DNA of 64,000 nucleotides from Rhynchopus sp. YZ270_cl-10. Its lineage: Eukaryota. The stretch spans positions 62,001-126,000 of the forward strand of contig OZ037848.1 of NCBI GenBank assembly GCA_964035575.1. The letters run 5' to 3'. Below are positions 1 to 64,000 of the stretch, piece after piece; the stretch's first letter is position 1, and the number at the start of each line of letters is the position of its first letter. A program made the position numbers and the translations under genes. The notes beneath the pieces are model-generated. The model had not been told where the DNA came from and did no database searches. It saw only the letters and a program-made list of their open reading frames with translations.

Positions 1-714
1 GCCCGCAAGCAGACGTGTCACTTCTTGGACGGTTTCGATGGTGCGCTGCATTGCCTTCTGCTCCTCAAGGACCTGACGTGCGAAGCTTCTTGTTGCCAGG
101 AAGTCCAGAACAAAGGTGGCTGCGGCGATGAGAAACCCTTCCCAGGTTTCAGTCAACCCAAGGGCGCAGGGAGGTTTGTCACAGTCAGTCAACTTTGCAT
201 AGTATTTGTCACGGCTGCTTTGGGAGATGAGGCCCGGCATGTCGAAGATGCCAAAACGATAGGACGCCTCAGCAGTCATGAGGAAAAGCCACGCAAGGAA
301 AGCAAGCACGAACAACGTGGTCGTGCTGTGGTCGATGCGGAGCACCAGAAGCAGGTCCACCATCAGGACGAAGAGTGGCCAGGCTGCGTTGCCGGTCCCT
401 CGCGTGTGCAGGTCGCTCAGGGCAAAGGCGACGCTGAGCGAGGAGATGATGGTGACAAGGAAAGTATCGCTCAAGCGCTGCTTGCACATAATACGCACGA
501 CAACGAAAAGCGACAGAAGCGACGTTGTCAACGTTATCCCCCGCGCCACCCAGGTCCCTGACATCTCAATCTGCGCCAGCTGCATCGGCAATAAAAAAGA
601 CAGCAGCACCCCGCACCCACACGTCACGAAGAGCACACGCCGGTCACGCACTTCACACACAGGGGCGAGGCCATCTCGGGTCAATCCACGTTCCACATAC
701 TCTCGGATACGCAT
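1..714 (-). CDS. N-terminal multi-pass membrane region of a probable receptor-type adenylate/guanylate cyclase-family protein (runs off the left edge)
   Basis: Not in the ORF track; translated by hand from ATG at 714 (MRIREYVERG...). Several hydrophobic helices, then ...FVLDFLATRSFARQVLEEQKAMQRTIETVQEVTRLLAG, which resembles the signalling helix before class III cyclase domains in euglenozoan proteins. The catalytic domain is not in the window. Confidence 0.6.
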   Translation of the reverse strand, partial: MRIREYVERGLTRDGLAPVCEVRDRRVLFVTCGCGVLLSFLLPMQLAQIEMSGTWVARGITLTTSLLSLFVVVRIMCKQRLSDTFLVTIISSLSVAFALSDLHTRGTGNAAWPLFVLMVDLLLVLRIDHSTTTLFVLAFLAWLFLMTAEASYRFGIFDMPGLISQSSRDKYYAKLTDCDKPPCALGLTETWEGFLIAAATFVLDFLATRSFARQVLEEQKAMQRTIETVQEVTRLLAG

Positions 715-1964
715 TAGAAAGAATCAAAGGGAAGTGTGTATCAGTGTTCACAAAACTTTGGTACTTCTACGGGATATGTTCCCGACAGTGCGCTATCTGT
801 TTGAGGCTGTGTAGTTCTTTAGGAAATACAACTGCGGGGAGCTGGGGTGACAACATATGGTTCCTTTATAAGAGTCAAAACTGAAAAAGGATTTCTTTTT
901 ACTTCTTTGAATTCGTTTTTTAAAACAACAGAAAAAAAAGGGGGTGAAGGGGGAAGGGGAAGGGGAGGGGTATGAACAGAAGGGGGGAAACACCGTACCC
1001 CCTTCTCCCCCCCCGGGAACATAACAACAGAAAAACTTCACAACTGCAGAAAAGGAAGTTGATCTCCGAGGGGTTGTGGACTGCATTTGTGTGTCGTTTA
1101 CAGGGGGAAATATACTGGCGGGCACAGTTATTTATCCGGCCTGTTTTTAAGGATTGGGGGGGTGATCACATTTTTTTTTAATGGGTGCTTGGCAAGTCCT
1201 TGACAGGGGCCCACGGTATACTTATTTTTTTTGAGAAAGAAAAAAAACAGTATATTACAGACACAAATGGGTCTCACACAAGGAGAGACAATTTTGTGGT
1301 GATTTTTTTTTGGTCTTTGCGTTTCTTTTTCTCTGGAAAAAAAACTGAAAATGATTTTCTTTTAAAACTTGTTTGACAGGGTAAAATCCGCAAAACCCAT
1401 TTTTGAATCCCTGAGCAGAACATGGAAAAAAAAAAAACAATTTCGAAAAAAGAGAAAAAGAGAAATGCGAAATGGAATAAGTGCAATGTCTTGAGACAGC
1501 GGCACCAGGGCGGAGGGGAAGGGAAAATAACGAATAATTGACAAACCGAATTTTGACTGAAAAAATTTTGGGAAAAGAGAGAGGGTTAAGTTAAGAGAAG
1601 GAACCCACAGGGCACTGGGTGGCTGAAACAGCACACCATCGAATCTCTCTTGGATTTTGTTATGTTGCGTCGACAATCCCACACCAAGATGGGTTATGTT
1701 CTTCAAAGCCACCCAAAAAGATTTCGATACTTTTGTATTGTCGACAATCACACCAACTGGGTAATCTGTACTCAGTATCGGCAGAAGCCTGCAGAAAGGC
1801 ACATACTTTAAAATACTTTGTTAGAAACGTGCATCCATGCAAGCAGTCCACACATCATGTTGTTAGAGTACCACCTCTTTTAGTTGTGCGCTTAGTCATT
1901 TAAAAAAAGATGAATGCACCTGGTACATACACCAAAAATAAAACTAGAAACAGTATTTCATGTA

Positions 1965-2660
1965 CCTACCCTCCCCCGTGCATAAGTCCGACCCTCATTA
2001 CCCGTGCATAAGTCCGATGACCCGTGTATAAGTCCGGGCAGATTTGGGCTCAGGATCGGACTTATGCACAGGCCGACTTATGCACCGGTTTTGTGTACTG
2101 GTGGTGGGGAGAAATATTTTTAGAGCGTTTTCCCCGCTCGCGAAGCGAGCGGGGAAAAAAAATTGGGGTGTTTTTCCGCGAGCGAAGCGAGCGCAATTTT
2201 ATTTTTATTGGCAATGCATTCACCAGGGATCATCTTCACGCTTCTCATGTCAAAACATCATCCTCACAATTCTCAAAGATGTGAACCTGTACTGCAAAAT
2301 TGTGGAAAACTTTGCACCCCAAACAGTCTCAACAGACAAAAGGTGCCCCTTGGGTGTTGGTTCTCATGTTTGATACCTGCACAGCAGGCATTCCTCTGAG
2401 TCCAACGCTGTTTGGACTACCTGCGGCGTTGTACCGAAGGTGCACGAAGACAGGGTAAAATTTTGTGGTGTCACATTCCCTCATGTGTGGGTCACTCACA
2501 CTGAGGTCATGTGACACTGCATGGGTCTGGGTACCTGGGTGCACGGTGTATAAGTCCGATACCCGTGCATAAGTCTGATACCCCGTGTATAAGTCCGGAG
2601 GCCCTCAGCACCCCCAAAAATCGGACTTATACGCAGACTTATGCACGGGGGGGGGGTAGG
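1965..2660. mobile_element. Non-autonomous Tc1/mariner (pogo/Tigger-like) MITE, ~696 bp
   Basis: TIRs cctaccc..cccgtgcataagtc / gacttatgcacggg..gggtagg. TA on both sides (1963-64, 2661-62). Repeated subterminal motif gtgYataagtccg in both orientations. Confidence 0.8.
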
Positions 2661-2727
2661 TACTTTCTTTTCCTGCACTACGTCTGCGTCGAGTGCACGA
2701 ACAGAAAAAAGAAGAAGAATCGTTTAT

Positions 2728-2759
2728 AAGATGAGCCTAAGCCTCTGCTTAGTCACCTT
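2728..2759 (-). other. Representative copy of dispersed hairpin family A (~25 copies in the window)
   Basis: Plus-strand consensus AAGATGAACCTAAGC-CTCTCGT-GCTTAGTCACCTT. Other clear copies at 14669, 16348, 28640, 44452, 52920, 56566, 61375 and 61966. Confidence 0.7.
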
Positions 2760-4366
2760 CGAAAAAGAAGAAAAAAGACAGACGGTGCTGATCTGATCCC
2801 CATCTCGTTAGCTACCTTGATACCTAAATAGATGGATGGATACGACAGAAGAGAGACACAAAACACACAACAGACAAACAAGCTTAACCAAACAAAACAA
2901 ACGAAGCATTTCTCCCAACGATTTGGCGGGGAGGACTTCACAAGACACACGAGGAAGGTGAAAGCTGTTGTTTGTCAGAGTGCGAGGGGGGCGTTGTTTC
3001 GTACGTATTTTTATTTTTTTGTAAGAAAAGGTCAGGTTATCCCCCCTTTGCAAGCCACCATTTATACGATCTGACGGTCAGCCCTACAATATGGCGCACG
3101 CAGCGGGGAGGGGAAAGTTGAAACTGTGCAGACCCTGATATGCAGGAGGGGAACGTACAATAAAATAAAACAAAAGAACAGCTGAAAAGATGAATGTGCC
3201 TCACAATGCACATCAACTTCAAATGTCAATCAATATTCTGCCAAAAACTGATAGCCCTTGATATAGGGGGGAGGAAAGAAAAAAAGGTGCACATTTTTAA
3301 ATATCGTTTTGGTTTGTCTGCAGACACAAGAGATGTGCTCCCTCAGTTGTCAACAGATGGAAACAGCACATCCTTTACCACTCTCGCCGAGAGTGGTAAA
3401 AAACATGCATGCTCCATTTAAAAAATCTATGGGGGAAAAACACGAAAAATCCAAGATGGGGGGCTTTTTCTCTTTGTGAATTGTTTCACTCCAGGCACAG
3501 AAGTTATGACCCACACTTTCTTTTTTGTCTGGAAGCTAATTCACACCCCACCTTGATGAGCGAAAAAAAAAATTGGACGATATTTGTTATTAGCAAAGAC
3601 GTCGGTTGTGTGCGCTATATCACCTTCCAAAAAGGTGACTACTTACCGACAGCAACCTCGTCCCTGCGTGTAACAGATGATATAAAAGGTCTCAGCTAAC
3701 GCCGGTGTTGTTGTTTGAAAACTTAATTGTATTAGTGGATGCGCTCCGTGGTGCACTATACAAAAAAGTTTAATCAAACAGACAATTCCAAATCATGCTT
3801 TTGGTTTCCGGTTTGTTTCCCCAAAGCACGTCTTCCAATATTTTTTAGTAATGACTAACTAAAAGATGTTGTTATGTCCACCTGATTTTGCCCCAAAAAA
3901 AAAACCGGCTTTTGGCCCTATCCGGTCTATCCTTGCCCTATCCGGCCATATCCGGGCCTATCCGGACCTATCCGGACCTATCCGCGCCTATCCGCGGGGT
4001 CGAAAAATCTTTTATTTTTCACCCCAACAACAACGATAAAGCGTGAAGACAATAGATAAAAGCAAATAAGTAATTTTTAGGTTTTGTGAGGCACTCAACG
4101 AAGTGTGCCGGCTCTGTGGCGTCACGGAGCCACCAACACTCCCCAGTCATTTTTCCTGCGCATCCAGGAAAACTCGCAGTATGCGACCAGGAAACGAAAA
4201 AATTTTTCTTCACAGTAACAAAGTGTGAGGAAGAAGAAAAGAAAGCGAATAAAAACGAAAAAACAGTGTTTTTCTGAATGTGATGTTGTTGTTGGGGTGA
4301 GGAGAATAAAACAGTTCCAAGAAAAGCTCCTGCCGGTTTTCTTTTGGTTAAGAAAAAAACTATTTT

Positions 4367-4491
4367 TGTACTGTGTACTGTGTACTGTGTACTGTGTACT
4401 GTGTACTGTGTACTGTGTACTGTGTACTGTGTACTGTGTACTGTGTACTGTGTACTGTGTACTGTGTACTGTGTACTGTGTACTGTGTACT
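4367..4491. repeat. (TGTACTG)n 7-bp microsatellite, ~17 units
   Basis: Perfect tandem array, read directly. Confidence 0.95.
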
Positions 4492-5223
4492 CCTTGTAGG
4501 GTTTTGTTGCCTTTTGGCACATGAATTTTGCGCCCAGTGTTGTGTTCACTGCTCTGAAGGTGCTGGCTCTCATCTACCGATGCATGGGGTAAGTGACACA
4601 GCGTCTGACCCGCCATCTGTAATCTTCTGGTTTCAACACTGCCTTTCAGTTCTGCATGCTGCATTCGCAGCGTCCCGAGCGTCTCACAACCTCTTATTAC
4701 TCTTTGCCTGAGAAGGATGTGTTTGGACTCACTCAAACACCGTTCATCACTCTTGTGCCAAAGAAAACATCGGACAAACAGTACAAGTTCACGGGAGCAA
4801 AGGGGTGGACCCCTCCCTCTGCGCGTATCGCACTAACGTAGCGAAGAAGATCCAGAGGTGTGCAGAACGTGATGCGGTCTATTTTCCGACAAAAAAGACG
4901 AAGGATAGTGCGCGTGACCAGTCGTTCAATGGTGTGCTAATTTCGTCGCAAGATTTTGCACTGGAAGTTGAAGAACACTGCAAATGGTTCAACACAGATG
5001 AGGTTTGTCTCACAGTATTGATGTGCTCCACAACGGCAAGCCCTATCAAATATGAGAAGAGTGCTGAATGACTCTGGGGGCATGCGGATGACAAAAGATC
5101 ATCTGCGGGGTGGAACAGCAGCCCGAAACTTCCACAGCCCAATCCGACTTCCTCTTCCAACCCTTTGTCTTGGAGTTTGAGGCGAAGATTACTGCCGAGA
5201 ATGAAACAGATCTCTAACGTAGC

Positions 5224-5569
5224 TACCCAGTACCCAGTACCCAGTACCCAGTACCCAGTACCCAGTACCCAGTACCCAGTACCCAGTACCCAGTACCCAG
5301 TACCCAGTACCCAGTACCCAGTACCCAGTACCCAGTACCCAGTACCCAGTACCCAGTACCCAGTACCCAGTACCCAGTACCCAGTACCCAGTACCCAGTA
5401 CCCAGTACCCAGTACCCAGTACCCAGTACCCAGTACCCAGTACCCAGTACCCAGTACCCAGTACCCAGTACCCAGTACCCAGTACCCAGTACCCAGTACC
5501 CAGTACCCAGTACCCAGTACCCAGTACCCAGTGCCCAGTGCCCAGTGCCCAGTACACAGTACACAGTAC
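5224..5569. repeat. (TACCCAG)n 7-bp microsatellite, >40 units, grading into (TACACAG)
   Basis: Tandem array. The terminal units are the exact reverse complement of the 4367 array. Confidence 0.95.
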
Positions 5570-5756
5570 GTATGGGAAAAATACGTGGGGTTTGGCCTGT
5601 ACGGTCCTATCCGGCCATATCCGGCCCTATCCGGGCCTATCCGGACCTATCCGCGCCTATCCGGACCTATCCGCGGGGTAAAAATCAGGTGGTATGTAAA
5701 AAAATAAAAGGAAAAAACGGAACACAAGAAAAATTGAAAAAGGTGAGCAGGGGGGG

Positions 5757-6806
5757 TGTAGGGGGCACAGCGCTTAAGGAAATCCTTAAGGACCCTCTGT
5801 AACGCTCGTGTTTTTTCAAGAATTTTTTGAAAAAAAGTCATACAACCCGCCAAGGTGGGTCTACCTGGTCCCAAAGTGGCCTAAAATTCGTCGATTCTGC
5901 CCAATGAAACACCAAACAACCAAAACTGAGCGTTTATTTTCGGAAAAAATTCACTTTTTTTTCGAAAAAACGGCTCCGAAAATAGTAAGATTTTAGTAAG
6001 ATTTCCTTTAGGAATGTAACGCTTTCAAAAAAATGGATCCGGGAGCACGGTTTTTCTTCTAAGGTGCCGAAAACCACCCCACGTCCCCTCCGGTGAGGTC
6101 CGGCAGTGGAAATATGTAGGTTTCGAAGCTTTTGGGCGTCCAGATTGGGGCCCGAGCGTGTATTTGAGTGGATGAGACAGAAAAGGGGGCAGTTTTTACC
6201 TCGTTTTTTAGCCCTTTTCGTTACCCCAAAACCCAAAAATCGCCTACAAAACGTCCATAGAAGGCACCAATACCCCCGGGGTTGATCTTAGATACCTTAT
6301 GGGGGTTGAAAAATCGTATTTACAACCATTTTCTGGTCGATTTTGGTGCCCGGAGGTCCAAATAGAAGGTGTGTAACGCTTTGGTAAGGCTTTCTCCTCC
6401 CCGGCTAAAATGTGGTTTTTGTGTATAAAAAAAATTCAATATTTTCAGCGAAGACATTGAAAAAACTGGACTTTTGGCCCCAAAACCCCCCGGAAATCAC
6501 TCTGTGCACACATCTGACTGGAAAAAACCACTTTTCCTCTTGTTTTGGACTATTTTAAATTTTTGATTTTTTTGATAAATCGCCCTGTATCAAGTCCCCT
6601 CTGAAAAAGGGGGAAATTGGGTGAAAACGTGACAAAAAGTGTCAAAAAATCGGGGGGGAAAGTGCCAAAAGGCATCAAAAAGTAAGAAATAGTCCCACAA
6701 ATGTGTTTTCTGGGGTGGTTTTGTGTTTTCGGATATTTTTTTTTACACTTTTTCATGATTTTTTGTTGAGTGTTACAGAAAAAAGGGCCTCGCCGCGCTC
6801 CCTACA
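5757..6806. mobile_element. Putative non-autonomous element with TGT...ACA termini
   Basis: Imperfect 16-bp TIR: tgtagggggcacagcg vs reverse complement tgtagggagcgcggcg (13/16). G7 runs on both flanks. No credible ORF inside. Confidence 0.5.
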
Positions 6807-8840
6807 GGGGGGGTGGGCTCACAAAATACCCAAAAACTTGTTGGGCTTTGTAACCCACCTTTTTTTTTCCCTCAGGCCAGGGTGGAGGTATGCTTTCATT
6901 TTCTCAGAATCTTTCAAACAAAAAAGGGGGATTTTATAAAATGTGAATTGAAAGGTGCAATGGGGGGTAAAGCTGATTGTAAGCAGAATGGGGGTTTTTT
7001 TGCGCGACACATCAAAGCTAATAAACCCCCAAAAGGAGAAGCACGCCACATCGATAAAACACACATAAAAAGTAACGTAAAATAAAGAAAACTAAGATGA
7101 ATACCTCATGCACACACATCTTTGCCACTATCGTCCTAGCGCTGAGACACGCTGGGTGTGAAGATGGGTTGTCTCATTGTCACACAGACTTGCACTCTAG
7201 GTCCGCACCGGAGAGAGGGGTTTTCAGACGCATCGTACACTACTCCACGTGCGTCCAAACACCTCACCGAACGGCCATACTCTGGCTCAGGATTGAACAC
7301 CGTAAAGGTGTGCACCGCACGTAGTCAGTGCTGCGCCTCACAGTGGCGTACTTGGCGCGTTTCTGCGCCGTGTTCTCTGATAGTCCAGAGGTAGGGGGAG
7401 CTGCTGCAGGTGGCATAGGGGGGGGGTGTCGAAGCCGGGGCAGATCTTCAGCTCAACGCATCTCCGCCGCACCCTCAACCAAGCAGCAGGGTCGTGTCTG
7501 AGAGACCCAGCTTGGGGTTGTCCTTGTCGCCGAAGTGCAAATAAAAAAAAAAAAATGACAATATTTTCAGTCGATGGAATTTTGTCCATCTTTCCAAAAG
7601 AAAAAAAAAACAAACAAAACAAAACTTGGAAAAAATGAATGTGCTGTGTGTGCACACATATTTTCCACTTTTCCTTTAACGTGCGGGGTGGAGGGGGAAA
7701 ACACGTTTTGAGGACAACAAATTTAAACAAAGTTGAGAGTGCAAGCGACTCTGGGACGCAGGCACTGATGCTCCTGACAAAGAGAGAACATTTGGTCATG
7801 AACCTAAGCCTCTTGGGCAACCTTCAAAAAACGACAAAAAGAACTGCAGAAGGATAAGAGTTGTGTGTTACAGTGTAGCAACAAAAAAGGAAACGTGAAG
7901 ATGAATATGCTTCTTGTGCACACGCATCGAAAAAAAAAAATAATGTGCAGACCTTGCGTGGCTAACCGTTTTCAGATTATCAAAAAGAGAACCTCACGGA
8001 CAAAAAAAATCACGTCAGCAGACGTCATAGTTGAAGTCGTTGGGTTTTTTTTTTTGCATTGGCTCAAAACGAAAGCCATACGTTGCAGATGATGTCAAGC
8101 GTCTCGTGTTTAGTAACTTCCAGCTCTGCGTTGTAATGGTTACATTCACAGAAAGCATTGAGGGTGTAACACATACGTAATGGAAGAGCTGCGTAGGTGA
8201 CTGATGAGAGGTTTGATGGGCGTGTGGGACGCAATATTAAATTATTTGCTCCCCACTTGCATCCAAAGGAAAAACAGAGTCGTTGAGTGTCAGTGACGGC
8301 ACTTCCGGCGACTGCCTGTTTTGCTCTTGACATTTCTAACGGGGGAAAAAAAAACACTTGAAAATTCAAAAAGTTGGTAGACAGTCTGTACAAAAAAGGA
8401 AAATATGTAATAAGACGATCAGCCTCTGGTGCTAGAATCACATTAAAGAAAATGCGAAGTTGACAGTGAAAACGCCGGGGCGCAGACACGAGAAAAAAAA
8501 GGGGGGATAAAGCTTGTAAGTTGAATGTGTACAACACATCTTAATTAAAAAGGAGAAAAAACAACCGATATGTCGTTTTGATATAGGGTCGGAGGGGACC
8601 GGGGGAACAAAAAAAAAAATGATTAAAAGTACACAACAAAACATGCATTTCATTGTGCCTCCACACAGATCTAAAAAAAAATTAATCCCCGTATTCTTGA
8701 TTTCGTTATTACCCCTTATTCCCAATACCCCCCCATATTCCCCCATCCCACAGAACCGCCTCCATGATACGACCTACTATTGGTCAAAAATGGCAACGAA
8801 TCCACAACCCAATATCCCCCAGCCATTTTGATTTCCCTAT

Positions 8841-9482
8841 TTACACCTTCATTGCCTTGATGCTGTCTGACTGCGGGGGTGGACCCACCTCGTCGTCGTC
8901 TTGTATTATACTTTCGAGGTCTGCGTATCCCCCAGGGCACTCCCAATTCTCACGCTTTGACACGCATATGAGATACGCCGCAAGCTCCGAGATGACGATG
9001 AACGCAACCAGGAACATACCATAGCCGGGACACGCTGTTTCCGAGACAGTGGTCGCACAGAGGGAGGCGCGGAACAGAACCACCATGCACATAAGAAGAC
9101 ACATCGAAAAGACGGATGCAAAGACGTGAAGATACTCTGCCGCAGAAGCGAAGAAGCGGTGCACCGTGTGGCCCTTCCCCGCCGCCTGCACGATGTGCAC
9201 AAAATACGCTATCCCGATGCAAGAAATGACCATGATAGCGAGGGCCCGCGACCCAAAGATGAGGGTGTCTCGTTTCCCGCAGGTTCCGTCTGCACTGTCG
9301 ACACGCCCTTCGCCTTCGCCGACACGTTCCCAACAGACGAACATGCCGCAGCTTTTGGGAGTCTTAGATTGAATGTTCCAGTCGTTCGTGGTGTAGAGGC
9401 TGTCAGACTCCGAGAGAATGATGACGATGCAGATCATGCCAGCCATGCAGAGGTGCAGCAGCATCACTGCCCAGACGTCCAT
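8841..9482 (-). CDS. Amastin/claudin-like four-TM membrane protein (213 aa)
   Basis: Likely start MDVWAVML at 9482. Four hydrophobic segments, Cys-containing first loop (SCGMFVCW...TCGKRDTLIFGSRALAIMVI) and an acidic C-terminal tail. Confidence 0.7.
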   Translation of the reverse strand: MDVWAVMLLHLCMAGMICIVIILSESDSLYTTNDWNIQSKTPKSCGMFVCWERVGEGEGRVDSADGTCGKRDTLIFGSRALAIMVISCIGIAYFVHIVQAAGKGHTVHRFFASAAEYLHVFASVFSMCLLMCMVVLFRASLCATTVSETACPGYGMFLVAFIVISELAAYLICVSKRENWECPGGYADLESIIQDDDEVGPPPQSDSIKAMKV

Positions 9483-10041
9483 TGTGTGGTTGTTTTTTTG
9501 TTTCTGGGGTGGTGTGGTTTTCCTTTGGGTTTCTTTAAACGGGTGAAACCCTTTATTTTGGTTTAACTGTGGGAACAAAAGCAAAGAATGGGTCACCTGA
9601 AAAGGGCAACCTGATAGGGGACGGTGTGAGACGATACTGAGACTGAGTAGGTGGGAATATCGTGCAAGGCGAAGACAGGGACATGCAGGAAACTGCGTTG
9701 CACTGACAACACGACAGAGCAGTACTGACACGGTAAGCCTTTTGGGAGCATTGGCTGATCTAAAGCAAAACACCTTTCACACATGCAATGTTCATACTAT
9801 AAAAGGGGTATGGGGGAAGGGTTGCATTGTTGAAGGCTTCCCACCCCAGATCTCACCAGCAAAAAAAAGACATATGGGGACTCTAAAGACTGCTAAAGGC
9901 GCAACGAGGTTATGCGAGTGAGAGTTTGATGCACCCACGCTACTTCCAAAGAAAGCTGAAAAGTGTCAGAAAACCACGTCCATGAACACATCCACAACCT
10001 TTCCTATCGATCTGAGGTATGTCAGTTCGGTACTGTACTCC

Positions 10042-11583
10042 TCACAGCCGCTCGTACTCTTCCTCTGGCGACAGGTCATCGCACGCAGCGTTGCTGTCCA
10101 GCGTATCATCCTCACCACCACCATCACCCCCATACGCTACACCGTCCAGCGGCAGCACCTCGGTGAAGACACCCAGGCCCTGTGGACGTGCAACACCACT
10201 CCCACCGATACCACTTCCCTCCCGCACCAAGGGATACGCAGACACACCGTCGCCACGTGCAGGGATGACATCAAGGGTGGTAAAGAAGAGAAGCAGGTGT
10301 GGGAAGCGGAGGCCGCCGCGTGCAGTGTTGACGAGGGTGGTCGCGGGGAGGTGTTGTGTGGGAGCTGCGGCACCCTTCTTATCTTTGCCCGCCTTCTTGG
10401 CAGGCTGCGCACCTTCCTGCGTGCCTTTGGCAGACCCTCCCTTCAGCACATCAGCTGCCTTCAGAGCGCCGTTCTCAGCCTCATCAGCCTTCTGATCATA
10501 ACGTTTGGGGCCATCTATTCCATCCTTCGGGTTGATCGTAACATCCACATCCCGACCTTGGTGCCCTTTTGCGTTCTTGTCATCCGCATTGACAGTGAGC
10601 AGACACATTGTCCCCGCAACAGCTTCTGCAGCCGTCATCGTTGTGCCCTGCGCACACATGCGACGCAGCTCCTCCAACACCTCCCTCCCCGCTGCATGCT
10701 CCTCTGCACTCTTCGTCTCGACCACAGCAACGTTCAACACCTCATACACCCTCTGCTTCGCAGCCATCCATTGTATGTAGTACGCAAAATCGGCGTCAGA
10801 AATGGCTTCAAAATTATTGACCCGACCGGCCTTGCCGCTTGACGTTACATTAGAAAAGAGGATTAGATGGTAAAAACTGGATTGTTTTGGTGCACTTTCT
10901 TGCGGCATAAAGGTACACACAACTTCGTCAGGACAATGAATCGAAGGAGACCGCGTATCGGAATCAAGAAAGCGAGACAAATCTGCCAGGTTTTCTATGA
11001 ACGTTAATGTACCGCCTATTTCATTAAAGATGAATTCCTGCACACCACGTTGATTTGCGAGAATTGGTGCAGTAAACTGCGAGGACGTTCCCTCCTTACG
11101 AACTCTCGGGAAACAGTTTATGAGCGACACCGTTTTCGAGATGGCAATCACGTTGAGCGTTTTTTCTGCTTCCTTTGCGAGATCGACCCCGGATGGATGC
11201 GTGAGGTTGACAGCACCAAAGCGCACTGCACCGTGGAGGCTGTGCGACCATGCAAATAGATCGTCGGTGATAAGATGCGAATCTTGGTTGAACCATTCGA
11301 CAATCCACAGCGCCCCAGACCTCGCAATGCCTGCCGCATCAGGAGCGGCAGAAGGCTCCTCCCCATCCACCCCCACATCAACAGGAATCCCCAACCAACT
11401 GTTCCCCCTCCTCCCACGCCCCATCATACGCTGTGTCACCGCTTCCTCCTGCTCCGCAAGCAGTGCCTCCAGCATTTCATCCACAAGATGCACTTCATGA
11501 ATCGTATACTCAGAAGCAGAAGAGGAGGAAGACCCCTCTTCACAGACACACGGAACCAGAAATACGAACCATAGAAGTTTCAT
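10042..11583 (-). CDS. Secretory-pathway protein with a redox-inactive thioredoxin/PDI-like domain
   Basis: Signal peptide MKLLWFVFLVPCVC. ALWIVEWF...LHGAVRFGAVN resembles the PDI a-domain but lacks CxxC. Acidic C-terminus ending YERL. Confidence 0.6.
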   Translation of the reverse strand: MKLLWFVFLVPCVCEEGSSSSSASEYTIHEVHLVDEMLEALLAEQEEAVTQRMMGRGRRGNSWLGIPVDVGVDGEEPSAAPDAAGIARSGALWIVEWFNQDSHLITDDLFAWSHSLHGAVRFGAVNLTHPSGVDLAKEAEKTLNVIAISKTVSLINCFPRVRKEGTSSQFTAPILANQRGVQEFIFNEIGGTLTFIENLADLSRFLDSDTRSPSIHCPDEVVCTFMPQESAPKQSSFYHLILFSNVTSSGKAGRVNNFEAISDADFAYYIQWMAAKQRVYEVLNVAVVETKSAEEHAAGREVLEELRRMCAQGTTMTAAEAVAGTMCLLTVNADDKNAKGHQGRDVDVTINPKDGIDGPKRYDQKADEAENGALKAADVLKGGSAKGTQEGAQPAKKAGKDKKGAAAPTQHLPATTLVNTARGGLRFPHLLLFFTTLDVIPARGDGVSAYPLVREGSGIGGSGVARPQGLGVFTEVLPLDGVAYGGDGGGEDDTLDSNAACDDLSPEEEYERL

Positions 11584-12978
11584 TATTTGAAAAAACAAAA
11601 TTCAATTCATTTCTGTGAGAGGAGGGGGTAAATTGATAGGAACATCTGCAACAAAACCAATATATGCAATAAACACTCCAAAATCCATAGGGAGAGACCC
11701 TAGCTAAAGGTGGTTTTCCCTTTGTAATTCCTTCAGGAAGACCCCTATTCGAAGGGATGACAAAACAATTCTGACAGTGTAACCAGCAAAAACGTGTCAC
11801 AGAACCGCCTGTCTACTTCAGTACAAAGGGGCGGGAGGTGTTGTAGGGACGTTTTAAAATTGAAGCCCCTTTTTTTTTGAAAAATGAAACTTAATGAACA
11901 AAAGAAGAATACGTGCAGTGTCGAGAGTTGGGTCGTCACGTTTGGGGGAGGGGGGGTTTTACTGATAGAGTTGGGGGGGCTTCAGAAAGTGGATGGGGTG
12001 AAGATGAAGGCGAAAAAGGTAAGGAGAGATGACGTAGAGAGAGAGACAGAAGAAGAAGAAAAATCATGCGCAACAAAATGGACAACAAATGATCTTTTTT
12101 TGTCAAAAAAAGAAAAAAGAAAAAAGAAAAAAAACACAGCTTACCCTTTGAGACCCAGAGGGGGTGGCGACTTTTGGGATTAAAATCGGGGTACCCACAG
12201 GAGGAAGGTGAGTCATGTGGCCCCATTCACAAAAATAAAAGTGAGGGCGGAATCGAAATATTTCGTAACATCTGAATCGTGCAGAGTGCACAACAAAAAA
12301 AAATAAAAAAGACAGGAGACATTTGCACCTCTCGTGCACAATTCATAAAATAAAAGTATCAGAAAACATTACAGCTTTAGTAGTGCACACACCCCTCAAG
12401 ATACTTGTGTGCACTAGCCACCCTCATTTAAGGCTCAAGAAGAAAAGGGGCAAAAACGCCACATTCTCGGAAAAACCCTACCAACAACACGTTTTCCTTC
12501 GTTCTCTTTCCCCCGAGTATGATGGCCAATGGGAGGAGGGGGTGAGGGGGGAACGGGGTACCTTTGAAGAAAGTCCCCCTTCGCCACGCTCACTCCCCAG
12601 GTCCCTTCGGCAATGGGTTCGAGGAAAAGAGGAGGGAAAAAATGTTGTTTGGTTTTTTGCGTTCCATTCTCTCATCTGCATTTTTGTGGATCAGAGAGAG
12701 AAGGCAACACACACCCACCACCAGATTATTTGAGCAACCCCAGCAGTGAGGACACCACCCCTTCCTTCCCCCTTTCTTACCGCACACCGACAAAGTCAGC
12801 GCTTTTTCTTTTTTGGTGTGAACAAAAGAGATTTTTATGTTTTCACAAAAGTCGCTTTTGTGTCGACAAGATTGCAAAAGAGTCTCATTGAAGTCTGTAA
12901 AATAATGCTTCTGTTTTCGATCACACCAATGTACGGGGGGGTCGGTGGTATTTACATGTATATAGGAGGAAGAGAATA

Positions 12979-14382
12979 CAGTGTGACACAGAATTAATGG
13001 CCGATGAAGACATTTTATAAAAAAACGGCAAATTTTGACAAGGACATATTCAAAACACCCCCAAAACATAAAATATTTACGCCCAGGAACACAATAAAAG
13101 CAAAAATATAATGGTTAAGGGTAAAGTGAACACTGAGGCCACGAGGGAAGGGTTGCGCCTACAGGCAGCGTCGCTAGTCGTTGTTGGCGGTAAGAGCCAT
13201 GATGAGGTGGCGGAGTTGCTGAACGTTGCGAAGAGGAGTTTGGGTAGGTGGGTGAAGGAGTACCGCGCTGGAGAGCGGAATTTTTCGGACAAGCCAGGGA
13301 GGGGACGCAAGAGATCGGCCACCACCGACACCGTTAAGAATAGGGTGGTTAGACACATGCGGGGCAAGCGGTTTCAGTCTTGCAGGAAAGTAGCGTCGCG
13401 ACTACAGATTTCGAGGGAGAGTGTCCGCAGGTGCCTGAAGGAGAAGGGGCTGAAGCCCGTTCAAACGAAGAGCAAACCAAAGCTCTCGGAAAAGAACATC
13501 ACTGCCCGGATAGAGTTTGCTGAAACGCATCGAAACACCGACTGGTCAAAGGTGATGTTCACCGATGAAAAAGACTTTTGGCTTTTTTCTCGGGTGAGCA
13601 AGAAGAACGATGTTGTCTGGGTTGCAGATGGTGATGAGCCGCCCCCAACCGTTGATAAGGTCAGGGCTACGCAGAAGGTTCACGTCTGGGGAGGAATCAC
13701 CACCAGAGGTAAGACGAAGCTCTATTTCTATGACGGTGCTCTCAATGCAGAGAAGTACCGTACGCTCGTCTTACAGAAAGCGCTCAAAGAAATAAAAGAA
13801 CTCCTGCCTGACAGTAGCTACACGTTTCAGCAGGATGGGGCACCCTGCCACACTGCGAACGTTACTCAAGCATTCCTCTCCTCCCAACCTTTCTCGTTCC
13901 TCCCTAAAGCTGACTGGCCAGGCAACTCCCCTGATCTCAATCCTATTGAGAACCTGTGGGCCAAGCTGCAGACTGCAGTCAACGAACGGGAGCCCAAAGA
14001 CGTGTCAGCACTTAAACGTGCCATCAACAAGGAATGGTCCAAGATGGACAATAGCTTCGTTGCACGTTACATCATGTCAATGCCACGACGCCTAGACGCA
14101 GTTCGCAATTCCAACGGAATGCACACAAAATACTAATGCATGCTCTATTTATTTTTGTGCACCCACTCGTTTGTACTGCTACACTGTATTTTTTTTTTTT
14201 ACACATACACCCTTTTTTACCAAAAAGGGATATTTCCATGTTAATATTTTCCCCACACACACACTTTTCATACACGGCCAGTTGAAAATGCAATGAAATG
14301 AGTCAAATTTTGCCTATTTTTTAGAATAATATAACAATTTTTACAAAATGTCGTCATCGGCCATTAATTCTGTGTCACACTG
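12979..14382 (+). mobile_element. Full-length Tc1/mariner DNA transposon, 1404 bp
   Basis: TIR cagtgtgacacagaattaatggccgatga (29 bp perfect, ~45 bp with 2 mismatches). TA TSD at 12977-78 and 14383-84. Encloses an intact transposase. Confidence 0.97.
13111..14136 (+). CDS. Tc1-like transposase, DD37E (341 aa)
   Basis: Two HTH regions with a GRGRK linker, VMFTDEK, FQQDGAPCH and WPGNSPDLNPIENLW. 37 residues lie between the second D and the E. Confidence 0.95.
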   Translation: MVKGKVNTEATREGLRLQAASLVVVGGKSHDEVAELLNVAKRSLGRWVKEYRAGERNFSDKPGRGRKRSATTDTVKNRVVRHMRGKRFQSCRKVASRLQISRESVRRCLKEKGLKPVQTKSKPKLSEKNITARIEFAETHRNTDWSKVMFTDEKDFWLFSRVSKKNDVVWVADGDEPPPTVDKVRATQKVHVWGGITTRGKTKLYFYDGALNAEKYRTLVLQKALKEIKELLPDSSYTFQQDGAPCHTANVTQAFLSSQPFSFLPKADWPGNSPDLNPIENLWAKLQTAVNEREPKDVSALKRAINKEWSKMDNSFVARYIMSMPRRLDAVRNSNGMHTKY

Positions 14383-17300
14383 TAGAGGGGACGTAAAAAC
14401 GTAAAAGATGAAACACATCTTTTTTGAGGGGAAAAAGGCAAAAAAAAAAGGGGGTGAAGTTGATAGTGCAAACGCCTCTGGGACGCAGGCACTAACACTC
14501 CACGAAAATGGCAACAAGGAAGTGGGGGGGAAAGAAAAGTTGGCAAAGATGGGTTTTAAAGCACCTCTCGTACTTTGTCACAAAAAAAAGGGGGGAGTTG
14601 AAAGTGCAAACGCCTCATTCAGCGGCGGACGCAGGCACTGGCAAAAAAAATAAAACAATAAAAAAGGTAAGATGAACCTAAACCCTCGCGTGCTTAGCCA
14701 CCTAAAAAGTGGGGAGGAAAACAAATAACCGACAATAAAAAATGGCGGTTTTATTGTGAATCAGAAACAAGTCAACCAAAAGCTTTTGGTCACTTCTTCC
14801 TGTGGGGGTTGCCCTGTGTGTGGCGCAGGCGCGTCACCCAAAAAAAAAATATCAATATCACACGAAATCAGTGGGGGGTTTTATTGTCGGCCTCGGGGCC
14901 CAGCGGGCATTTTTCAGAGAAAATCACGTAACCGAAACAACGAACAAAAGGTGTCGAGAACTAGAGACTGTCTTGAGGTGCACCGCAACCCCAACCAGGC
15001 AAGCCCGACGTAAGGCCAGCCTTTTTAGCACCATCTATAAGTAGTGTTGCCGTAAGAAAATACTACTTGTTTTTTTTTTGCCCAACAACATAAGTAGCTC
15101 ATTTACTCTACACATCAAAGGTAAAGCCTATAAGGGCGTTCTCTTGTACAAAGTTGACTTGAAATACAAAAGCCCTCTCGTGAACAGTGTGTACCTTGGT
15201 ACAATGACTGGCTGCACCGGGGGTGGACACCCCACCATGCAGTCCTACATCCATTTCGTGGTTTACATCTGATATGTCCCATACAAAAAAAATATTGAAA
15301 GATGAACATGCTTCCGTGCCTACATCTAAAAAAAGAGAGAAAAAAATGGACATAATAGTCTGTGGGGAACACTCCCCAGAAGGGCAACACCAAATCACCC
15401 ACAGGAATCCGGAGGATATACTATATCAGCCCATGGTATACAGGTTTTATAATAGTTTTCTTGAGAGTGTGTTTTTCAAAACAGTGAAGCCATGTCGTCG
15501 TGTTGAGCGGCAGCGCTAACACTGAATCCAACAGATTATCAAAAAAGAAAAGAAAAGAAAAACAGAAACTGGGCGTCAGTTTAATATATCGCACTCGGTG
15601 TGATCTTCGCCTTTAGCTGCTTTGTCTGCGCTTTCGGCACCAATGAAGGAACCTACTCACAGGGTGCCATTACCATCGTTGATAGAGCACAGGTCTTGAT
15701 GTAAGATGTTTGACCCACAGCCAACGCTATGACATTACGCCATCACGAAAACCCGTGGCACCGTACAAACCTGAGCTCTGAATCCAACTACGAGCTTTTT
15801 AACAGCAGCAGCATTAATATACGGCTATTGGTGTGGACACAACGGGAGAGTTTTCGCCGCACTCTTGACGTTTGACCAAAAAAAATTGTGATCTGAGCCG
15901 AAGGCTCTCGTGTTAGTCGCCAAAAATAAAAATCATGATGCAAAACTACTTCTGGGTGATGGGAGCAAAAAAAATGAAAAAAAAAATAGGGTGAGGGATG
16001 CGGGATTTTGTTTCTTTGCTTTTTAAAAAGGTAGAAAATAATGTGCCCCGTGCACACATCTACACACACACGTCTTTTAAAACTGGGGGGAGGAAAGGGT
16101 TCTCCTCACACATCTTATTGGAAAAAGATGAACCTAAGCCTCTTCTGACACGCAAAGAAACTAGAGAAAGTCAGCGTGCAATATTGAGAGATAGTCTTCA
16201 TCTGCGAGCAAGCTTGTATCCTTTTGGTACAGACGCACCTCGGGAAGCGAAAGGCCACAAAGATACTGGGGGAAAAAAAAACAGGACAACTTGAAAGAGC
16301 AACGTGCCTCTCATGCATGCCACCTTAAAAAAAGGGGGGAAATTAGTAAGGTGAACGTAAGACTCTCGTGCTTGGGTCACCTTTCTAAACAGCAATATGT
16401 TAATTCACATCACAACGCAGTCTATGTGCGTTGTCATGTGTACACACGGTTGCGTTTCCCGCCTCTTGTGAACAAAACACCTGTTGAAAAAAATTGAAAA
16501 AGTGTAAAAACTTCTCTGCCAAAATCACTGTAGCAGGTACCAAAAATGAAGTAAAAAAAAGGGGTGAATGGAAAAGGGATAAGGGGATCACAGGGCGTTT
16601 TGTTTTGAGCGAAGGGCGACAGAACGTAGAACCAACCCTTTATTCCCCTTGAGACAAACGAGGTGCCCCACTATGGGGGGGGCGATCCGTCTCAAAAAGA
16701 GAACGAGAACATGGGGGGTAAGCCTGCCCTTTTCATTAAAAAAAGGGAAACTGGATTCACACACTTTCAATTCAAGAGAGTGCAGCACATACGCCCGTTT
16801 TATTAAAAGAGAACAGTTGATGAAATGATACTAAGCCTCTCGTGCATGGCTTCATTAAAAATACAAACGTGAAGCCCCCTCCCCCCAAGGAAATGATCTG
16901 GAAATACGAAAAAAAAAAAAATGGCCAAATATTTTGTGTCTGCCTTCGAGCAAACTTTTTATTTTATTTTTGCGATTTTTTTTTTTTTGTTGTGTTTCCG
17001 ACACACAAATTACAAACATTCAGCCAGACTGTTTTTTTTTTTATTTGGAAAGAAAAGATTCACAAGATTATCTTAAGCCTCACTGTACTGTCACCTTGAT
17101 CACAATCGTGATCAAGGTAAAAGATCGGCAACCGAAGAGAGCGACATCACAAATCCTTCCAAAGCCTGCTTCTGGTCCATAAAATAAAAATTACACATAA
17201 AAAGCCAGACTCACTCGGAGGGATTTGTTAAGGGAGAGGGGGAGGAATTGCTTGCACAATCACAATCAGACACTCAAGACAAAAACCTATTTTTTTAAAA

Positions 17301-17848
17301 CCCACAAAAGCACGCGAAAACCCTGCTTTTAAAAGAAGAACAGCATTTTTCTTTAGAACTAAAAAAAACCTGAAAAAAACGAAAGGCTGGAACGAAGAAA
17401 AATATTTGAAACAGAGGAAGATCCTGACACTGCAGAGCGTGGCCACGTTACAGAAAACAAAAGGATGCACCTCATTGGTTTTGCACAAAAACACATCGTT
17501 TGAAGAAGTGGGTATTTAACATTAAAACCAAGAAGCCTCCCAGGGACTCAGCAAAACACAAAAAAAAAAGAGAAAAAAAAAAACAGCAAATCAACGTTGG
17601 GTGGAGAAGAGAGCTCAGAGACCCGATGTTGGGTCTAGAAGTCTTGTTTTGTACTCACTTTACACCTTCTGGTATAAAGATCTGTACTCGGCCGAAGCCT
17701 TTTTTTTTTGTGAAAACTTGATTTGTATTAGCGCAGACTCCCGAGGATGAGCTCCATATAATATACAGACAGCAAAGGTCTGACCACCACCCGAACCGAC
17801 TCCCCGACAACTTCCCACCCCCCCGCCCCCTCTTTGCTCTCTGTCCTT

Positions 17849-20800
17849 CTACTGCGCGAGCAACGGCTCTTCCCCGTCGTTCAGGCCCCCAGCCGGGGCG
17901 TGGTAGCTCTCCTCACCGGAGTCACTCTCGAGGTCCTCCGACTGGAAGTCTTCGCCTCTCCTGCTGCTACGCTTTTCACTGTGGAGGAAAGGGGTGTGGT
18001 GTTGGAAAAACATGGGGGGGATTGAAAAAGTTTGTTTCAACTTTGTTGTTTTTGTTTTTGTTTTTGTTACTCTGTTTCTTTTGTATTGCATTTCATTGTA
18101 GACCTGGGGGGGGGGGGGGGGGGTGAGGACATACAGGGAGGTCATCCAGGCCTGCTTCTCCCTGTCTCTGATCGCTGTGATCGCTGCTGCGGACATCAGG
18201 AGGTAAACGACGTTCGAGAGCACACCCGCGATCGCGAGGAAGAGGATTCCAATGTGCCAGACGCCCTTGGCACCAATGACATAGGGTTCCTGGTCGACAA
18301 TGCCCCATTGGCGCATCACCTCAATGCCGTCGGCAGCTCCGTCAAGTTTGTTGCCTGCAGCAAACACCTCGAGGTCGGACACGCTTGTCGTCATCATGAC
18401 AACAGCAATCACAAACACATCTGTCGAAGACCACGAAGACAGACACTCTGCAACGAAGTACAGACGCTTCTGCTCAGAAAGCTTGAGTGGCAGGAACCAA
18501 ATGCCCAGCCACACAACAAAGCTGAGGATGGGGATCACGATAACAACGAGGAAGATGCAGATGATCACAAACTGTAGACAGAGGTGTGTTGTGGGGTGGA
18601 TAAATGCCATATGCTTGCTGTCGTGCATACCGTGTTGATCGCCTTCGTCTCGGAGTCAGGTGCCTGGTCCACCCAGAAGCGGCACATCTCATAGAAAGTG
18701 TAGGAGCGTTCGATGCTCTGTTGGTTTTGTGTGATAAAAAATCATTTTCTACCTGATGTGGTATTTGGCCCAACGCTGCCAAACTCGGTTCAAAAGCAGG
18801 TGGGTGTTCTCTTAGAAGACACCTTTTTAGGTCGGTTGTTTGCATGCACAAAATGTGGCAAGAAAAAGGTTGCTAAGATGGTCGCGTCACTTCGCCACTA
18901 AAAGAACAGTCGAAACATACCTCATCCGGCGAGCCTTCAATAAAGACATTGATCAGCCCTTCGTTCTCTGTGCCCATGCTTGTCGTGACTGCGCCTGCAA
19001 TGAGCAGCCCGACACAACTCAGCAGCGACACAATCAAAAGGAACCGGGCACGCCACGCGATGGGGGCACGCTTCTCGCTCTTCTTCTTCTCCATCACACA
19101 CCACCTGAAGCACGTATGCTTTGTGTGCAAATGGGTGCGCATTGCCTCGCGCGTCGGGTCCTCAGCACCTTCATCAAACCACATCACCGTCGCGTACGAT
19201 CTGTCTGAAGACGCTGAAGCACCTCCCGCATGGCTCGCCTCCTCACGGATCTCCTTCTTCACAGACGCCACCACGTTTCTGTTGCTGAACATAATGACCT
19301 GCCCGACCAGGAGACCCAACCACTGCACAAACGCAAAGCAGTAGTACCCGTAGTAGTGGTCGATCTGCACGCGAAGTCTCAGCAGGTTTGTGTACCACAC
19401 TGGCGAATCGTTCCCAGGGTGCACATCGACGTTGACAAACGGCACCAACAGCAAGTTGATGTATGTAATCAGAAGCGACCACTTAGCCAGAAAATCGAGA
19501 ATACCGATCATGTACGTTCTCTTCCGGTGCGCAATCACAGTTGGGGGCAGGAAGAACAGCCAGAGCAGAGTCACGATACGGATCCATGCCCAACTGAACG
19601 AGAGGAACCCGATTCCGGCGCCCAGGAAAAACATGTTTGCGTCCCAAGCGTCCTTCATAAACTTCAGCGTTGTGTACTCGTAGTCGACAATGAGCTTAGT
19701 CTGCCCACCCATCCACAGGGTGTAGTCAATACCCACTGCGTTGTAGTAAAGGTCTGCAGACACCATCAGCCCCATCAGCACCACTAACGTCAGTGGAACA
19801 CCATAACGAATGTAGGCCGGCACGACAGGGTGCGCGAAGATCGACTCCCCCATGCGCAGTGTGTCCCACTTCGTTTCGCCCCCAAAGGTGGAACAGTCGT
19901 CGTCCGCAATTTCGCAGGCATGCTCAGCACCGTCCTCCTGGTGCATAAACTCATGCGTCTCTTCAGCCAAGGCGCGACGCAGTCTGTATGCAGTGAACAC
20001 AAAAATCAACCCAATCACAGTGAATGTGAACACCAAAAGGATCTTCCGCATGGTCTCCCCAGAGTCGAGCGTGGTGGTGTTGAACTTTTTGTACGGCGGG
20101 AGCGCCTCTCCGCAGACTGCCTCCTTTTGGATGTCGTCGAACTGCTTTGTTGCGTTGGCGGACTGCGGGAACGCGAAGAACTCAGCCAAACCGTTGTTAA
20201 AGTCCTGCGTGAGACGCTCCGAGGCTGCGTCTGCATTGTTGTCCAGCTTTTCGGCCCATGCCTTCAGCGCCTCTCCAGAGCAGGAGTGGCAGTGCACGGA
20301 GAACCCCACTTTGCCGATAGTAGCAGACGACACCGGCACCCTCATTGCTGCGTCCATATCAGAGTAGAGGCAGGTGGGCTGCGACAGAGTGTCTGTCAGC
20401 GTCGTTTCGAAGAGACGTTCCTTGTTGATCGTTGCGTCGATGTCCAGCTCAAGGTCAATCTCATTCAAATCCAAACGCATGGTCACGTCGTTGTCAATCG
20501 TGGAGCCTAAGCCGTCCCATTGGAAGTGCATGCGCAGAGAGATGGACAGACTCTGCGGGTTGCCACCTTGACGGAGATATGCGTTGACGTCGTCGAACGA
20601 AGCGAATTTGATGGTATTCGCGAGCTCCGTGCTGTCCGTCGCGTTGGGGACGAGAAGCTCCAGGTCCGAGAAGGAGTTGATGCCTGCGATCGTGATTTCG
20701 CTGATCTTCACCGCAATGTCTCCGATCTTCAAATCCTCTGGCGTGCCCTTCTGCACAATGTTCTTGCCGCTCGTCTCGATGACCTTGTTCAGAACAAATG

Positions 20801-22520
20801 CAGTACCGTTGAACTCCCCCGAAGAGTTGAAGTACGCAAACAGAAAGTTGTTGATGCTCATATCAGAGTGGAAGTTGTTGAAGATCGCATTGTTGCCGCC
20901 ATCAATCGCGCTGATCAAAAACGAATCATAAAAATCCACCGTCGCCTCAGACCTGGTACCGACGTACGGCGGGCACGGCTTGGGTGGGGCAGAGACAATC
21001 GACTGCAGCACTGAGTTGACCAACCCCTTGATCACACTGTCCGAAATCGCTGGGAACGCCTCCATGATATACCCGTTGTACATGTCCAGTGCAGAGATCG
21101 TCACGTTGTTGAGCAGCTCGCTGAACCCTCCGCTGTTGCCGGCAAATGGCTCGACCAAACGCATCTCCAAGTTGGGTGTCATCTTGGTCAGCCCAATGTT
21201 CAAATAGGTTACGTTAATCCCCTTCAACGTTCCTCCGATGCAAGCAGGAAGGGTTGATAGATTCATCAACGTTCCGACATCGGCGTTCAGCAGGGTCGAC
21301 CCGTTGATTCCAAGAACCAGGTTCAACGCAAACTCAAAATCGTCGACAGTCACACTGAAATCGACGTCCGACACAGTGCGCAACCCACCAATCATCAAAC
21401 GGTCCGGAATGTCAATCGAAAGCTTGAGGGACACACCGATCGTGGTGTCTCCCGTTGCCACCTTCAGACCTAGGGTATGGTTTGCCAGCACCTCTGCAAC
21501 GTCAAACACTGTGATAGTATCAAATCCAATCAACGTGAGACCCGCCACAGTCAGCCCCAGCTCTACCCCTTCGAAAAGCCCCTTCGAAATCGTCATAGGC
21601 GCGAGCGAGATGTTCAGAGGGTGGTAAATCTTATCCTTCGGAAGCAATATATCCACAAGCTGGTTGATCACCAAGGGCTGCGCCACAGCTTTGTTCAGAT
21701 CCGCACCAAAGAACCCGACGTTTTCCTCCTTATACGTATATTTCCCAGATCCAGGAACGTTAAACACATTTCTAAACACCTCAAGCCCAGTAATCAATCC
21801 GCTGTTGTTGAAATCCGCCGTATCTTCAAGCCCCTCGGTATCATCCTCACCAAACTGCGGGTCCGGGGACACCGGGTAGGGGAGGAGGTCCAGGTTGTGG
21901 AGTGCCTTTGAAATGTTCTCAAGCTTGCCGTCCAGAAGGAGTCCGATGGTTTCCTTTGCGACAAAGCAGGCGAGGGGCTCGATCGCACCTTTGATAATAA
22001 CCTCAGCGAAGTCCTTCCCGAGGACGCAGATGGTATCCCAGTAGAGTGCGTTGTGCCCTGGGTTGCCTTTGCAGTGGTGGAACTCTACGCCAAGTTTCTG
22101 TAGGTCGCAGGAACGGTCGTGGATGGCAGTAGGGGCAACGGTTTTGTTGGGGCTAGTCAAACCGAAGGTGACATTCAAGGTGAAGTCGGACAGCAGCATG
22201 GTCGCCCACCCCTGCGTGAGGAGGCCAACCTTCGCTTCAAAGAGCGCCGTCAAATCAGCGTCTACCTTGTCAATATAGAGAGCAATCTCGTACTCAGTGT
22301 CCGAGATCCGTGTACCGTTCACCGCAATATCGCCAACAGAGATGTTCCCCAACTTCCCATCATCAATAAGTCGAAACTCCGGATCACTAGAAAAGTTCAT
22401 CGGGGGGACACGAATGACCTGCCCTTCCATCATCTGGTTGAAAGTTGCGAAGGGTCCTGTATAGACACGGTCTGCAGAGAGGGTGGAGACAAGCGCACAT
22501 AGCGCTATCCCGGTCGCCAT
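17849..22520 (-). CDS. Large membrane protein with two PqiA-like domains and a long luminal N-terminal region (~1417 aa, 4 exons)
   Basis: Exons 22520-18921, 18717-18631, 18571-18135 and 17978-17849. GTATG..CAG introns keep the frame and match the paralogue's intron positions. PqiA-like motifs LAKWSLL and LSSWSSTDVFVIA. Confidence 0.8.
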
Positions 22521-23060
22521 TTTTAGATCTTTTTGTTTTGTGTCTTTTTGCGACTCTGGGTGACAGGGGGGAATGAGAGGGCTGAGGGGGGAAAGGGGGG
22601 TGATGAGAGAGAGTGGAGAAGTATTGGTGGAGAGTAGTTTATGAAGTACAAATTGTCAAAAATAAAAACTGTTATCTCAGGATGATCAAAAAACGAGAAC
22701 TTGTTCATTTAGGCAAATTGACCCCACCTGGCCGGACGGATTCCCAAAATGCAAATGCCGGTGTCTGGGAAAGAGCAACAAAGGAAGTCAGTAAGATGAT
22801 CAGCTTCACTAATGCAAATCAGCGGAAAAGAATAAGAAAAGGCTAGAGTTCCTTTAATCCACATCAACTGACTTCGCCTAAGTAGGCCCAAAGGCTTTTT
22901 CCCACTCAAACTGCTGTGGTGTACAGTTGCGCATCAAAACCTTTGGCACATTGGAACGTTCTTGACCTGCACGAACAGAACGTCTTTTTGTTTGTGAAAA
23001 CTTTGTTGTATTAGTGCAGACACCCGAGGATGTCCTCCAATACTCTTCATTGTTTGCTTT

Positions 23061-24389
23061 CTATAATTCCTCACGCACTTCTGCCTCCTTCTTCTTCAAC
23101 CCCATTACTTCCTCCGCTGTGACCGCACCCTCTGCACGCAGTATGCTTGCAAAGTGTGGGAACTGCTTTGCTCCATCCAGCACTGTTGCCCCATCAACCA
23201 CGCAGTTCACATCCGCACCCGCCTTGATGACGAGGTGTAGTACCTCTTGTAGGGTGCGGAGCTGTCTTTTCAGCTGTGCCGTCTCCTCCGCTGATAGGGT
23301 GCACAAATGGTAGATGTAGCCGCCAGATTCATCATACTCACGCTGCCAGAACGATGGTGAGAAGGCAAGAGGCATGTCACAAGCAAGCTTCAACCCTGCC
23401 TGCAACACAGCCTTCACTACTTCGAAGTACCGCTTCTTCAGTAATTCTTCCACCGCACCAGTCCCATCCAAACCAGCCTCAAAAAGCGCCGACCACATTG
23501 CCGGCGTGCGTTCTTGTAGCTGACCTTCATACCAAACCCTACCCAACTCCTTTGCCAGGATTGTCTTCACCTTGGCCCCCTTTGCTAATAGTGTTGGAAT
23601 CACCCCATTCGAGTAGAATATTTGTAAGCTCAAAAACCGATCGAGCCCATCCTGGGTGATGTGCTCACAAAGAAGATCGCAGACCTCCTCTGAGGCTGCC
23701 GATCCGAAGCAGTCGTCCTTGGGGATGACCCCTTTGTCAAGAATTTTTTTGCACGATTTTAGGTCCTGCGTTCTGACAAAGGAGGCGAGGAGCGCTTCAG
23801 TTGGTTCTTCCGTTGAAGATGCGAAGATGAGGTCCATGCAGGCTGCGGCTTGGGAGTAGGGTAGCACTGCAGTTTGCAGCACGGTGAAGAGACCGGTTTG
23901 GGGGACGGGGCCTGCTGCAAAGAGGAGTTTGGCGACGTCAAGCTTTGTCTTGCGAAGGCATTCATGAAACACATCCTCACCCGGCACCACCCCCACAGCA
24001 AGGATATGCTTGATTATCGCAGTTCTCTTCTCCAGCTGCCCCCCTCCAATCACCTCTGCCTTCAGCCTCCTCCCCAACCGTGCCACACCCCTCCCAGGCA
24101 CCCCAAGCTCACTCAGTGCCTGCAAGGCTTCGTATTTCTTCCCTGCACGCATCACCAGCTCACCCCCCATCTCTAGGTCAATCCCACTCAATGGTTCATC
24201 CATGTCCTCCAGCGGGCTTCCATCTTCAAGGGTAAGTATGCCATGGAGCAGTGCGGTGCTGTCGTCAGAGGAATCCCCAGCAGATGTGGTCAAAGCAGCG
24301 AGCGCCTGGTAGAGGTTGCGCACGCAGTCGTCGGGGGAGACTTCGATGATGGTGCGTTCGCCAGAGAGCAGCGTGATGGAGATGTCCAT
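23061..24389 (-). CDS. N-terminal ubiquitin-like + ankyrin-like repeat protein, copy 1 (442 aa)
   Basis: MDISITLLSGERTIIEV...LEDMDEPLSGIDL is Ubl-like. The C-terminal LIKAGADVNC..GATVLD is ankyrin-like. Confidence 0.75.
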   Translation of the reverse strand: MDISITLLSGERTIIEVSPDDCVRNLYQALAALTTSAGDSSDDSTALLHGILTLEDGSPLEDMDEPLSGIDLEMGGELVMRAGKKYEALQALSELGVPGRGVARLGRRLKAEVIGGGQLEKRTAIIKHILAVGVVPGEDVFHECLRKTKLDVAKLLFAAGPVPQTGLFTVLQTAVLPYSQAAACMDLIFASSTEEPTEALLASFVRTQDLKSCKKILDKGVIPKDDCFGSAASEEVCDLLCEHITQDGLDRFLSLQIFYSNGVIPTLLAKGAKVKTILAKELGRVWYEGQLQERTPAMWSALFEAGLDGTGAVEELLKKRYFEVVKAVLQAGLKLACDMPLAFSPSFWQREYDESGGYIYHLCTLSAEETAQLKRQLRTLQEVLHLVIKAGADVNCVVDGATVLDGAKQFPHFASILRAEGAVTAEEVMGLKKKEAEVREEL

Positions 24390-24877
24390 GCTAGGTAGGT
24401 GGGTGGAAGTGTATGTGGAAAAGCTGTATTGGGAGGTTTTGTGGGGGGGAACAAGTTGATGATGAGAGAGCGGAGCAGTATTGGTGGAGAGTAGTTTTTG
24501 AAGTAAAAATTGGCAAAAAAAAAAAAATGCAAAAAGTACAACTCTATTTTTTTCTCAACAAATAAAGCTGGAAAAGAGCAACAAAGGAAGTCGGTAAGAT
24601 GATTTGCCTCACTAATGCAAAGCAGCGGAAAAGAATAAAAAGGGCTAGAGTTCCTTTAATCCACATCAACTGACTTAGCCTAAGTAGGGGGGTCTATTCC
24701 CAAAGGCTTTTCACCCTCAAACTGCTGTGGTGTACAGTTGCGCGTCAAAACCTTTGGCAAATTGGAACGTTCTTGACGTGCACGAACAGAACGTCTTCTT
24801 TTTTTTGTTTGTGAAAACTTTGTTGTATTAGTGCAGACACCCGAGGATGTCCTCCAATACTCTTCATTGTTTGCTTT

Positions 24878-26206
24878 CTAAAATTCCTCACGCACTTCTG
24901 CCTCCTTCTTCTTCAACCCCATTACTTCCTCCGCTGTGACCGCACCCTCTGCACGCAGTATGCTTGCAAAGTGTGGGAACTGCTTTGCTCCATCCAGCAC
25001 TGTTGCCCCATCAACCACGCAGTTCACATCCGCACCCGCCTCGATGACGAGGTGTAGTACCTCTTGTAGGGTGCGGAGCCGTCTTTTCAGAGATGCCTTC
25101 CCCTGCATTGATAGGGTGCGCATGCTGTACTCCTCGCTGGATGCATGCTCACGCTGCCAGAACGATGGTGAGAAGACAAGAGGCATATCAGCAGCAAGCT
25201 TCAACCCTGCCTGCAGCACAGCCTTCACTACTTCGAAGTACCGCTTCTTCAGTAATTCTTCCACCGCACCAGTCCCATCCAGACCCGCCTCAAAAAGCGC
25301 CGACCACATTGCCGGCGTGCGTCCCTTTAGCTGACCTTCATACCACACACTACCCAATTGAATTACAAGGCTTGTCTTCACCTTGGCCCCCTTTGCTAAT
25401 AGTGTTGGAATCACTCTATACCCATGGGCGTAGGTCATTTGGATGCTCAAAAACCGATCGAGCCCATCCTGGGTGATGTGCTCACAAAGAAGCTTGCAGA
25501 CCCCCTCTGAGGCCGCCGATCTGAAGCAGTCGTCCTTGGGGATAACGCCTTTGTCAAGAATTTTTTTGCACGATTTTAGGTCGTATGCTCTGACAAAGGA
25601 GGCGAGGAGCGCTTCAGTTGGTTCTTCCGTTGAAGATGCGAAGATGAGGTCCATGCAGGCTGCGGCTTGGGAGTAGGGTAGCACTGCAGTTTGCAGCACG
25701 GTGAAGAGACCGGTTTGGGGGACGGGGCCTGCTGCAAAGAGGAGGTTGGCGACGTCAAGCTTTGTCTTGCGAAGGCATTCATGAAACACATCCTCACCCG
25801 GCACCACCCCCACAGCAAGGATATGCCTGATTATCGCAGTTCTCTTCTCCAGCTGCCCCCCTCCAATCACCTCTGCCTTCAGCCTCCTCCCCAACCGTGC
25901 CACACCCCTCCCAGGCACCCCAAGCTCACTCAGTGCCTGCAAGGCTTCGTATTTCTTCCCTGCACGCATCACCAGCTCACCCCCCATCTCTAGGTCAATC
26001 CCACTCAATGGTTCATCCATGTCCTCCAGCGGGCTTCCATCTTCAAGGGTAAGTATGCCATGGAGCAGTGCGGTGCTGTCGTCAGAGGAATCCCCAGCAG
26101 ATGTGGTCAAAGCAGCGAGCGCCTGGTAGAGGCTGCGCACGCAGGCGTCGGGGGAGACTTCGATGATGGTGCGTTCGCCAGAGAGCAGCGTGATGGAGAT
26201 GTCCAT
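24878..26206 (-). CDS. Ubl + ankyrin-like protein, copy 2 (442 aa)
   Basis: Tandem paralogue with a near-identical N-terminal half. Confidence 0.75.
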   Translation of the reverse strand: MDISITLLSGERTIIEVSPDACVRSLYQALAALTTSAGDSSDDSTALLHGILTLEDGSPLEDMDEPLSGIDLEMGGELVMRAGKKYEALQALSELGVPGRGVARLGRRLKAEVIGGGQLEKRTAIIRHILAVGVVPGEDVFHECLRKTKLDVANLLFAAGPVPQTGLFTVLQTAVLPYSQAAACMDLIFASSTEEPTEALLASFVRAYDLKSCKKILDKGVIPKDDCFRSAASEGVCKLLCEHITQDGLDRFLSIQMTYAHGYRVIPTLLAKGAKVKTSLVIQLGSVWYEGQLKGRTPAMWSALFEAGLDGTGAVEELLKKRYFEVVKAVLQAGLKLAADMPLVFSPSFWQREHASSEEYSMRTLSMQGKASLKRRLRTLQEVLHLVIEAGADVNCVVDGATVLDGAKQFPHFASILRAEGAVTAEEVMGLKKKEAEVREEF

Positions 26207-26691
26207 GCTAGGTAGGTGGGTGGGAAGTGTATGTGGAAAAGCTGTGTTGGGAGGTTTTGTGGGATGATGAGAGGTTTTGGTGCAGAGTCGTTTTTAAAGT
26301 AAAAAATGTCAAACAAAACATGCAACAAAGATAACGATTTTTTTAAATCCAGTTTTATGTTTTTTCTCAAAAAATAAAGCTGGAAAAGAGCAACAAAGGA
26401 AGTCGGTAAGATGATTTGCCTCACTAATGCAAAGCAGCGGAAAAGAATAAAAAGGCTAGAGTTCCTTTAATCCACATCAACTGACTTAGCCTAAGTAGGG
26501 GGGTCTATTCCCAAAGGCTTTTCCCACTCAAACTGCTGTGGTGTACAGTTGCGCGTCAAAACCTTTGGCAAATTGGAACGTTCTTGACGTGCACGAACAG
26601 AACGTCTTTTTGTTTGTGAAAACTTTGTTGTATTAGTGCAGACACCCGAGGATGTGCTCTAATATATTTTTCCCCCTCCACTTATTGCTTT

Positions 26692-27990
26692 CTACTTCTT
26701 CTTCAACCCCATTACTTCCTCCGCTGTGACCGCACCCTCTGCACGCAGTATGCTTGCAAAGTGTGGGAACTGCTTTGCTCCATCCAGCACTGTTGCCCCA
26801 TCAACCACGCAGTTCACATCCGCACCCGCCTTGATGACGAGGTGTAGGACCTCTTGTAGGGTGCGGAGCCGTCTTTTCAGAGATGCCTTCCCCTGCATTG
26901 ATAGGGTGCGCATGCTGTACTCCTCGCTGGATGCATGCTCACGCTGCCAGAACGATGGTGAGAAGACAAGAGGCATATCAGCAGCAAGCTTCAACCCTGC
27001 CTGCAGCACAGCCTTCACTGCTTCGTATAAACGCTTCTTCAGTAATTCTTCCACCGCACCAGTCCCATCCAAACCAGCCTCAAAAAGCGCCGACCACATT
27101 GCCGGCGTGCGTTCCTGTAGCTGAGCTGCATACCAAACCCTACCCAACTCCTTTGCCAGGCTTGTCTTCACCTTGGCCCCTTTTGCTAATAGTGTTGGAA
27201 TCACCCCATTGGAGTAGATTATGTGTAAGCTCAAAAACCGATCGAGCCCATCCTGGGTGATGTGCTCACAAAGAAGCTTACAGACTTCCTCTGAAGCCGC
27301 CGATCTGAAGCAGTCGTCCTTGGGGATGACCCCTTTGTCAAGAATTTTTTTGCACGATTTTAGGTCGTACGCTCTGACAAAGGAGGCGAGGAGCGCTTCA
27401 GTTGGTTCTTCCGTTGAAGATGCGAAGATGAGGTCCATGCAGGCTGCGGCTTGGGAGTAGGGTAACACTGCAGTTTGCAGCACGGTGAAGAGACCGGTTT
27501 GGGGGACGGGGCCTGCTGCAAAGAGGAGTTTGGCGACGTCAAGCTTTGTCTTGCGAAGGCATTCATGAAACACATCCTCACCCGGCACCACCCCCACAGC
27601 AAGGATATGCCTGATTATCGCAGTTCTCTTCTCCAGCTGCCCCCCTCCAATCACCTCTGCCTTCAGCCTCCTCCCCAACCGTGCCACACCCCTCCCAGGC
27701 ACCCCAAGCTCACTCAGTGCCTGCAAGGCTTCGTATTTCTTCCCTGCACGCATCACCAGCTCACCCCCCATCTCTAGGTCAATCCCACTCAATGGTTCAT
27801 CCATGTCCTCCAGCGGGCTTCCATCTTCAAGGGTAAGTATGCCATGGAGCAGTGCGGTGCTGTCGTCAGAGGAATCCCCAGCAGATGTGGTCAAAGCAGC
27901 GAGCGCCTGGTAGAGGCTGCGCACGCAGGCGTCGGGGGAGACTTCGATGATGGTGCGTTCGCCAGAGAGCAGCGTGATGGAGATGTCCAT
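26692..27990 (-). CDS. Ubl + ankyrin-like protein, copy 3 (432 aa)
   Basis: Tandem paralogue lacking the terminal EAEVREEL/F. Confidence 0.75.
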   Translation of the reverse strand: MDISITLLSGERTIIEVSPDACVRSLYQALAALTTSAGDSSDDSTALLHGILTLEDGSPLEDMDEPLSGIDLEMGGELVMRAGKKYEALQALSELGVPGRGVARLGRRLKAEVIGGGQLEKRTAIIRHILAVGVVPGEDVFHECLRKTKLDVAKLLFAAGPVPQTGLFTVLQTAVLPYSQAAACMDLIFASSTEEPTEALLASFVRAYDLKSCKKILDKGVIPKDDCFRSAASEEVCKLLCEHITQDGLDRFLSLHIIYSNGVIPTLLAKGAKVKTSLAKELGRVWYAAQLQERTPAMWSALFEAGLDGTGAVEELLKKRLYEAVKAVLQAGLKLAADMPLVFSPSFWQREHASSEEYSMRTLSMQGKASLKRRLRTLQEVLHLVIKAGADVNCVVDGATVLDGAKQFPHFASILRAEGAVTAEEVMGLKKK

Positions 27991-29461
27991 GCTAGGTAGG
28001 TGGGTGGGAAGTGTATGTGTGTGTGTGAAATGATAACCCCCCCGCTTTGTATGTTCAAACCAGCCCGTCGGGGGCGTTGCTGCTCAATGCATTGAGGGAG
28101 AGAGAGAGGGTTGAGGAAGTGAGAGAGACGGGTGGGAGGAGAAGGAGGGGGCTTGTGAAGGCGGATGATGAAAACACACACAATAAAAGGGAAATTATTA
28201 TTTTTTTTTTTTTGCGATGTTTTTGCTTGTTTTGAAGTTGCGTTTTTGTACTACACAATATACTTTCTACCAATGTTATGCAAAATCCAATTCCGAAGAA
28301 TTCCGAATCCCCCCCCCCCCCATTCTTATCTCATTTGATAAATCGTTGGAGGTAGTGTAGTTTGCCTCGGGTTGTGTTGCCACAGTTTGTGCAATCTCCA
28401 CTGTCTTACATATTTCTTACACACATTCATTAACCTCCGCCCTGGAGACGCTCCCTCCACCCGACACCATTTGTTTGTGCCGACAATCAAATGTGACATC
28501 AAAAGGACCACGCCCTTAATGTCTCTACAAAAGGAAAGGCGTGTCGTGGCAAGCACACAATCGCCTTTGTTCAGGTAGCTGAGTAGCTACCTGAACAGTG
28601 AGTGCAAAAAAAAAATAACAAAAAGAAGAGAAATTTTTATAAGATGAATATAAGCCTCTCGTACTGAGCCAAAAAAAAAAAAAACAAAGGAAGGCTGTAA
28701 CGATATACACGTAGTCGGCTCGCAAATCTCCTCAAATCCAGGAAATGTAGTCCCTGAGGAAGGGACTCCCTCTTGAATAATTAGGCAAATACCCAATGAG
28801 GCCCGTTGTGGGGGGATAAACCTTGGGTGTTTACACAAAAGCCTTCTCTTTTTTGATAAAATCAAGTGTTGGTCACCTCAAGACTTAATGAAAGTATATG
28901 AGAAGGGAAAACCTTTGCAGACGAGGCATCGATAATAGCAGGGTGGGGTGAGGGGATGCTGAGACACAGAGACATAACGGCTGTCACAAAAAAAAAAAAT
29001 GAAAAAAGAGAGATATTTTTGTAAGCTGAACCTGCTTTAGTTACATGTACAAAGAGGGGCAAATGCGAAAAAAAAAAGACTTTTATAACGAAAGGGGTTT
29101 CTTACAAAAAAAAGAAAGCAATGCTCGAAGGCGAAGGATATTGTTGCAGAGCGGTACACATCTCTCAAATATTTTTACCTTTTTTTTGTATCTTATTTTT
29201 TTTGCTAAAAACTTGCTGTTCGTGTACACCCCGAGGATGTGGTCTGACTGTATGGAATCGAAGGATAGACAACGTGCATCCACCCCTTGTGTGATCACCA
29301 CGCTGTCTGGCTGGAAGGGTTGTTTTAGCAATCCACGAAAATGTCTAGCATTTTTGCGAAAACCAAAACTGAGGGGATAAAAAAACGAAGACTCGAGGGA
29401 GATGTAGTTTTACCACTAAAAAAAAACACAATGTTTCGCTTAGGAACTACCCACATTTTCT

Positions 29462-29911
29462 TTCAAACACACGCACATACATTACCCCCGTTTTCGGTGG
29501 AATGGCATGAATCCTGAATCGTGTCTCACCTTCAAACGGTGGTGGGTATGCTCTGTTTATTGGTTATTGAAAAGACGTTTAGCTGCATGCTTGTATCAGG
29601 CTCTCAGAGGCGGTAGTGTCAGGCAGTATGGAGTTTTGATCCGCTATATTTTTGTAATATTTGTTATATCTTTGGGTGATCTATGATCCACATTTTCGTT
29701 CAAACACACGCACATACATTACCCCCGTTGTGGAATGTCATGAATCCTGAATCGTGTCTCACCTTCAAACGGTGGTGGGTATGCTTTCTGTTTATTGATT
29801 GAATTGAAAGAGACGTTTGTATCAGGCTCTCAGAGGCGGTAGTATCAGGCAGTATGGAGTTTTGATCCGCTATTTTTGTAATATTTGTTGCATCTTCGGG
29901 TGATCTATGAT
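29462..29911. repeat. Imperfect tandem duplication, ~237-bp period
   Basis: ttcaaacacacgcacatacattacc...gggtgatctatga occurs at 29462 and 29699. Confidence 0.9.
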
Positions 29912-30572
29912 TGTCTCCGTGAGAGCCTGTGAGACGCTGCTGAGAGCTGAAAAAAAAATCTCCCCATTCACGTATCACCCTAATCTTGTGGGCTTTTCTG
30001 AGGAAAGCTCTACAATATATTTTTGATAAAATTGTTGGAATAGTTAGGCTGATTGACGTCGGGCTGGTTTGCCCATTTTGTCACTTTTAACCACCGATTT
30101 AAACGGTTCACCACCGATCGTGGTCGATCACCACCGACCACCACCGCTCACCCACCGATTGCACCGACCACGTCGATTTACGCACCGATCAGCACCGATC
30201 AGCACCGATCAGCACCGATCAGCACCGCTCACACACCAATCACCACCGATCACCACCGATCACCACCGATCACCGTCGATCACCACCGATCACCACCGAT
30301 CACCACCGATCACCATCGATCACCACCGATCACCACCGATCACCACCGATCACCACCGATCACCACCGATCACCACCGATCACCATCGATCACCGTCGAT
30401 CACCACCGATCACCACCGCTCACGCACCGATCACCACCGACCAAAGCCGATGAACACATCAAATTGTGCCGCTCTTCAGGTATGTTTTTGTGCACCCTCC
30501 CCACCTCGCAGAGAGAATCCGCAGACTACTAGTTTGTTTTTTTTTGATTTGACAGACAGGTTAAGCTAGTCA

Positions 30573-31697
30573 TCAATCACCAATGACTAGCTTAGCCCTC
30601 TTCGTTGTCTCCCCAACCGGGTCTGCGGGGGCTTCCCTCTTTGTTCCTTTCTTTGAATCTTTGTTCGGGGAATCCTTCCTTATGGGTGGCGTAAAGCCAA
30701 AAAACGTGAGAGTTTGGCTTTGCTGCTGGTGCCTCAGGCGGTCTTCCTCCTCATCCCCTTTCTCCGCGTCATCCTTCTCTTTTGCCTTCCCTCTTTTTGA
30801 AGACGCCAAGGCCTTGTTGCGCGCAGTTTGGATGATCAAAAAGTCATCCGCCCCGACGGCGGCTTGTGCGGCCTTACAGTCACAAACGTGTCGGTAGAAG
30901 GGGTGTAGCCTGTGCCTATCAGGATCATCTGCGGTGAACACACACTGGAAGGTGCAATCCTTACCCTTGCACTTGACGGTCCCTGTCGGAGACATGGAAA
31001 AAGCGTTTCCCAGACTGTTTGTGGTGGCAATTTTTTCTTTTCTGCCACCATGAAGTCAGGCCAGTGTCCTAAACGACACTGCCACACCCTGAGGGGGAGG
31101 TGTGCTGTCTGTATACCCTGTCCCGACGGCGGCTTGCGCGGCCTTACAGTCACAAACGTGTCGGTAGAAGGGTTGCAGCCTGTGCCTATCAGGATCATCT
31201 GCGGTGAACACACACTGGAAGGTGCAATCCTTACCCTTGCACTTGACAGTCCCTGTCGGAGACATGGAAAAAGCATTTCCCAGACTGTTTGTGGTGGCAA
31301 TTTTTTCCCTCAAAAGTTCCCATGGTTTTTGCATTCTGGCGGCGGCTTTCTTTGGGCGTGGCTTCGTGGTTCCGATGACTGCTACGACCTGCTTAGCCCG
31401 TGAGCGGACGAGATTGCGCAGACACTGCTCTTCGTGGAGCGACCTCAGCCCCTTGTCCTCGTCGTCGTCCGCATCCCGCATCTCTGCCGGGACCCTGTAC
31501 GACAGGTCCACTTTCTTCATAGGCTTACAGCGTTGGTTGTTTGCCTTCCTGAGGATGTTTCCCAACTTAAACGCAGCGCGCGTGAGGGCATCCAAAACAA
31601 CTGGGATGTCATCCTCAAAGAAGGAGAAGATTTCGTGCTTGCAGCCAGGCACCCCTTCCTGGAACGACACCTTCAGTGTGACCGTATGTTCTGTCAT
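30573..31697 (-). pseudogene. Inverted copy of element ORF2 with a 270-bp internal duplication of the Zn-finger region (either disrupted or spliced)
   Basis: Near-identical to 40811-41665. The Zn-finger segment occurs twice with a stop at 31056 in the junction. The junction 31116-31042 is a possible 75-nt GT-AG intron. Confidence 0.65.
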
Positions 31698-32241
31698 TAT
31701 CTTATTTTCTGGTTAGGGAAGGGCAGGGTAGGGGAGGGGAGGGGAGGGGGGGTGTGGCGCGATGCATGCATAACAACACGAAACAAAGAAACAAGATTTT
31801 GTATTTTTTTTTTTTTAAAAGATGCCTGTGCTGGAGTGCAGAGTATTTTATAACTTTACTTTTTTTTCGACTACCTAAGATTCTTACCTAAAACAATTGA
31901 CTCAATATTATAATCCAAAATAATACTAATATGGGGTGATTTGAAGATTTTTTCCTAGGTTTCTATGTGGACTACCCCTTTGAAGGTTCTTTTCATCCTA
32001 AAGGGTTCAGGGAACGACGTCTATACCTTCCGTAGTACAAAGGCTTCGGCCAACATTGAGTACAGACCCGAATTCTCCCACCTGGTGGGATTACTCGGCG
32101 ATTGTCGACACAGCTACCAAATAAGTTGTCGAAGTTAAGCCTTAACTTCGATACGATGAGGGCCCTGCTCTTTTTTGATAAATTGACACATTGACAACGT
32201 GTGTCACCTCCACTGCTCTCAAGATCCTCCACGTAGGGGAG

Positions 32242-32788
32242 CAGGGATATTGCTAACTTTTGGGATTTTGGGATTTCGTGGGGCGATGGTCGAAAAAAGG
32301 GGGGGAGTGCTGACGCTAAGGCCGGCTGGCCGGATATAATTTTTTTTTTTTGACTTTTTTTCCCCCAGTCGAGCCCACCTGAGCTCAAGTTGGGGGAATG
32401 TAAGAATTCCGTGGTTGTCCAACTGCGGAGTTCGGCTTCACTGATATTTACACCAGGCAGACAGGGCACACGAATTATCAGTAACCTCAGTACATTAACA
32501 AAAGAAATGGTGATCATGGCACCCAAAGGTTCCTGGCGAAGCCACGGTACGCAACATTTCTAAAATTTGCGCTTAAAATTGCACATTTTTACTGCCAAAC
32601 TCTGTCATGGGAAGGGTGGGTCGCAAGCTTGCGCCGCAGGCGCACGGTACGCTACTTTTTGTCTTTCGCCATGCTGCATGCCATAGTGCCATATATAGTA
32701 CACTAGTTACCGTGGTGCGATGGTTCATGGAAAGGGGGGGGAACCCCAAATTCAGTGGGGCGATGGTCGATGGTTAGCAATATCCCTG
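32242..32788. mobile_element. Nested MITE with 16-bp TIR and 9-bp TSD
   Basis: TIR cagggatattgctaac / gttagcaatatccctg. gtaggggag at 32233-41 and 32789-97. Confidence 0.85.
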
Positions 32789-32808
32789 GTAGGGGAGGAT
32801 GTTTCCTA

Positions 32809-33037
32809 CACGACGGTGAAGTATAGTACATTACAAGTGAAGTTACATGTAACGTTACAAGTGAAAAACCGTTACAAGTGAGTTACAAGTGAGTTACAAG
32901 TGGGATACATGAATTACAGGCAAAATCAGGTTGTAACTGGTGGGTTACAAGTGAGTTACAAGTGAGTTACATGTAACAAAAGTTACATGTAACTCACTTG
33001 TAACTCCACTTGTAACACCCGTTACTTCACCGTCGTG
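32809..33037. mobile_element. Nested MITE with CAC termini and 11-bp internal repeats
   Basis: TIR cacgacggtgaagta / tacttcaccgtcgtg. TA on both flanks. (gttacaagtga)n inside in both orientations. Confidence 0.8.
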
Positions 33038-33099
33038 TACAGGGGGGAGGGGGGGGGGGGGGGGGGTGTTTTTTTTTTTTTTTTTTGGGGGGGGAGGCT

Positions 33100-33848
33100 C
33101 AGGGTTTTATCTTGAAAAAACATTTTAAAATTTTACCCGGTCTACCCGGTCTGGCAAAAAAGTGGTCAAAAATTTTTTTTTCGCCTCCGGCGAAAATGTC
33201 CCGGAAAACTGCTGCATTCACTCGCATATTGCATATCATATCACGTTCCCCACCTTTGCGGGTTTGCGGAATACGGGAAAAAATCACTTCAGGTCGGTAG
33301 CGTGCGGACGTTTCCTCGGATAGACATCTACAAAAAGAAACAGCAGTCATGGCAAAGGTTCCTGGCGAAGCCACGGTACGCAACATTTGTAAAAAATGTT
33401 GACATAAAATGGCACTGTCGTTGGTCATTATCGTCAGTTCCCGTAAATGTTAACATATTTTTCTAAATGAAAGTTTCTGGCGAAGCCACGGTACGCAACA
33501 TTTCAAAATAGTGCGCCTAAAAATTGCACATTTTACAGCCAAATTATGTCATGGGAAGGGTGGGTTGCAAGCTTGCGCCGCAGGCGCAGGGTACGCTACT
33601 TTTTTGCTTTCGCCATGCTGCATGCTTCCTTTTCCTTCGGCGGTTGACCAATTGAGTCGCGTTCTGGCTGTGACAGGGTCTCTTTGTTCATGAGGCCAGT
33701 TCTGGTCGCTCCCCAAGATTTATCACATTTTTTTTTGGCCTGACCGGGTGTATATATATATTTTTTTTTCCCCCCAGACCGGGTAAATATTTTTTTTTTT
33801 TATTTTGCCCGGTCTGGGACCACTAACATATAAGGAGATAAAACCCTG
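33100..33848. mobile_element. Nested MITE related to 32242-32788
   Basis: TIR cagggttttatct / agataaaaccctg. Imperfect 9-bp flanks ggggaggct / ggggagggg. Shares ~160 bp of internal sequence with 32242-32788. The empty site is visible in the other arm (~40170-40190). Confidence 0.75.
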
Positions 33849-34016
33849 GGGGAGGGGGGCACTTTGCACTGGGGGCAGGAAAAAGGAAAAACAATGCGAA
33901 CACGGGAAAACCCGAAAGACGCTGATGGTTGATGGAACTCGTGTGAGGAGAAGGTTACACGGAAAAATGGGTGGGGAAACATGTCTCAAATCAGTAATGT
34001 TTTGGAAAGAGAAATT

Positions 34017-36923
34017 TTACTGTGTGCGTGTTTTTTTTGTTGTAGGCTGCGACGGGGTCTCAGTCATGTCTTCCCCTGATCTCTTTCTTTGGCTTCTTGA
34101 AATGGTTTTCCTGCAGTAAAAGCACATCACCGCACCTTTTGTCTTTTCTGAAACTTGTCCAACGACGAGTTCAGTTTCCCTGTCGTTGATCAAATACCAC
34201 CTACCCCCCCTAAGATTGCAGGAGTAGTAGTGGCCTGATTGCTGAGAGCCGGTGTGCACAATCACCGACACAAGCTGGTATTCGGCTTCGACTTGGTTCC
34301 CGATACAGTGTTCGCTCAGATCCAAAGACAAATCCACGTCGACATCCGCAGTATTCTTTGTATGGGTGGTTCGCCCAGTGCGTGTGAATCGCTGGAAGTA
34401 AAGCGCGAGTATAGGAGGAGGAGTGAGGAGCTGTAAATGATGGGTGTGGACGTCGTCACGGACTTGAGGGTTGAATAAAGATCGCACGCTTTCAGCTACG
34501 CTTGAGAATAAGGGGAGGACAAGGTCAAAAGTGAAGGGGTTGTACTGCGGGGTTCCGCTGTTGTACTGTACCATTGACCCGGTGAAGAAGCCATGCATCT
34601 CCGACGAAAGCTCAGACATCAAACCCATCACGAATTCTTGGCAATCAGACTCCCGGAACATTAGTTCCTTGACGCTGTCCGTCTTCCGGAGGAGAGTCAA
34701 CATTGCAGACGGAGTCACACCGCCACTTCCCTTGCGTCGCGCTCCCTCCAACCTGGCAAACAGTGCCCTCAACTGCTTCTGCACAGGAGTCCCCCCCTCG
34801 TCGTTCTCTATGCCTTCTCTAAAGGAATCACATGAGAACAATGCCTGCATAATGGCATTGAAAAAGCAAGTGATACCCGCATTCACCAGACCAGGCTGAT
34901 GACACTCGACAGAAGAGTCGCCCTCATCACCCTCATCACCCTCATCACCCTCATCATCCTCATCTGTGTCATTGTCATCCTCTCCAGTCTCTTTGGTTTC
35001 GCCAGAAGCCTTGCGGCCGTCCTCCTGTATCCTTTGCAGGAGAACCGCCTTTGTCCCATCACTCCTCAAGCACCTCACCAAACACTGTTCACGGAGGGAT
35101 TTCAGGGAATCTTCGCTTGTGATTTCATCAATCCCTAGTTTGGTGATTTGTGATGCGAGTTCCTCCTTCCTCCGCTTTCTTTCCCCCCTGGATGCCTCTG
35201 CTTTCTCTGCTTTTTCTCCTCTCTTCAGTAGCTCTGCCTCAACTGCTTCTCTATTTTTAAAACTCCTGGCGGTGCTTGAGTCAAACTCTGCAGCTTTTAC
35301 TTTTGCGAAAGCACGCACCGCCTCCGTTTGCAGGGAGTCTCGAACGCTAAGCGAGTACGCACGGATGGCCCCTATTGCCCGGAGCATGTGGTCGGAGGTC
35401 CGCTTTGTTGAGTCTGCGATTACTTTTTTGTAAATCGCAATGGGGCGTTCCGTCGTCGCCGGATTCCCGCCGTACGGAGCAATCGAATCATGGCCCCCTG
35501 TGCGGAAATAACGGGACTCACGGTCCATGATGTTCAACAGGGAAGTTGAAATGACCCTGCAAAAACATTGCTCATGCTCCACCATGCCGTCCTGAGTCCA
35601 ATCAAACTCGGTGCGGGAAGGTCCACTGAACGCAGCAACTACCTTATGCAGCTCGTCCGCGTAGCCGTCCTGAGCATCTTCGCGACGAGGCTCCCATAGC
35701 TCTTCAACGGCATCAGTTTGTGTGTCTGTGCAATATTTTAATTTTGCACGCCTGGCGTCTCTTCACGTAGATGGCACCAATCCGAATAGGGATCTTTAAT
35801 CCGAAAGATCCTCCTTCACTTCTCGCTTCCAAGCATGTTCTTTGTCCATTCCTGCTGCTGCCGCTCCCACTACCCCCTTCCAAAATCTCTCCAAGGAGGT
35901 CCCCTCAGGAATCGACCACGTCAGCAGTGTCAGGGGATAGGTGAACACTTGAAAAACACGAGCATACACAGAAATGTGCGTCGCCGTTGCTGGTGCTTTC
36001 AGGTGCGTGTACATGGTGTGCCACCTGTTCGGGATCTTAGTGGCGGCTGAGGGGTCGTTGGAGTACAATACAGCGCTCCGCTCCGACAGGTAGGTTTGCA
36101 CCAGAGTGAAGAGGTTCGTGTCGCCTACGGTCTGCATGAGAGTCCATGCTCCTGCAGTGATGGAGGAAAACCTTCCTCCTGTTACAGGATAGAAGAAAAG
36201 TTTTCCTAACAGCACCTTCTTCTCTTTTTCCACCCAGACACGAAAGCCGTTGTGCGACACTGTGAACTCGTACATACGAGTGACAAACATAGCAATGTAT
36301 GTCAAGTCTTTCATAGCAGCCTTGTCCAGCAGATGCCCACGATGTACGGGTTCCATGACGTCACAGTTCACTACACCCGAAATAACAAGCTGGCGGGAGA
36401 ACGACTTCATTGCACGGTCATTGATGACGGATGAAAACTTGTGCGATATCGGTTCGGTCACGTTAAACCCTGAATCCGCGAGGAAGAGATGCAACAGTGC
36501 AAAATAGCGAAGTGAATCGTCAAGGTGATTCTGTACGGCAACATTTGTTTTTAGTTGCGTCACTGCCGTCAATAGCGGGTAATACTGTATGTCATGAGTG
36601 CCACATTCTCTTTTGACTTGCAGGAAAGTGAGGCCCATGACAAGAACACTGGTTAAACCGCAAGGCAATGGGCCACTATCGCCGCCCAGACATGCACTCT
36701 CCCCCACACGAAGCAACATCTCCATGTCCATGAGGACAAGGTGCTCGAGGATGCACATACGTACCCGATAATAGGTGATGCTGCTTGTATCCAAAGATAA
36801 ACCCGTAGAAGCTTCATGAATAGTTTCAAGCATGACGCGTAGATGATCAGCAATACGATGTAGGGGCGCACCATCACGAACACACTGCACGGTCAGCTTG
36901 TTGAGAGCAGTGCGAGAGATTCA
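34017..36923 (-). pseudogene. Frameshifted inverted copy of the transposase-SAP-USP gene; a 522-aa C-terminal ORF (34017-35585) remains open
   Basis: Nearly identical to 37092-40013. The start is mutated to GTG with a small deletion, a 1-nt deletion near 35805 gives a stop at 35796, and there is a 2-nt deletion near 35730. Confidence 0.85.
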
Positions 36924-37091
36924 CTTTTGTGTCCAAACATTTTTTTATGCGCGTTCCCTAAGAGGATGTGTGAATAAGGATAAAAAAAAAAGGGTAACTA
37001 TTTTTTGACTATCTTGCTTACCTTTTTTTTATCCTTATTCACACATCCTCTTAGGGAATTCACACATGTTTGGATCAACTGTTGCACAAAA

Positions 37092-40013
37092 ATGAATCTC
37101 TCTCGCGCTGCTCTCAACAAGCTGACCGTGCAGTGTGTTCGTGATGGTGTGCCCCTACATCGTATTGCTGATCATCTACGCGTCATGCTTGAAACTATTC
37201 ATGAAGCTTCTACGGGTTTATCTTTGGATACAAGCAGCATCACCTATTATCGGGTACGTATGTGCATCCTCGAGCACCTTGTCCTCATGGACATGGAGAT
37301 GTTGCTTCGTGTGGGGGAGAGTGCATGTCTGGGCGGCGATAGTGGCCCATTGCCTTGCGGTTTAACCAGTGTTCTTGTCATGGGCCTCACTTTCCTGCAA
37401 GTCAAAAGAGAATGTGGCACTCATGACATACAGTATTACCCGCTATTGACGGCAGTGACGCAACTAAAAACAAATGTTGCCGTACAGAATCACCTTGACG
37501 ATTCACTTCGCTATTTTGCACTGTTGCATCTCTTCCTCGCGGATTCAGGGTTTAACGTGACCGAACCGATATCGCACAAGTTTTCATCCGTCATCAATGA
37601 CCGTGCAATGAAGTCGTTCTCCCGCCAGCTTGTTATTTCGGGTGTAGTGAACTGTGACGTCATGGAACCCGTACATCGTGGGCATCTGCTGGACAAGGCT
37701 GCTATGAAAGACTTGACATACATTGCTATGTTTGTCACTCGTATGTACGAGTTCACAGTGTCGCACAACGGCTTTCGTGTCTGGGTGGAAAAAGAGAAGA
37801 AGGTGCTGTTAGGAAAACTTTTCTTCTATCCTGTAACAGGAGGAAGGTTTTCCTCCATCACTGCAGGAGCATGGACTCTCATGCAGACCGTAGGCGACAC
37901 GAACCTCTTCACTCTGGTGCAAACCTACCTGTCGGAGCGGAGCGCTGTATTGTACTCCAACGACCCCTCAGCCGCCACTAAGATCCCGAACAGGTGGCAC
38001 ACCATGTACACGCACCTGAAAGCACCAGCAACGGCGATGCACATTTCTGTGTATGCTCGTGTTTTTCAAGTGTTCACCTATCCCCTGACACTGCTGACGT
38101 GGTCGATTCCTGAGGGGACCTCCTTGGAGAGCTTTTGGAAGGGGGTAGTGGGAGCGGCAGCAGCAGGAATGGACAAACAACATGCTTGGAAGCAGGAAGT
38201 GGAGGAGGATCTTTTCGGATTAAAGATCCCTATTCGGATTGGTGCCATCTACGTGAAGAGACGCCAGGCGTGCAAAATTAAAATATTGCACACAGACACA
38301 CAAACTGATGCCGTTGAAGAGCTATGGGAGCCTCGTCGCGAAGATGCTCAGGACGGCTACGCGGACGAGCTGCATAAGGTAGTTGCTGCGTTCAGTGGAC
38401 CTTCCCGCACCGAGTTTGATTGGACTCAGGACGGCATGGTGGAGCATGAGCAATGTTTTTGCAGGGTCATTTCAACTTCCCTGTTGAACATCATGGACCG
38501 TGAGTCCCGTTATTTCCGCACAGGGGGCCATGATTCGATTGCTCCGTACGGCGGGAATCCGGCGACGACGGAACGCCCCATTGCGATTTACAAAAAAGTA
38601 ATCGCAGACTCAACAAAGCGGACCTCCGACCACATGCTCCGGGCAATAGGGGCCATCCGTGCGTACTCGCTTAGCGTTCGAGACTCCCTGCAAACGGAGG
38701 CGGTGCGTGCTTTCGCAAAAGTAAAAGCTGCAGAGTTTGACTCAAGCACCGCCAGGAGTTTTAAAAATGGAGAAGCAGTTGAGGCAGAGCTACTGAAGAG
38801 AGGAGAAAAAGCAGAAAAAGCAGAGGCATCCAGGGGGGAAAGAAAGCGGAGGAAGGAGGAACTCGCATCACAAATCACCAAACTAGGGGTTGATGAAATC
38901 ACAAGCGAAGATTCCCTGAAATCCCTCCGTGAACAGTGTTTGGTGAGGTGCTTGAGGAGTGATGGGACAAAGGCGGTTCTCCTGCAAAGGATACAGGAGG
39001 ACGGCCGCAAGGCTTCTGGCGAAACCAAAGAGACTGGAGAGGATGACAATGACACAGATGAGGATGATGAGGGTGATGAGGGTGATGAGGGTGATGAGGG
39101 TGATGAGGACGACTCTTCAGTCGAGTGTCATCAGCCTGGTCTGGTGAATGCGGGTATCACTTGCTTTTTCAATGCCATTATGCAGGCATTGTTCTCATGT
39201 GATTCCTTTAGAGAAGGCATAGAGAACGACGAGGGGGGGACTCCTGTGCAGAAGCAGTTGAGGGCACTGTTTGCCAGGTTGGAGGCAGCGCGACGCAAGG
39301 GAAGTGGCAGTGTGACTCCGTCTGCAATGTTGACTCTCCTCCGGAAGACGGACAGCGTCAAGGAACTAATGTTCCGGGAGTCTGATTGCCAAGAATTCGT
39401 GATGGGTTTGATGTCTGAGCTTTCGTCGGAGATGCATGGCTTCTTCACCGGGTCAATGGTACAGTACAACAGCGGAACCCCGCAGTACAACCCCTTCACT
39501 TTTGACCTTGTCCTCCCCTTATTCTCAAGCGTAGCTGAAAGCGTGCGATCTTTATTCAACCCTCAAGTCCGTGACGACGTCCACACCCATCATTTACAGC
39601 TCCTCACTCCTCCTCCTATACTCGCGCTTTACTTCCAGCGATTCACACGCACTGGGCGAACCACCCATACAAAGAATACTGCGGATGTCGACGTGGATTT
39701 GTCTTTGGATCTGAGCGAACACTGTATCGGGAACCAAGTCGAAGCCGAATACCAGCTTGTGTCGGTGATTGTGCACACCGGCTCTCAGCAATCAGGCCAC
39801 TACTACTCCTGCAATCTTAGGGGGGGTAGGTGGTATTTGATCAACGACAGGGAAACTGAACTCGTCGTTGGACAAGTTTCAGAAAAGACAAAAGGTGCGG
39901 TGATGTGCTTTTACTGCAGGAAAACCATTTCAAGAAGCCAAAGAAAGAGATCAGGGGAAGACATGACTGAGACCCCGTCGCAGCCTACAACAAAAAAAAC
40001 ACGCACACAGTAA
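37092..40013 (+). CDS. hAT-like DDE transposase fused to a SAP domain and a USP (peptidase C19) deubiquitinase (~973 aa)
   Basis: Transposase-like motifs CVRDGVPL, CLGGDSG (D, 37338), SVINDRA (D, 37599), VHRGHLL, GRFSS/NRWHTMY and ATTERPI (E, 38571). SAP: LKSLREQCLVRCLRSDGTKAVLLQRI. USP Cys box GLVNAGITCFFNAIMQAL, DCQEF, PPILALYFQRF, His box VIVHTGSQQSGHYYS..WYLIND. USP is near certain; the transposase call is by motif. Confidence 0.8.
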   Translation: MNLSRAALNKLTVQCVRDGVPLHRIADHLRVMLETIHEASTGLSLDTSSITYYRVRMCILEHLVLMDMEMLLRVGESACLGGDSGPLPCGLTSVLVMGLTFLQVKRECGTHDIQYYPLLTAVTQLKTNVAVQNHLDDSLRYFALLHLFLADSGFNVTEPISHKFSSVINDRAMKSFSRQLVISGVVNCDVMEPVHRGHLLDKAAMKDLTYIAMFVTRMYEFTVSHNGFRVWVEKEKKVLLGKLFFYPVTGGRFSSITAGAWTLMQTVGDTNLFTLVQTYLSERSAVLYSNDPSAATKIPNRWHTMYTHLKAPATAMHISVYARVFQVFTYPLTLLTWSIPEGTSLESFWKGVVGAAAAGMDKQHAWKQEVEEDLFGLKIPIRIGAIYVKRRQACKIKILHTDTQTDAVEELWEPRREDAQDGYADELHKVVAAFSGPSRTEFDWTQDGMVEHEQCFCRVISTSLLNIMDRESRYFRTGGHDSIAPYGGNPATTERPIAIYKKVIADSTKRTSDHMLRAIGAIRAYSLSVRDSLQTEAVRAFAKVKAAEFDSSTARSFKNGEAVEAELLKRGEKAEKAEASRGERKRRKEELASQITKLGVDEITSEDSLKSLREQCLVRCLRSDGTKAVLLQRIQEDGRKASGETKETGEDDNDTDEDDEGDEGDEGDEGDEDDSSVECHQPGLVNAGITCFFNAIMQALFSCDSFREGIENDEGGTPVQKQLRALFARLEAARRKGSGSVTPSAMLTLLRKTDSVKELMFRESDCQEFVMGLMSELSSEMHGFFTGSMVQYNSGTPQYNPFTFDLVLPLFSSVAESVRSLFNPQVRDDVHTHHLQLLTPPPILALYFQRFTRTGRTTHTKNTADVDVDLSLDLSEHCIGNQVEAEYQLVSVIVHTGSQQSGHYYSCNLRGGRWYLINDRETELVVGQVSEKTKGAVMCFYCRKTISRSQRKRSGEDMTETPSQPTTKKTRTQ

Positions 40014-40810
40014 AATTTCTCTTTCCAAAACATTACTGATTTGAGACATGTTTCCCCACCCATTTTTCCGTGTAACCTTCTCCTCACACGAGTTCCATCA
40101 ACCATCAGCGTCTTTCGGGTTTTCCCGTGTTCGCATTGTTTTTCCTTTTTCCTGCCCCCAGTGCAAAGTGCCCCCCCCCCCCCCCCAAAAAAAAATAAAA
40201 AATAAAGAATAAAATATAGTGGACCACACTCTAGGGTGGCTACACTAATACAACCAAGTTTTCAAAAAAAAAAAAAAAAAAAAAAGAAAGAAAGAAGAAA
40301 AAAGGATGACAGTGGGACAGTGGAGCTTGCACGCGTGGCAAGCAACTGCACTATTCCAACAATTTTTATAAAAAGAAAAAGCGAAGTCACCACACGTTGT
40401 CAATTTATCAAAAAAAGGGTGGGCGGGTGAAGGGAAAAATTGCGCAGCTGATGCTGCACGATAACGGTTGTGACAGGGTTCTGAGCACGTCGAGGCTCGG
40501 TGAATCTTCTAAAATTTTTGTTATGCAAATGGGGGTGATTTGGGGTCTTTTTTTTCAGGATCTTCAAATCACCCCATATTAGTATTATTTTGGATTATAA
40601 TATTGAGTCAATTGTTTTAGGTAAGAATCTTAGGTAGTCGAAAAAAAAGTAAAGTTATAAAATACTCTGCACTCCAGCACAGGCATCTTTTAAAAAAAAA
40701 AAAATACAAAATCTTGTTTCTTTGTTTCGTGTTGTTATGCATGCATCGCGCCACACCCCCCCTCCCCTCCCCTCCCCTACCCTGCCCTTCCCTAACCAGA
40801 AAATAAGATA

Positions 40811-41665
40811 ATGACAGAACATACGGTCACACTGAAGGTGTCGTTCCAGGAAGGGGTGCCTGGCTGCAAGCACGAAATCTTCTCCTTCTTTGAGGATGAC
40901 ATCCCAGTTGTTTTGGATGCCCTCACGCGCGCTGCGTTTAAGTTGGGAAACATCCTCAGGAAGGCAAACAACCAACGCTGTAAGCCTATGAAGAAAGTGG
41001 ACCTGTCGTACAGGGTCCCGGCAGAGATGCGGGATGCGGACGACGACGAGGACAAGGGGCTGAGGTCGCTCCACGAAGAGCAGTGTCTGCGCAATCTCGT
41101 CCGCTCACGGGCTAAGCAGGTCGTAGCAGTCATCGGAACCACGAAGCCACGCCCAAAGAAAGCCGCCGCCAGAATGCAAAAACCATGGGAACTTTTGAGG
41201 GACAAACTTGCCACCACAAACAGTCTGGGAAACGCTTTTTCCATGTCTCCGACAGGGACCGTCAAGTGCAAGGGTAAGGATTGCACCTTCCAGTGTGTGT
41301 TCACCGCAGATGATCCTGATAGGCACAGGCTACACCCCTTCTACCGACACGTTTGTGACTGTAAGGCCGCACAAGCCGCCGTCGGGGCGGATGACTTTTT
41401 GATCATCCAAACTGCGCGCAACAAGGCCTTGGCGTCTTCAAAAAGAGGGAAGGTAAAAGAGAAGGATGACGCGGAGAAAGGGGATGAGGAGGAAGACCGC
41501 CTGAGGCACCAGCAGCAAAGCCAAACTCTCACGTTTTTTGGCTTTACGCCACCCATAAGGAAGGATTCCCCGAACAAAGATTCAAAGAAAGGAACAAAGA
41601 GGGAAGCCCCCGCAGACCCGGTTGGGGAGACAACGAAGAGGGCTAAGCTAGTCATTGGTGATTGA
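40811..41665 (+). CDS. Element ORF2, 284 aa: putative C2HC/BED-like zinc finger, possible PB1-like N-terminus, basic C-terminal NLS
   Basis: VKCKGKDC...FYRHVCDC, acidic YRVPAEMRDADDDED, QSQTLTFFGF (PIP-like, non-canonical), KKGTKR...KRAK. Present in both palindrome arms. Confidence 0.65.
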   Translation: MTEHTVTLKVSFQEGVPGCKHEIFSFFEDDIPVVLDALTRAAFKLGNILRKANNQRCKPMKKVDLSYRVPAEMRDADDDEDKGLRSLHEEQCLRNLVRSRAKQVVAVIGTTKPRPKKAAARMQKPWELLRDKLATTNSLGNAFSMSPTGTVKCKGKDCTFQCVFTADDPDRHRLHPFYRHVCDCKAAQAAVGADDFLIIQTARNKALASSKRGKVKEKDDAEKGDEEEDRLRHQQQSQTLTFFGFTPPIRKDSPNKDSKKGTKREAPADPVGETTKRAKLVIGD

Positions 41666-44600
41666 TGACTAGCTTAACCTGCCGGGAATGGGAGGCTCCG
41701 TTTAGGAAAATCGGGTGGAAAAAGAATCAAATTTAGGGAATTTTGGAAAAAATTTTCACAAAATATGACCCATACTCCTACCAAGGGGCGTTTTCAGTCT
41801 AAAAACCCAAATTCAGATGAAATTGTGATGTTTGTGACTTCAGTCTGGCAGGGTCGGTCAGACTACCATGTATGGAGGGGGTAAACTGAGAGGATCAAGA
41901 ATAAAGAGAGGGGGTCATTTGCAGTTACGAATTGTCGCTTGTTCCTATCCTATTCCTTCACACTTCCACTACCCCAACAGGTTCACAGAAGTAAAATGAT
42001 ATAAAACCGCTCACCAACCTGTCGAGCGATGGTTGCTCTGGACGTGACATGCACGTTAAAGTCGATTCCCACGATGCATCGAAGTGTATGTCAAATGCCC
42101 CACCATTATTATCTTGACTGAACGTACAACCCTTTACAACCCGTTGTGTCCCACGAAGATGACACAACCCCCTTGTCTATTTGTTAGTTGCACACTCAAC
42201 CCATCTTTCAGATTCGACAAGCCGGAAACATGAATGCTGCTTCTCGTGGCTTGGTGTTGCAATAGAAGTAACCATACACTCTGGAGACGTCAAGTTGGTG
42301 CACCGCAGCTCAAGCACCAGCAACTGTACAATAAATCACCCATTTCTAGCGATCAGCACCGATTACCACCGATGACCACCGATCACGCACCGATCAGCAC
42401 CGATCAGCACCGATCAGCACCGCTCACACACCAATCACCACCAATCACCACCGATCACCACCGATCACCACCGATCACCACCGATCACGCACCGATCAGC
42501 ACCGATCACCATCGATCACCATCGATCACCACCGATCACCACCGAACACCACCGATCACCACCGACCACGCACCGATCACCATCGATCACCACCGATCAC
42601 CACCGATCACCACCGATCACCATCGATCACCATCGATCACCACCGATCACCACCGGCCAAGGCCGGCGTCAATCAGCCTAATAGTGCATCGTTCGTTGTG
42701 CCACGTTCTCGCAAAAAAAAAAGAAGAAAAAAACTCCCCCTTTTTTGTCCATCACTACACACCAACCGGGTAAAGATCTGTACTCAATTTCAGCCGAAGC
42801 CTATGTACTGCAAAAGGTACAGGACGCAGGTCATCAACCCTTAAGAGCAACTTTTGTTTTTTTCTTGGAATGGAACCAGGATGATATAAAAAATAAACGG
42901 GTCAAAACTCATCATCTTCACCGCATTCGTTAAAAACACGGTCTTCGTTGCACCGTTACGTTGTTGTAATTTTGACATACGTGAGAAAAATGGAGGGTTT
43001 CCGCCCCAGGCAGTGTGTGAGGATGATTTAATATATGGTTACGTGGTTGTACTCCTCACTCCCCCCGTTTGTAAGGAGGGCGAGTGGAGACTTGATATCG
43101 ACTAGGGGGAAACCGGGTGGGAGTGGGTAGGGTGGGTGAAAATAACAATGGAAAAATATGCATGTGCAAAAGAGCCAAACAAAATAAAAAAAACAAACAG
43201 GAGAACATTCGGTAAGATGATAGCAAAGTGCTTTTGTCACCATTTTATTGAGAAAAACCATAATAGACAACACTAACGAGATTTGTACGTTTCAGTACGG
43301 ACAAAAAATAGCAAATAACTCTCGGTCACATTTACAACTTAAAAAATGAAACTTGGGTGAGCAGGAGAAAAAGAGGAGCAAGCGTTCCCTTTTTTTTGAG
43401 CGAAGGGAGTACAAAAATACAAAAAATATAAACGAGTTGGTGTATTGAAACTCCTCCGATAGTCACTGACCGCTCTGTGAAAAAAAAGCACAAAAAAGAA
43501 AAAAGAAAAAAGAAAAAGAAAGAACCTGAAAGATGAACATGCCTCGTTCGGCACACCTAAAGTGAAAAATAAAAAGAGTGAAAAAAAAAACTTGTTTAGA
43601 TGAATAAAGCCTTACATGAGCTTCGATCTCTCAAGTTTTATTTTTGTTCAAATGAGACAATAAAGAGAATCTACAGTTGAAGGGTTTGAAATTTTTAAGA
43701 GTTCCTACGGGAGAGAATAAAAAGAAAAGACTGTACTGTAAGATGATACCAATTAAGCCCTATGTTTGCTTACTAGTAACTCACCTTACAGAAAGAAAGG
43801 AGAAAACTAGGAGTGAAATCTTTACCCACACTTCAAGGAATTAAAAAAAAACCTACCCATGCATGCCAACGTACAATGCCAGCCATCCGGATGAAAGCAG
43901 AATGCTTTCGGAGGGTTTTTATGCAGGTCCACCCTACCCTGCAAAAAAGCTTGATTTAAAAACACCGCCATTTTCATTCAAAATAATTGGGGGGAAAAAT
44001 AGAGCTTTTTTTTTCATAGTACATTGACATGTAGGCCCCCCCCACCCACCCCCCTCCCGTTTTCTCCCTGCCGATGAATGATGATATGCTGTGATGACCT
44101 GTACCTATCCCCTAATAAAATAACACCTTTTTAATTCTACACCATTTTTTCTGATAGAAATCAGGGGTTTTGCACAAAAAGAGTACGTCCCTTTAACAAA
44201 AAAAAACAAAACAGAATACTCACAGAAGGATACTGTTTTATCAGAATTAACCCGAAATTCACGCACAATGTTATGGGCAATACACTACCGCGCAGGAATT
44301 ACCCAAAAACCGATTTCAAAACGCAATGCGTTAAAAGCACTCCCATTTCGTCTGTTTTGGAAATAAATGACATTGTGGATACTACCCATCATCCATTTTA
44401 CAACAAGAACAGCAAAAGGTGGCAAAAAAACAATAAAATAACAAAGTGACGAAGATGAACCTAAATCCTCCCCTGCTGGGTTAGTCACCTTTAAAGGAAT
44501 ATTGTTACGATGGTGCCTTCGGAAGTCGGTCAGCGACCTGTCAATATCGACCCCTCCCGAGCACCATGCGAGAAAAAAAAAAGTGCGCTTGTGGAAAAAG

Positions 44601-44756
44601 TGAGACAGCCCCGAAAAATAGGGGGCTGAGTTCACACTCTAACAAAAGGGGGTTTTGGATCGACAATATGATAAAAAGGGGGGAGTTGAATATGCGCTGC
44701 AAGCGCACACATCTGTTTTGTAAGAAAAATTTTTTTTGTTTTTTGTGTCGACAATC

Positions 44757-45391
44757 CAGGGTATTAGGGTGAAAATCCAAAATCCCGGAAAAAACTGGTT
44801 TTTCTGGTTTTCTCTCCTGGGCGGCAAAAACTAGTGTTTCTGGCGAAAACCTCCACCGTTGACGGACACAGTCACCCCTTTCGGGTTTTTCGGGGGTGGG
44901 GTCAGTGTCTTATCCAGGAATCCGATTTCAAAATATTTTTCGGCGCTGCTGACCCAGGGTAGACATTGGGAACATAGGGACTGCATTTTTTTGCGGAGCA
45001 AAAAAATAATATAAAATGGCGCCGCAGGCGAAAATTTTTTGAGGGTACGGTGTAAAAATCTAGCTTTTTACACCACAGAGCCACTCAAACGAACCCTTTT
45101 TTACGGAGCAAAAAATGAAAAATTGCGCCGCAGGCAAAAAATTATCAAGGAACAGCCATTTCCCAAAGGCACTCCCGTGGTTCAACCACGGTTCTACCAG
45201 GCGGGGAAAAAATGCGGGGAAAAAAATCGAGTCCGCCCTAATCTGGGGACGACATTTACAGAAAGGCCTGGTGAAAAGTGTCGGTTTTTTTTCCCCCTCC
45301 AGATTTCTCTGTTTTTTTTTTTTTTTTTGAAAACCAGTTTTTGGAAAAACTGGTTTTGAAAACCAGTTTTTTTAACCACCCTAATACCCTG
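44757..45391. mobile_element. hAT-type MITE, 635 bp
   Basis: 15-bp TIR cagggtattagggtg / caccctaataccctg. 8-bp TSD cgacaatc at 44749-56 and 45392-99. Confidence 0.92.
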
Positions 45392-46276
45392 CGACAATCA
45401 CCTAAGAACCCTTAGGGATAAAAGGGTCTGTACTCAATGTTGGCCGAAGCCTTCTTCAATATTGTCCTAATGCGCTATACACTCTCAGTAGTATTACATA
45501 AAAGAAAGCAATGCTGAGAGGAGGTATTCCACAAAGGGTCAGCCCAAGCAAGGGGCGGATTTTGCCTGGGGATGTTTTCACTGTGATGTACACACATGTG
45601 TACACCTCAAGTTGGCCAGAGCACGCCAAAAGGAATTATTCAAATCACTGAAATAGCCGAAAAAAATACACACGCACACCTCACTCCATCAACAGTGCTG
45701 GGGGGGGGCCCGGGGGGGGGGGGGGGGGGGAGAAAAGATCGCTCTGATTTCATTCGGAGCTCAGTGTTCTGACGCTGGCCTTTTTCGTTGGCAGGGCGGC
45801 TTCGCACATCCACACATTTGCACACGGATGTTTTTTTTCACAAAAAAAAATGGGTTTGGGAGGGGAACATGTTATAAGATTAAATGAAAGGCAAGCGCAC
45901 TCATATTTTTTAGCTAAAAAAAATCACAGCTAAAAAAAAACCATAAAAATATTTTCTGTGCACAGAAGGATTTGTGTGCTTTGGAAGTGACAGAGAAATA
46001 TAAATCAAAGGAAACGAAGCACGGACCTTTCTCGTGTATCGGGTAGCATAAGTTTTTAAAAATGGTTCTCGTTTTTTTTTGGGGGATCCGGAAGAAAAAG
46101 TTTTTTGCGAGATAACCTAAGCTCCGCACGCTTAGTCACTTAGCACCTTCACAATACAAAGCATTGGTCTGCCAGTACCTCCCTCCTTTTCATTGAGGGA
46201 TTACAATTAAAAAAATCGTCCACTTTCCATTCTCTGAAAAGGCAGGAAAAAAGAATGTCAAATTATCAAAAAAAAA

Positions 46277-46715
46277 ACAAGTAATTGCTATCGGAAAAAA
46301 AACGGGGTGTGGTGGAACTCCATCCTGTAGAAATAATCTACAACACGCCCAGCATTCTGCTCTTCTGCAGGTATGCTAACGCTCTTCGTACGCTGCCAGA
46401 CCCACTGGGACGCCAGCATCTGAAACGTTCAAGAAGGGGGGCTGTCCTCTTCGTCCAGCACCATCTGCTCGATAGCGTTGTTGGACGCCCGCTCGGCAGG
46501 CTCGGCGTGGTCCAGCTCGTTTTTGCCCACAGGCTCCCCACATTGTCGTCGTCGTTGGAGCAGTGCGGAAGGAACACAGAATGCACAGACTACAACACAT
46601 CGATCACACCAGGCGCATCAGCACCTCCAGCAAATCGCCAGGATGCTACGGTGGTTTCGAAAATCGCGCGGAGTTTTCCACAGCACACCCCGTTTTTTTC
46701 TTAGCAATTACTTGT
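46277..46715. mobile_element. Possible Pack-type element: imperfect ~45-bp inverted repeats around a coding-like fragment
   Basis: acaagtaattgcta..aaaacggggtgtggtggaa vs ttccacagcacaccccgtttt..tagcaattacttgt. No TSD resolved. Confidence 0.45.
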
Positions 46716-46821
46716 CCTTGTTGTTATTGTTGTTTTCAACCACCTTCCTTCAACCCTTGTAGGATCAGTTGTTATTTTTTTCGCGAAAACATGAAATTAC
46801 ACATTTCAAGAGAACAAATTA

Positions 46822-47345
46822 AAAAGGGTCCTTATTTGCATTTTTGGGCTCCGCCCGTGCAGTGGTGGGGTCAATCTCGAAAATTGGACAATTTTTTGAT
46901 CACTTAAATTTTGAGAAATATGAGCCCGGTTCCTTATACGTGGGGCCCATTTTTGGCTAAAATTTTCCTCAAAATCTGGTTTTGTAAAATTGACCCTTTA
47001 CTCCCCCCCCACATCGATTTCAATACTATACCTTACTTCACCTACGGTTACCCTTACAGGGGGGTGAAGGAAGGTAAGTTGAAAAGGGTCCTTATTTGCA
47101 TTTTTGGGCTCCGCCCGTGCAGTGGTGGGGTCAATCTCGAAAATTGGACAATTTTTTGATCACTTAAATTTTGAGAAATATGAGCCCGGTTCCTTATACG
47201 TGGGGCCCATTTTTGGCTAAAATTTTCCTCAAAATCTGGTTTTGTAAAATTGACCCTTTACTCCCCCCCCACATCGATTTCAATACTATACCTTACTTCA
47301 CCTACGGTTACCCTTACAGGGGGGTGAAGGAAGGTAAGTTGAAAA
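46822..47345. repeat. Perfect 260-bp tandem duplication
   Basis: aaaagggtccttatttgc... starts at 46822 and 47082 and the copies read identically. Confidence 0.95.
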
Positions 47346-47468
47346 CAAAATACAACAAAAACTCCCCATCAGCAAGAATGAAGCTGAGTGCTTCTGACTG
47401 GCTCCCTGTGTTGGTTTCCCCTCCCCCCTTCCCTCCTCCCTTCCCCCATATCAATACTCTCGTTACAC

Positions 47469-50400
47469 TCACTGCAGGCCTTCATGCGGGTTGGGAGAAG
47501 ATGACTCGGCGGGGGATCTGATCATAGGCGTGTCGTCTGAGTAGTCAGAGCTGACATCAGAGTTCAGGCCGTCACGCGACGAGCACAGATCGTCGATGGT
47601 GGTGCGCTTGTCCCTGTGAAGTGGTGGTGTTATGAAATCAGTTTTTTGGTGTCGATAGTCGCCTGCTTCATGACATACCTGCTCGCCAGCCACGCGTTGC
47701 GCTCTCTGTCCTTAATCGCGTGCAGCACCGTGGCGTACATTGTGATGTACACGACGTTCGCGAGGACTGCTGCTACTGCGAGGAGGATGAGGCCTGTGCA
47801 CCAGATGCCTTCTGCTGAGAGCACCTGCGCCTCGTCGATCATGTCCCATGCCTTCACGTACTCCAGTATCGAGTCGACAGCGTCGTACTTGTTGCCGGAC
47901 ACGAAGATGATCAGTTTCTCGACGTCCATCGTCATCAGCACAATTGCAATGACCAGAACGTCCAGAGACGACCACGATGCCAGACACTCGCCGATGAAGA
48001 ACAGCTTCTTCTGTTGGGACAGGCGCAACGGAATGAGCCACATGCACAGCCACACCACAAAGCTGAGAAGTGGCACGATCACGCAGAACACCACAAGGCT
48101 GATAATCACGAGCTGTTGGGGAAAAAAATAAGTTGAAGAAAAAACAAGAGGTGGTGACTATTTAGTAGCCATACGTAGTTCAGGAACGTCTTCGTGCCTT
48201 CTTCGTCAGACTTGGCGAAGTCCTTGAGCATCGACAGCACAGAGAACTTACGCTCGCGGTTCTGTTGTTGGTGTGTTGTTGTGAGAGGGCTTTGGGAAGC
48301 TACACCCATCTAAAATCTACATATACAGAGAAACAAGCACATCGTGCAGATAATGTCAAATAAAAAACCGTATAAAAGACATACCACCCCTGGTGTGACA
48401 TCTGCAAGGAGGCCCAGCACTCCTGTGTCCTCTACACCCATGGAGTTGACGAGCACACCGACGATGTGGAGCGTCATGCATGCAAGCATTGAGAGGAACA
48501 CGAGACACCTGATGTACCATGCGAGTGGCGACGGGCGCGTTGTGTCTCCACTCTTGTGTGCGACGCAGCACCCAAGCCACTTCCTGCGGGAGTGCAAATG
48601 GGTGCTGAGCACCTCGCGTGTCGTGTCCTTCGCGCCTTCTGCAAACCACGTTGTCGTCGCCATCGACCGTGCGGACGACTGTGACCGCCAGCTTCCCCTG
48701 TACCCCTGAGTCAGCGCATCCCTCATCTCCTTCTTCACAGACGCGACCACGTTTCTGTTATGGAACAACACAATCTGTCCGATCAGCAGGTTCAACCCCT
48801 GCACCAACGCAAAGACGTAGTACCCATACCACCTCTCCACCTTGAGTCCTGTCATCAACACCTCATCCCCCCAACCAGGAAGGGTGCCGCTTGGACCGAC
48901 CAAGATGTTCCCATACGGCACAAGAAGCAGGTTGAGCAGTGTGTCGAGCAACGAAAACTTTGCCGCATAGTCGAGATACGCGAGCAGATGCGATCTGGTG
49001 CTGTGGGACAGCACTGTAGGTGGGACGAAGAAGAGCCAGAAGAGCGCAACTATCTTGATCCAGGCCCACGTAAACGAGAGAAACCCGATTCCAACAGAGA
49101 TGTCGGGAACGTGAGCGTTCCAACCGTCCTTAATAAGCTTCAGCGTTGTGTACTTATAGACCGGCATCTGCTTGGTCTGCCCTCCGATCACAAAGACGGC
49201 ATCGATGGTAATGTTCTCGTAATACAAATGCGACGACAGCATGAGCCCCATCAGGATAATAAGCATCACCGGAACACCGTAGCGCAGCTTTGCCGGCACC
49301 ACCGGATGGGCGAACACTGTCTCCCCCATACGCAGTGTATCCCAAACGCTCCCTGCGTCGTCAATCGAGCTCGTGTCGTCCTCAATGGAATCGGGGTCTT
49401 CCTCACCGTCCCTTTGGCACTCCGTCGTGACCTTGGCCTCAGGGTCACCATTCAAGGCTTGCCGCACCTTGTACACTGTGAACACCGGCATCATCACGCA
49501 TGCCAGCACGGCGGTAAGGATCATTGCTAATTGCACGTATTTTCCGGAGTCCATGATTGTCGTGTGGTCAGGCGCGATGGACGGCATTGGTGTGCCGCAT
49601 ACTGCTTCCTCCTGGAAGGTTCTGAGCTTCGAAGAGGCAAGTGCCCCAGAGAGCTTGTTGAATGTCATGTTGAAAAACCCGTTGATAGTGTTCGTCCAGG
49701 CAGGGCCGGATGTTTCCAGCTTTTTGGACCAATCGATGAGGGTCTGTCCAGTGCAGGAGATGCACTCGACCTCAAGGGTGAGGTCCTTGACAAGCATCTC
49801 GGAGAGATCAATCTTGAGGCCATCGTGGTCCATAGCAGAGTAGAGGCAGGACGCCTGGGTGGCCTGTTGCAGTTCGAGCTCGACAAACCTTTCGTCAACG
49901 ATTTTGAGGATCGCGTCAAGCGTGGCACCCCAATCCGCAATGTTGACGCTGATGCGCACATCGTTCTCAATGAGCGGTCCAAACTCCTCCCAACGGATGT
50001 AGATTCGTGCGGAAAGCCTGAGTGGGTCGTCCTGAGCATTTCCAAACGCATCCTGCGATGCCGCAAGACGCAGGAAATTGTTCAAATTGAACGGACCCGC
50101 CCCCGGGAGAAGAACCGACAGATTGCCAAACGAAGGCAACCCAGACACACTCACCTCCGACACGACCAGCTTCAGCATCCCCATGTACACATCTGCCGGG
50201 GTGCCCCCCTGGATGAACTTTCCAGAGACGTTCACTAGGGTGCCGAGGTTCAACGCTGTTCCATTCCAGTTGTCGCTTTGGCTTAGCGAAGCGGCGATGA
50301 AGTCGTTCACAGACATATCACTCTCGAAGTCGCCGAGCACAGTGTCGAAGAGAGTGTCCAGAATCTTGATGAGCACGGACTGCGACAGGTCCACGTCCCC

Positions 50401-52203
50401 GGCGATACGCAGCACGGTCTCCTCCTCCTCCTCCTCCCCCTCAGCACTGCGCAGTGTCTTGGAACCCTCCTTCGTCTTCTTCTTACTCGTCCTGTCCGGG
50501 AAGACGCACGGCTTCTTGTCGGCAAGCATCGCCTGAATTTGTGCGTTCAAGACGGGACGCATCATTCTGTCGGCAAGGTACGGTACGATTGGAAGCATTG
50601 AGTCGCCGTAGAGACCCCCCAAGGCGGAGATGGTGTTTGCAAAGAAGGAGTTCATCCCACCAGACGCAGCAGGGTGCAAGACCGGCTTGATCACCTTCGA
50701 TGTGAGACCCATCTTCATATCCCCAAGGGTGCTGTGGATGAACGTAAGATTCGTTGCTTTGATGGTCTGTAGGAGGCAGGCAGGGAGGGTTGCCAACGAA
50801 AGCAACGAACCCATCTGAACCTCCTGCAGCTCTGTCGCATTCAACCCTGCAACAACATTGAGGCCAAACACCATATCCTTCAAATCAAGCTCCATTGCGG
50901 TCTCCAAAGTAAACTCTCCACCACCTATCAGCACATTATCCGGAAACACCATATTCACCTCCAGCGTCACACCCAGCGACAAGCTGGACACACCAATGGT
51001 AAGCCCTATGGTATGATTCGCAAGCACATTTGCCACATCAAAGAGCGTGATACTGTCCATATCCACCAAGGACACATCCTTCACTGTGATCCCTAATTTA
51101 ACCCCAGAAAAGGCACCTTCTTTGATGACGATCTCCGGGAGAGACAGATTCAGGTGTGTCAGCGCATGGTCCGGCATCAGAACGTCGACCAGCTGGTTGA
51201 CGACCAGAGGCTGCTCCTTCACAACGTCCCCAGCGAAGTAGCGAGATGTGTACGGAAAGCGCCCGGTTCCGGGGACATTGAAAACCCCCTTGAAGGTCTT
51301 GAGGGCGGAGATGACGCCGGGGGTGTTCATGTTGGCAGTACCATCGAGGTGTGCAGTGTCGTCCTCTCCTGCAGAAACCGGCGGCGCAACAATGGGAAGC
51401 GCAACATACCCAGCAAGGAGCGTTTCCGAGAAATTCTTAAGAACCGGGTCAATAAGAAGCTCAAGACCGATCTTCACAATAAAACTGCAGATCACCGGCT
51501 TCGCAAGGCGCTCAAGCACCGCAATCTCTGCATCATCCTTTTCACAATGGTACCACCACGTCAAAGGGTCGGTCGTGGATTTGCAATCCTTGATCGTGAT
51601 GGAGAGATCTGGTACATTGCAGTCCTCAAACTTCAGTTTGTTTGGAATACCGTGCTCACCGCGGATGAACCTGAGTGTGGTCTTAAGAGAGACGTCGGAT
51701 ACGACCAAGGTCGCGTTTCCCTCCATGCTTTCGTCTGTCCCGTTGTGTGTTCTGAAGACGCCACTCAGCTCTGCATGAAAGTCGGAAAGTGTGATCGCTA
51801 CGTCGTATTCTTCTGTCGAAACATTGTAGCTTTCTACATCAAGATCACCAAGGTGCATGTTCCCAAGCTCTCCATTTTCCACCAGCATCACATTCAAGGT
51901 CGGGATAGGTTCCTCCGAAGGGTGTACCCGCATAGAGACGTTCTTCAACAAAGCGTTGAAAGTGTCAAACGGCATCACAGGAGCAGCAGTGGGCTCTGGT
52001 GTAGCTGGGGCGTCGGTTTTTGGCGCCTTTGTTGGCTTTGGGGGTGACGGTGTCTTCGGGGCCTTGGTGTGTTTTGGTGCGTGGGTTTTAGGTGGCGAAG
52101 GGGTTTTTGGCGGTGAAGGTGTTTTGGGTGCTTTTGTCCGTTTCGCAAGAGCATTGCACTGCAGATGCACCAGAACCACCGCAAGGATTGAGAGAGTCCG
52201 CAT
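47469..52203 (-). CDS. Second large PqiA-like membrane protein (~1494 aa, 4 exons) with N-terminal Pro/Lys/Thr repeats
   Basis: Exons 52203-48385, 48261-48175, 48112-47679 and 47613-47469. Signal peptide, KAPKTPSPP repeats, AAKFSLLD and LASWSSLDVLVIA motifs. Colinear with 17849-22520. Confidence 0.8.
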
Positions 52204-52591
52204 AATAGCTTTCTTTTAATACCCCGTCCTCAAAAGGACAAAAGGGGCTTTGTTTTGTGTTGCTGTTGGTTTTTGTGTGGAAGGACGGAAGATGTGGAAA
52301 AAAAATGCTGTAATTTCTATAAAATGTGGGAGGACCTTCGAGACATTCTCCCAGGGGGGCTATTTTTTCCAGGAGAAAAGTGGCAAATAAACCCCTTTTC
52401 AAGTCGATAAGAGAAAGCATAAGAGCGGGGATGTACGAAAAAAAGTATAAAAAAAACACTTGAAAAAGGTAATGTAAAAGAAGAAGAAAAAGAGAAACGT
52501 TGGCAAGGTGAAGTGGGCCTTGCTACGTTCAGTCACTTTGCCAATCAAGAAGAAACGTGTAATTGACACTGTATAATGCATTTTGCTTAGT

Positions 52592-52812
52592 TGGGTGATC
52601 TATGGTCTCTTGAGACACACAACAGGCCGTGAGATCTTACTGAGAGTGAGTGAGAGTTACTGAGAGCTCTCGTGAGGTGCTGTGGTACCTCGCACAGTAC
52701 ACACATGTACACATCTCACTAAAGTACAAAAAACCCCTCATAACTTAGTGAGAGTCTGTGAGACGCTACTGAGAGCTAGTAAAAAAATCTCTCCCCGCTC
52801 ATAGATCACCCA
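52592..52812. mobile_element. 221-bp MITE
   Basis: TIR tgggtgatctatg / catagatcaccca flanked by tagt on both sides. A degenerate relative lies at ~29897-29981. Confidence 0.75.
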
Positions 52813-53151
52813 TAGTGTAAAGATGCACAAATATTTAAAATGAAGTAAGAGACAGAAAACGGTCGTCTAGCATCAGCTTTACGGCTTGTCGCAGAAAAAA
52901 GGGGAGGGGGAGGGTTTATAAGATGAACCTAAGCCGCTCGTGCTTAGTAGGGGGCTTCGATCACACAATCGTTATTGTACAGCATCAGCTGTGGCTTTGC
53001 GGAAAGAAACAAAACAAAAATGCATCACACCAAAACACATGTCTTTTAAGTTTTATATTTTCAAAATACGGTGGTTGCCAATTTCTTGTATCAACTCAAT
53101 TAAAAAAGATACCAAAATCGGTTGCCACGGGCACTTCATTGCGCTTTTGTT

Positions 53152-54030
53152 TCAATGCCTCCACTTCTCCTCGTGTCCATTCTCTTGGTGAGGTTCGAGG
53201 AAGCCACGGAACTTTACCTCCCATTTCAGGGCTTCGGGCGTTTCGTCGTCTGTGTTGGTCACGGGCCGTTGGTGCAGAGACCAGCGAACACCGTAGCCTG
53301 ACGCGAGACGCACTTCATAGGTGGGGATGCCGTGCGGGAGCATATGCAGATTCACCCAGGCAGGGTTCTGCAGGATGTTGCGCAGATGCTCTTCGGCGCG
53401 CGACACGAGGTCCTCTTCTGACCCGCCTGGGCTCCCCCAATGCGAGGTGCTGTCACGCGGTATGTGTTTTGTCAGCGCCTTCGCACCGACCGTCAAACGG
53501 CTCCCCGCAACATGTTCGGAGAATGTACCGCACAGGACCGCAACCGGAGGTGGCAGGATCATGTTATCCTGCACTGCAGTCACCGTCCCTGGTGTGAGAC
53601 GCATACCCATGACGCGGGCTACTCCAATCAGCCCTATGTCTAAGTAATCCGTGAACACGTCCACAAGCACATCATCATCGAGCTCATCCGCCATAAGCGT
53701 ACGTAGAAAGCCTTTCGTCTGGTCTAGGGAGTCGTGATTGTGTTCATCCTTAAGCGCCGCATCGTCTGCCATGCCCTGCACTTTAGGGAAACTAAGGCCA
53801 TACATATACGTGTCGCAGCGTTGCACCAGGTGGTTGTACAGCGGGTAGTCCGGGAGGTCGCTGTGGGCAGACCACTCCGGTGTGTACTCCGGTGTGAAGG
53901 CGTACGGCTCCATCACCTCCTCAGTGGTGAGCAGAAGGGAGCGCGCGGTTTTTATGACGGTGGAGTCAAAGGAGAGGTCAACCGCATTGAGAAGAAGCCG
54001 CTCCAGTGGTGCTTTGGCGCGAAAAAGCAT
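53152..54030 (-). CDS. Conserved uncharacterised protein (292 aa) with an LTVGAKALTKH...GYGVRW...FRGFLEP domain
   Basis: Long clean ORF. The motif pattern resembles the C-terminal domain of plant ASCH-associated proteins (recalled, not searched). Confidence 0.7.
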   Translation of the reverse strand: MLFRAKAPLERLLLNAVDLSFDSTVIKTARSLLLTTEEVMEPYAFTPEYTPEWSAHSDLPDYPLYNHLVQRCDTYMYGLSFPKVQGMADDAALKDEHNHDSLDQTKGFLRTLMADELDDDVLVDVFTDYLDIGLIGVARVMGMRLTPGTVTAVQDNMILPPPVAVLCGTFSEHVAGSRLTVGAKALTKHIPRDSTSHWGSPGGSEEDLVSRAEEHLRNILQNPAWVNLHMLPHGIPTYEVRLASGYGVRWSLHQRPVTNTDDETPEALKWEVKFRGFLEPHQENGHEEKWRH

Positions 54031-54846
54031 GGTAGGGTTTATGTAACGAAAAAGTTGATACTATGTATGAATGTAAAAGAAGGTGTGAAAGTAAAGGAAA
54101 AGACTCTGGAGAGGATGTACCCCCCCCGATTGTGTAAGTTCTGGTTAGGAGGGTGTGTGTGTGTGTTTGGCCTGATGTAGGTTCCGGCTTGGGGAGACAG
54201 AAATGCGTCAGAATACAGAACAGCGAGGGAATGAGAATACTCGACTCTTACAGTCGCCAACTGATCTTGAATACTCGACTAGAAAAAGGGGGGAAGATTA
54301 TTTTCGTTGAACGCAGCCAAAAACAGTGTATGAGATCTGAATTTTGGCGCAAATGATTTTTAAAGGGGAGGAGAAAATAGTCGGTATCAGGCGATTAAAC
54401 GTTGGCTGTATTACTCGAGTTTCTAATAACACTACGTGTAAGGGAAAAAACAAAATCCTAGATCGGATGGCACCCCCTCTTTTTTATTACATGGGGATTA
54501 CGTAGTGGTAGCTTGTGGTCTAAAAGGGGAGATGGGGATGAAGGGGAGGAGTGGTGTGTTGCACATATTGGCAGACGAGGGCTGGTCAAGGAGGCATGTC
54601 CGAGCAGTCCTCAGAGTGGCCAAATGTGTACTATTATTTTTTTCTAAGTGGTAATCTACAATATTTGCACATGATCCAAGAAACATAGGGGCGAAAACTA
54701 GATTATGGGATTTTCAAACTCAGGGGGCTATTCTCTAATTCTTGGATCACTGTATTTCTCTCTTTTTTGAACATTCTCTTCTTTTCGCAAAACTTCACAG
54801 AGGGGAGATGCTGTCTGTCTATTCCCCTCATGTCAAACATCATTTT

Positions 54847-56166
<1,320 letters not shown>

Positions 56167-57397
56167 TGGGGGGGCTCAAAATAGTATCAAATCTTTTGGA
56201 TTTTATGAATGTGGCGACATGTTGGGGGTGTGGTTGTGTTGGCCTGTAGGTTGGTATGGAGGGGACAGAAGGTAGAGAAACGAAGGTGAGGTTATTTTGA
56301 AAAATGAGTCGTGTTGTGTGGCCAAAAACACACTTTTTGAAAAATGAACTTGAGGGGGAGGGGTGGGGGAAAGGAAAACTTGGCAAGATGAACGTACTCT
56401 CACAGAAGCACACATCTTAAATAAAACTTTCGGCTTTGAAAAAGGGGGTTGAAAATTGACAAACGTTTCGAATAACCACACCAACACACAAAATGTAGAA
56501 AAAACGTTATTTTAGGGGGGAAAACCCCCCAAAAAAAAAGCAACAACGACAAAAAAAAAGCATATAAGATGACCCGAAGCCTCTCTCGCTTCAGTCACCT
56601 TGAAAAAATGTGGGGTGAAATCAAACTTCGCCCATTTTTTTTTCTCGTTGTCAGAGTATGGGAGAAAAATACATTTGTTTTTTTTTTCCTTTTTTTTTTG
56701 TTGGGAATGCCCAGCTCTCCCTTCACTGACAGTCCGCTGCCATTTAGTGGCTGTGCGCAGCCACCATCCCCCCTTTGAACGTTGGTTTTAGAACAAAAAA
56801 GATGAAAGCCATTACGATGACCTTCAGCAACCCTTTAAAAAAAAAAACTGACCTAAAAAAAAATGTGAATTTGACGGATGTCTCTCCCTTAAAACACGTG
56901 TTAGCGGAGCAGCTCCTTTCCAAGACACCCCAGAAAAAGCCATATCTGAGAGAGAAAAGAAAAGAACACCATATTGCACCGAATCAATGATTGAAGGGCT
57001 GTGTGATGCAATCGGAATTCACTGTCAATGATGTAAATTTTTTCGAACCCTTTGGTCTGCGAAAGGAGGAAAAAAGAAATACTAACAATAGAAAATTGGT
57101 GAGAGGGGTTTGTGCAGAAGGAACACACCTGACACAAAAAGCACAAAACACTTCGGATGTATTTAAAAAAAAATGTGTGTATCACAGCACTCTTTTTCTC
57201 TTTTTGAGCCTTTCAATATCGTCAAGCTCAAAATTAAACAAGCGTTATTTTTTTTGGGGGATTTTTGTTGGAGAATTTTGCATTTTTTTTCTGGAAATAC
57301 AAAACCAATCTGAACACCAATTGAAAGTTCTGCTTCTTTTTAGTCCTCTGGCGTGGGAGTGGGGGAGGAGAGTATTGGCAAAGTTTAATTCATATAC

Positions 57398-58233
57398 TGG
57401 GGAGATCCGGGTGCCCGCAACAACAATATTCACAAAAAATCACAAAAAATCACAACAAATCACACAAAATCACACAAAATAAATACAAAAAATCACAAAA
57501 AAAAAATTCTATTCACAACAAATCACAAAAAATCACAAAAATCACAAAAAATCACAAGCAATCACAAAAAAAAAATCCTATTCACAAAAAATCACAAAAA
57601 ATCACAAACAAAAAATCTTATTCACAAAAAATCACACAAAATCACAAAAAAATAAATCCTATTCACAAAAAATCACAAGCAATCACAAAAAAAAAATCCT
57701 ATTCACAAAAAATCACAAAAAATCACAAACAAAAAATCTTATTCACAAAAAATCACACAAAATCACAAAAAAATAAATCCTATTCACAAAAAATCACAAG
57801 CAATCACAAAAAAAAAATCCTATTCACAAAAAATCACAAACAATCACAAAAAATCACAAAAAATCACAAAAAGTGGATGTGATTTTTTGTGATTTTTTGT
57901 GAATAGGATTTATTTTTTGTGATTTTGTGTGATTTTTTGTGAATAAGATTTTTTGTTTGTGATTTTTTGTGATTGTTTGTGAATAGGATTTTTTTTTTGT
58001 GATTTTTTGTGATTTTTGTGATTTTTTGTGATCGTTTGTGTTTTTTTGCGAATAGGATTTATTTTTTGTGATTGTTTGTGATTTTTTGTGAATAGGATTT
58101 ATTTTTTGTGATTTTGTGTGATTTTGTGTGAATAAGATTTTTTGTTTGTGATTGTTTGTGATTTTTTGTGAAGAGGATTTTTTTTTTGTGATTGCTTGTG
58201 AATATTGTTGTTGCGGGCACCCGGATCTCCCCA
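57398..58233. mobile_element. Foldback element, 836 bp, with 38-bp perfect TIR and 5-bp TSD
   Basis: tggggagatccgggtgcccgcaacaacaatattcacaa and its exact reverse complement. tatac at 57393-97 and 58234-38. The interior is (aaaaatcaca)-type arrays that invert at ~57875. Confidence 0.9.
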
Positions 58234-59005
58234 TATACATTCTTTTCTTAGCGAAACAAAAAAGAATGCAAAGAGGGTGCAAAAAATCTGGCAAAGTGAA
58301 AAACAAAAAACGTATTGTGTAGCGGGTGCGAAAACCGTGGCGAATAGTATTCAATAATATAACAAGCGTTGTTGAGATGTACCTTAGCCTCGCAACATGC
58401 CGCAGATCACCTTTTCAATATTTTGCTATTTTCCGATTGAGCGAAACAAAATATGGTCCGAATTAGGTGGAGGATCTTGAGAACACTGCGTAATATTGAG
58501 CGAAGAACAACACGAGAAAAAAAAAAATACCATTTTTGTTGAATCTCTTTGAAAAAAAAAATGTTGGGGTTTTTTTTTTGTTGTAAAATCGTGAAGACAC
58601 ACTTCAGTGTCATCCTTGTGTGATCACCACGCATGTTGATACATCATAGCTAATGCATCATGGGAAAAAACTTTTTCAGAACCCCCTTTTTTTCGTTCCC
58701 TCTTTTGCCCCCACTAAACTTCTTCTTTGGACAAAAGCTTACGGCTTAGTCGCCTCTCCCCAAAAAAAAATACCCTCATCGTACACAAAACTTCGCATTT
58801 CCCAGCATCACCATACTTACTCTACCTTTCTCTTGTTGTTGTTTTTTGTTTTGTTTTTTTTTTATGAAAGAAAGCTTTGTTGTATTAGTGTACTGTAGTC
58901 CAACCCGAGCTCCACTATACCTTTTTTGCCGTTGTTCTTGAACCCCAACACCCTCCCCTTCATCCCCACAAAACCCAATTAAAACATGTTATTCCCTCAT
59001 TTCTC

Positions 59006-60715
59006 TTAGAACGTTGCGTTCATTACCCTGGTGACATTGGGGTTCGCAAGCACTGCACCAGCACTTGCAGAATCGAGTCCAAAGAAGAGTTGGCTGTTGC
59101 TTGCGTTGATCGCAGCCCCGGTTTTGTCGATCTTTGCAAGGTCCACTGCAACTTGGGAGCTCGCGATTTCGTCTGCCGCGTTCTTGGACCCACGGGCACG
59201 CTGCACTTCAGCGTCCGCTGCAGCTTGGGCCTCAATGCCCACCACATCGGCAGCAGCCTTCGCCTCAACAAGCAGCGCAACTGCGTCGGCTTCTGCCTGG
59301 ATGAAGGTTGCCTTCGATTGCCCCTGCGCGGTTGTCTCCAGCTGCAGCGCCTCTGCTGCAGCCACAGCACCTTGCGCAAGACTGTTCATGAGCTGCGTGT
59401 CAGAAGGCTTGGCTGAGATGATGTTGATCGACACAATCTCTACCCCATATTGGCGGGTCACTGCGTTGGCGTGCCCCACTGCGGTGACCATGCGTGCAGT
59501 GTCGAAGAGTACACCACCGGAGGGTTGCTGTGCAGGCGCGCCTACGACACTGCCGAGAACGGCAGTTCCGGCGGCAGATCCGCCACTGCCTGTACCTCCT
59601 GCATTGCCCTTTTGGACCAGAGCGTTGGGAGAAAAGCTGTCGGAGTAGTTGACAGTGCCGATGAAGGATGAGAGCGAGGCGCTGGACTGCTGGAGAACGT
59701 CGTTGCGGAGCTTTTCGATGTTTCCCATGGAGTTGGTGCCGCGCATGGTTTCTGCTGCGAAGCGGGCGGCAGCCTCGACATCGGCAATACGCCAGTTGAC
59801 GGTCGCATCTGTCAGCATCAACACATTGTCTCCAGTGATGACCTCAATGCGTGCAAGAGAGTCGGTCTGAATCTTTGTCGTCAAAAACTTCTCAAATTTG
59901 TGGTTCCGGTGGCTCAACAGATGCACCGCTCCACCACATTTGATGTCCTGCCTGCCATTGTCCTGCGTCACTGCCGCGTACCCTTCGTCCACCGTCAACA
60001 AAGTGTACGGCCCAAGGAAGATAACCGGCTCATTCAGATCAACCACCTTATGGAATTTGAGTGTCTGCGACTTCCACTGATGAAACCCTGGCGGAAGAAG
60101 AACCGGCTGTCCTTTGTCAAACGCAAGCCCAATGAAACCTTGGTCAACCACCGCAAGACACCAATCGCCGTGCGTCATATGCCCCTGCGAGTAGTTGAAC
60201 GTCTCTGTGCTCGTTCTCCAGAAGGGTGCCCAGTGTGCGTGCACACCTTGGCCTGCGAGGATGTACTCACCTTCTCCGTTGTCGATTGGCTTGACGTGAC
60301 CCATGGGGACTTCGAACTGTGCGTAGAGAGATTTGTAGACGCAGGGCCCACAGAGGGGGAGGCAGAGCCACGAGCAGCATGAGTAGGAGTCGTTTGTACA
60401 GCGGGTCGAGTTTGATTCCACGAAATGCGCAGGTTCGCGGCGCTTCAACTCCGCATCGAGATTGACCACACGACCGTGCCCCAGACGGTACGCGCTTTCG
60501 AGCAGTGGTGGGTTGCGTTCCTTCGCCTGCTCCCAGAGGCGCAGTGCAGTGTCCTCTGTGTGCCCGTTCGCAACGCTGTACTTCCGCTGGAACTCTGTGA
60601 ACGGACGCAACACGTTGTCGTTCGGGTCGTGGCGTGGCTTGAGGATCTGGTAGCACGGCGAGTCCTCAAACCCTTCCTCTGCGTCGTACATGGAGTACAC
60701 GTTGGGGTGTTCCAT
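59006..60715 (-). CDS. SPFH/Band-7 domain protein (~569 aa)
   Basis: Start MEHPNVY. ITGDNVLMLTDATVNWRIAD and YGVEIVSINIISAKP are SPFH-like, followed by an Ala-rich coiled coil. Cys cluster near the N-terminus. Confidence 0.85.
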   Translation of the reverse strand: MEHPNVYSMYDAEEGFEDSPCYQILKPRHDPNDNVLRPFTEFQRKYSVANGHTEDTALRLWEQAKERNPPLLESAYRLGHGRVVNLDAELKRREPAHFVESNSTRCTNDSYSCCSWLCLPLCGPCVYKSLYAQFEVPMGHVKPIDNGEGEYILAGQGVHAHWAPFWRTSTETFNYSQGHMTHGDWCLAVVDQGFIGLAFDKGQPVLLPPGFHQWKSQTLKFHKVVDLNEPVIFLGPYTLLTVDEGYAAVTQDNGRQDIKCGGAVHLLSHRNHKFEKFLTTKIQTDSLARIEVITGDNVLMLTDATVNWRIADVEAAARFAAETMRGTNSMGNIEKLRNDVLQQSSASLSSFIGTVNYSDSFSPNALVQKGNAGGTGSGGSAAGTAVLGSVVGAPAQQPSGGVLFDTARMVTAVGHANAVTRQYGVEIVSINIISAKPSDTQLMNSLAQGAVAAAEALQLETTAQGQSKATFIQAEADAVALLVEAKAAADVVGIEAQAAADAEVQRARGSKNAADEIASSQVAVDLAKIDKTGAAINASNSQLFFGLDSASAGAVLANPNVTRVMNATF

Positions 60716-63127
60716 TGTGGGAGAGAAGGAGAAGGAGAAGGAGGGAGGGGAAAGGGGGAAAGGGGACGGGGGGATCACAGCGGATTTCTGTATGTGGAGG
60801 GATATTTGGCAGATGAGTGATATCCACTACGACGTTGATGGTGTCACCAAGCATGCACCTGTATACAGGAAGGCTGATGCGTTCCGCGAGCAATGCCACT
60901 GAGTGGTAAAAAAAATACATTGTGCAGTGATAAGACCAATGAAGTGATTGGGGAGACCACAGGGTCATCGTTTCGTTTGTGCCTCCCGAACCACCACTCG
61001 CATTATCAGAGTTCAAGAAAGCGTACACTTCTGGATACATCAGGGCAGGTTCAGCGGAATGAAGGACCTGGACACCTTATTTGAGAGGGAAACTCCAAAT
61101 CACATAAGATTATATCAGTCGAAATATGAACATCCTTTTTTATTGTATCGACAACCCACCAAAGAGGTGGGTTCTGTACTCACAATTCCTTTTTTTTTTT
61201 CACATGAAACGAGCTTTGTCAAAGTCACACAAAACAAAATAGAAAAGTTGAAGGACAAACATGCCTCACACCTTTTCCGTAAACAAAAAAATGAAGTAAG
61301 GGATAAGGACCAAAAAAAGCCCTCCACTCCAAGAATTCAAACATTCGACAAAAAAAAACCAGAAAAAAGTTGGTAAGATGATCCTAAGCCTACCCTTAGC
61401 CCCTTGCGCGTAGTCACCTTACAAAAGAAAGTAGAGTTGAAATACAAAGCCCTTTCGTGACAGTGTACCTCCAATCCAAGGTTGTAAGATGAATATGCTT
61501 GGAGAGATTTGCACACAAATCTTTCGCACTATCGTTGTCGCGCTGAGTTTGAAGATGCAGCGAAAAACTGTGCAAAGCGTCTTTGCAAACAAAGACACCA
61601 CAAGTCGGAGAGGAGACTCAAGGGCGGAAGGGTCATTGGGGGGAAAGGGTTAGAAAAGAAAAACATTCATCAGTTTGGGAGGGAGGTGGAATGAAAAAAT
61701 ATAGACTTTTTTTTTGATTCCCGAATACATTTGTTTTTGGAATTTTATTTTTTGAAAACAAACTTGATAGATGAATTGTGCCCCAAATTGTGTGTGCACA
61801 CATCCGTTCTTGGAAAGGAAAATGAAATACCACCCCCCTTCTTTATTCGTTGTTTGTTGTTTGTTGATCGCATCCATCCGGAAAATGAAAGCTGGGAGTG
61901 CGTCCGAGTTCCTCTGTCATGCAGACACCAAAAAAAAAAAAACAAAGAAAAGTTAAATGATGAATAAGATGAATAAGCCTCTCGTGCTTAGTCGTGGAAA
62001 AAAATGTCAGAGGAAGGTGTGCCTTTTCTGTCTCTCGCTGCACAAAAAAAAAGGAAGGGGGTTCAACAAAATTGGGGGGTCCCCTCCCTCATCCCCCCTC
62101 CCCCCTAGGCATGCAATCCAAGGTGAACCACGTTTATGCAGTGAAGTTGACAGTGCAAAAACACAGTACGCCACATCAACTCTCATAGTCTCCCAATCTG
62201 CCAATTATTGACCTTCGAAAAGAGAGCAGAAAACTTAACAGCAAACCATCACAAAGGGAAGAAAAAATACCCTGACTTCGAGAGAGCCCATAGGTTTTGG
62301 AGTTGGGTACACTCTGGTCGCATAGGTGGGTAGGAAGTGACGATTGCCTGCAGTCAGTAATGTTCTTGCTGGACAGTGGTATTTTAATGTGGTAGGTGAA
62401 TCGAAGGAAAAAAAAATGATGTGCCAAAAAAAAATGGGGTTGATCTGAAGAGCACGCGTACAATGGGTGGAGGGGTGGAAAAAGAAAAGAAATCTTGTAA
62501 GACGAATGTGCCTCTCATGCACACTTCTAAAAAAAGACAAAGTTGGATCCTCAGCCTCGAGGTGCTTAGTACCAAAAAAAAGTCGCCAAAAAAAAGAAGA
62601 AAAAAAGGGGTGTAAGAGAGGAATGCCTCTCGTGCATACAGCGAACAGCAACGTGTTATTTTTTTTTGCTGCTGGGGGAAGGGGGGTTGGAAGGGGAGGA
62701 GGGGTCTGTCCTTTCTCAACAACGTTCGAGATATTTTCACATAAAATGCACAATTGCTCGAAGCAACAGCAAGGAACACAACAACCCATGCTTTCCATTT
62801 CACAAAGAAAGCATTGAGAGGGTGAAGACGTGCCTAATGCTCCAAGAACACAAGGGAGAGGGAGAAAATATATTTCAAAAAAAAACGCTACGTTGCCAAC
62901 TTGTTTTTGTGTTAAGACAAATTCTGCGTATGACATGGGTAGCGTACCAACACAAAGGTGCCCCCCACCCACTGCACCCTTTCCTCCAACAAAAAAAATT
63001 GGGTGAAAAACGAGAAAAACGCCACATCCATTTCCTTTTCTTTCAATACCACTCCTTGCCCGTCTTTAAAAACCCCGTCAATAGTGTCTGTTGTTGCAGT
63101 TCTTTTTCTCTTTTTTTTCCTATCTTT

Positions 63128-64000
63128 CTATAGACCTGGGCAGATTGCAGGCCCGTAGACACAGTGGTCACACATCACTTCCTCTCCTCTTGTACTGAAG
63201 AGGGAGCACTCTCCTGCAGAAAGCCCGAAGAAGAGACATCCCTTTGTTGCAGCACAAAGCGCCTGGCATGCAGTGTCAGAGTCTGCGTCCTTCTTGTCGA
63301 GCAGGGTTCCTTGCAGAGAGTAGCCGCGGACGAAGCAGTCAAATTCTCCACCAAAGCTGCAGTATTTGGACCCCAGGAAGGGGCCTTCACAGCGCTCCCC
63401 TCCCGGGTGGCTTCCACTCTTCGGGTCGGTGAAGCCCCAGCGCCAGGACAGATCCATTACGGTGTCCTTATCGGCCGCCCATTTGTTGTAGAAGGCAATC
63501 ATGTCTGCCAACGCAGCGGTCTCAGTCGCAGCAAGGTTCACGCTCTCTGTGGGGTCGGCGCTGATGTTGAAAAGCCAGTACCCGTTCAGAGGCTGTGGGA
63601 TCACGTCCCCCTCAGGTTTGAACCCAGAAGGGGGTGCCTGGCGGATGCCCGGGGGGTTGTTCGATTCGAGGCCCTGCTGGTTCTGTCCTTCGACAACCAA
63701 TTTGAAATCTCCCTTTCTCACTGCACCTCCGATAAGACCGAATGTCCCGCATTCTGCGGCTGCTGGGTCGACTGCGGTCATGCATGTAGACGTCGTCCAT
63801 TTGTGTGCTGTCGCATTGAAGACAACAGGCTTCGCAATGACAGGAATGTTGTGAAGGATGAAGTCCCGCTCCGTCGGGGTGTCGTCGGTAATGCACGACC
63901 ATTGGTTGTGTCCATCCAACGGAAGTGTCTTTGCAATGCTACCGCCGGCAACGCCAAGAACCAGGGTGGGGAGCCAGTCGGTCGAGTGCATCAGGAAGTT
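63128..64000 (-). CDS. Arylsulfatase (ARSB-like) C-terminal part with a PAN/apple-like tail (5' end outside the window)
   Basis: LMHSTDWLPTL, LDGHNQW, AVRKGDFKLV, LFNISADPTESVNLA. C-terminal ACQALCAATKGCLFF..CSL. Confidence 0.88.
   Translation of the reverse strand, partial: NFLMHSTDWLPTLVLGVAGGSIAKTLPLDGHNQWSCITDDTPTERDFILHNIPVIAKPVVFNATAHKWTTSTCMTAVDPAAAECGTFGLIGGAVRKGDFKLVVEGQNQQGLESNNPPGIRQAPPSGFKPEGDVIPQPLNGYWLFNISADPTESVNLAATETAALADMIAFYNKWAADKDTVMDLSWRWGFTDPKSGSHPGGERCEGPFLGSKYCSFGGEFDCFVRGYSLQGTLLDKKDADSDTACQALCAATKGCLFFGLSAGECSLFSTRGEEVMCDHCVYGPAICPGL

Follow-up and report, generated by a model that had tools for sequence, protein, structure and literature searches.

In the 64-kb window (the whole stretch of DNA analyzed here), we found an open reading frame, ORF A (P0001), which very probably encodes the fusion of a transposase with a USP in a mobile family. 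ORF A spans exactly positions 37092 to 40013 on the + strand and, as the first-pass annotation had stated, runs without a break through all 973 codons, encoding a 973-aa protein that combines a hAT-like transposase, a coiled coil, a SAP motif, an acidic linker, and a USP domain. The explanation that we favor overall, and to which we give an even chance, is that this protein is a hAT-like transposase-USP in a likely TIR-bounded transposon and that its USP deubiquitinates the transposase complex, which would thereby escape degradation. Ubiquitin and SUMO proteases have been acquired by several unrelated transposon classes, with roles that are only proposed in the literature consulted. The element adds the pairing of a hAT-like enzyme with a USP and comes with a natural control, namely, USP-less relatives that share its core and SAP motif. 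Its intact frame and candidate ends make host restraint of cut-and-paste elements by ubiquitination directly testable, and the comparison reveals a hAT-like family that lacks the BED finger, had not been annotated, and occurs in multiple copies in Diplonema papillatum.

The N-terminal part of ORF A starts with three predicted helices (aa 1 to 73, 37092 to 37310), located where a hAT dimerization domain would be expected to sit, followed by a predicted RNase H core (aa 78 to 191, 37323 to 37664), in which D83 (37338) closes strand 1 and D170 (37599) comes after strand 4. The motif H195-R-x-H198 (37674 to 37685) stands where hAT transposases have CxxH and precedes a mostly helical insertion domain (aa 200 to 488, 37689 to 38555) that contains R252-F253 (37845) and is modeled with low confidence across aa 330 to 453; E494 (38571 to 38573), the predicted third catalytic acid, stands 324 residues after D170. 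The C-terminal part consists of a long, charged, coiled-coil-like helix (aa 536 to 597, 38697 to 38882), a SAP-like motif common to the USP-less relatives (aa 606 to 641, 38907 to 39014), an acidic linker with a 9-bp (DEG) repeat (aa 642 to 678, 39015 to 39125), and the USP/C19 domain (aa 683 to 941, 39138 to 39914) with C691 (39162), H903 (39798), and N918/D919 (39843). The SAP motif, which had been read from the sequence at first pass, scores 16.1 bits in ORF A itself, below the Pfam cutoff of 23.9, whereas the aligned SAP motif of the relative P0005 passes with 26.3 bits.

The RNase H/DDE fold that the first-pass annotation had expected in the transposase half was borne out by the predicted model, for which Hermes came first in two structure searches. 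In Foldseek, ranks 1 to 11 were all Hermes chains (best E value of 9e-5), and VIA-align against 48,161 chains placed Hermes at the top (Z score of 10.7 over 317 aligned residues, at a high rmsd of 7.9), with RAG1 as the runner-up (Z score of 7.6) and DDE recombinases or integrases throughout the first 22 rows. Mutator, P, and Transib/RAG, considered as the nearest class, all ranked below Hermes, although rank alone is not decisive. The model of the transposase part is of modest confidence (mean pLDDT of 53, pTM of 0.41, E494 in a stretch below 50), and a fold of the entire protein from its single sequence (pLDDT of 37) was left out of the structure search. Predicted secondary structure follows the RNase H order, and the second Asp is separated from the Glu by a large helical insertion. 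Residues 1 to 530 are predicted from these models to fold like a DDE transposase, nearest to Hermes (hAT). When the PDB was searched by sequence with the profile of the family, no transposase appeared at E values up to 10.

Conservation within the family singles out the same residues. Eight of the 59 acidic residues in aa 1 to 560 are invariant in four aligned family lineages (24 to 50% identity), and D83, D170, and E494 are among them; they belong to the LxxD (L80-G-G-D83), INDRA, and TER motifs noticed at first pass, each of which holds its acid in 4/4 lineages. H195, H198, R252, and F253 are likewise invariant, and the proposed replacement of CxxH by HxxH was upheld: all four lineages read HRxH, retaining the His but not the Cys. 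Two other proposals did not survive the comparison. The Asp of RDxxP (D17) reads G or A in the relatives and was rejected as catalytic because it is not conserved; of the RF/RW pairs, RF 252-253 is the conserved one, and RW 301-302, which varies in the relatives (RF, KW, and QW), was ruled out as the equivalent of the Hermes RW. The D-D and D-E spacings are 87 and 324 in ORF A versus 68 and 324 in Hermes, where the latter separates D248 from E572 (PMC6027215). In the mechanism that we propose, D83, D170, and E494 would form the active site, and H195/H198 and R252/F253 would stand in for the CxxH motif and R318/W319 of Hermes; in Kat1, the Trp is dispensable for hairpinning (PMC4763223). Hairpins are predicted to remain on the flanks after excision, and 5-bp duplications to arise upon insertion.

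The label “hAT-like” given at first pass is appropriate for the fold and its nearest neighbor but not for the canonical features, since the BED finger, CxxH, RW, and an 8-bp TSD are all missing. Hermes (PDB 4D1Q and 8EDG; PMC10368747, PMC6027215) shares with ORF A the RNase H core with its large helical insertion, the spacing between second Asp and Glu, and a His motif followed in the same order by an Arg-aromatic pair, and it shares with the element short TAG-starting TIRs and subterminal repeats. The two proteins are only ∼10% identical, however, and ORF A has HxxH for CxxH, F for W319, a C-terminal coiled coil, SAP motif, and USP that Hermes does not have, and a 5-bp (or 3-bp) TSD in place of the canonical 8 bp found in Hermes. 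It also lacks the N-terminal BED zinc finger that is canonical for hAT transposases (PMC10368747): the N-terminal 120 aa of ORF A, like those of four relatives, contain no CCH[CH] pattern, and there is no in-frame space 5′ of ORF A. No hAT Pfam family (Dimer_Tnp_hAT and kin) was matched by hmmscan at E values up to 10, Atlas feature matches to hAT families reached only 0.82 to 0.84, and the TIR start TAGGC agrees with the hAT consensus (T/C)A(A/G)NG at positions 1 to 3 but not at position 5. A hAT-type enzyme with a 5-bp TSD, as here, is known from the hAT5 families (PMC12730594), which sit within the Blackjack lineage and were compared with ORF A by description only, the supplement of that paper giving 0 matches for hAT5/hAT6. 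Because its protein matches no hAT Pfam family, the ORF A family is probably a lineage separate from hAT5.

The C terminus of ORF A matched the Pfam UCH model, as the first-pass assignment of a USP implied, with an E value of 3.6e-35 (122.2 bits against a cutoff of 23.9) over profile positions 2 to 254 of 254. Its catalytic Cys, His, and Asn/Asp are intact, with C691, H903, and N918/D919, as well as N686, aligning to the Cys box and the His box of USP46/USP12. These are the closest PDB sequence matches, too weak for substrate assignment; no solved USP is close to the domain, which has nonetheless kept its catalytic residues in an open frame. The fingers appear shortened, the two aligned blocks lying 60 residues apart versus 112 in USP46, and carry no Zn cysteines (no Cys in 778 to 837). 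The usual QQD reads ESD; of the QQDAHEF box of USP46, the Asp (D765) and the Glu (E768) are kept. Because of the shortened fingers and the ESD, ubiquitin binding is not assured; we nevertheless consider it likely that the domain is active on ubiquitin. Cleavage of another modifier (SUMO or NEDD8) or self-processing by this USP-fold domain seems improbable to us: USPL1 has a USP fold and cleaves SUMO, SUMO proteases are carried by many transposons, and the fingers are atypical here, but D765 and E768 are retained, and the SAP-USP linker contains no Gly-Gly.

The gene had been described at first pass as lying inside TIRs with a TSD. This is correct at the scale of a 12.6-kb unit (30045 to 42680), whose terminal bases are identical at 14/14 positions and which is flanked by a 5-bp duplication, but no TIRs flank the gene itself at close range. 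The left TIR (30045 to 30062, + strand) starts with TAGGCTGATTGACG and is identical to the right TIR (42663 to 42680, − strand) at 14/14 and then 17/18 positions, and the motif occurs in just these two places in the window. The 5-bp TSD copies are found at 30040 to 30044 (ATAGT) and 42681 to 42685; a 3-bp TAG duplication with a TIR one base longer fits equally well, a single insertion being known. A TIR and TSD pair this good appeared in 0 of 200 Markov shuffles. The 10-mer ACCACCGATC forms subterminal arrays in the same orientation (+) at both ends, with 14 exact copies on the left (30090 to 30457) and 11 on the right (42337 to 42659), and none of its 25 exact copies in the window falls elsewhere.

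ORF A forms the intact arm in a palindrome of 6.3 kb (33848 to 40182) whose other arm, 99% identical, is an inverted broken copy of the transposase-USP gene (33848 to 36989, − strand) with a lost start codon, three frameshifting deletions, and 20 substitutions, in which the USP catalytic motifs are retained. The palindrome center (36954 to 37058), with 36-bp perfect arms and a 33-bp spacer, is spanned without differences by a contig in sequencing runs X1, X3, and X4; each of its arms is a pyrimidine tract ending in AG, which may represent a trans-splice-acceptor-like sequence. An inverted duplication would have produced the second gene copy, now decaying. The long inverted arms were ruled out as TIRs, given that they are gene copies and that their apparent TSDs are palindromic words. 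Left of the palindrome lie an inverted, broken copy of ORF B (30557 to 31948, − strand) with one substitution and a 270-bp internal tandem duplication, two nested MITEs inserted secondarily (32242 to 32788, with CAGGG ends and an 8/9-bp TSD, and 32809 to 33037, with a TA duplication), and a nested MITE-like element adjoining the left arm (33100 to 33848), with a 13-bp TIR starting CAGGG and an imperfect TSD in a G tract.

Because the sequence that separates ORF A from ORF B is not homologous between the two arms, the 12.6-kb unit may be composite, with TIRs that stem from an unrelated small element and a transposase-USP gene and ORF B that were added later, the gene's own ends having been lost. 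Such an origin, which we regard as possible but doubtful, would agree with the three MITE-like insertions, with a target-site look-alike within the unit (40330 to 40375), with a piece resembling host 3′ ends (40211 to 40274), and with the confinement of the ORF B 90% cluster to this contig. On the other hand, no inner TIR/TSD pair around ORF A, or around ORF A and ORF B together, beats 11/14 with a 3-bp TSD, and TIRs that start with TAG, together with subterminal arrays and a TSD of 5 bp, are compatible with a hAT-like enzyme. We take it as reasonably probable that these TIRs are the own ends of the transposase-USP gene.

Relatives of the transposase were retrieved as 14 D. papillatum accessions in three clusters and one Logan protein (P0005). 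These proteins (e.g., KAJ9446146.1 and KAJ9441248.1/KAJ9441249.1, annotated as hypothetical in D. papillatum) belong to the same transposase family at 25 to 31% identity and, like ORF A, have the invariant motifs, a C-terminal SAP, and no BED finger. Unlike ORF A, they end shortly after the SAP domain (as judged from gene models only for D. papillatum), and a UCH domain was absent from 6/6 relatives scanned. The USP is therefore a lineage-specific gain, joined behind the SAP motif, we infer, in this lineage only. The main text of the D. papillatum genome paper does not mention hAT. Word-indexed homologue searches gave 0 of 7,998 candidates and, in a second search, only the window's own copy among 7,997; they missed the family and are therefore uninformative on absence. 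When metagenome contigs were scanned with ORF A and with P0005, 0/328 and 0/36 pattern matches, respectively, were confirmed, the family alignment being too divergent for pattern scans.

The findings (TIRs, a TSD, and further decayed copies) support a multicopy transposon and not a host USP gene present once. P0014, on another contig, covers the SAP half, the linker, and the USP at 86% identity to ORF A and is decayed, with a frameshift before the His box, and additional copies at 90 to 97% identity with internal deletions were present in all four DNA sequencing runs examined. The right-arm alleles around 38130 to 38215 were absent among the sequencing-run contigs compared, which drop variants. 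Domestication as a single-copy host gene is already largely refuted and very improbable, as is an assembly chimera, with the SAP-USP junction in frame in both palindrome arms and in P0014 and with the decayed copies, TIRs, and TSD in place.

Since the relatives appear to have multiplied without it, the USP is dispensable, and it could be a passenger, that is, a captured piece of a host gene that is carried in frame and brings no benefit. The existence of USP-less relatives, the frameshift in P0014 as the sole other USP-bearing copy found beyond the palindrome, and the decay of the left arm (11 nonsynonymous and 3 synonymous changes) are consistent with this. We still judge a passenger unlikely: the domain has diverged far from solved USPs with its Cys, His, and Asn/Asp kept in an open frame, the fusion predates the copy at 86% identity, DUB uptake is repeated in other transposon classes, and no donor was found among 1,338 candidates of 30 to 534 aa at an E value of 1e-15.

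The pairing of a hAT-like transposase with a C19 USP, of which the first-pass annotation knew no description, was not found in the literature searched (Repbase and Dfam being outside the search), but that annotation missed closer precedents. To judge from the description in PMC2836005, the Trichomonas vaginalis protein XP_001314237.1 also joins a DDE transposase to a C19 ubiquitin hydrolase in a protist; its transposase is of a different family (transposase_11, pfam01609; the description concerns IS5-like elements), which therefore points to an independent C19 capture. HLE2 Helitrons carry UCH domains (PMC11417382), and the VTD domains of Helitrons are active DUBs for which the authors propose proteasome protection (PMC9741609); as here, a DUB domain, USP-class or other, is stably carried by a transposon, but these are rolling-circle elements with RepHel rather than DDE cut-and-paste elements, and most of their extra domains are in separate ORFs. 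Ginger1 and Mutator transposases (PMC2836005) resemble ORF A in having a protease domain (OTU or Ulp1) C terminal to a DDE transposase and differ in transposase superfamily and protease class. The novelty of the fusion is lower than first held, USP capture being already in print for other transposon classes.

For the USP of ORF A, we propose the transposase complex as the main substrate, a view that we hold with evenly divided confidence and in which the acidic linker would let the USP reach neighboring subunits. Alternatively, the USP, tethered by the SAP motif, may target host proteins around the cut site (ubiquitinated histones, PCNA, or break-signaling chains) and thereby steer repair or open chromatin. 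CYLD prefers nondegradative chains. Shortened fingers have also been reported for CYLD (bioRxiv 2023.08.01.551441), transposon Ulp1/OTU domains have been suggested to act on DNA-repair factors (PMC2836005), and in ORF A the SAP directly precedes the USP. However, the SAP is the sole targeting module and is equally present in the USP-less relatives, and the USP46/USP12 matches do not assign a substrate, and we rate host proteins as a rather unlikely main target. Self-protection and the editing of chromatin or PCNA are both plausible roles for the USP, which the present data do not separate.

ORF B (40811 to 41665, + strand) encodes a 284-aa orphan without a match in Pfam, Atlas, or PDB and without similarity to P0005. 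It contains a weak BED-like CCHC finger, recognized by motif only, at aa 143 to 184 (41237 to 41362), whose C153-x4-C158 and R179-H180-x-C182 resemble C51/C54 and R70-H71-x-C73 of Hermes. The pattern occurred in 6 of 20,000 shuffles, a figure that overstates its significance because the pattern was written after the sequence had been seen. Because ORF A has no BED finger, recognition of the subterminal 10-mer arrays might fall to its SAP motif or, in trans, to ORF B. A bolder and, in our estimate, distinctly unlikely reading is that of a new two-gene hAT-like branch, in which the catalytic subunit lost the BED finger and gained the SAP motif and a short-fingered USP while ORF B supplies the array-reading BED finger. 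We found no counterpart in the literature consulted to a USP-bearing transposase with a BED finger in trans; if this reading were true, the transposase would bring along a ubiquitin eraser of its own, and its module for recognizing the ends would come in trans from another protein.

ORF A (37092-40013, forward strand) is a stop-free frame of 973 residues, as the first-pass annotation had claimed in describing an uninterrupted hAT-like transposase with a SAP motif and an intact USP deubiquitinase, and we consider it very probably a genuine hAT-like transposase-SAP-USP fusion within a mobile family. In Pfam, residues 683 to 941 match UCH (E of 3.6e-35; 122 bits versus a cut-off of 23.9), and in a PDB sequence search the Cys and His boxes align with those of USP46/USP12, placing the catalytic positions at N686/C691, H903, and N918/D919. 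The deubiquitinase assignment thus held, while the SAP motif gave a weak match and no hAT family matched across residues 1 to 600. A motif identical to the C terminus of ubiquitin, L-R-G-G, lies between the catalytic His and Asn/Asp (39816-39827; residues 909 to 912), probably by chance; cleavage there would inactivate the domain. As judged from the alignment, the fingers are shortened, since the two blocks alignable with USP46 are separated by 60 residues, none of them cysteine, versus 112 in USP46. According to the excerpts of bioRxiv 2023.08.01.551441 used here, USP fingers bind the distal ubiquitin, yet those of CYLD are truncated and a USP without fingers retains activity, from which it follows that the ORF A domain is likely active. 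The same excerpts report that USPL1 cleaves SUMO; that the USP-fold domain of ORF A acts on another modifier appears improbable.

To the N-terminal side, an AlphaFold2 model built from 10 aligned sequences (mean pLDDT, 53; pTM, 0.41) arranges its secondary structure in the sequence typical of RNase H (strands 78-83, 95-107, and 110-123, helix 128-151, strand 164-169, a helix, and strand 186-191), followed by a long helical insertion and helix 490-506. D83 lies at the end of the first strand, D170 just after the fourth, and E494 within the last helix, and these residues are predicted to form the catalytic triad of an RNase H/DDE fold. The expected resemblance to Hermes, the hAT transposase of known structure, was borne out: its chains occupy Foldseek ranks 1 to 11 (8 at E up to 0.001; TM-scores of only 0.21 to 0.29), the next listed protein following at an E of 0.018. 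Hermes was also first among 48,161 chains in VIA-align (Z of 10.7, rmsd of 7.9, 317 aligned), ahead of RAG1 (Z of 7.6), Transib (5.9), and the P element (5.3), with DDE enzymes filling all 22 top rows. The D170-E494 spacing of 324 residues equals that of D248-E572 in Hermes (PMC6027215, excerpt). An Atlas feature match to hAT families (0.82 to 0.84) serves as a lead only.

Word-indexed homologue searches recovered no relatives of ORF A. Exhaustive phmmer with residues 1 to 643 against 1.84 billion representatives (E up to 0.001) gave five matches. One is the second copy within the window; the remaining four have E of 1e-34 to 1e-14, and three of these are clusters of Diplonema papillatum hypothetical proteins (14 accessions), the fourth being a Logan protein. 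Five pairs of the D. papillatum accessions are numbered consecutively and look like N- and C-terminal halves of single loci. Judging by these relatives and by how the genes are laid out, the host is probably a diplonemid or a related organism. The four transposase lineages are 24 to 50% identical and share 52 invariant positions, including D83, D170, H195, R196, H198, R252, F253, N489, E494, and P496; 8 of the 59 acidic residues within positions 1 to 560 are invariant. The D. papillatum accessions among P0003 to P0013 make up a multicopy family, so far without annotation, of hAT-like transposases that have a SAP but no BED finger and fall into at least two subfamilies; the main text of PMC10161547 lists TATE, MULE, and Helitron for this species, with zero occurrences of hAT. 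The four relatives reaching the C terminus (P0004, P0005, P0007, and P0008) stop after the SAP-like motif, and UCH was found in none of the six scanned, which are gene models, so that a USP could lie in a downstream frame. That the USP of ORF A, with its catalytic positions intact, is a passenger seems to us unlikely.

The first-pass annotation had also placed the gene inside TIRs with a TSD. One non-trivial pair encloses ORF A in our TIR/TSD scan, delimiting a 12.6-kb unit at 30045-42680 with TIRs identical at 14 of 14 bases and a 5-bp duplication; among 200 Markov shuffles of the flanks, none produced such a pair and 16 produced the 14/14 match alone. All 25 exact window copies of a 10-mer lie in two arrays directly internal to the unit ends. 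When the two flanks are put together, the sequence over their junction aligns with a look-alike at 40330-40375; this supports insertion, although the look-alike itself lies inside the unit. Judged from this one insertion, a 3-bp TSD is as possible as a 5-bp one, and the spacers between ORF A and the neighboring ORF B are non-homologous between the two arms, weakening the simple single-element picture. Whether the TIRs are ORF A's own is a separate question, and we lean with some reserve against a foreign origin. ORF A sits in a palindrome (33848-40182), of which it forms the right arm. Between the two arms there are 20 substitutions and six indels, concentrated right beside the central hairpin (36954-37058; 105 bp), whose own arms are pyrimidine tracts ending in AG and from which the two copies of the gene run outward in opposite directions. 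The left copy has lost its ATG and carries three frameshifts and 11 non-synonymous versus 3 synonymous changes; the left arm also contains three MITE-like insertions. Fold-back RNA would be possible if both arms were transcribed.

Further copies argue against a single-copy host USP. Four sequencing runs (from two studies; four of six listed), at least one of which may be source data, contain 75 to 88% of the words of 37000-40200. Contigs from three of them (X1, X3, and X4), aligned to 36900-39040, span the palindrome centre with zero differences, and additional copies of 90 to 97% identity occur in all four, one with a 660-bp internal deletion. Contig depth in the arms relative to the centre is ∼2× in X1 and X3 and ∼3× in X4, depth not being equal to copy number. 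Among 1,338 candidates of 30 to 534 amino acids, the USP part matched one (P0014, 86% identical), which spans half of the SAP, the linker, and the USP as far as a frameshift; as it lies on another contig, the SAP-USP fusion has been copied to another place at least once. No close host donor of the USP was found in this size range.

From these features we infer a cut-and-paste enzyme with a hAT-like active site that would leave hairpins on the flanks, where Kat1 and Hermes form them (PMC4763223, excerpt). The tethered USP would strip ubiquitin off the transposase complex and so prolong its life, which is most likely its role; that it instead edits chromatin or repair signals is a lesser, though real, possibility. 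End recognition may involve ORF B (40811-41665, forward strand; 284 amino acids), an orphan whose 90% cluster is confined to contig OZ037848.1 and which has an inverted broken copy at 30557-31948. It carries C153-x4-C158 and R179-H180-x-C182, a BED-like CCHC pattern resembling C51/C54 and R70-H71-x-C73 of the Hermes BED; the pattern, written after seeing the sequence, occurs in 2 of 34 long window ORFs, both of them B copies. ORF B is a possible separate DNA-binding partner, and because ORF A lacks a BED finger, it may, as a lead, read the subterminal arrays in trans. ORF B, which was duplicated together with the transposase gene, also contains the motif Q-T-L-T-F-F and has a tail of basic character at its C terminus.

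Capture of deubiquitinases by transposases, USPs included, is already established. In excerpts of the respective papers, a Trichomonas protein combines transposase_11 with peptidase C19, and OTU/Ulp1 domains occur on Ginger1, Mutator, and Helitron proteins (PMC2836005); UCH is among the domains that HLE2 Helitrons stably keep (PMC11417382), and Helitron VTD domains are active deubiquitinases (PMC9741609). The notion that a hAT-like/C19 pairing is undescribed survives in narrower form: literature searches for transposase-USP or hAT-deubiquitinase links brought up no hAT-USP case (Repbase and Dfam lie outside their reach), but a DDE transposase-C19 protein and UCH-bearing Helitrons are known. 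New here are the hAT-like/USP pairing, the BED-less family, and a possible separate BED gene. An excerpt of PMC12730594 places hAT5, with its 5-bp TSD, in the Blackjack lineage, and its supplement holds no text on hAT5.

MITEs with CAGGG termini at 32242-32788, 33100-33848, and 44757-45391, two of the three with exact 8-bp TSDs, point to a canonical hAT family in the Rhynchopus genome, distinct from that of ORF A. Non-coding TIR elements at 3878-5692 and 57398-58233 each have a clear-cut 5-bp TSD and contain arrays of repeats, with termini unlike those of the 30045-42680 unit. An intact element of Tc1/mariner type, assigned by eye (12977-14384; ∼30-bp TIRs), encodes a 341-amino-acid protein found exactly on 32 contigs and was therefore very recently active. 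On the reverse strand, a 460-amino-acid gene is present in three tandem copies (22765-28083; 93% identical), whose 3' flanks resemble 40211-40274 within the unit, and two membrane-protein-like ORFs of 1,260 to 1,300 amino acids (18873-22655 and 48310-52215) share 66% DNA identity over 750 bp.
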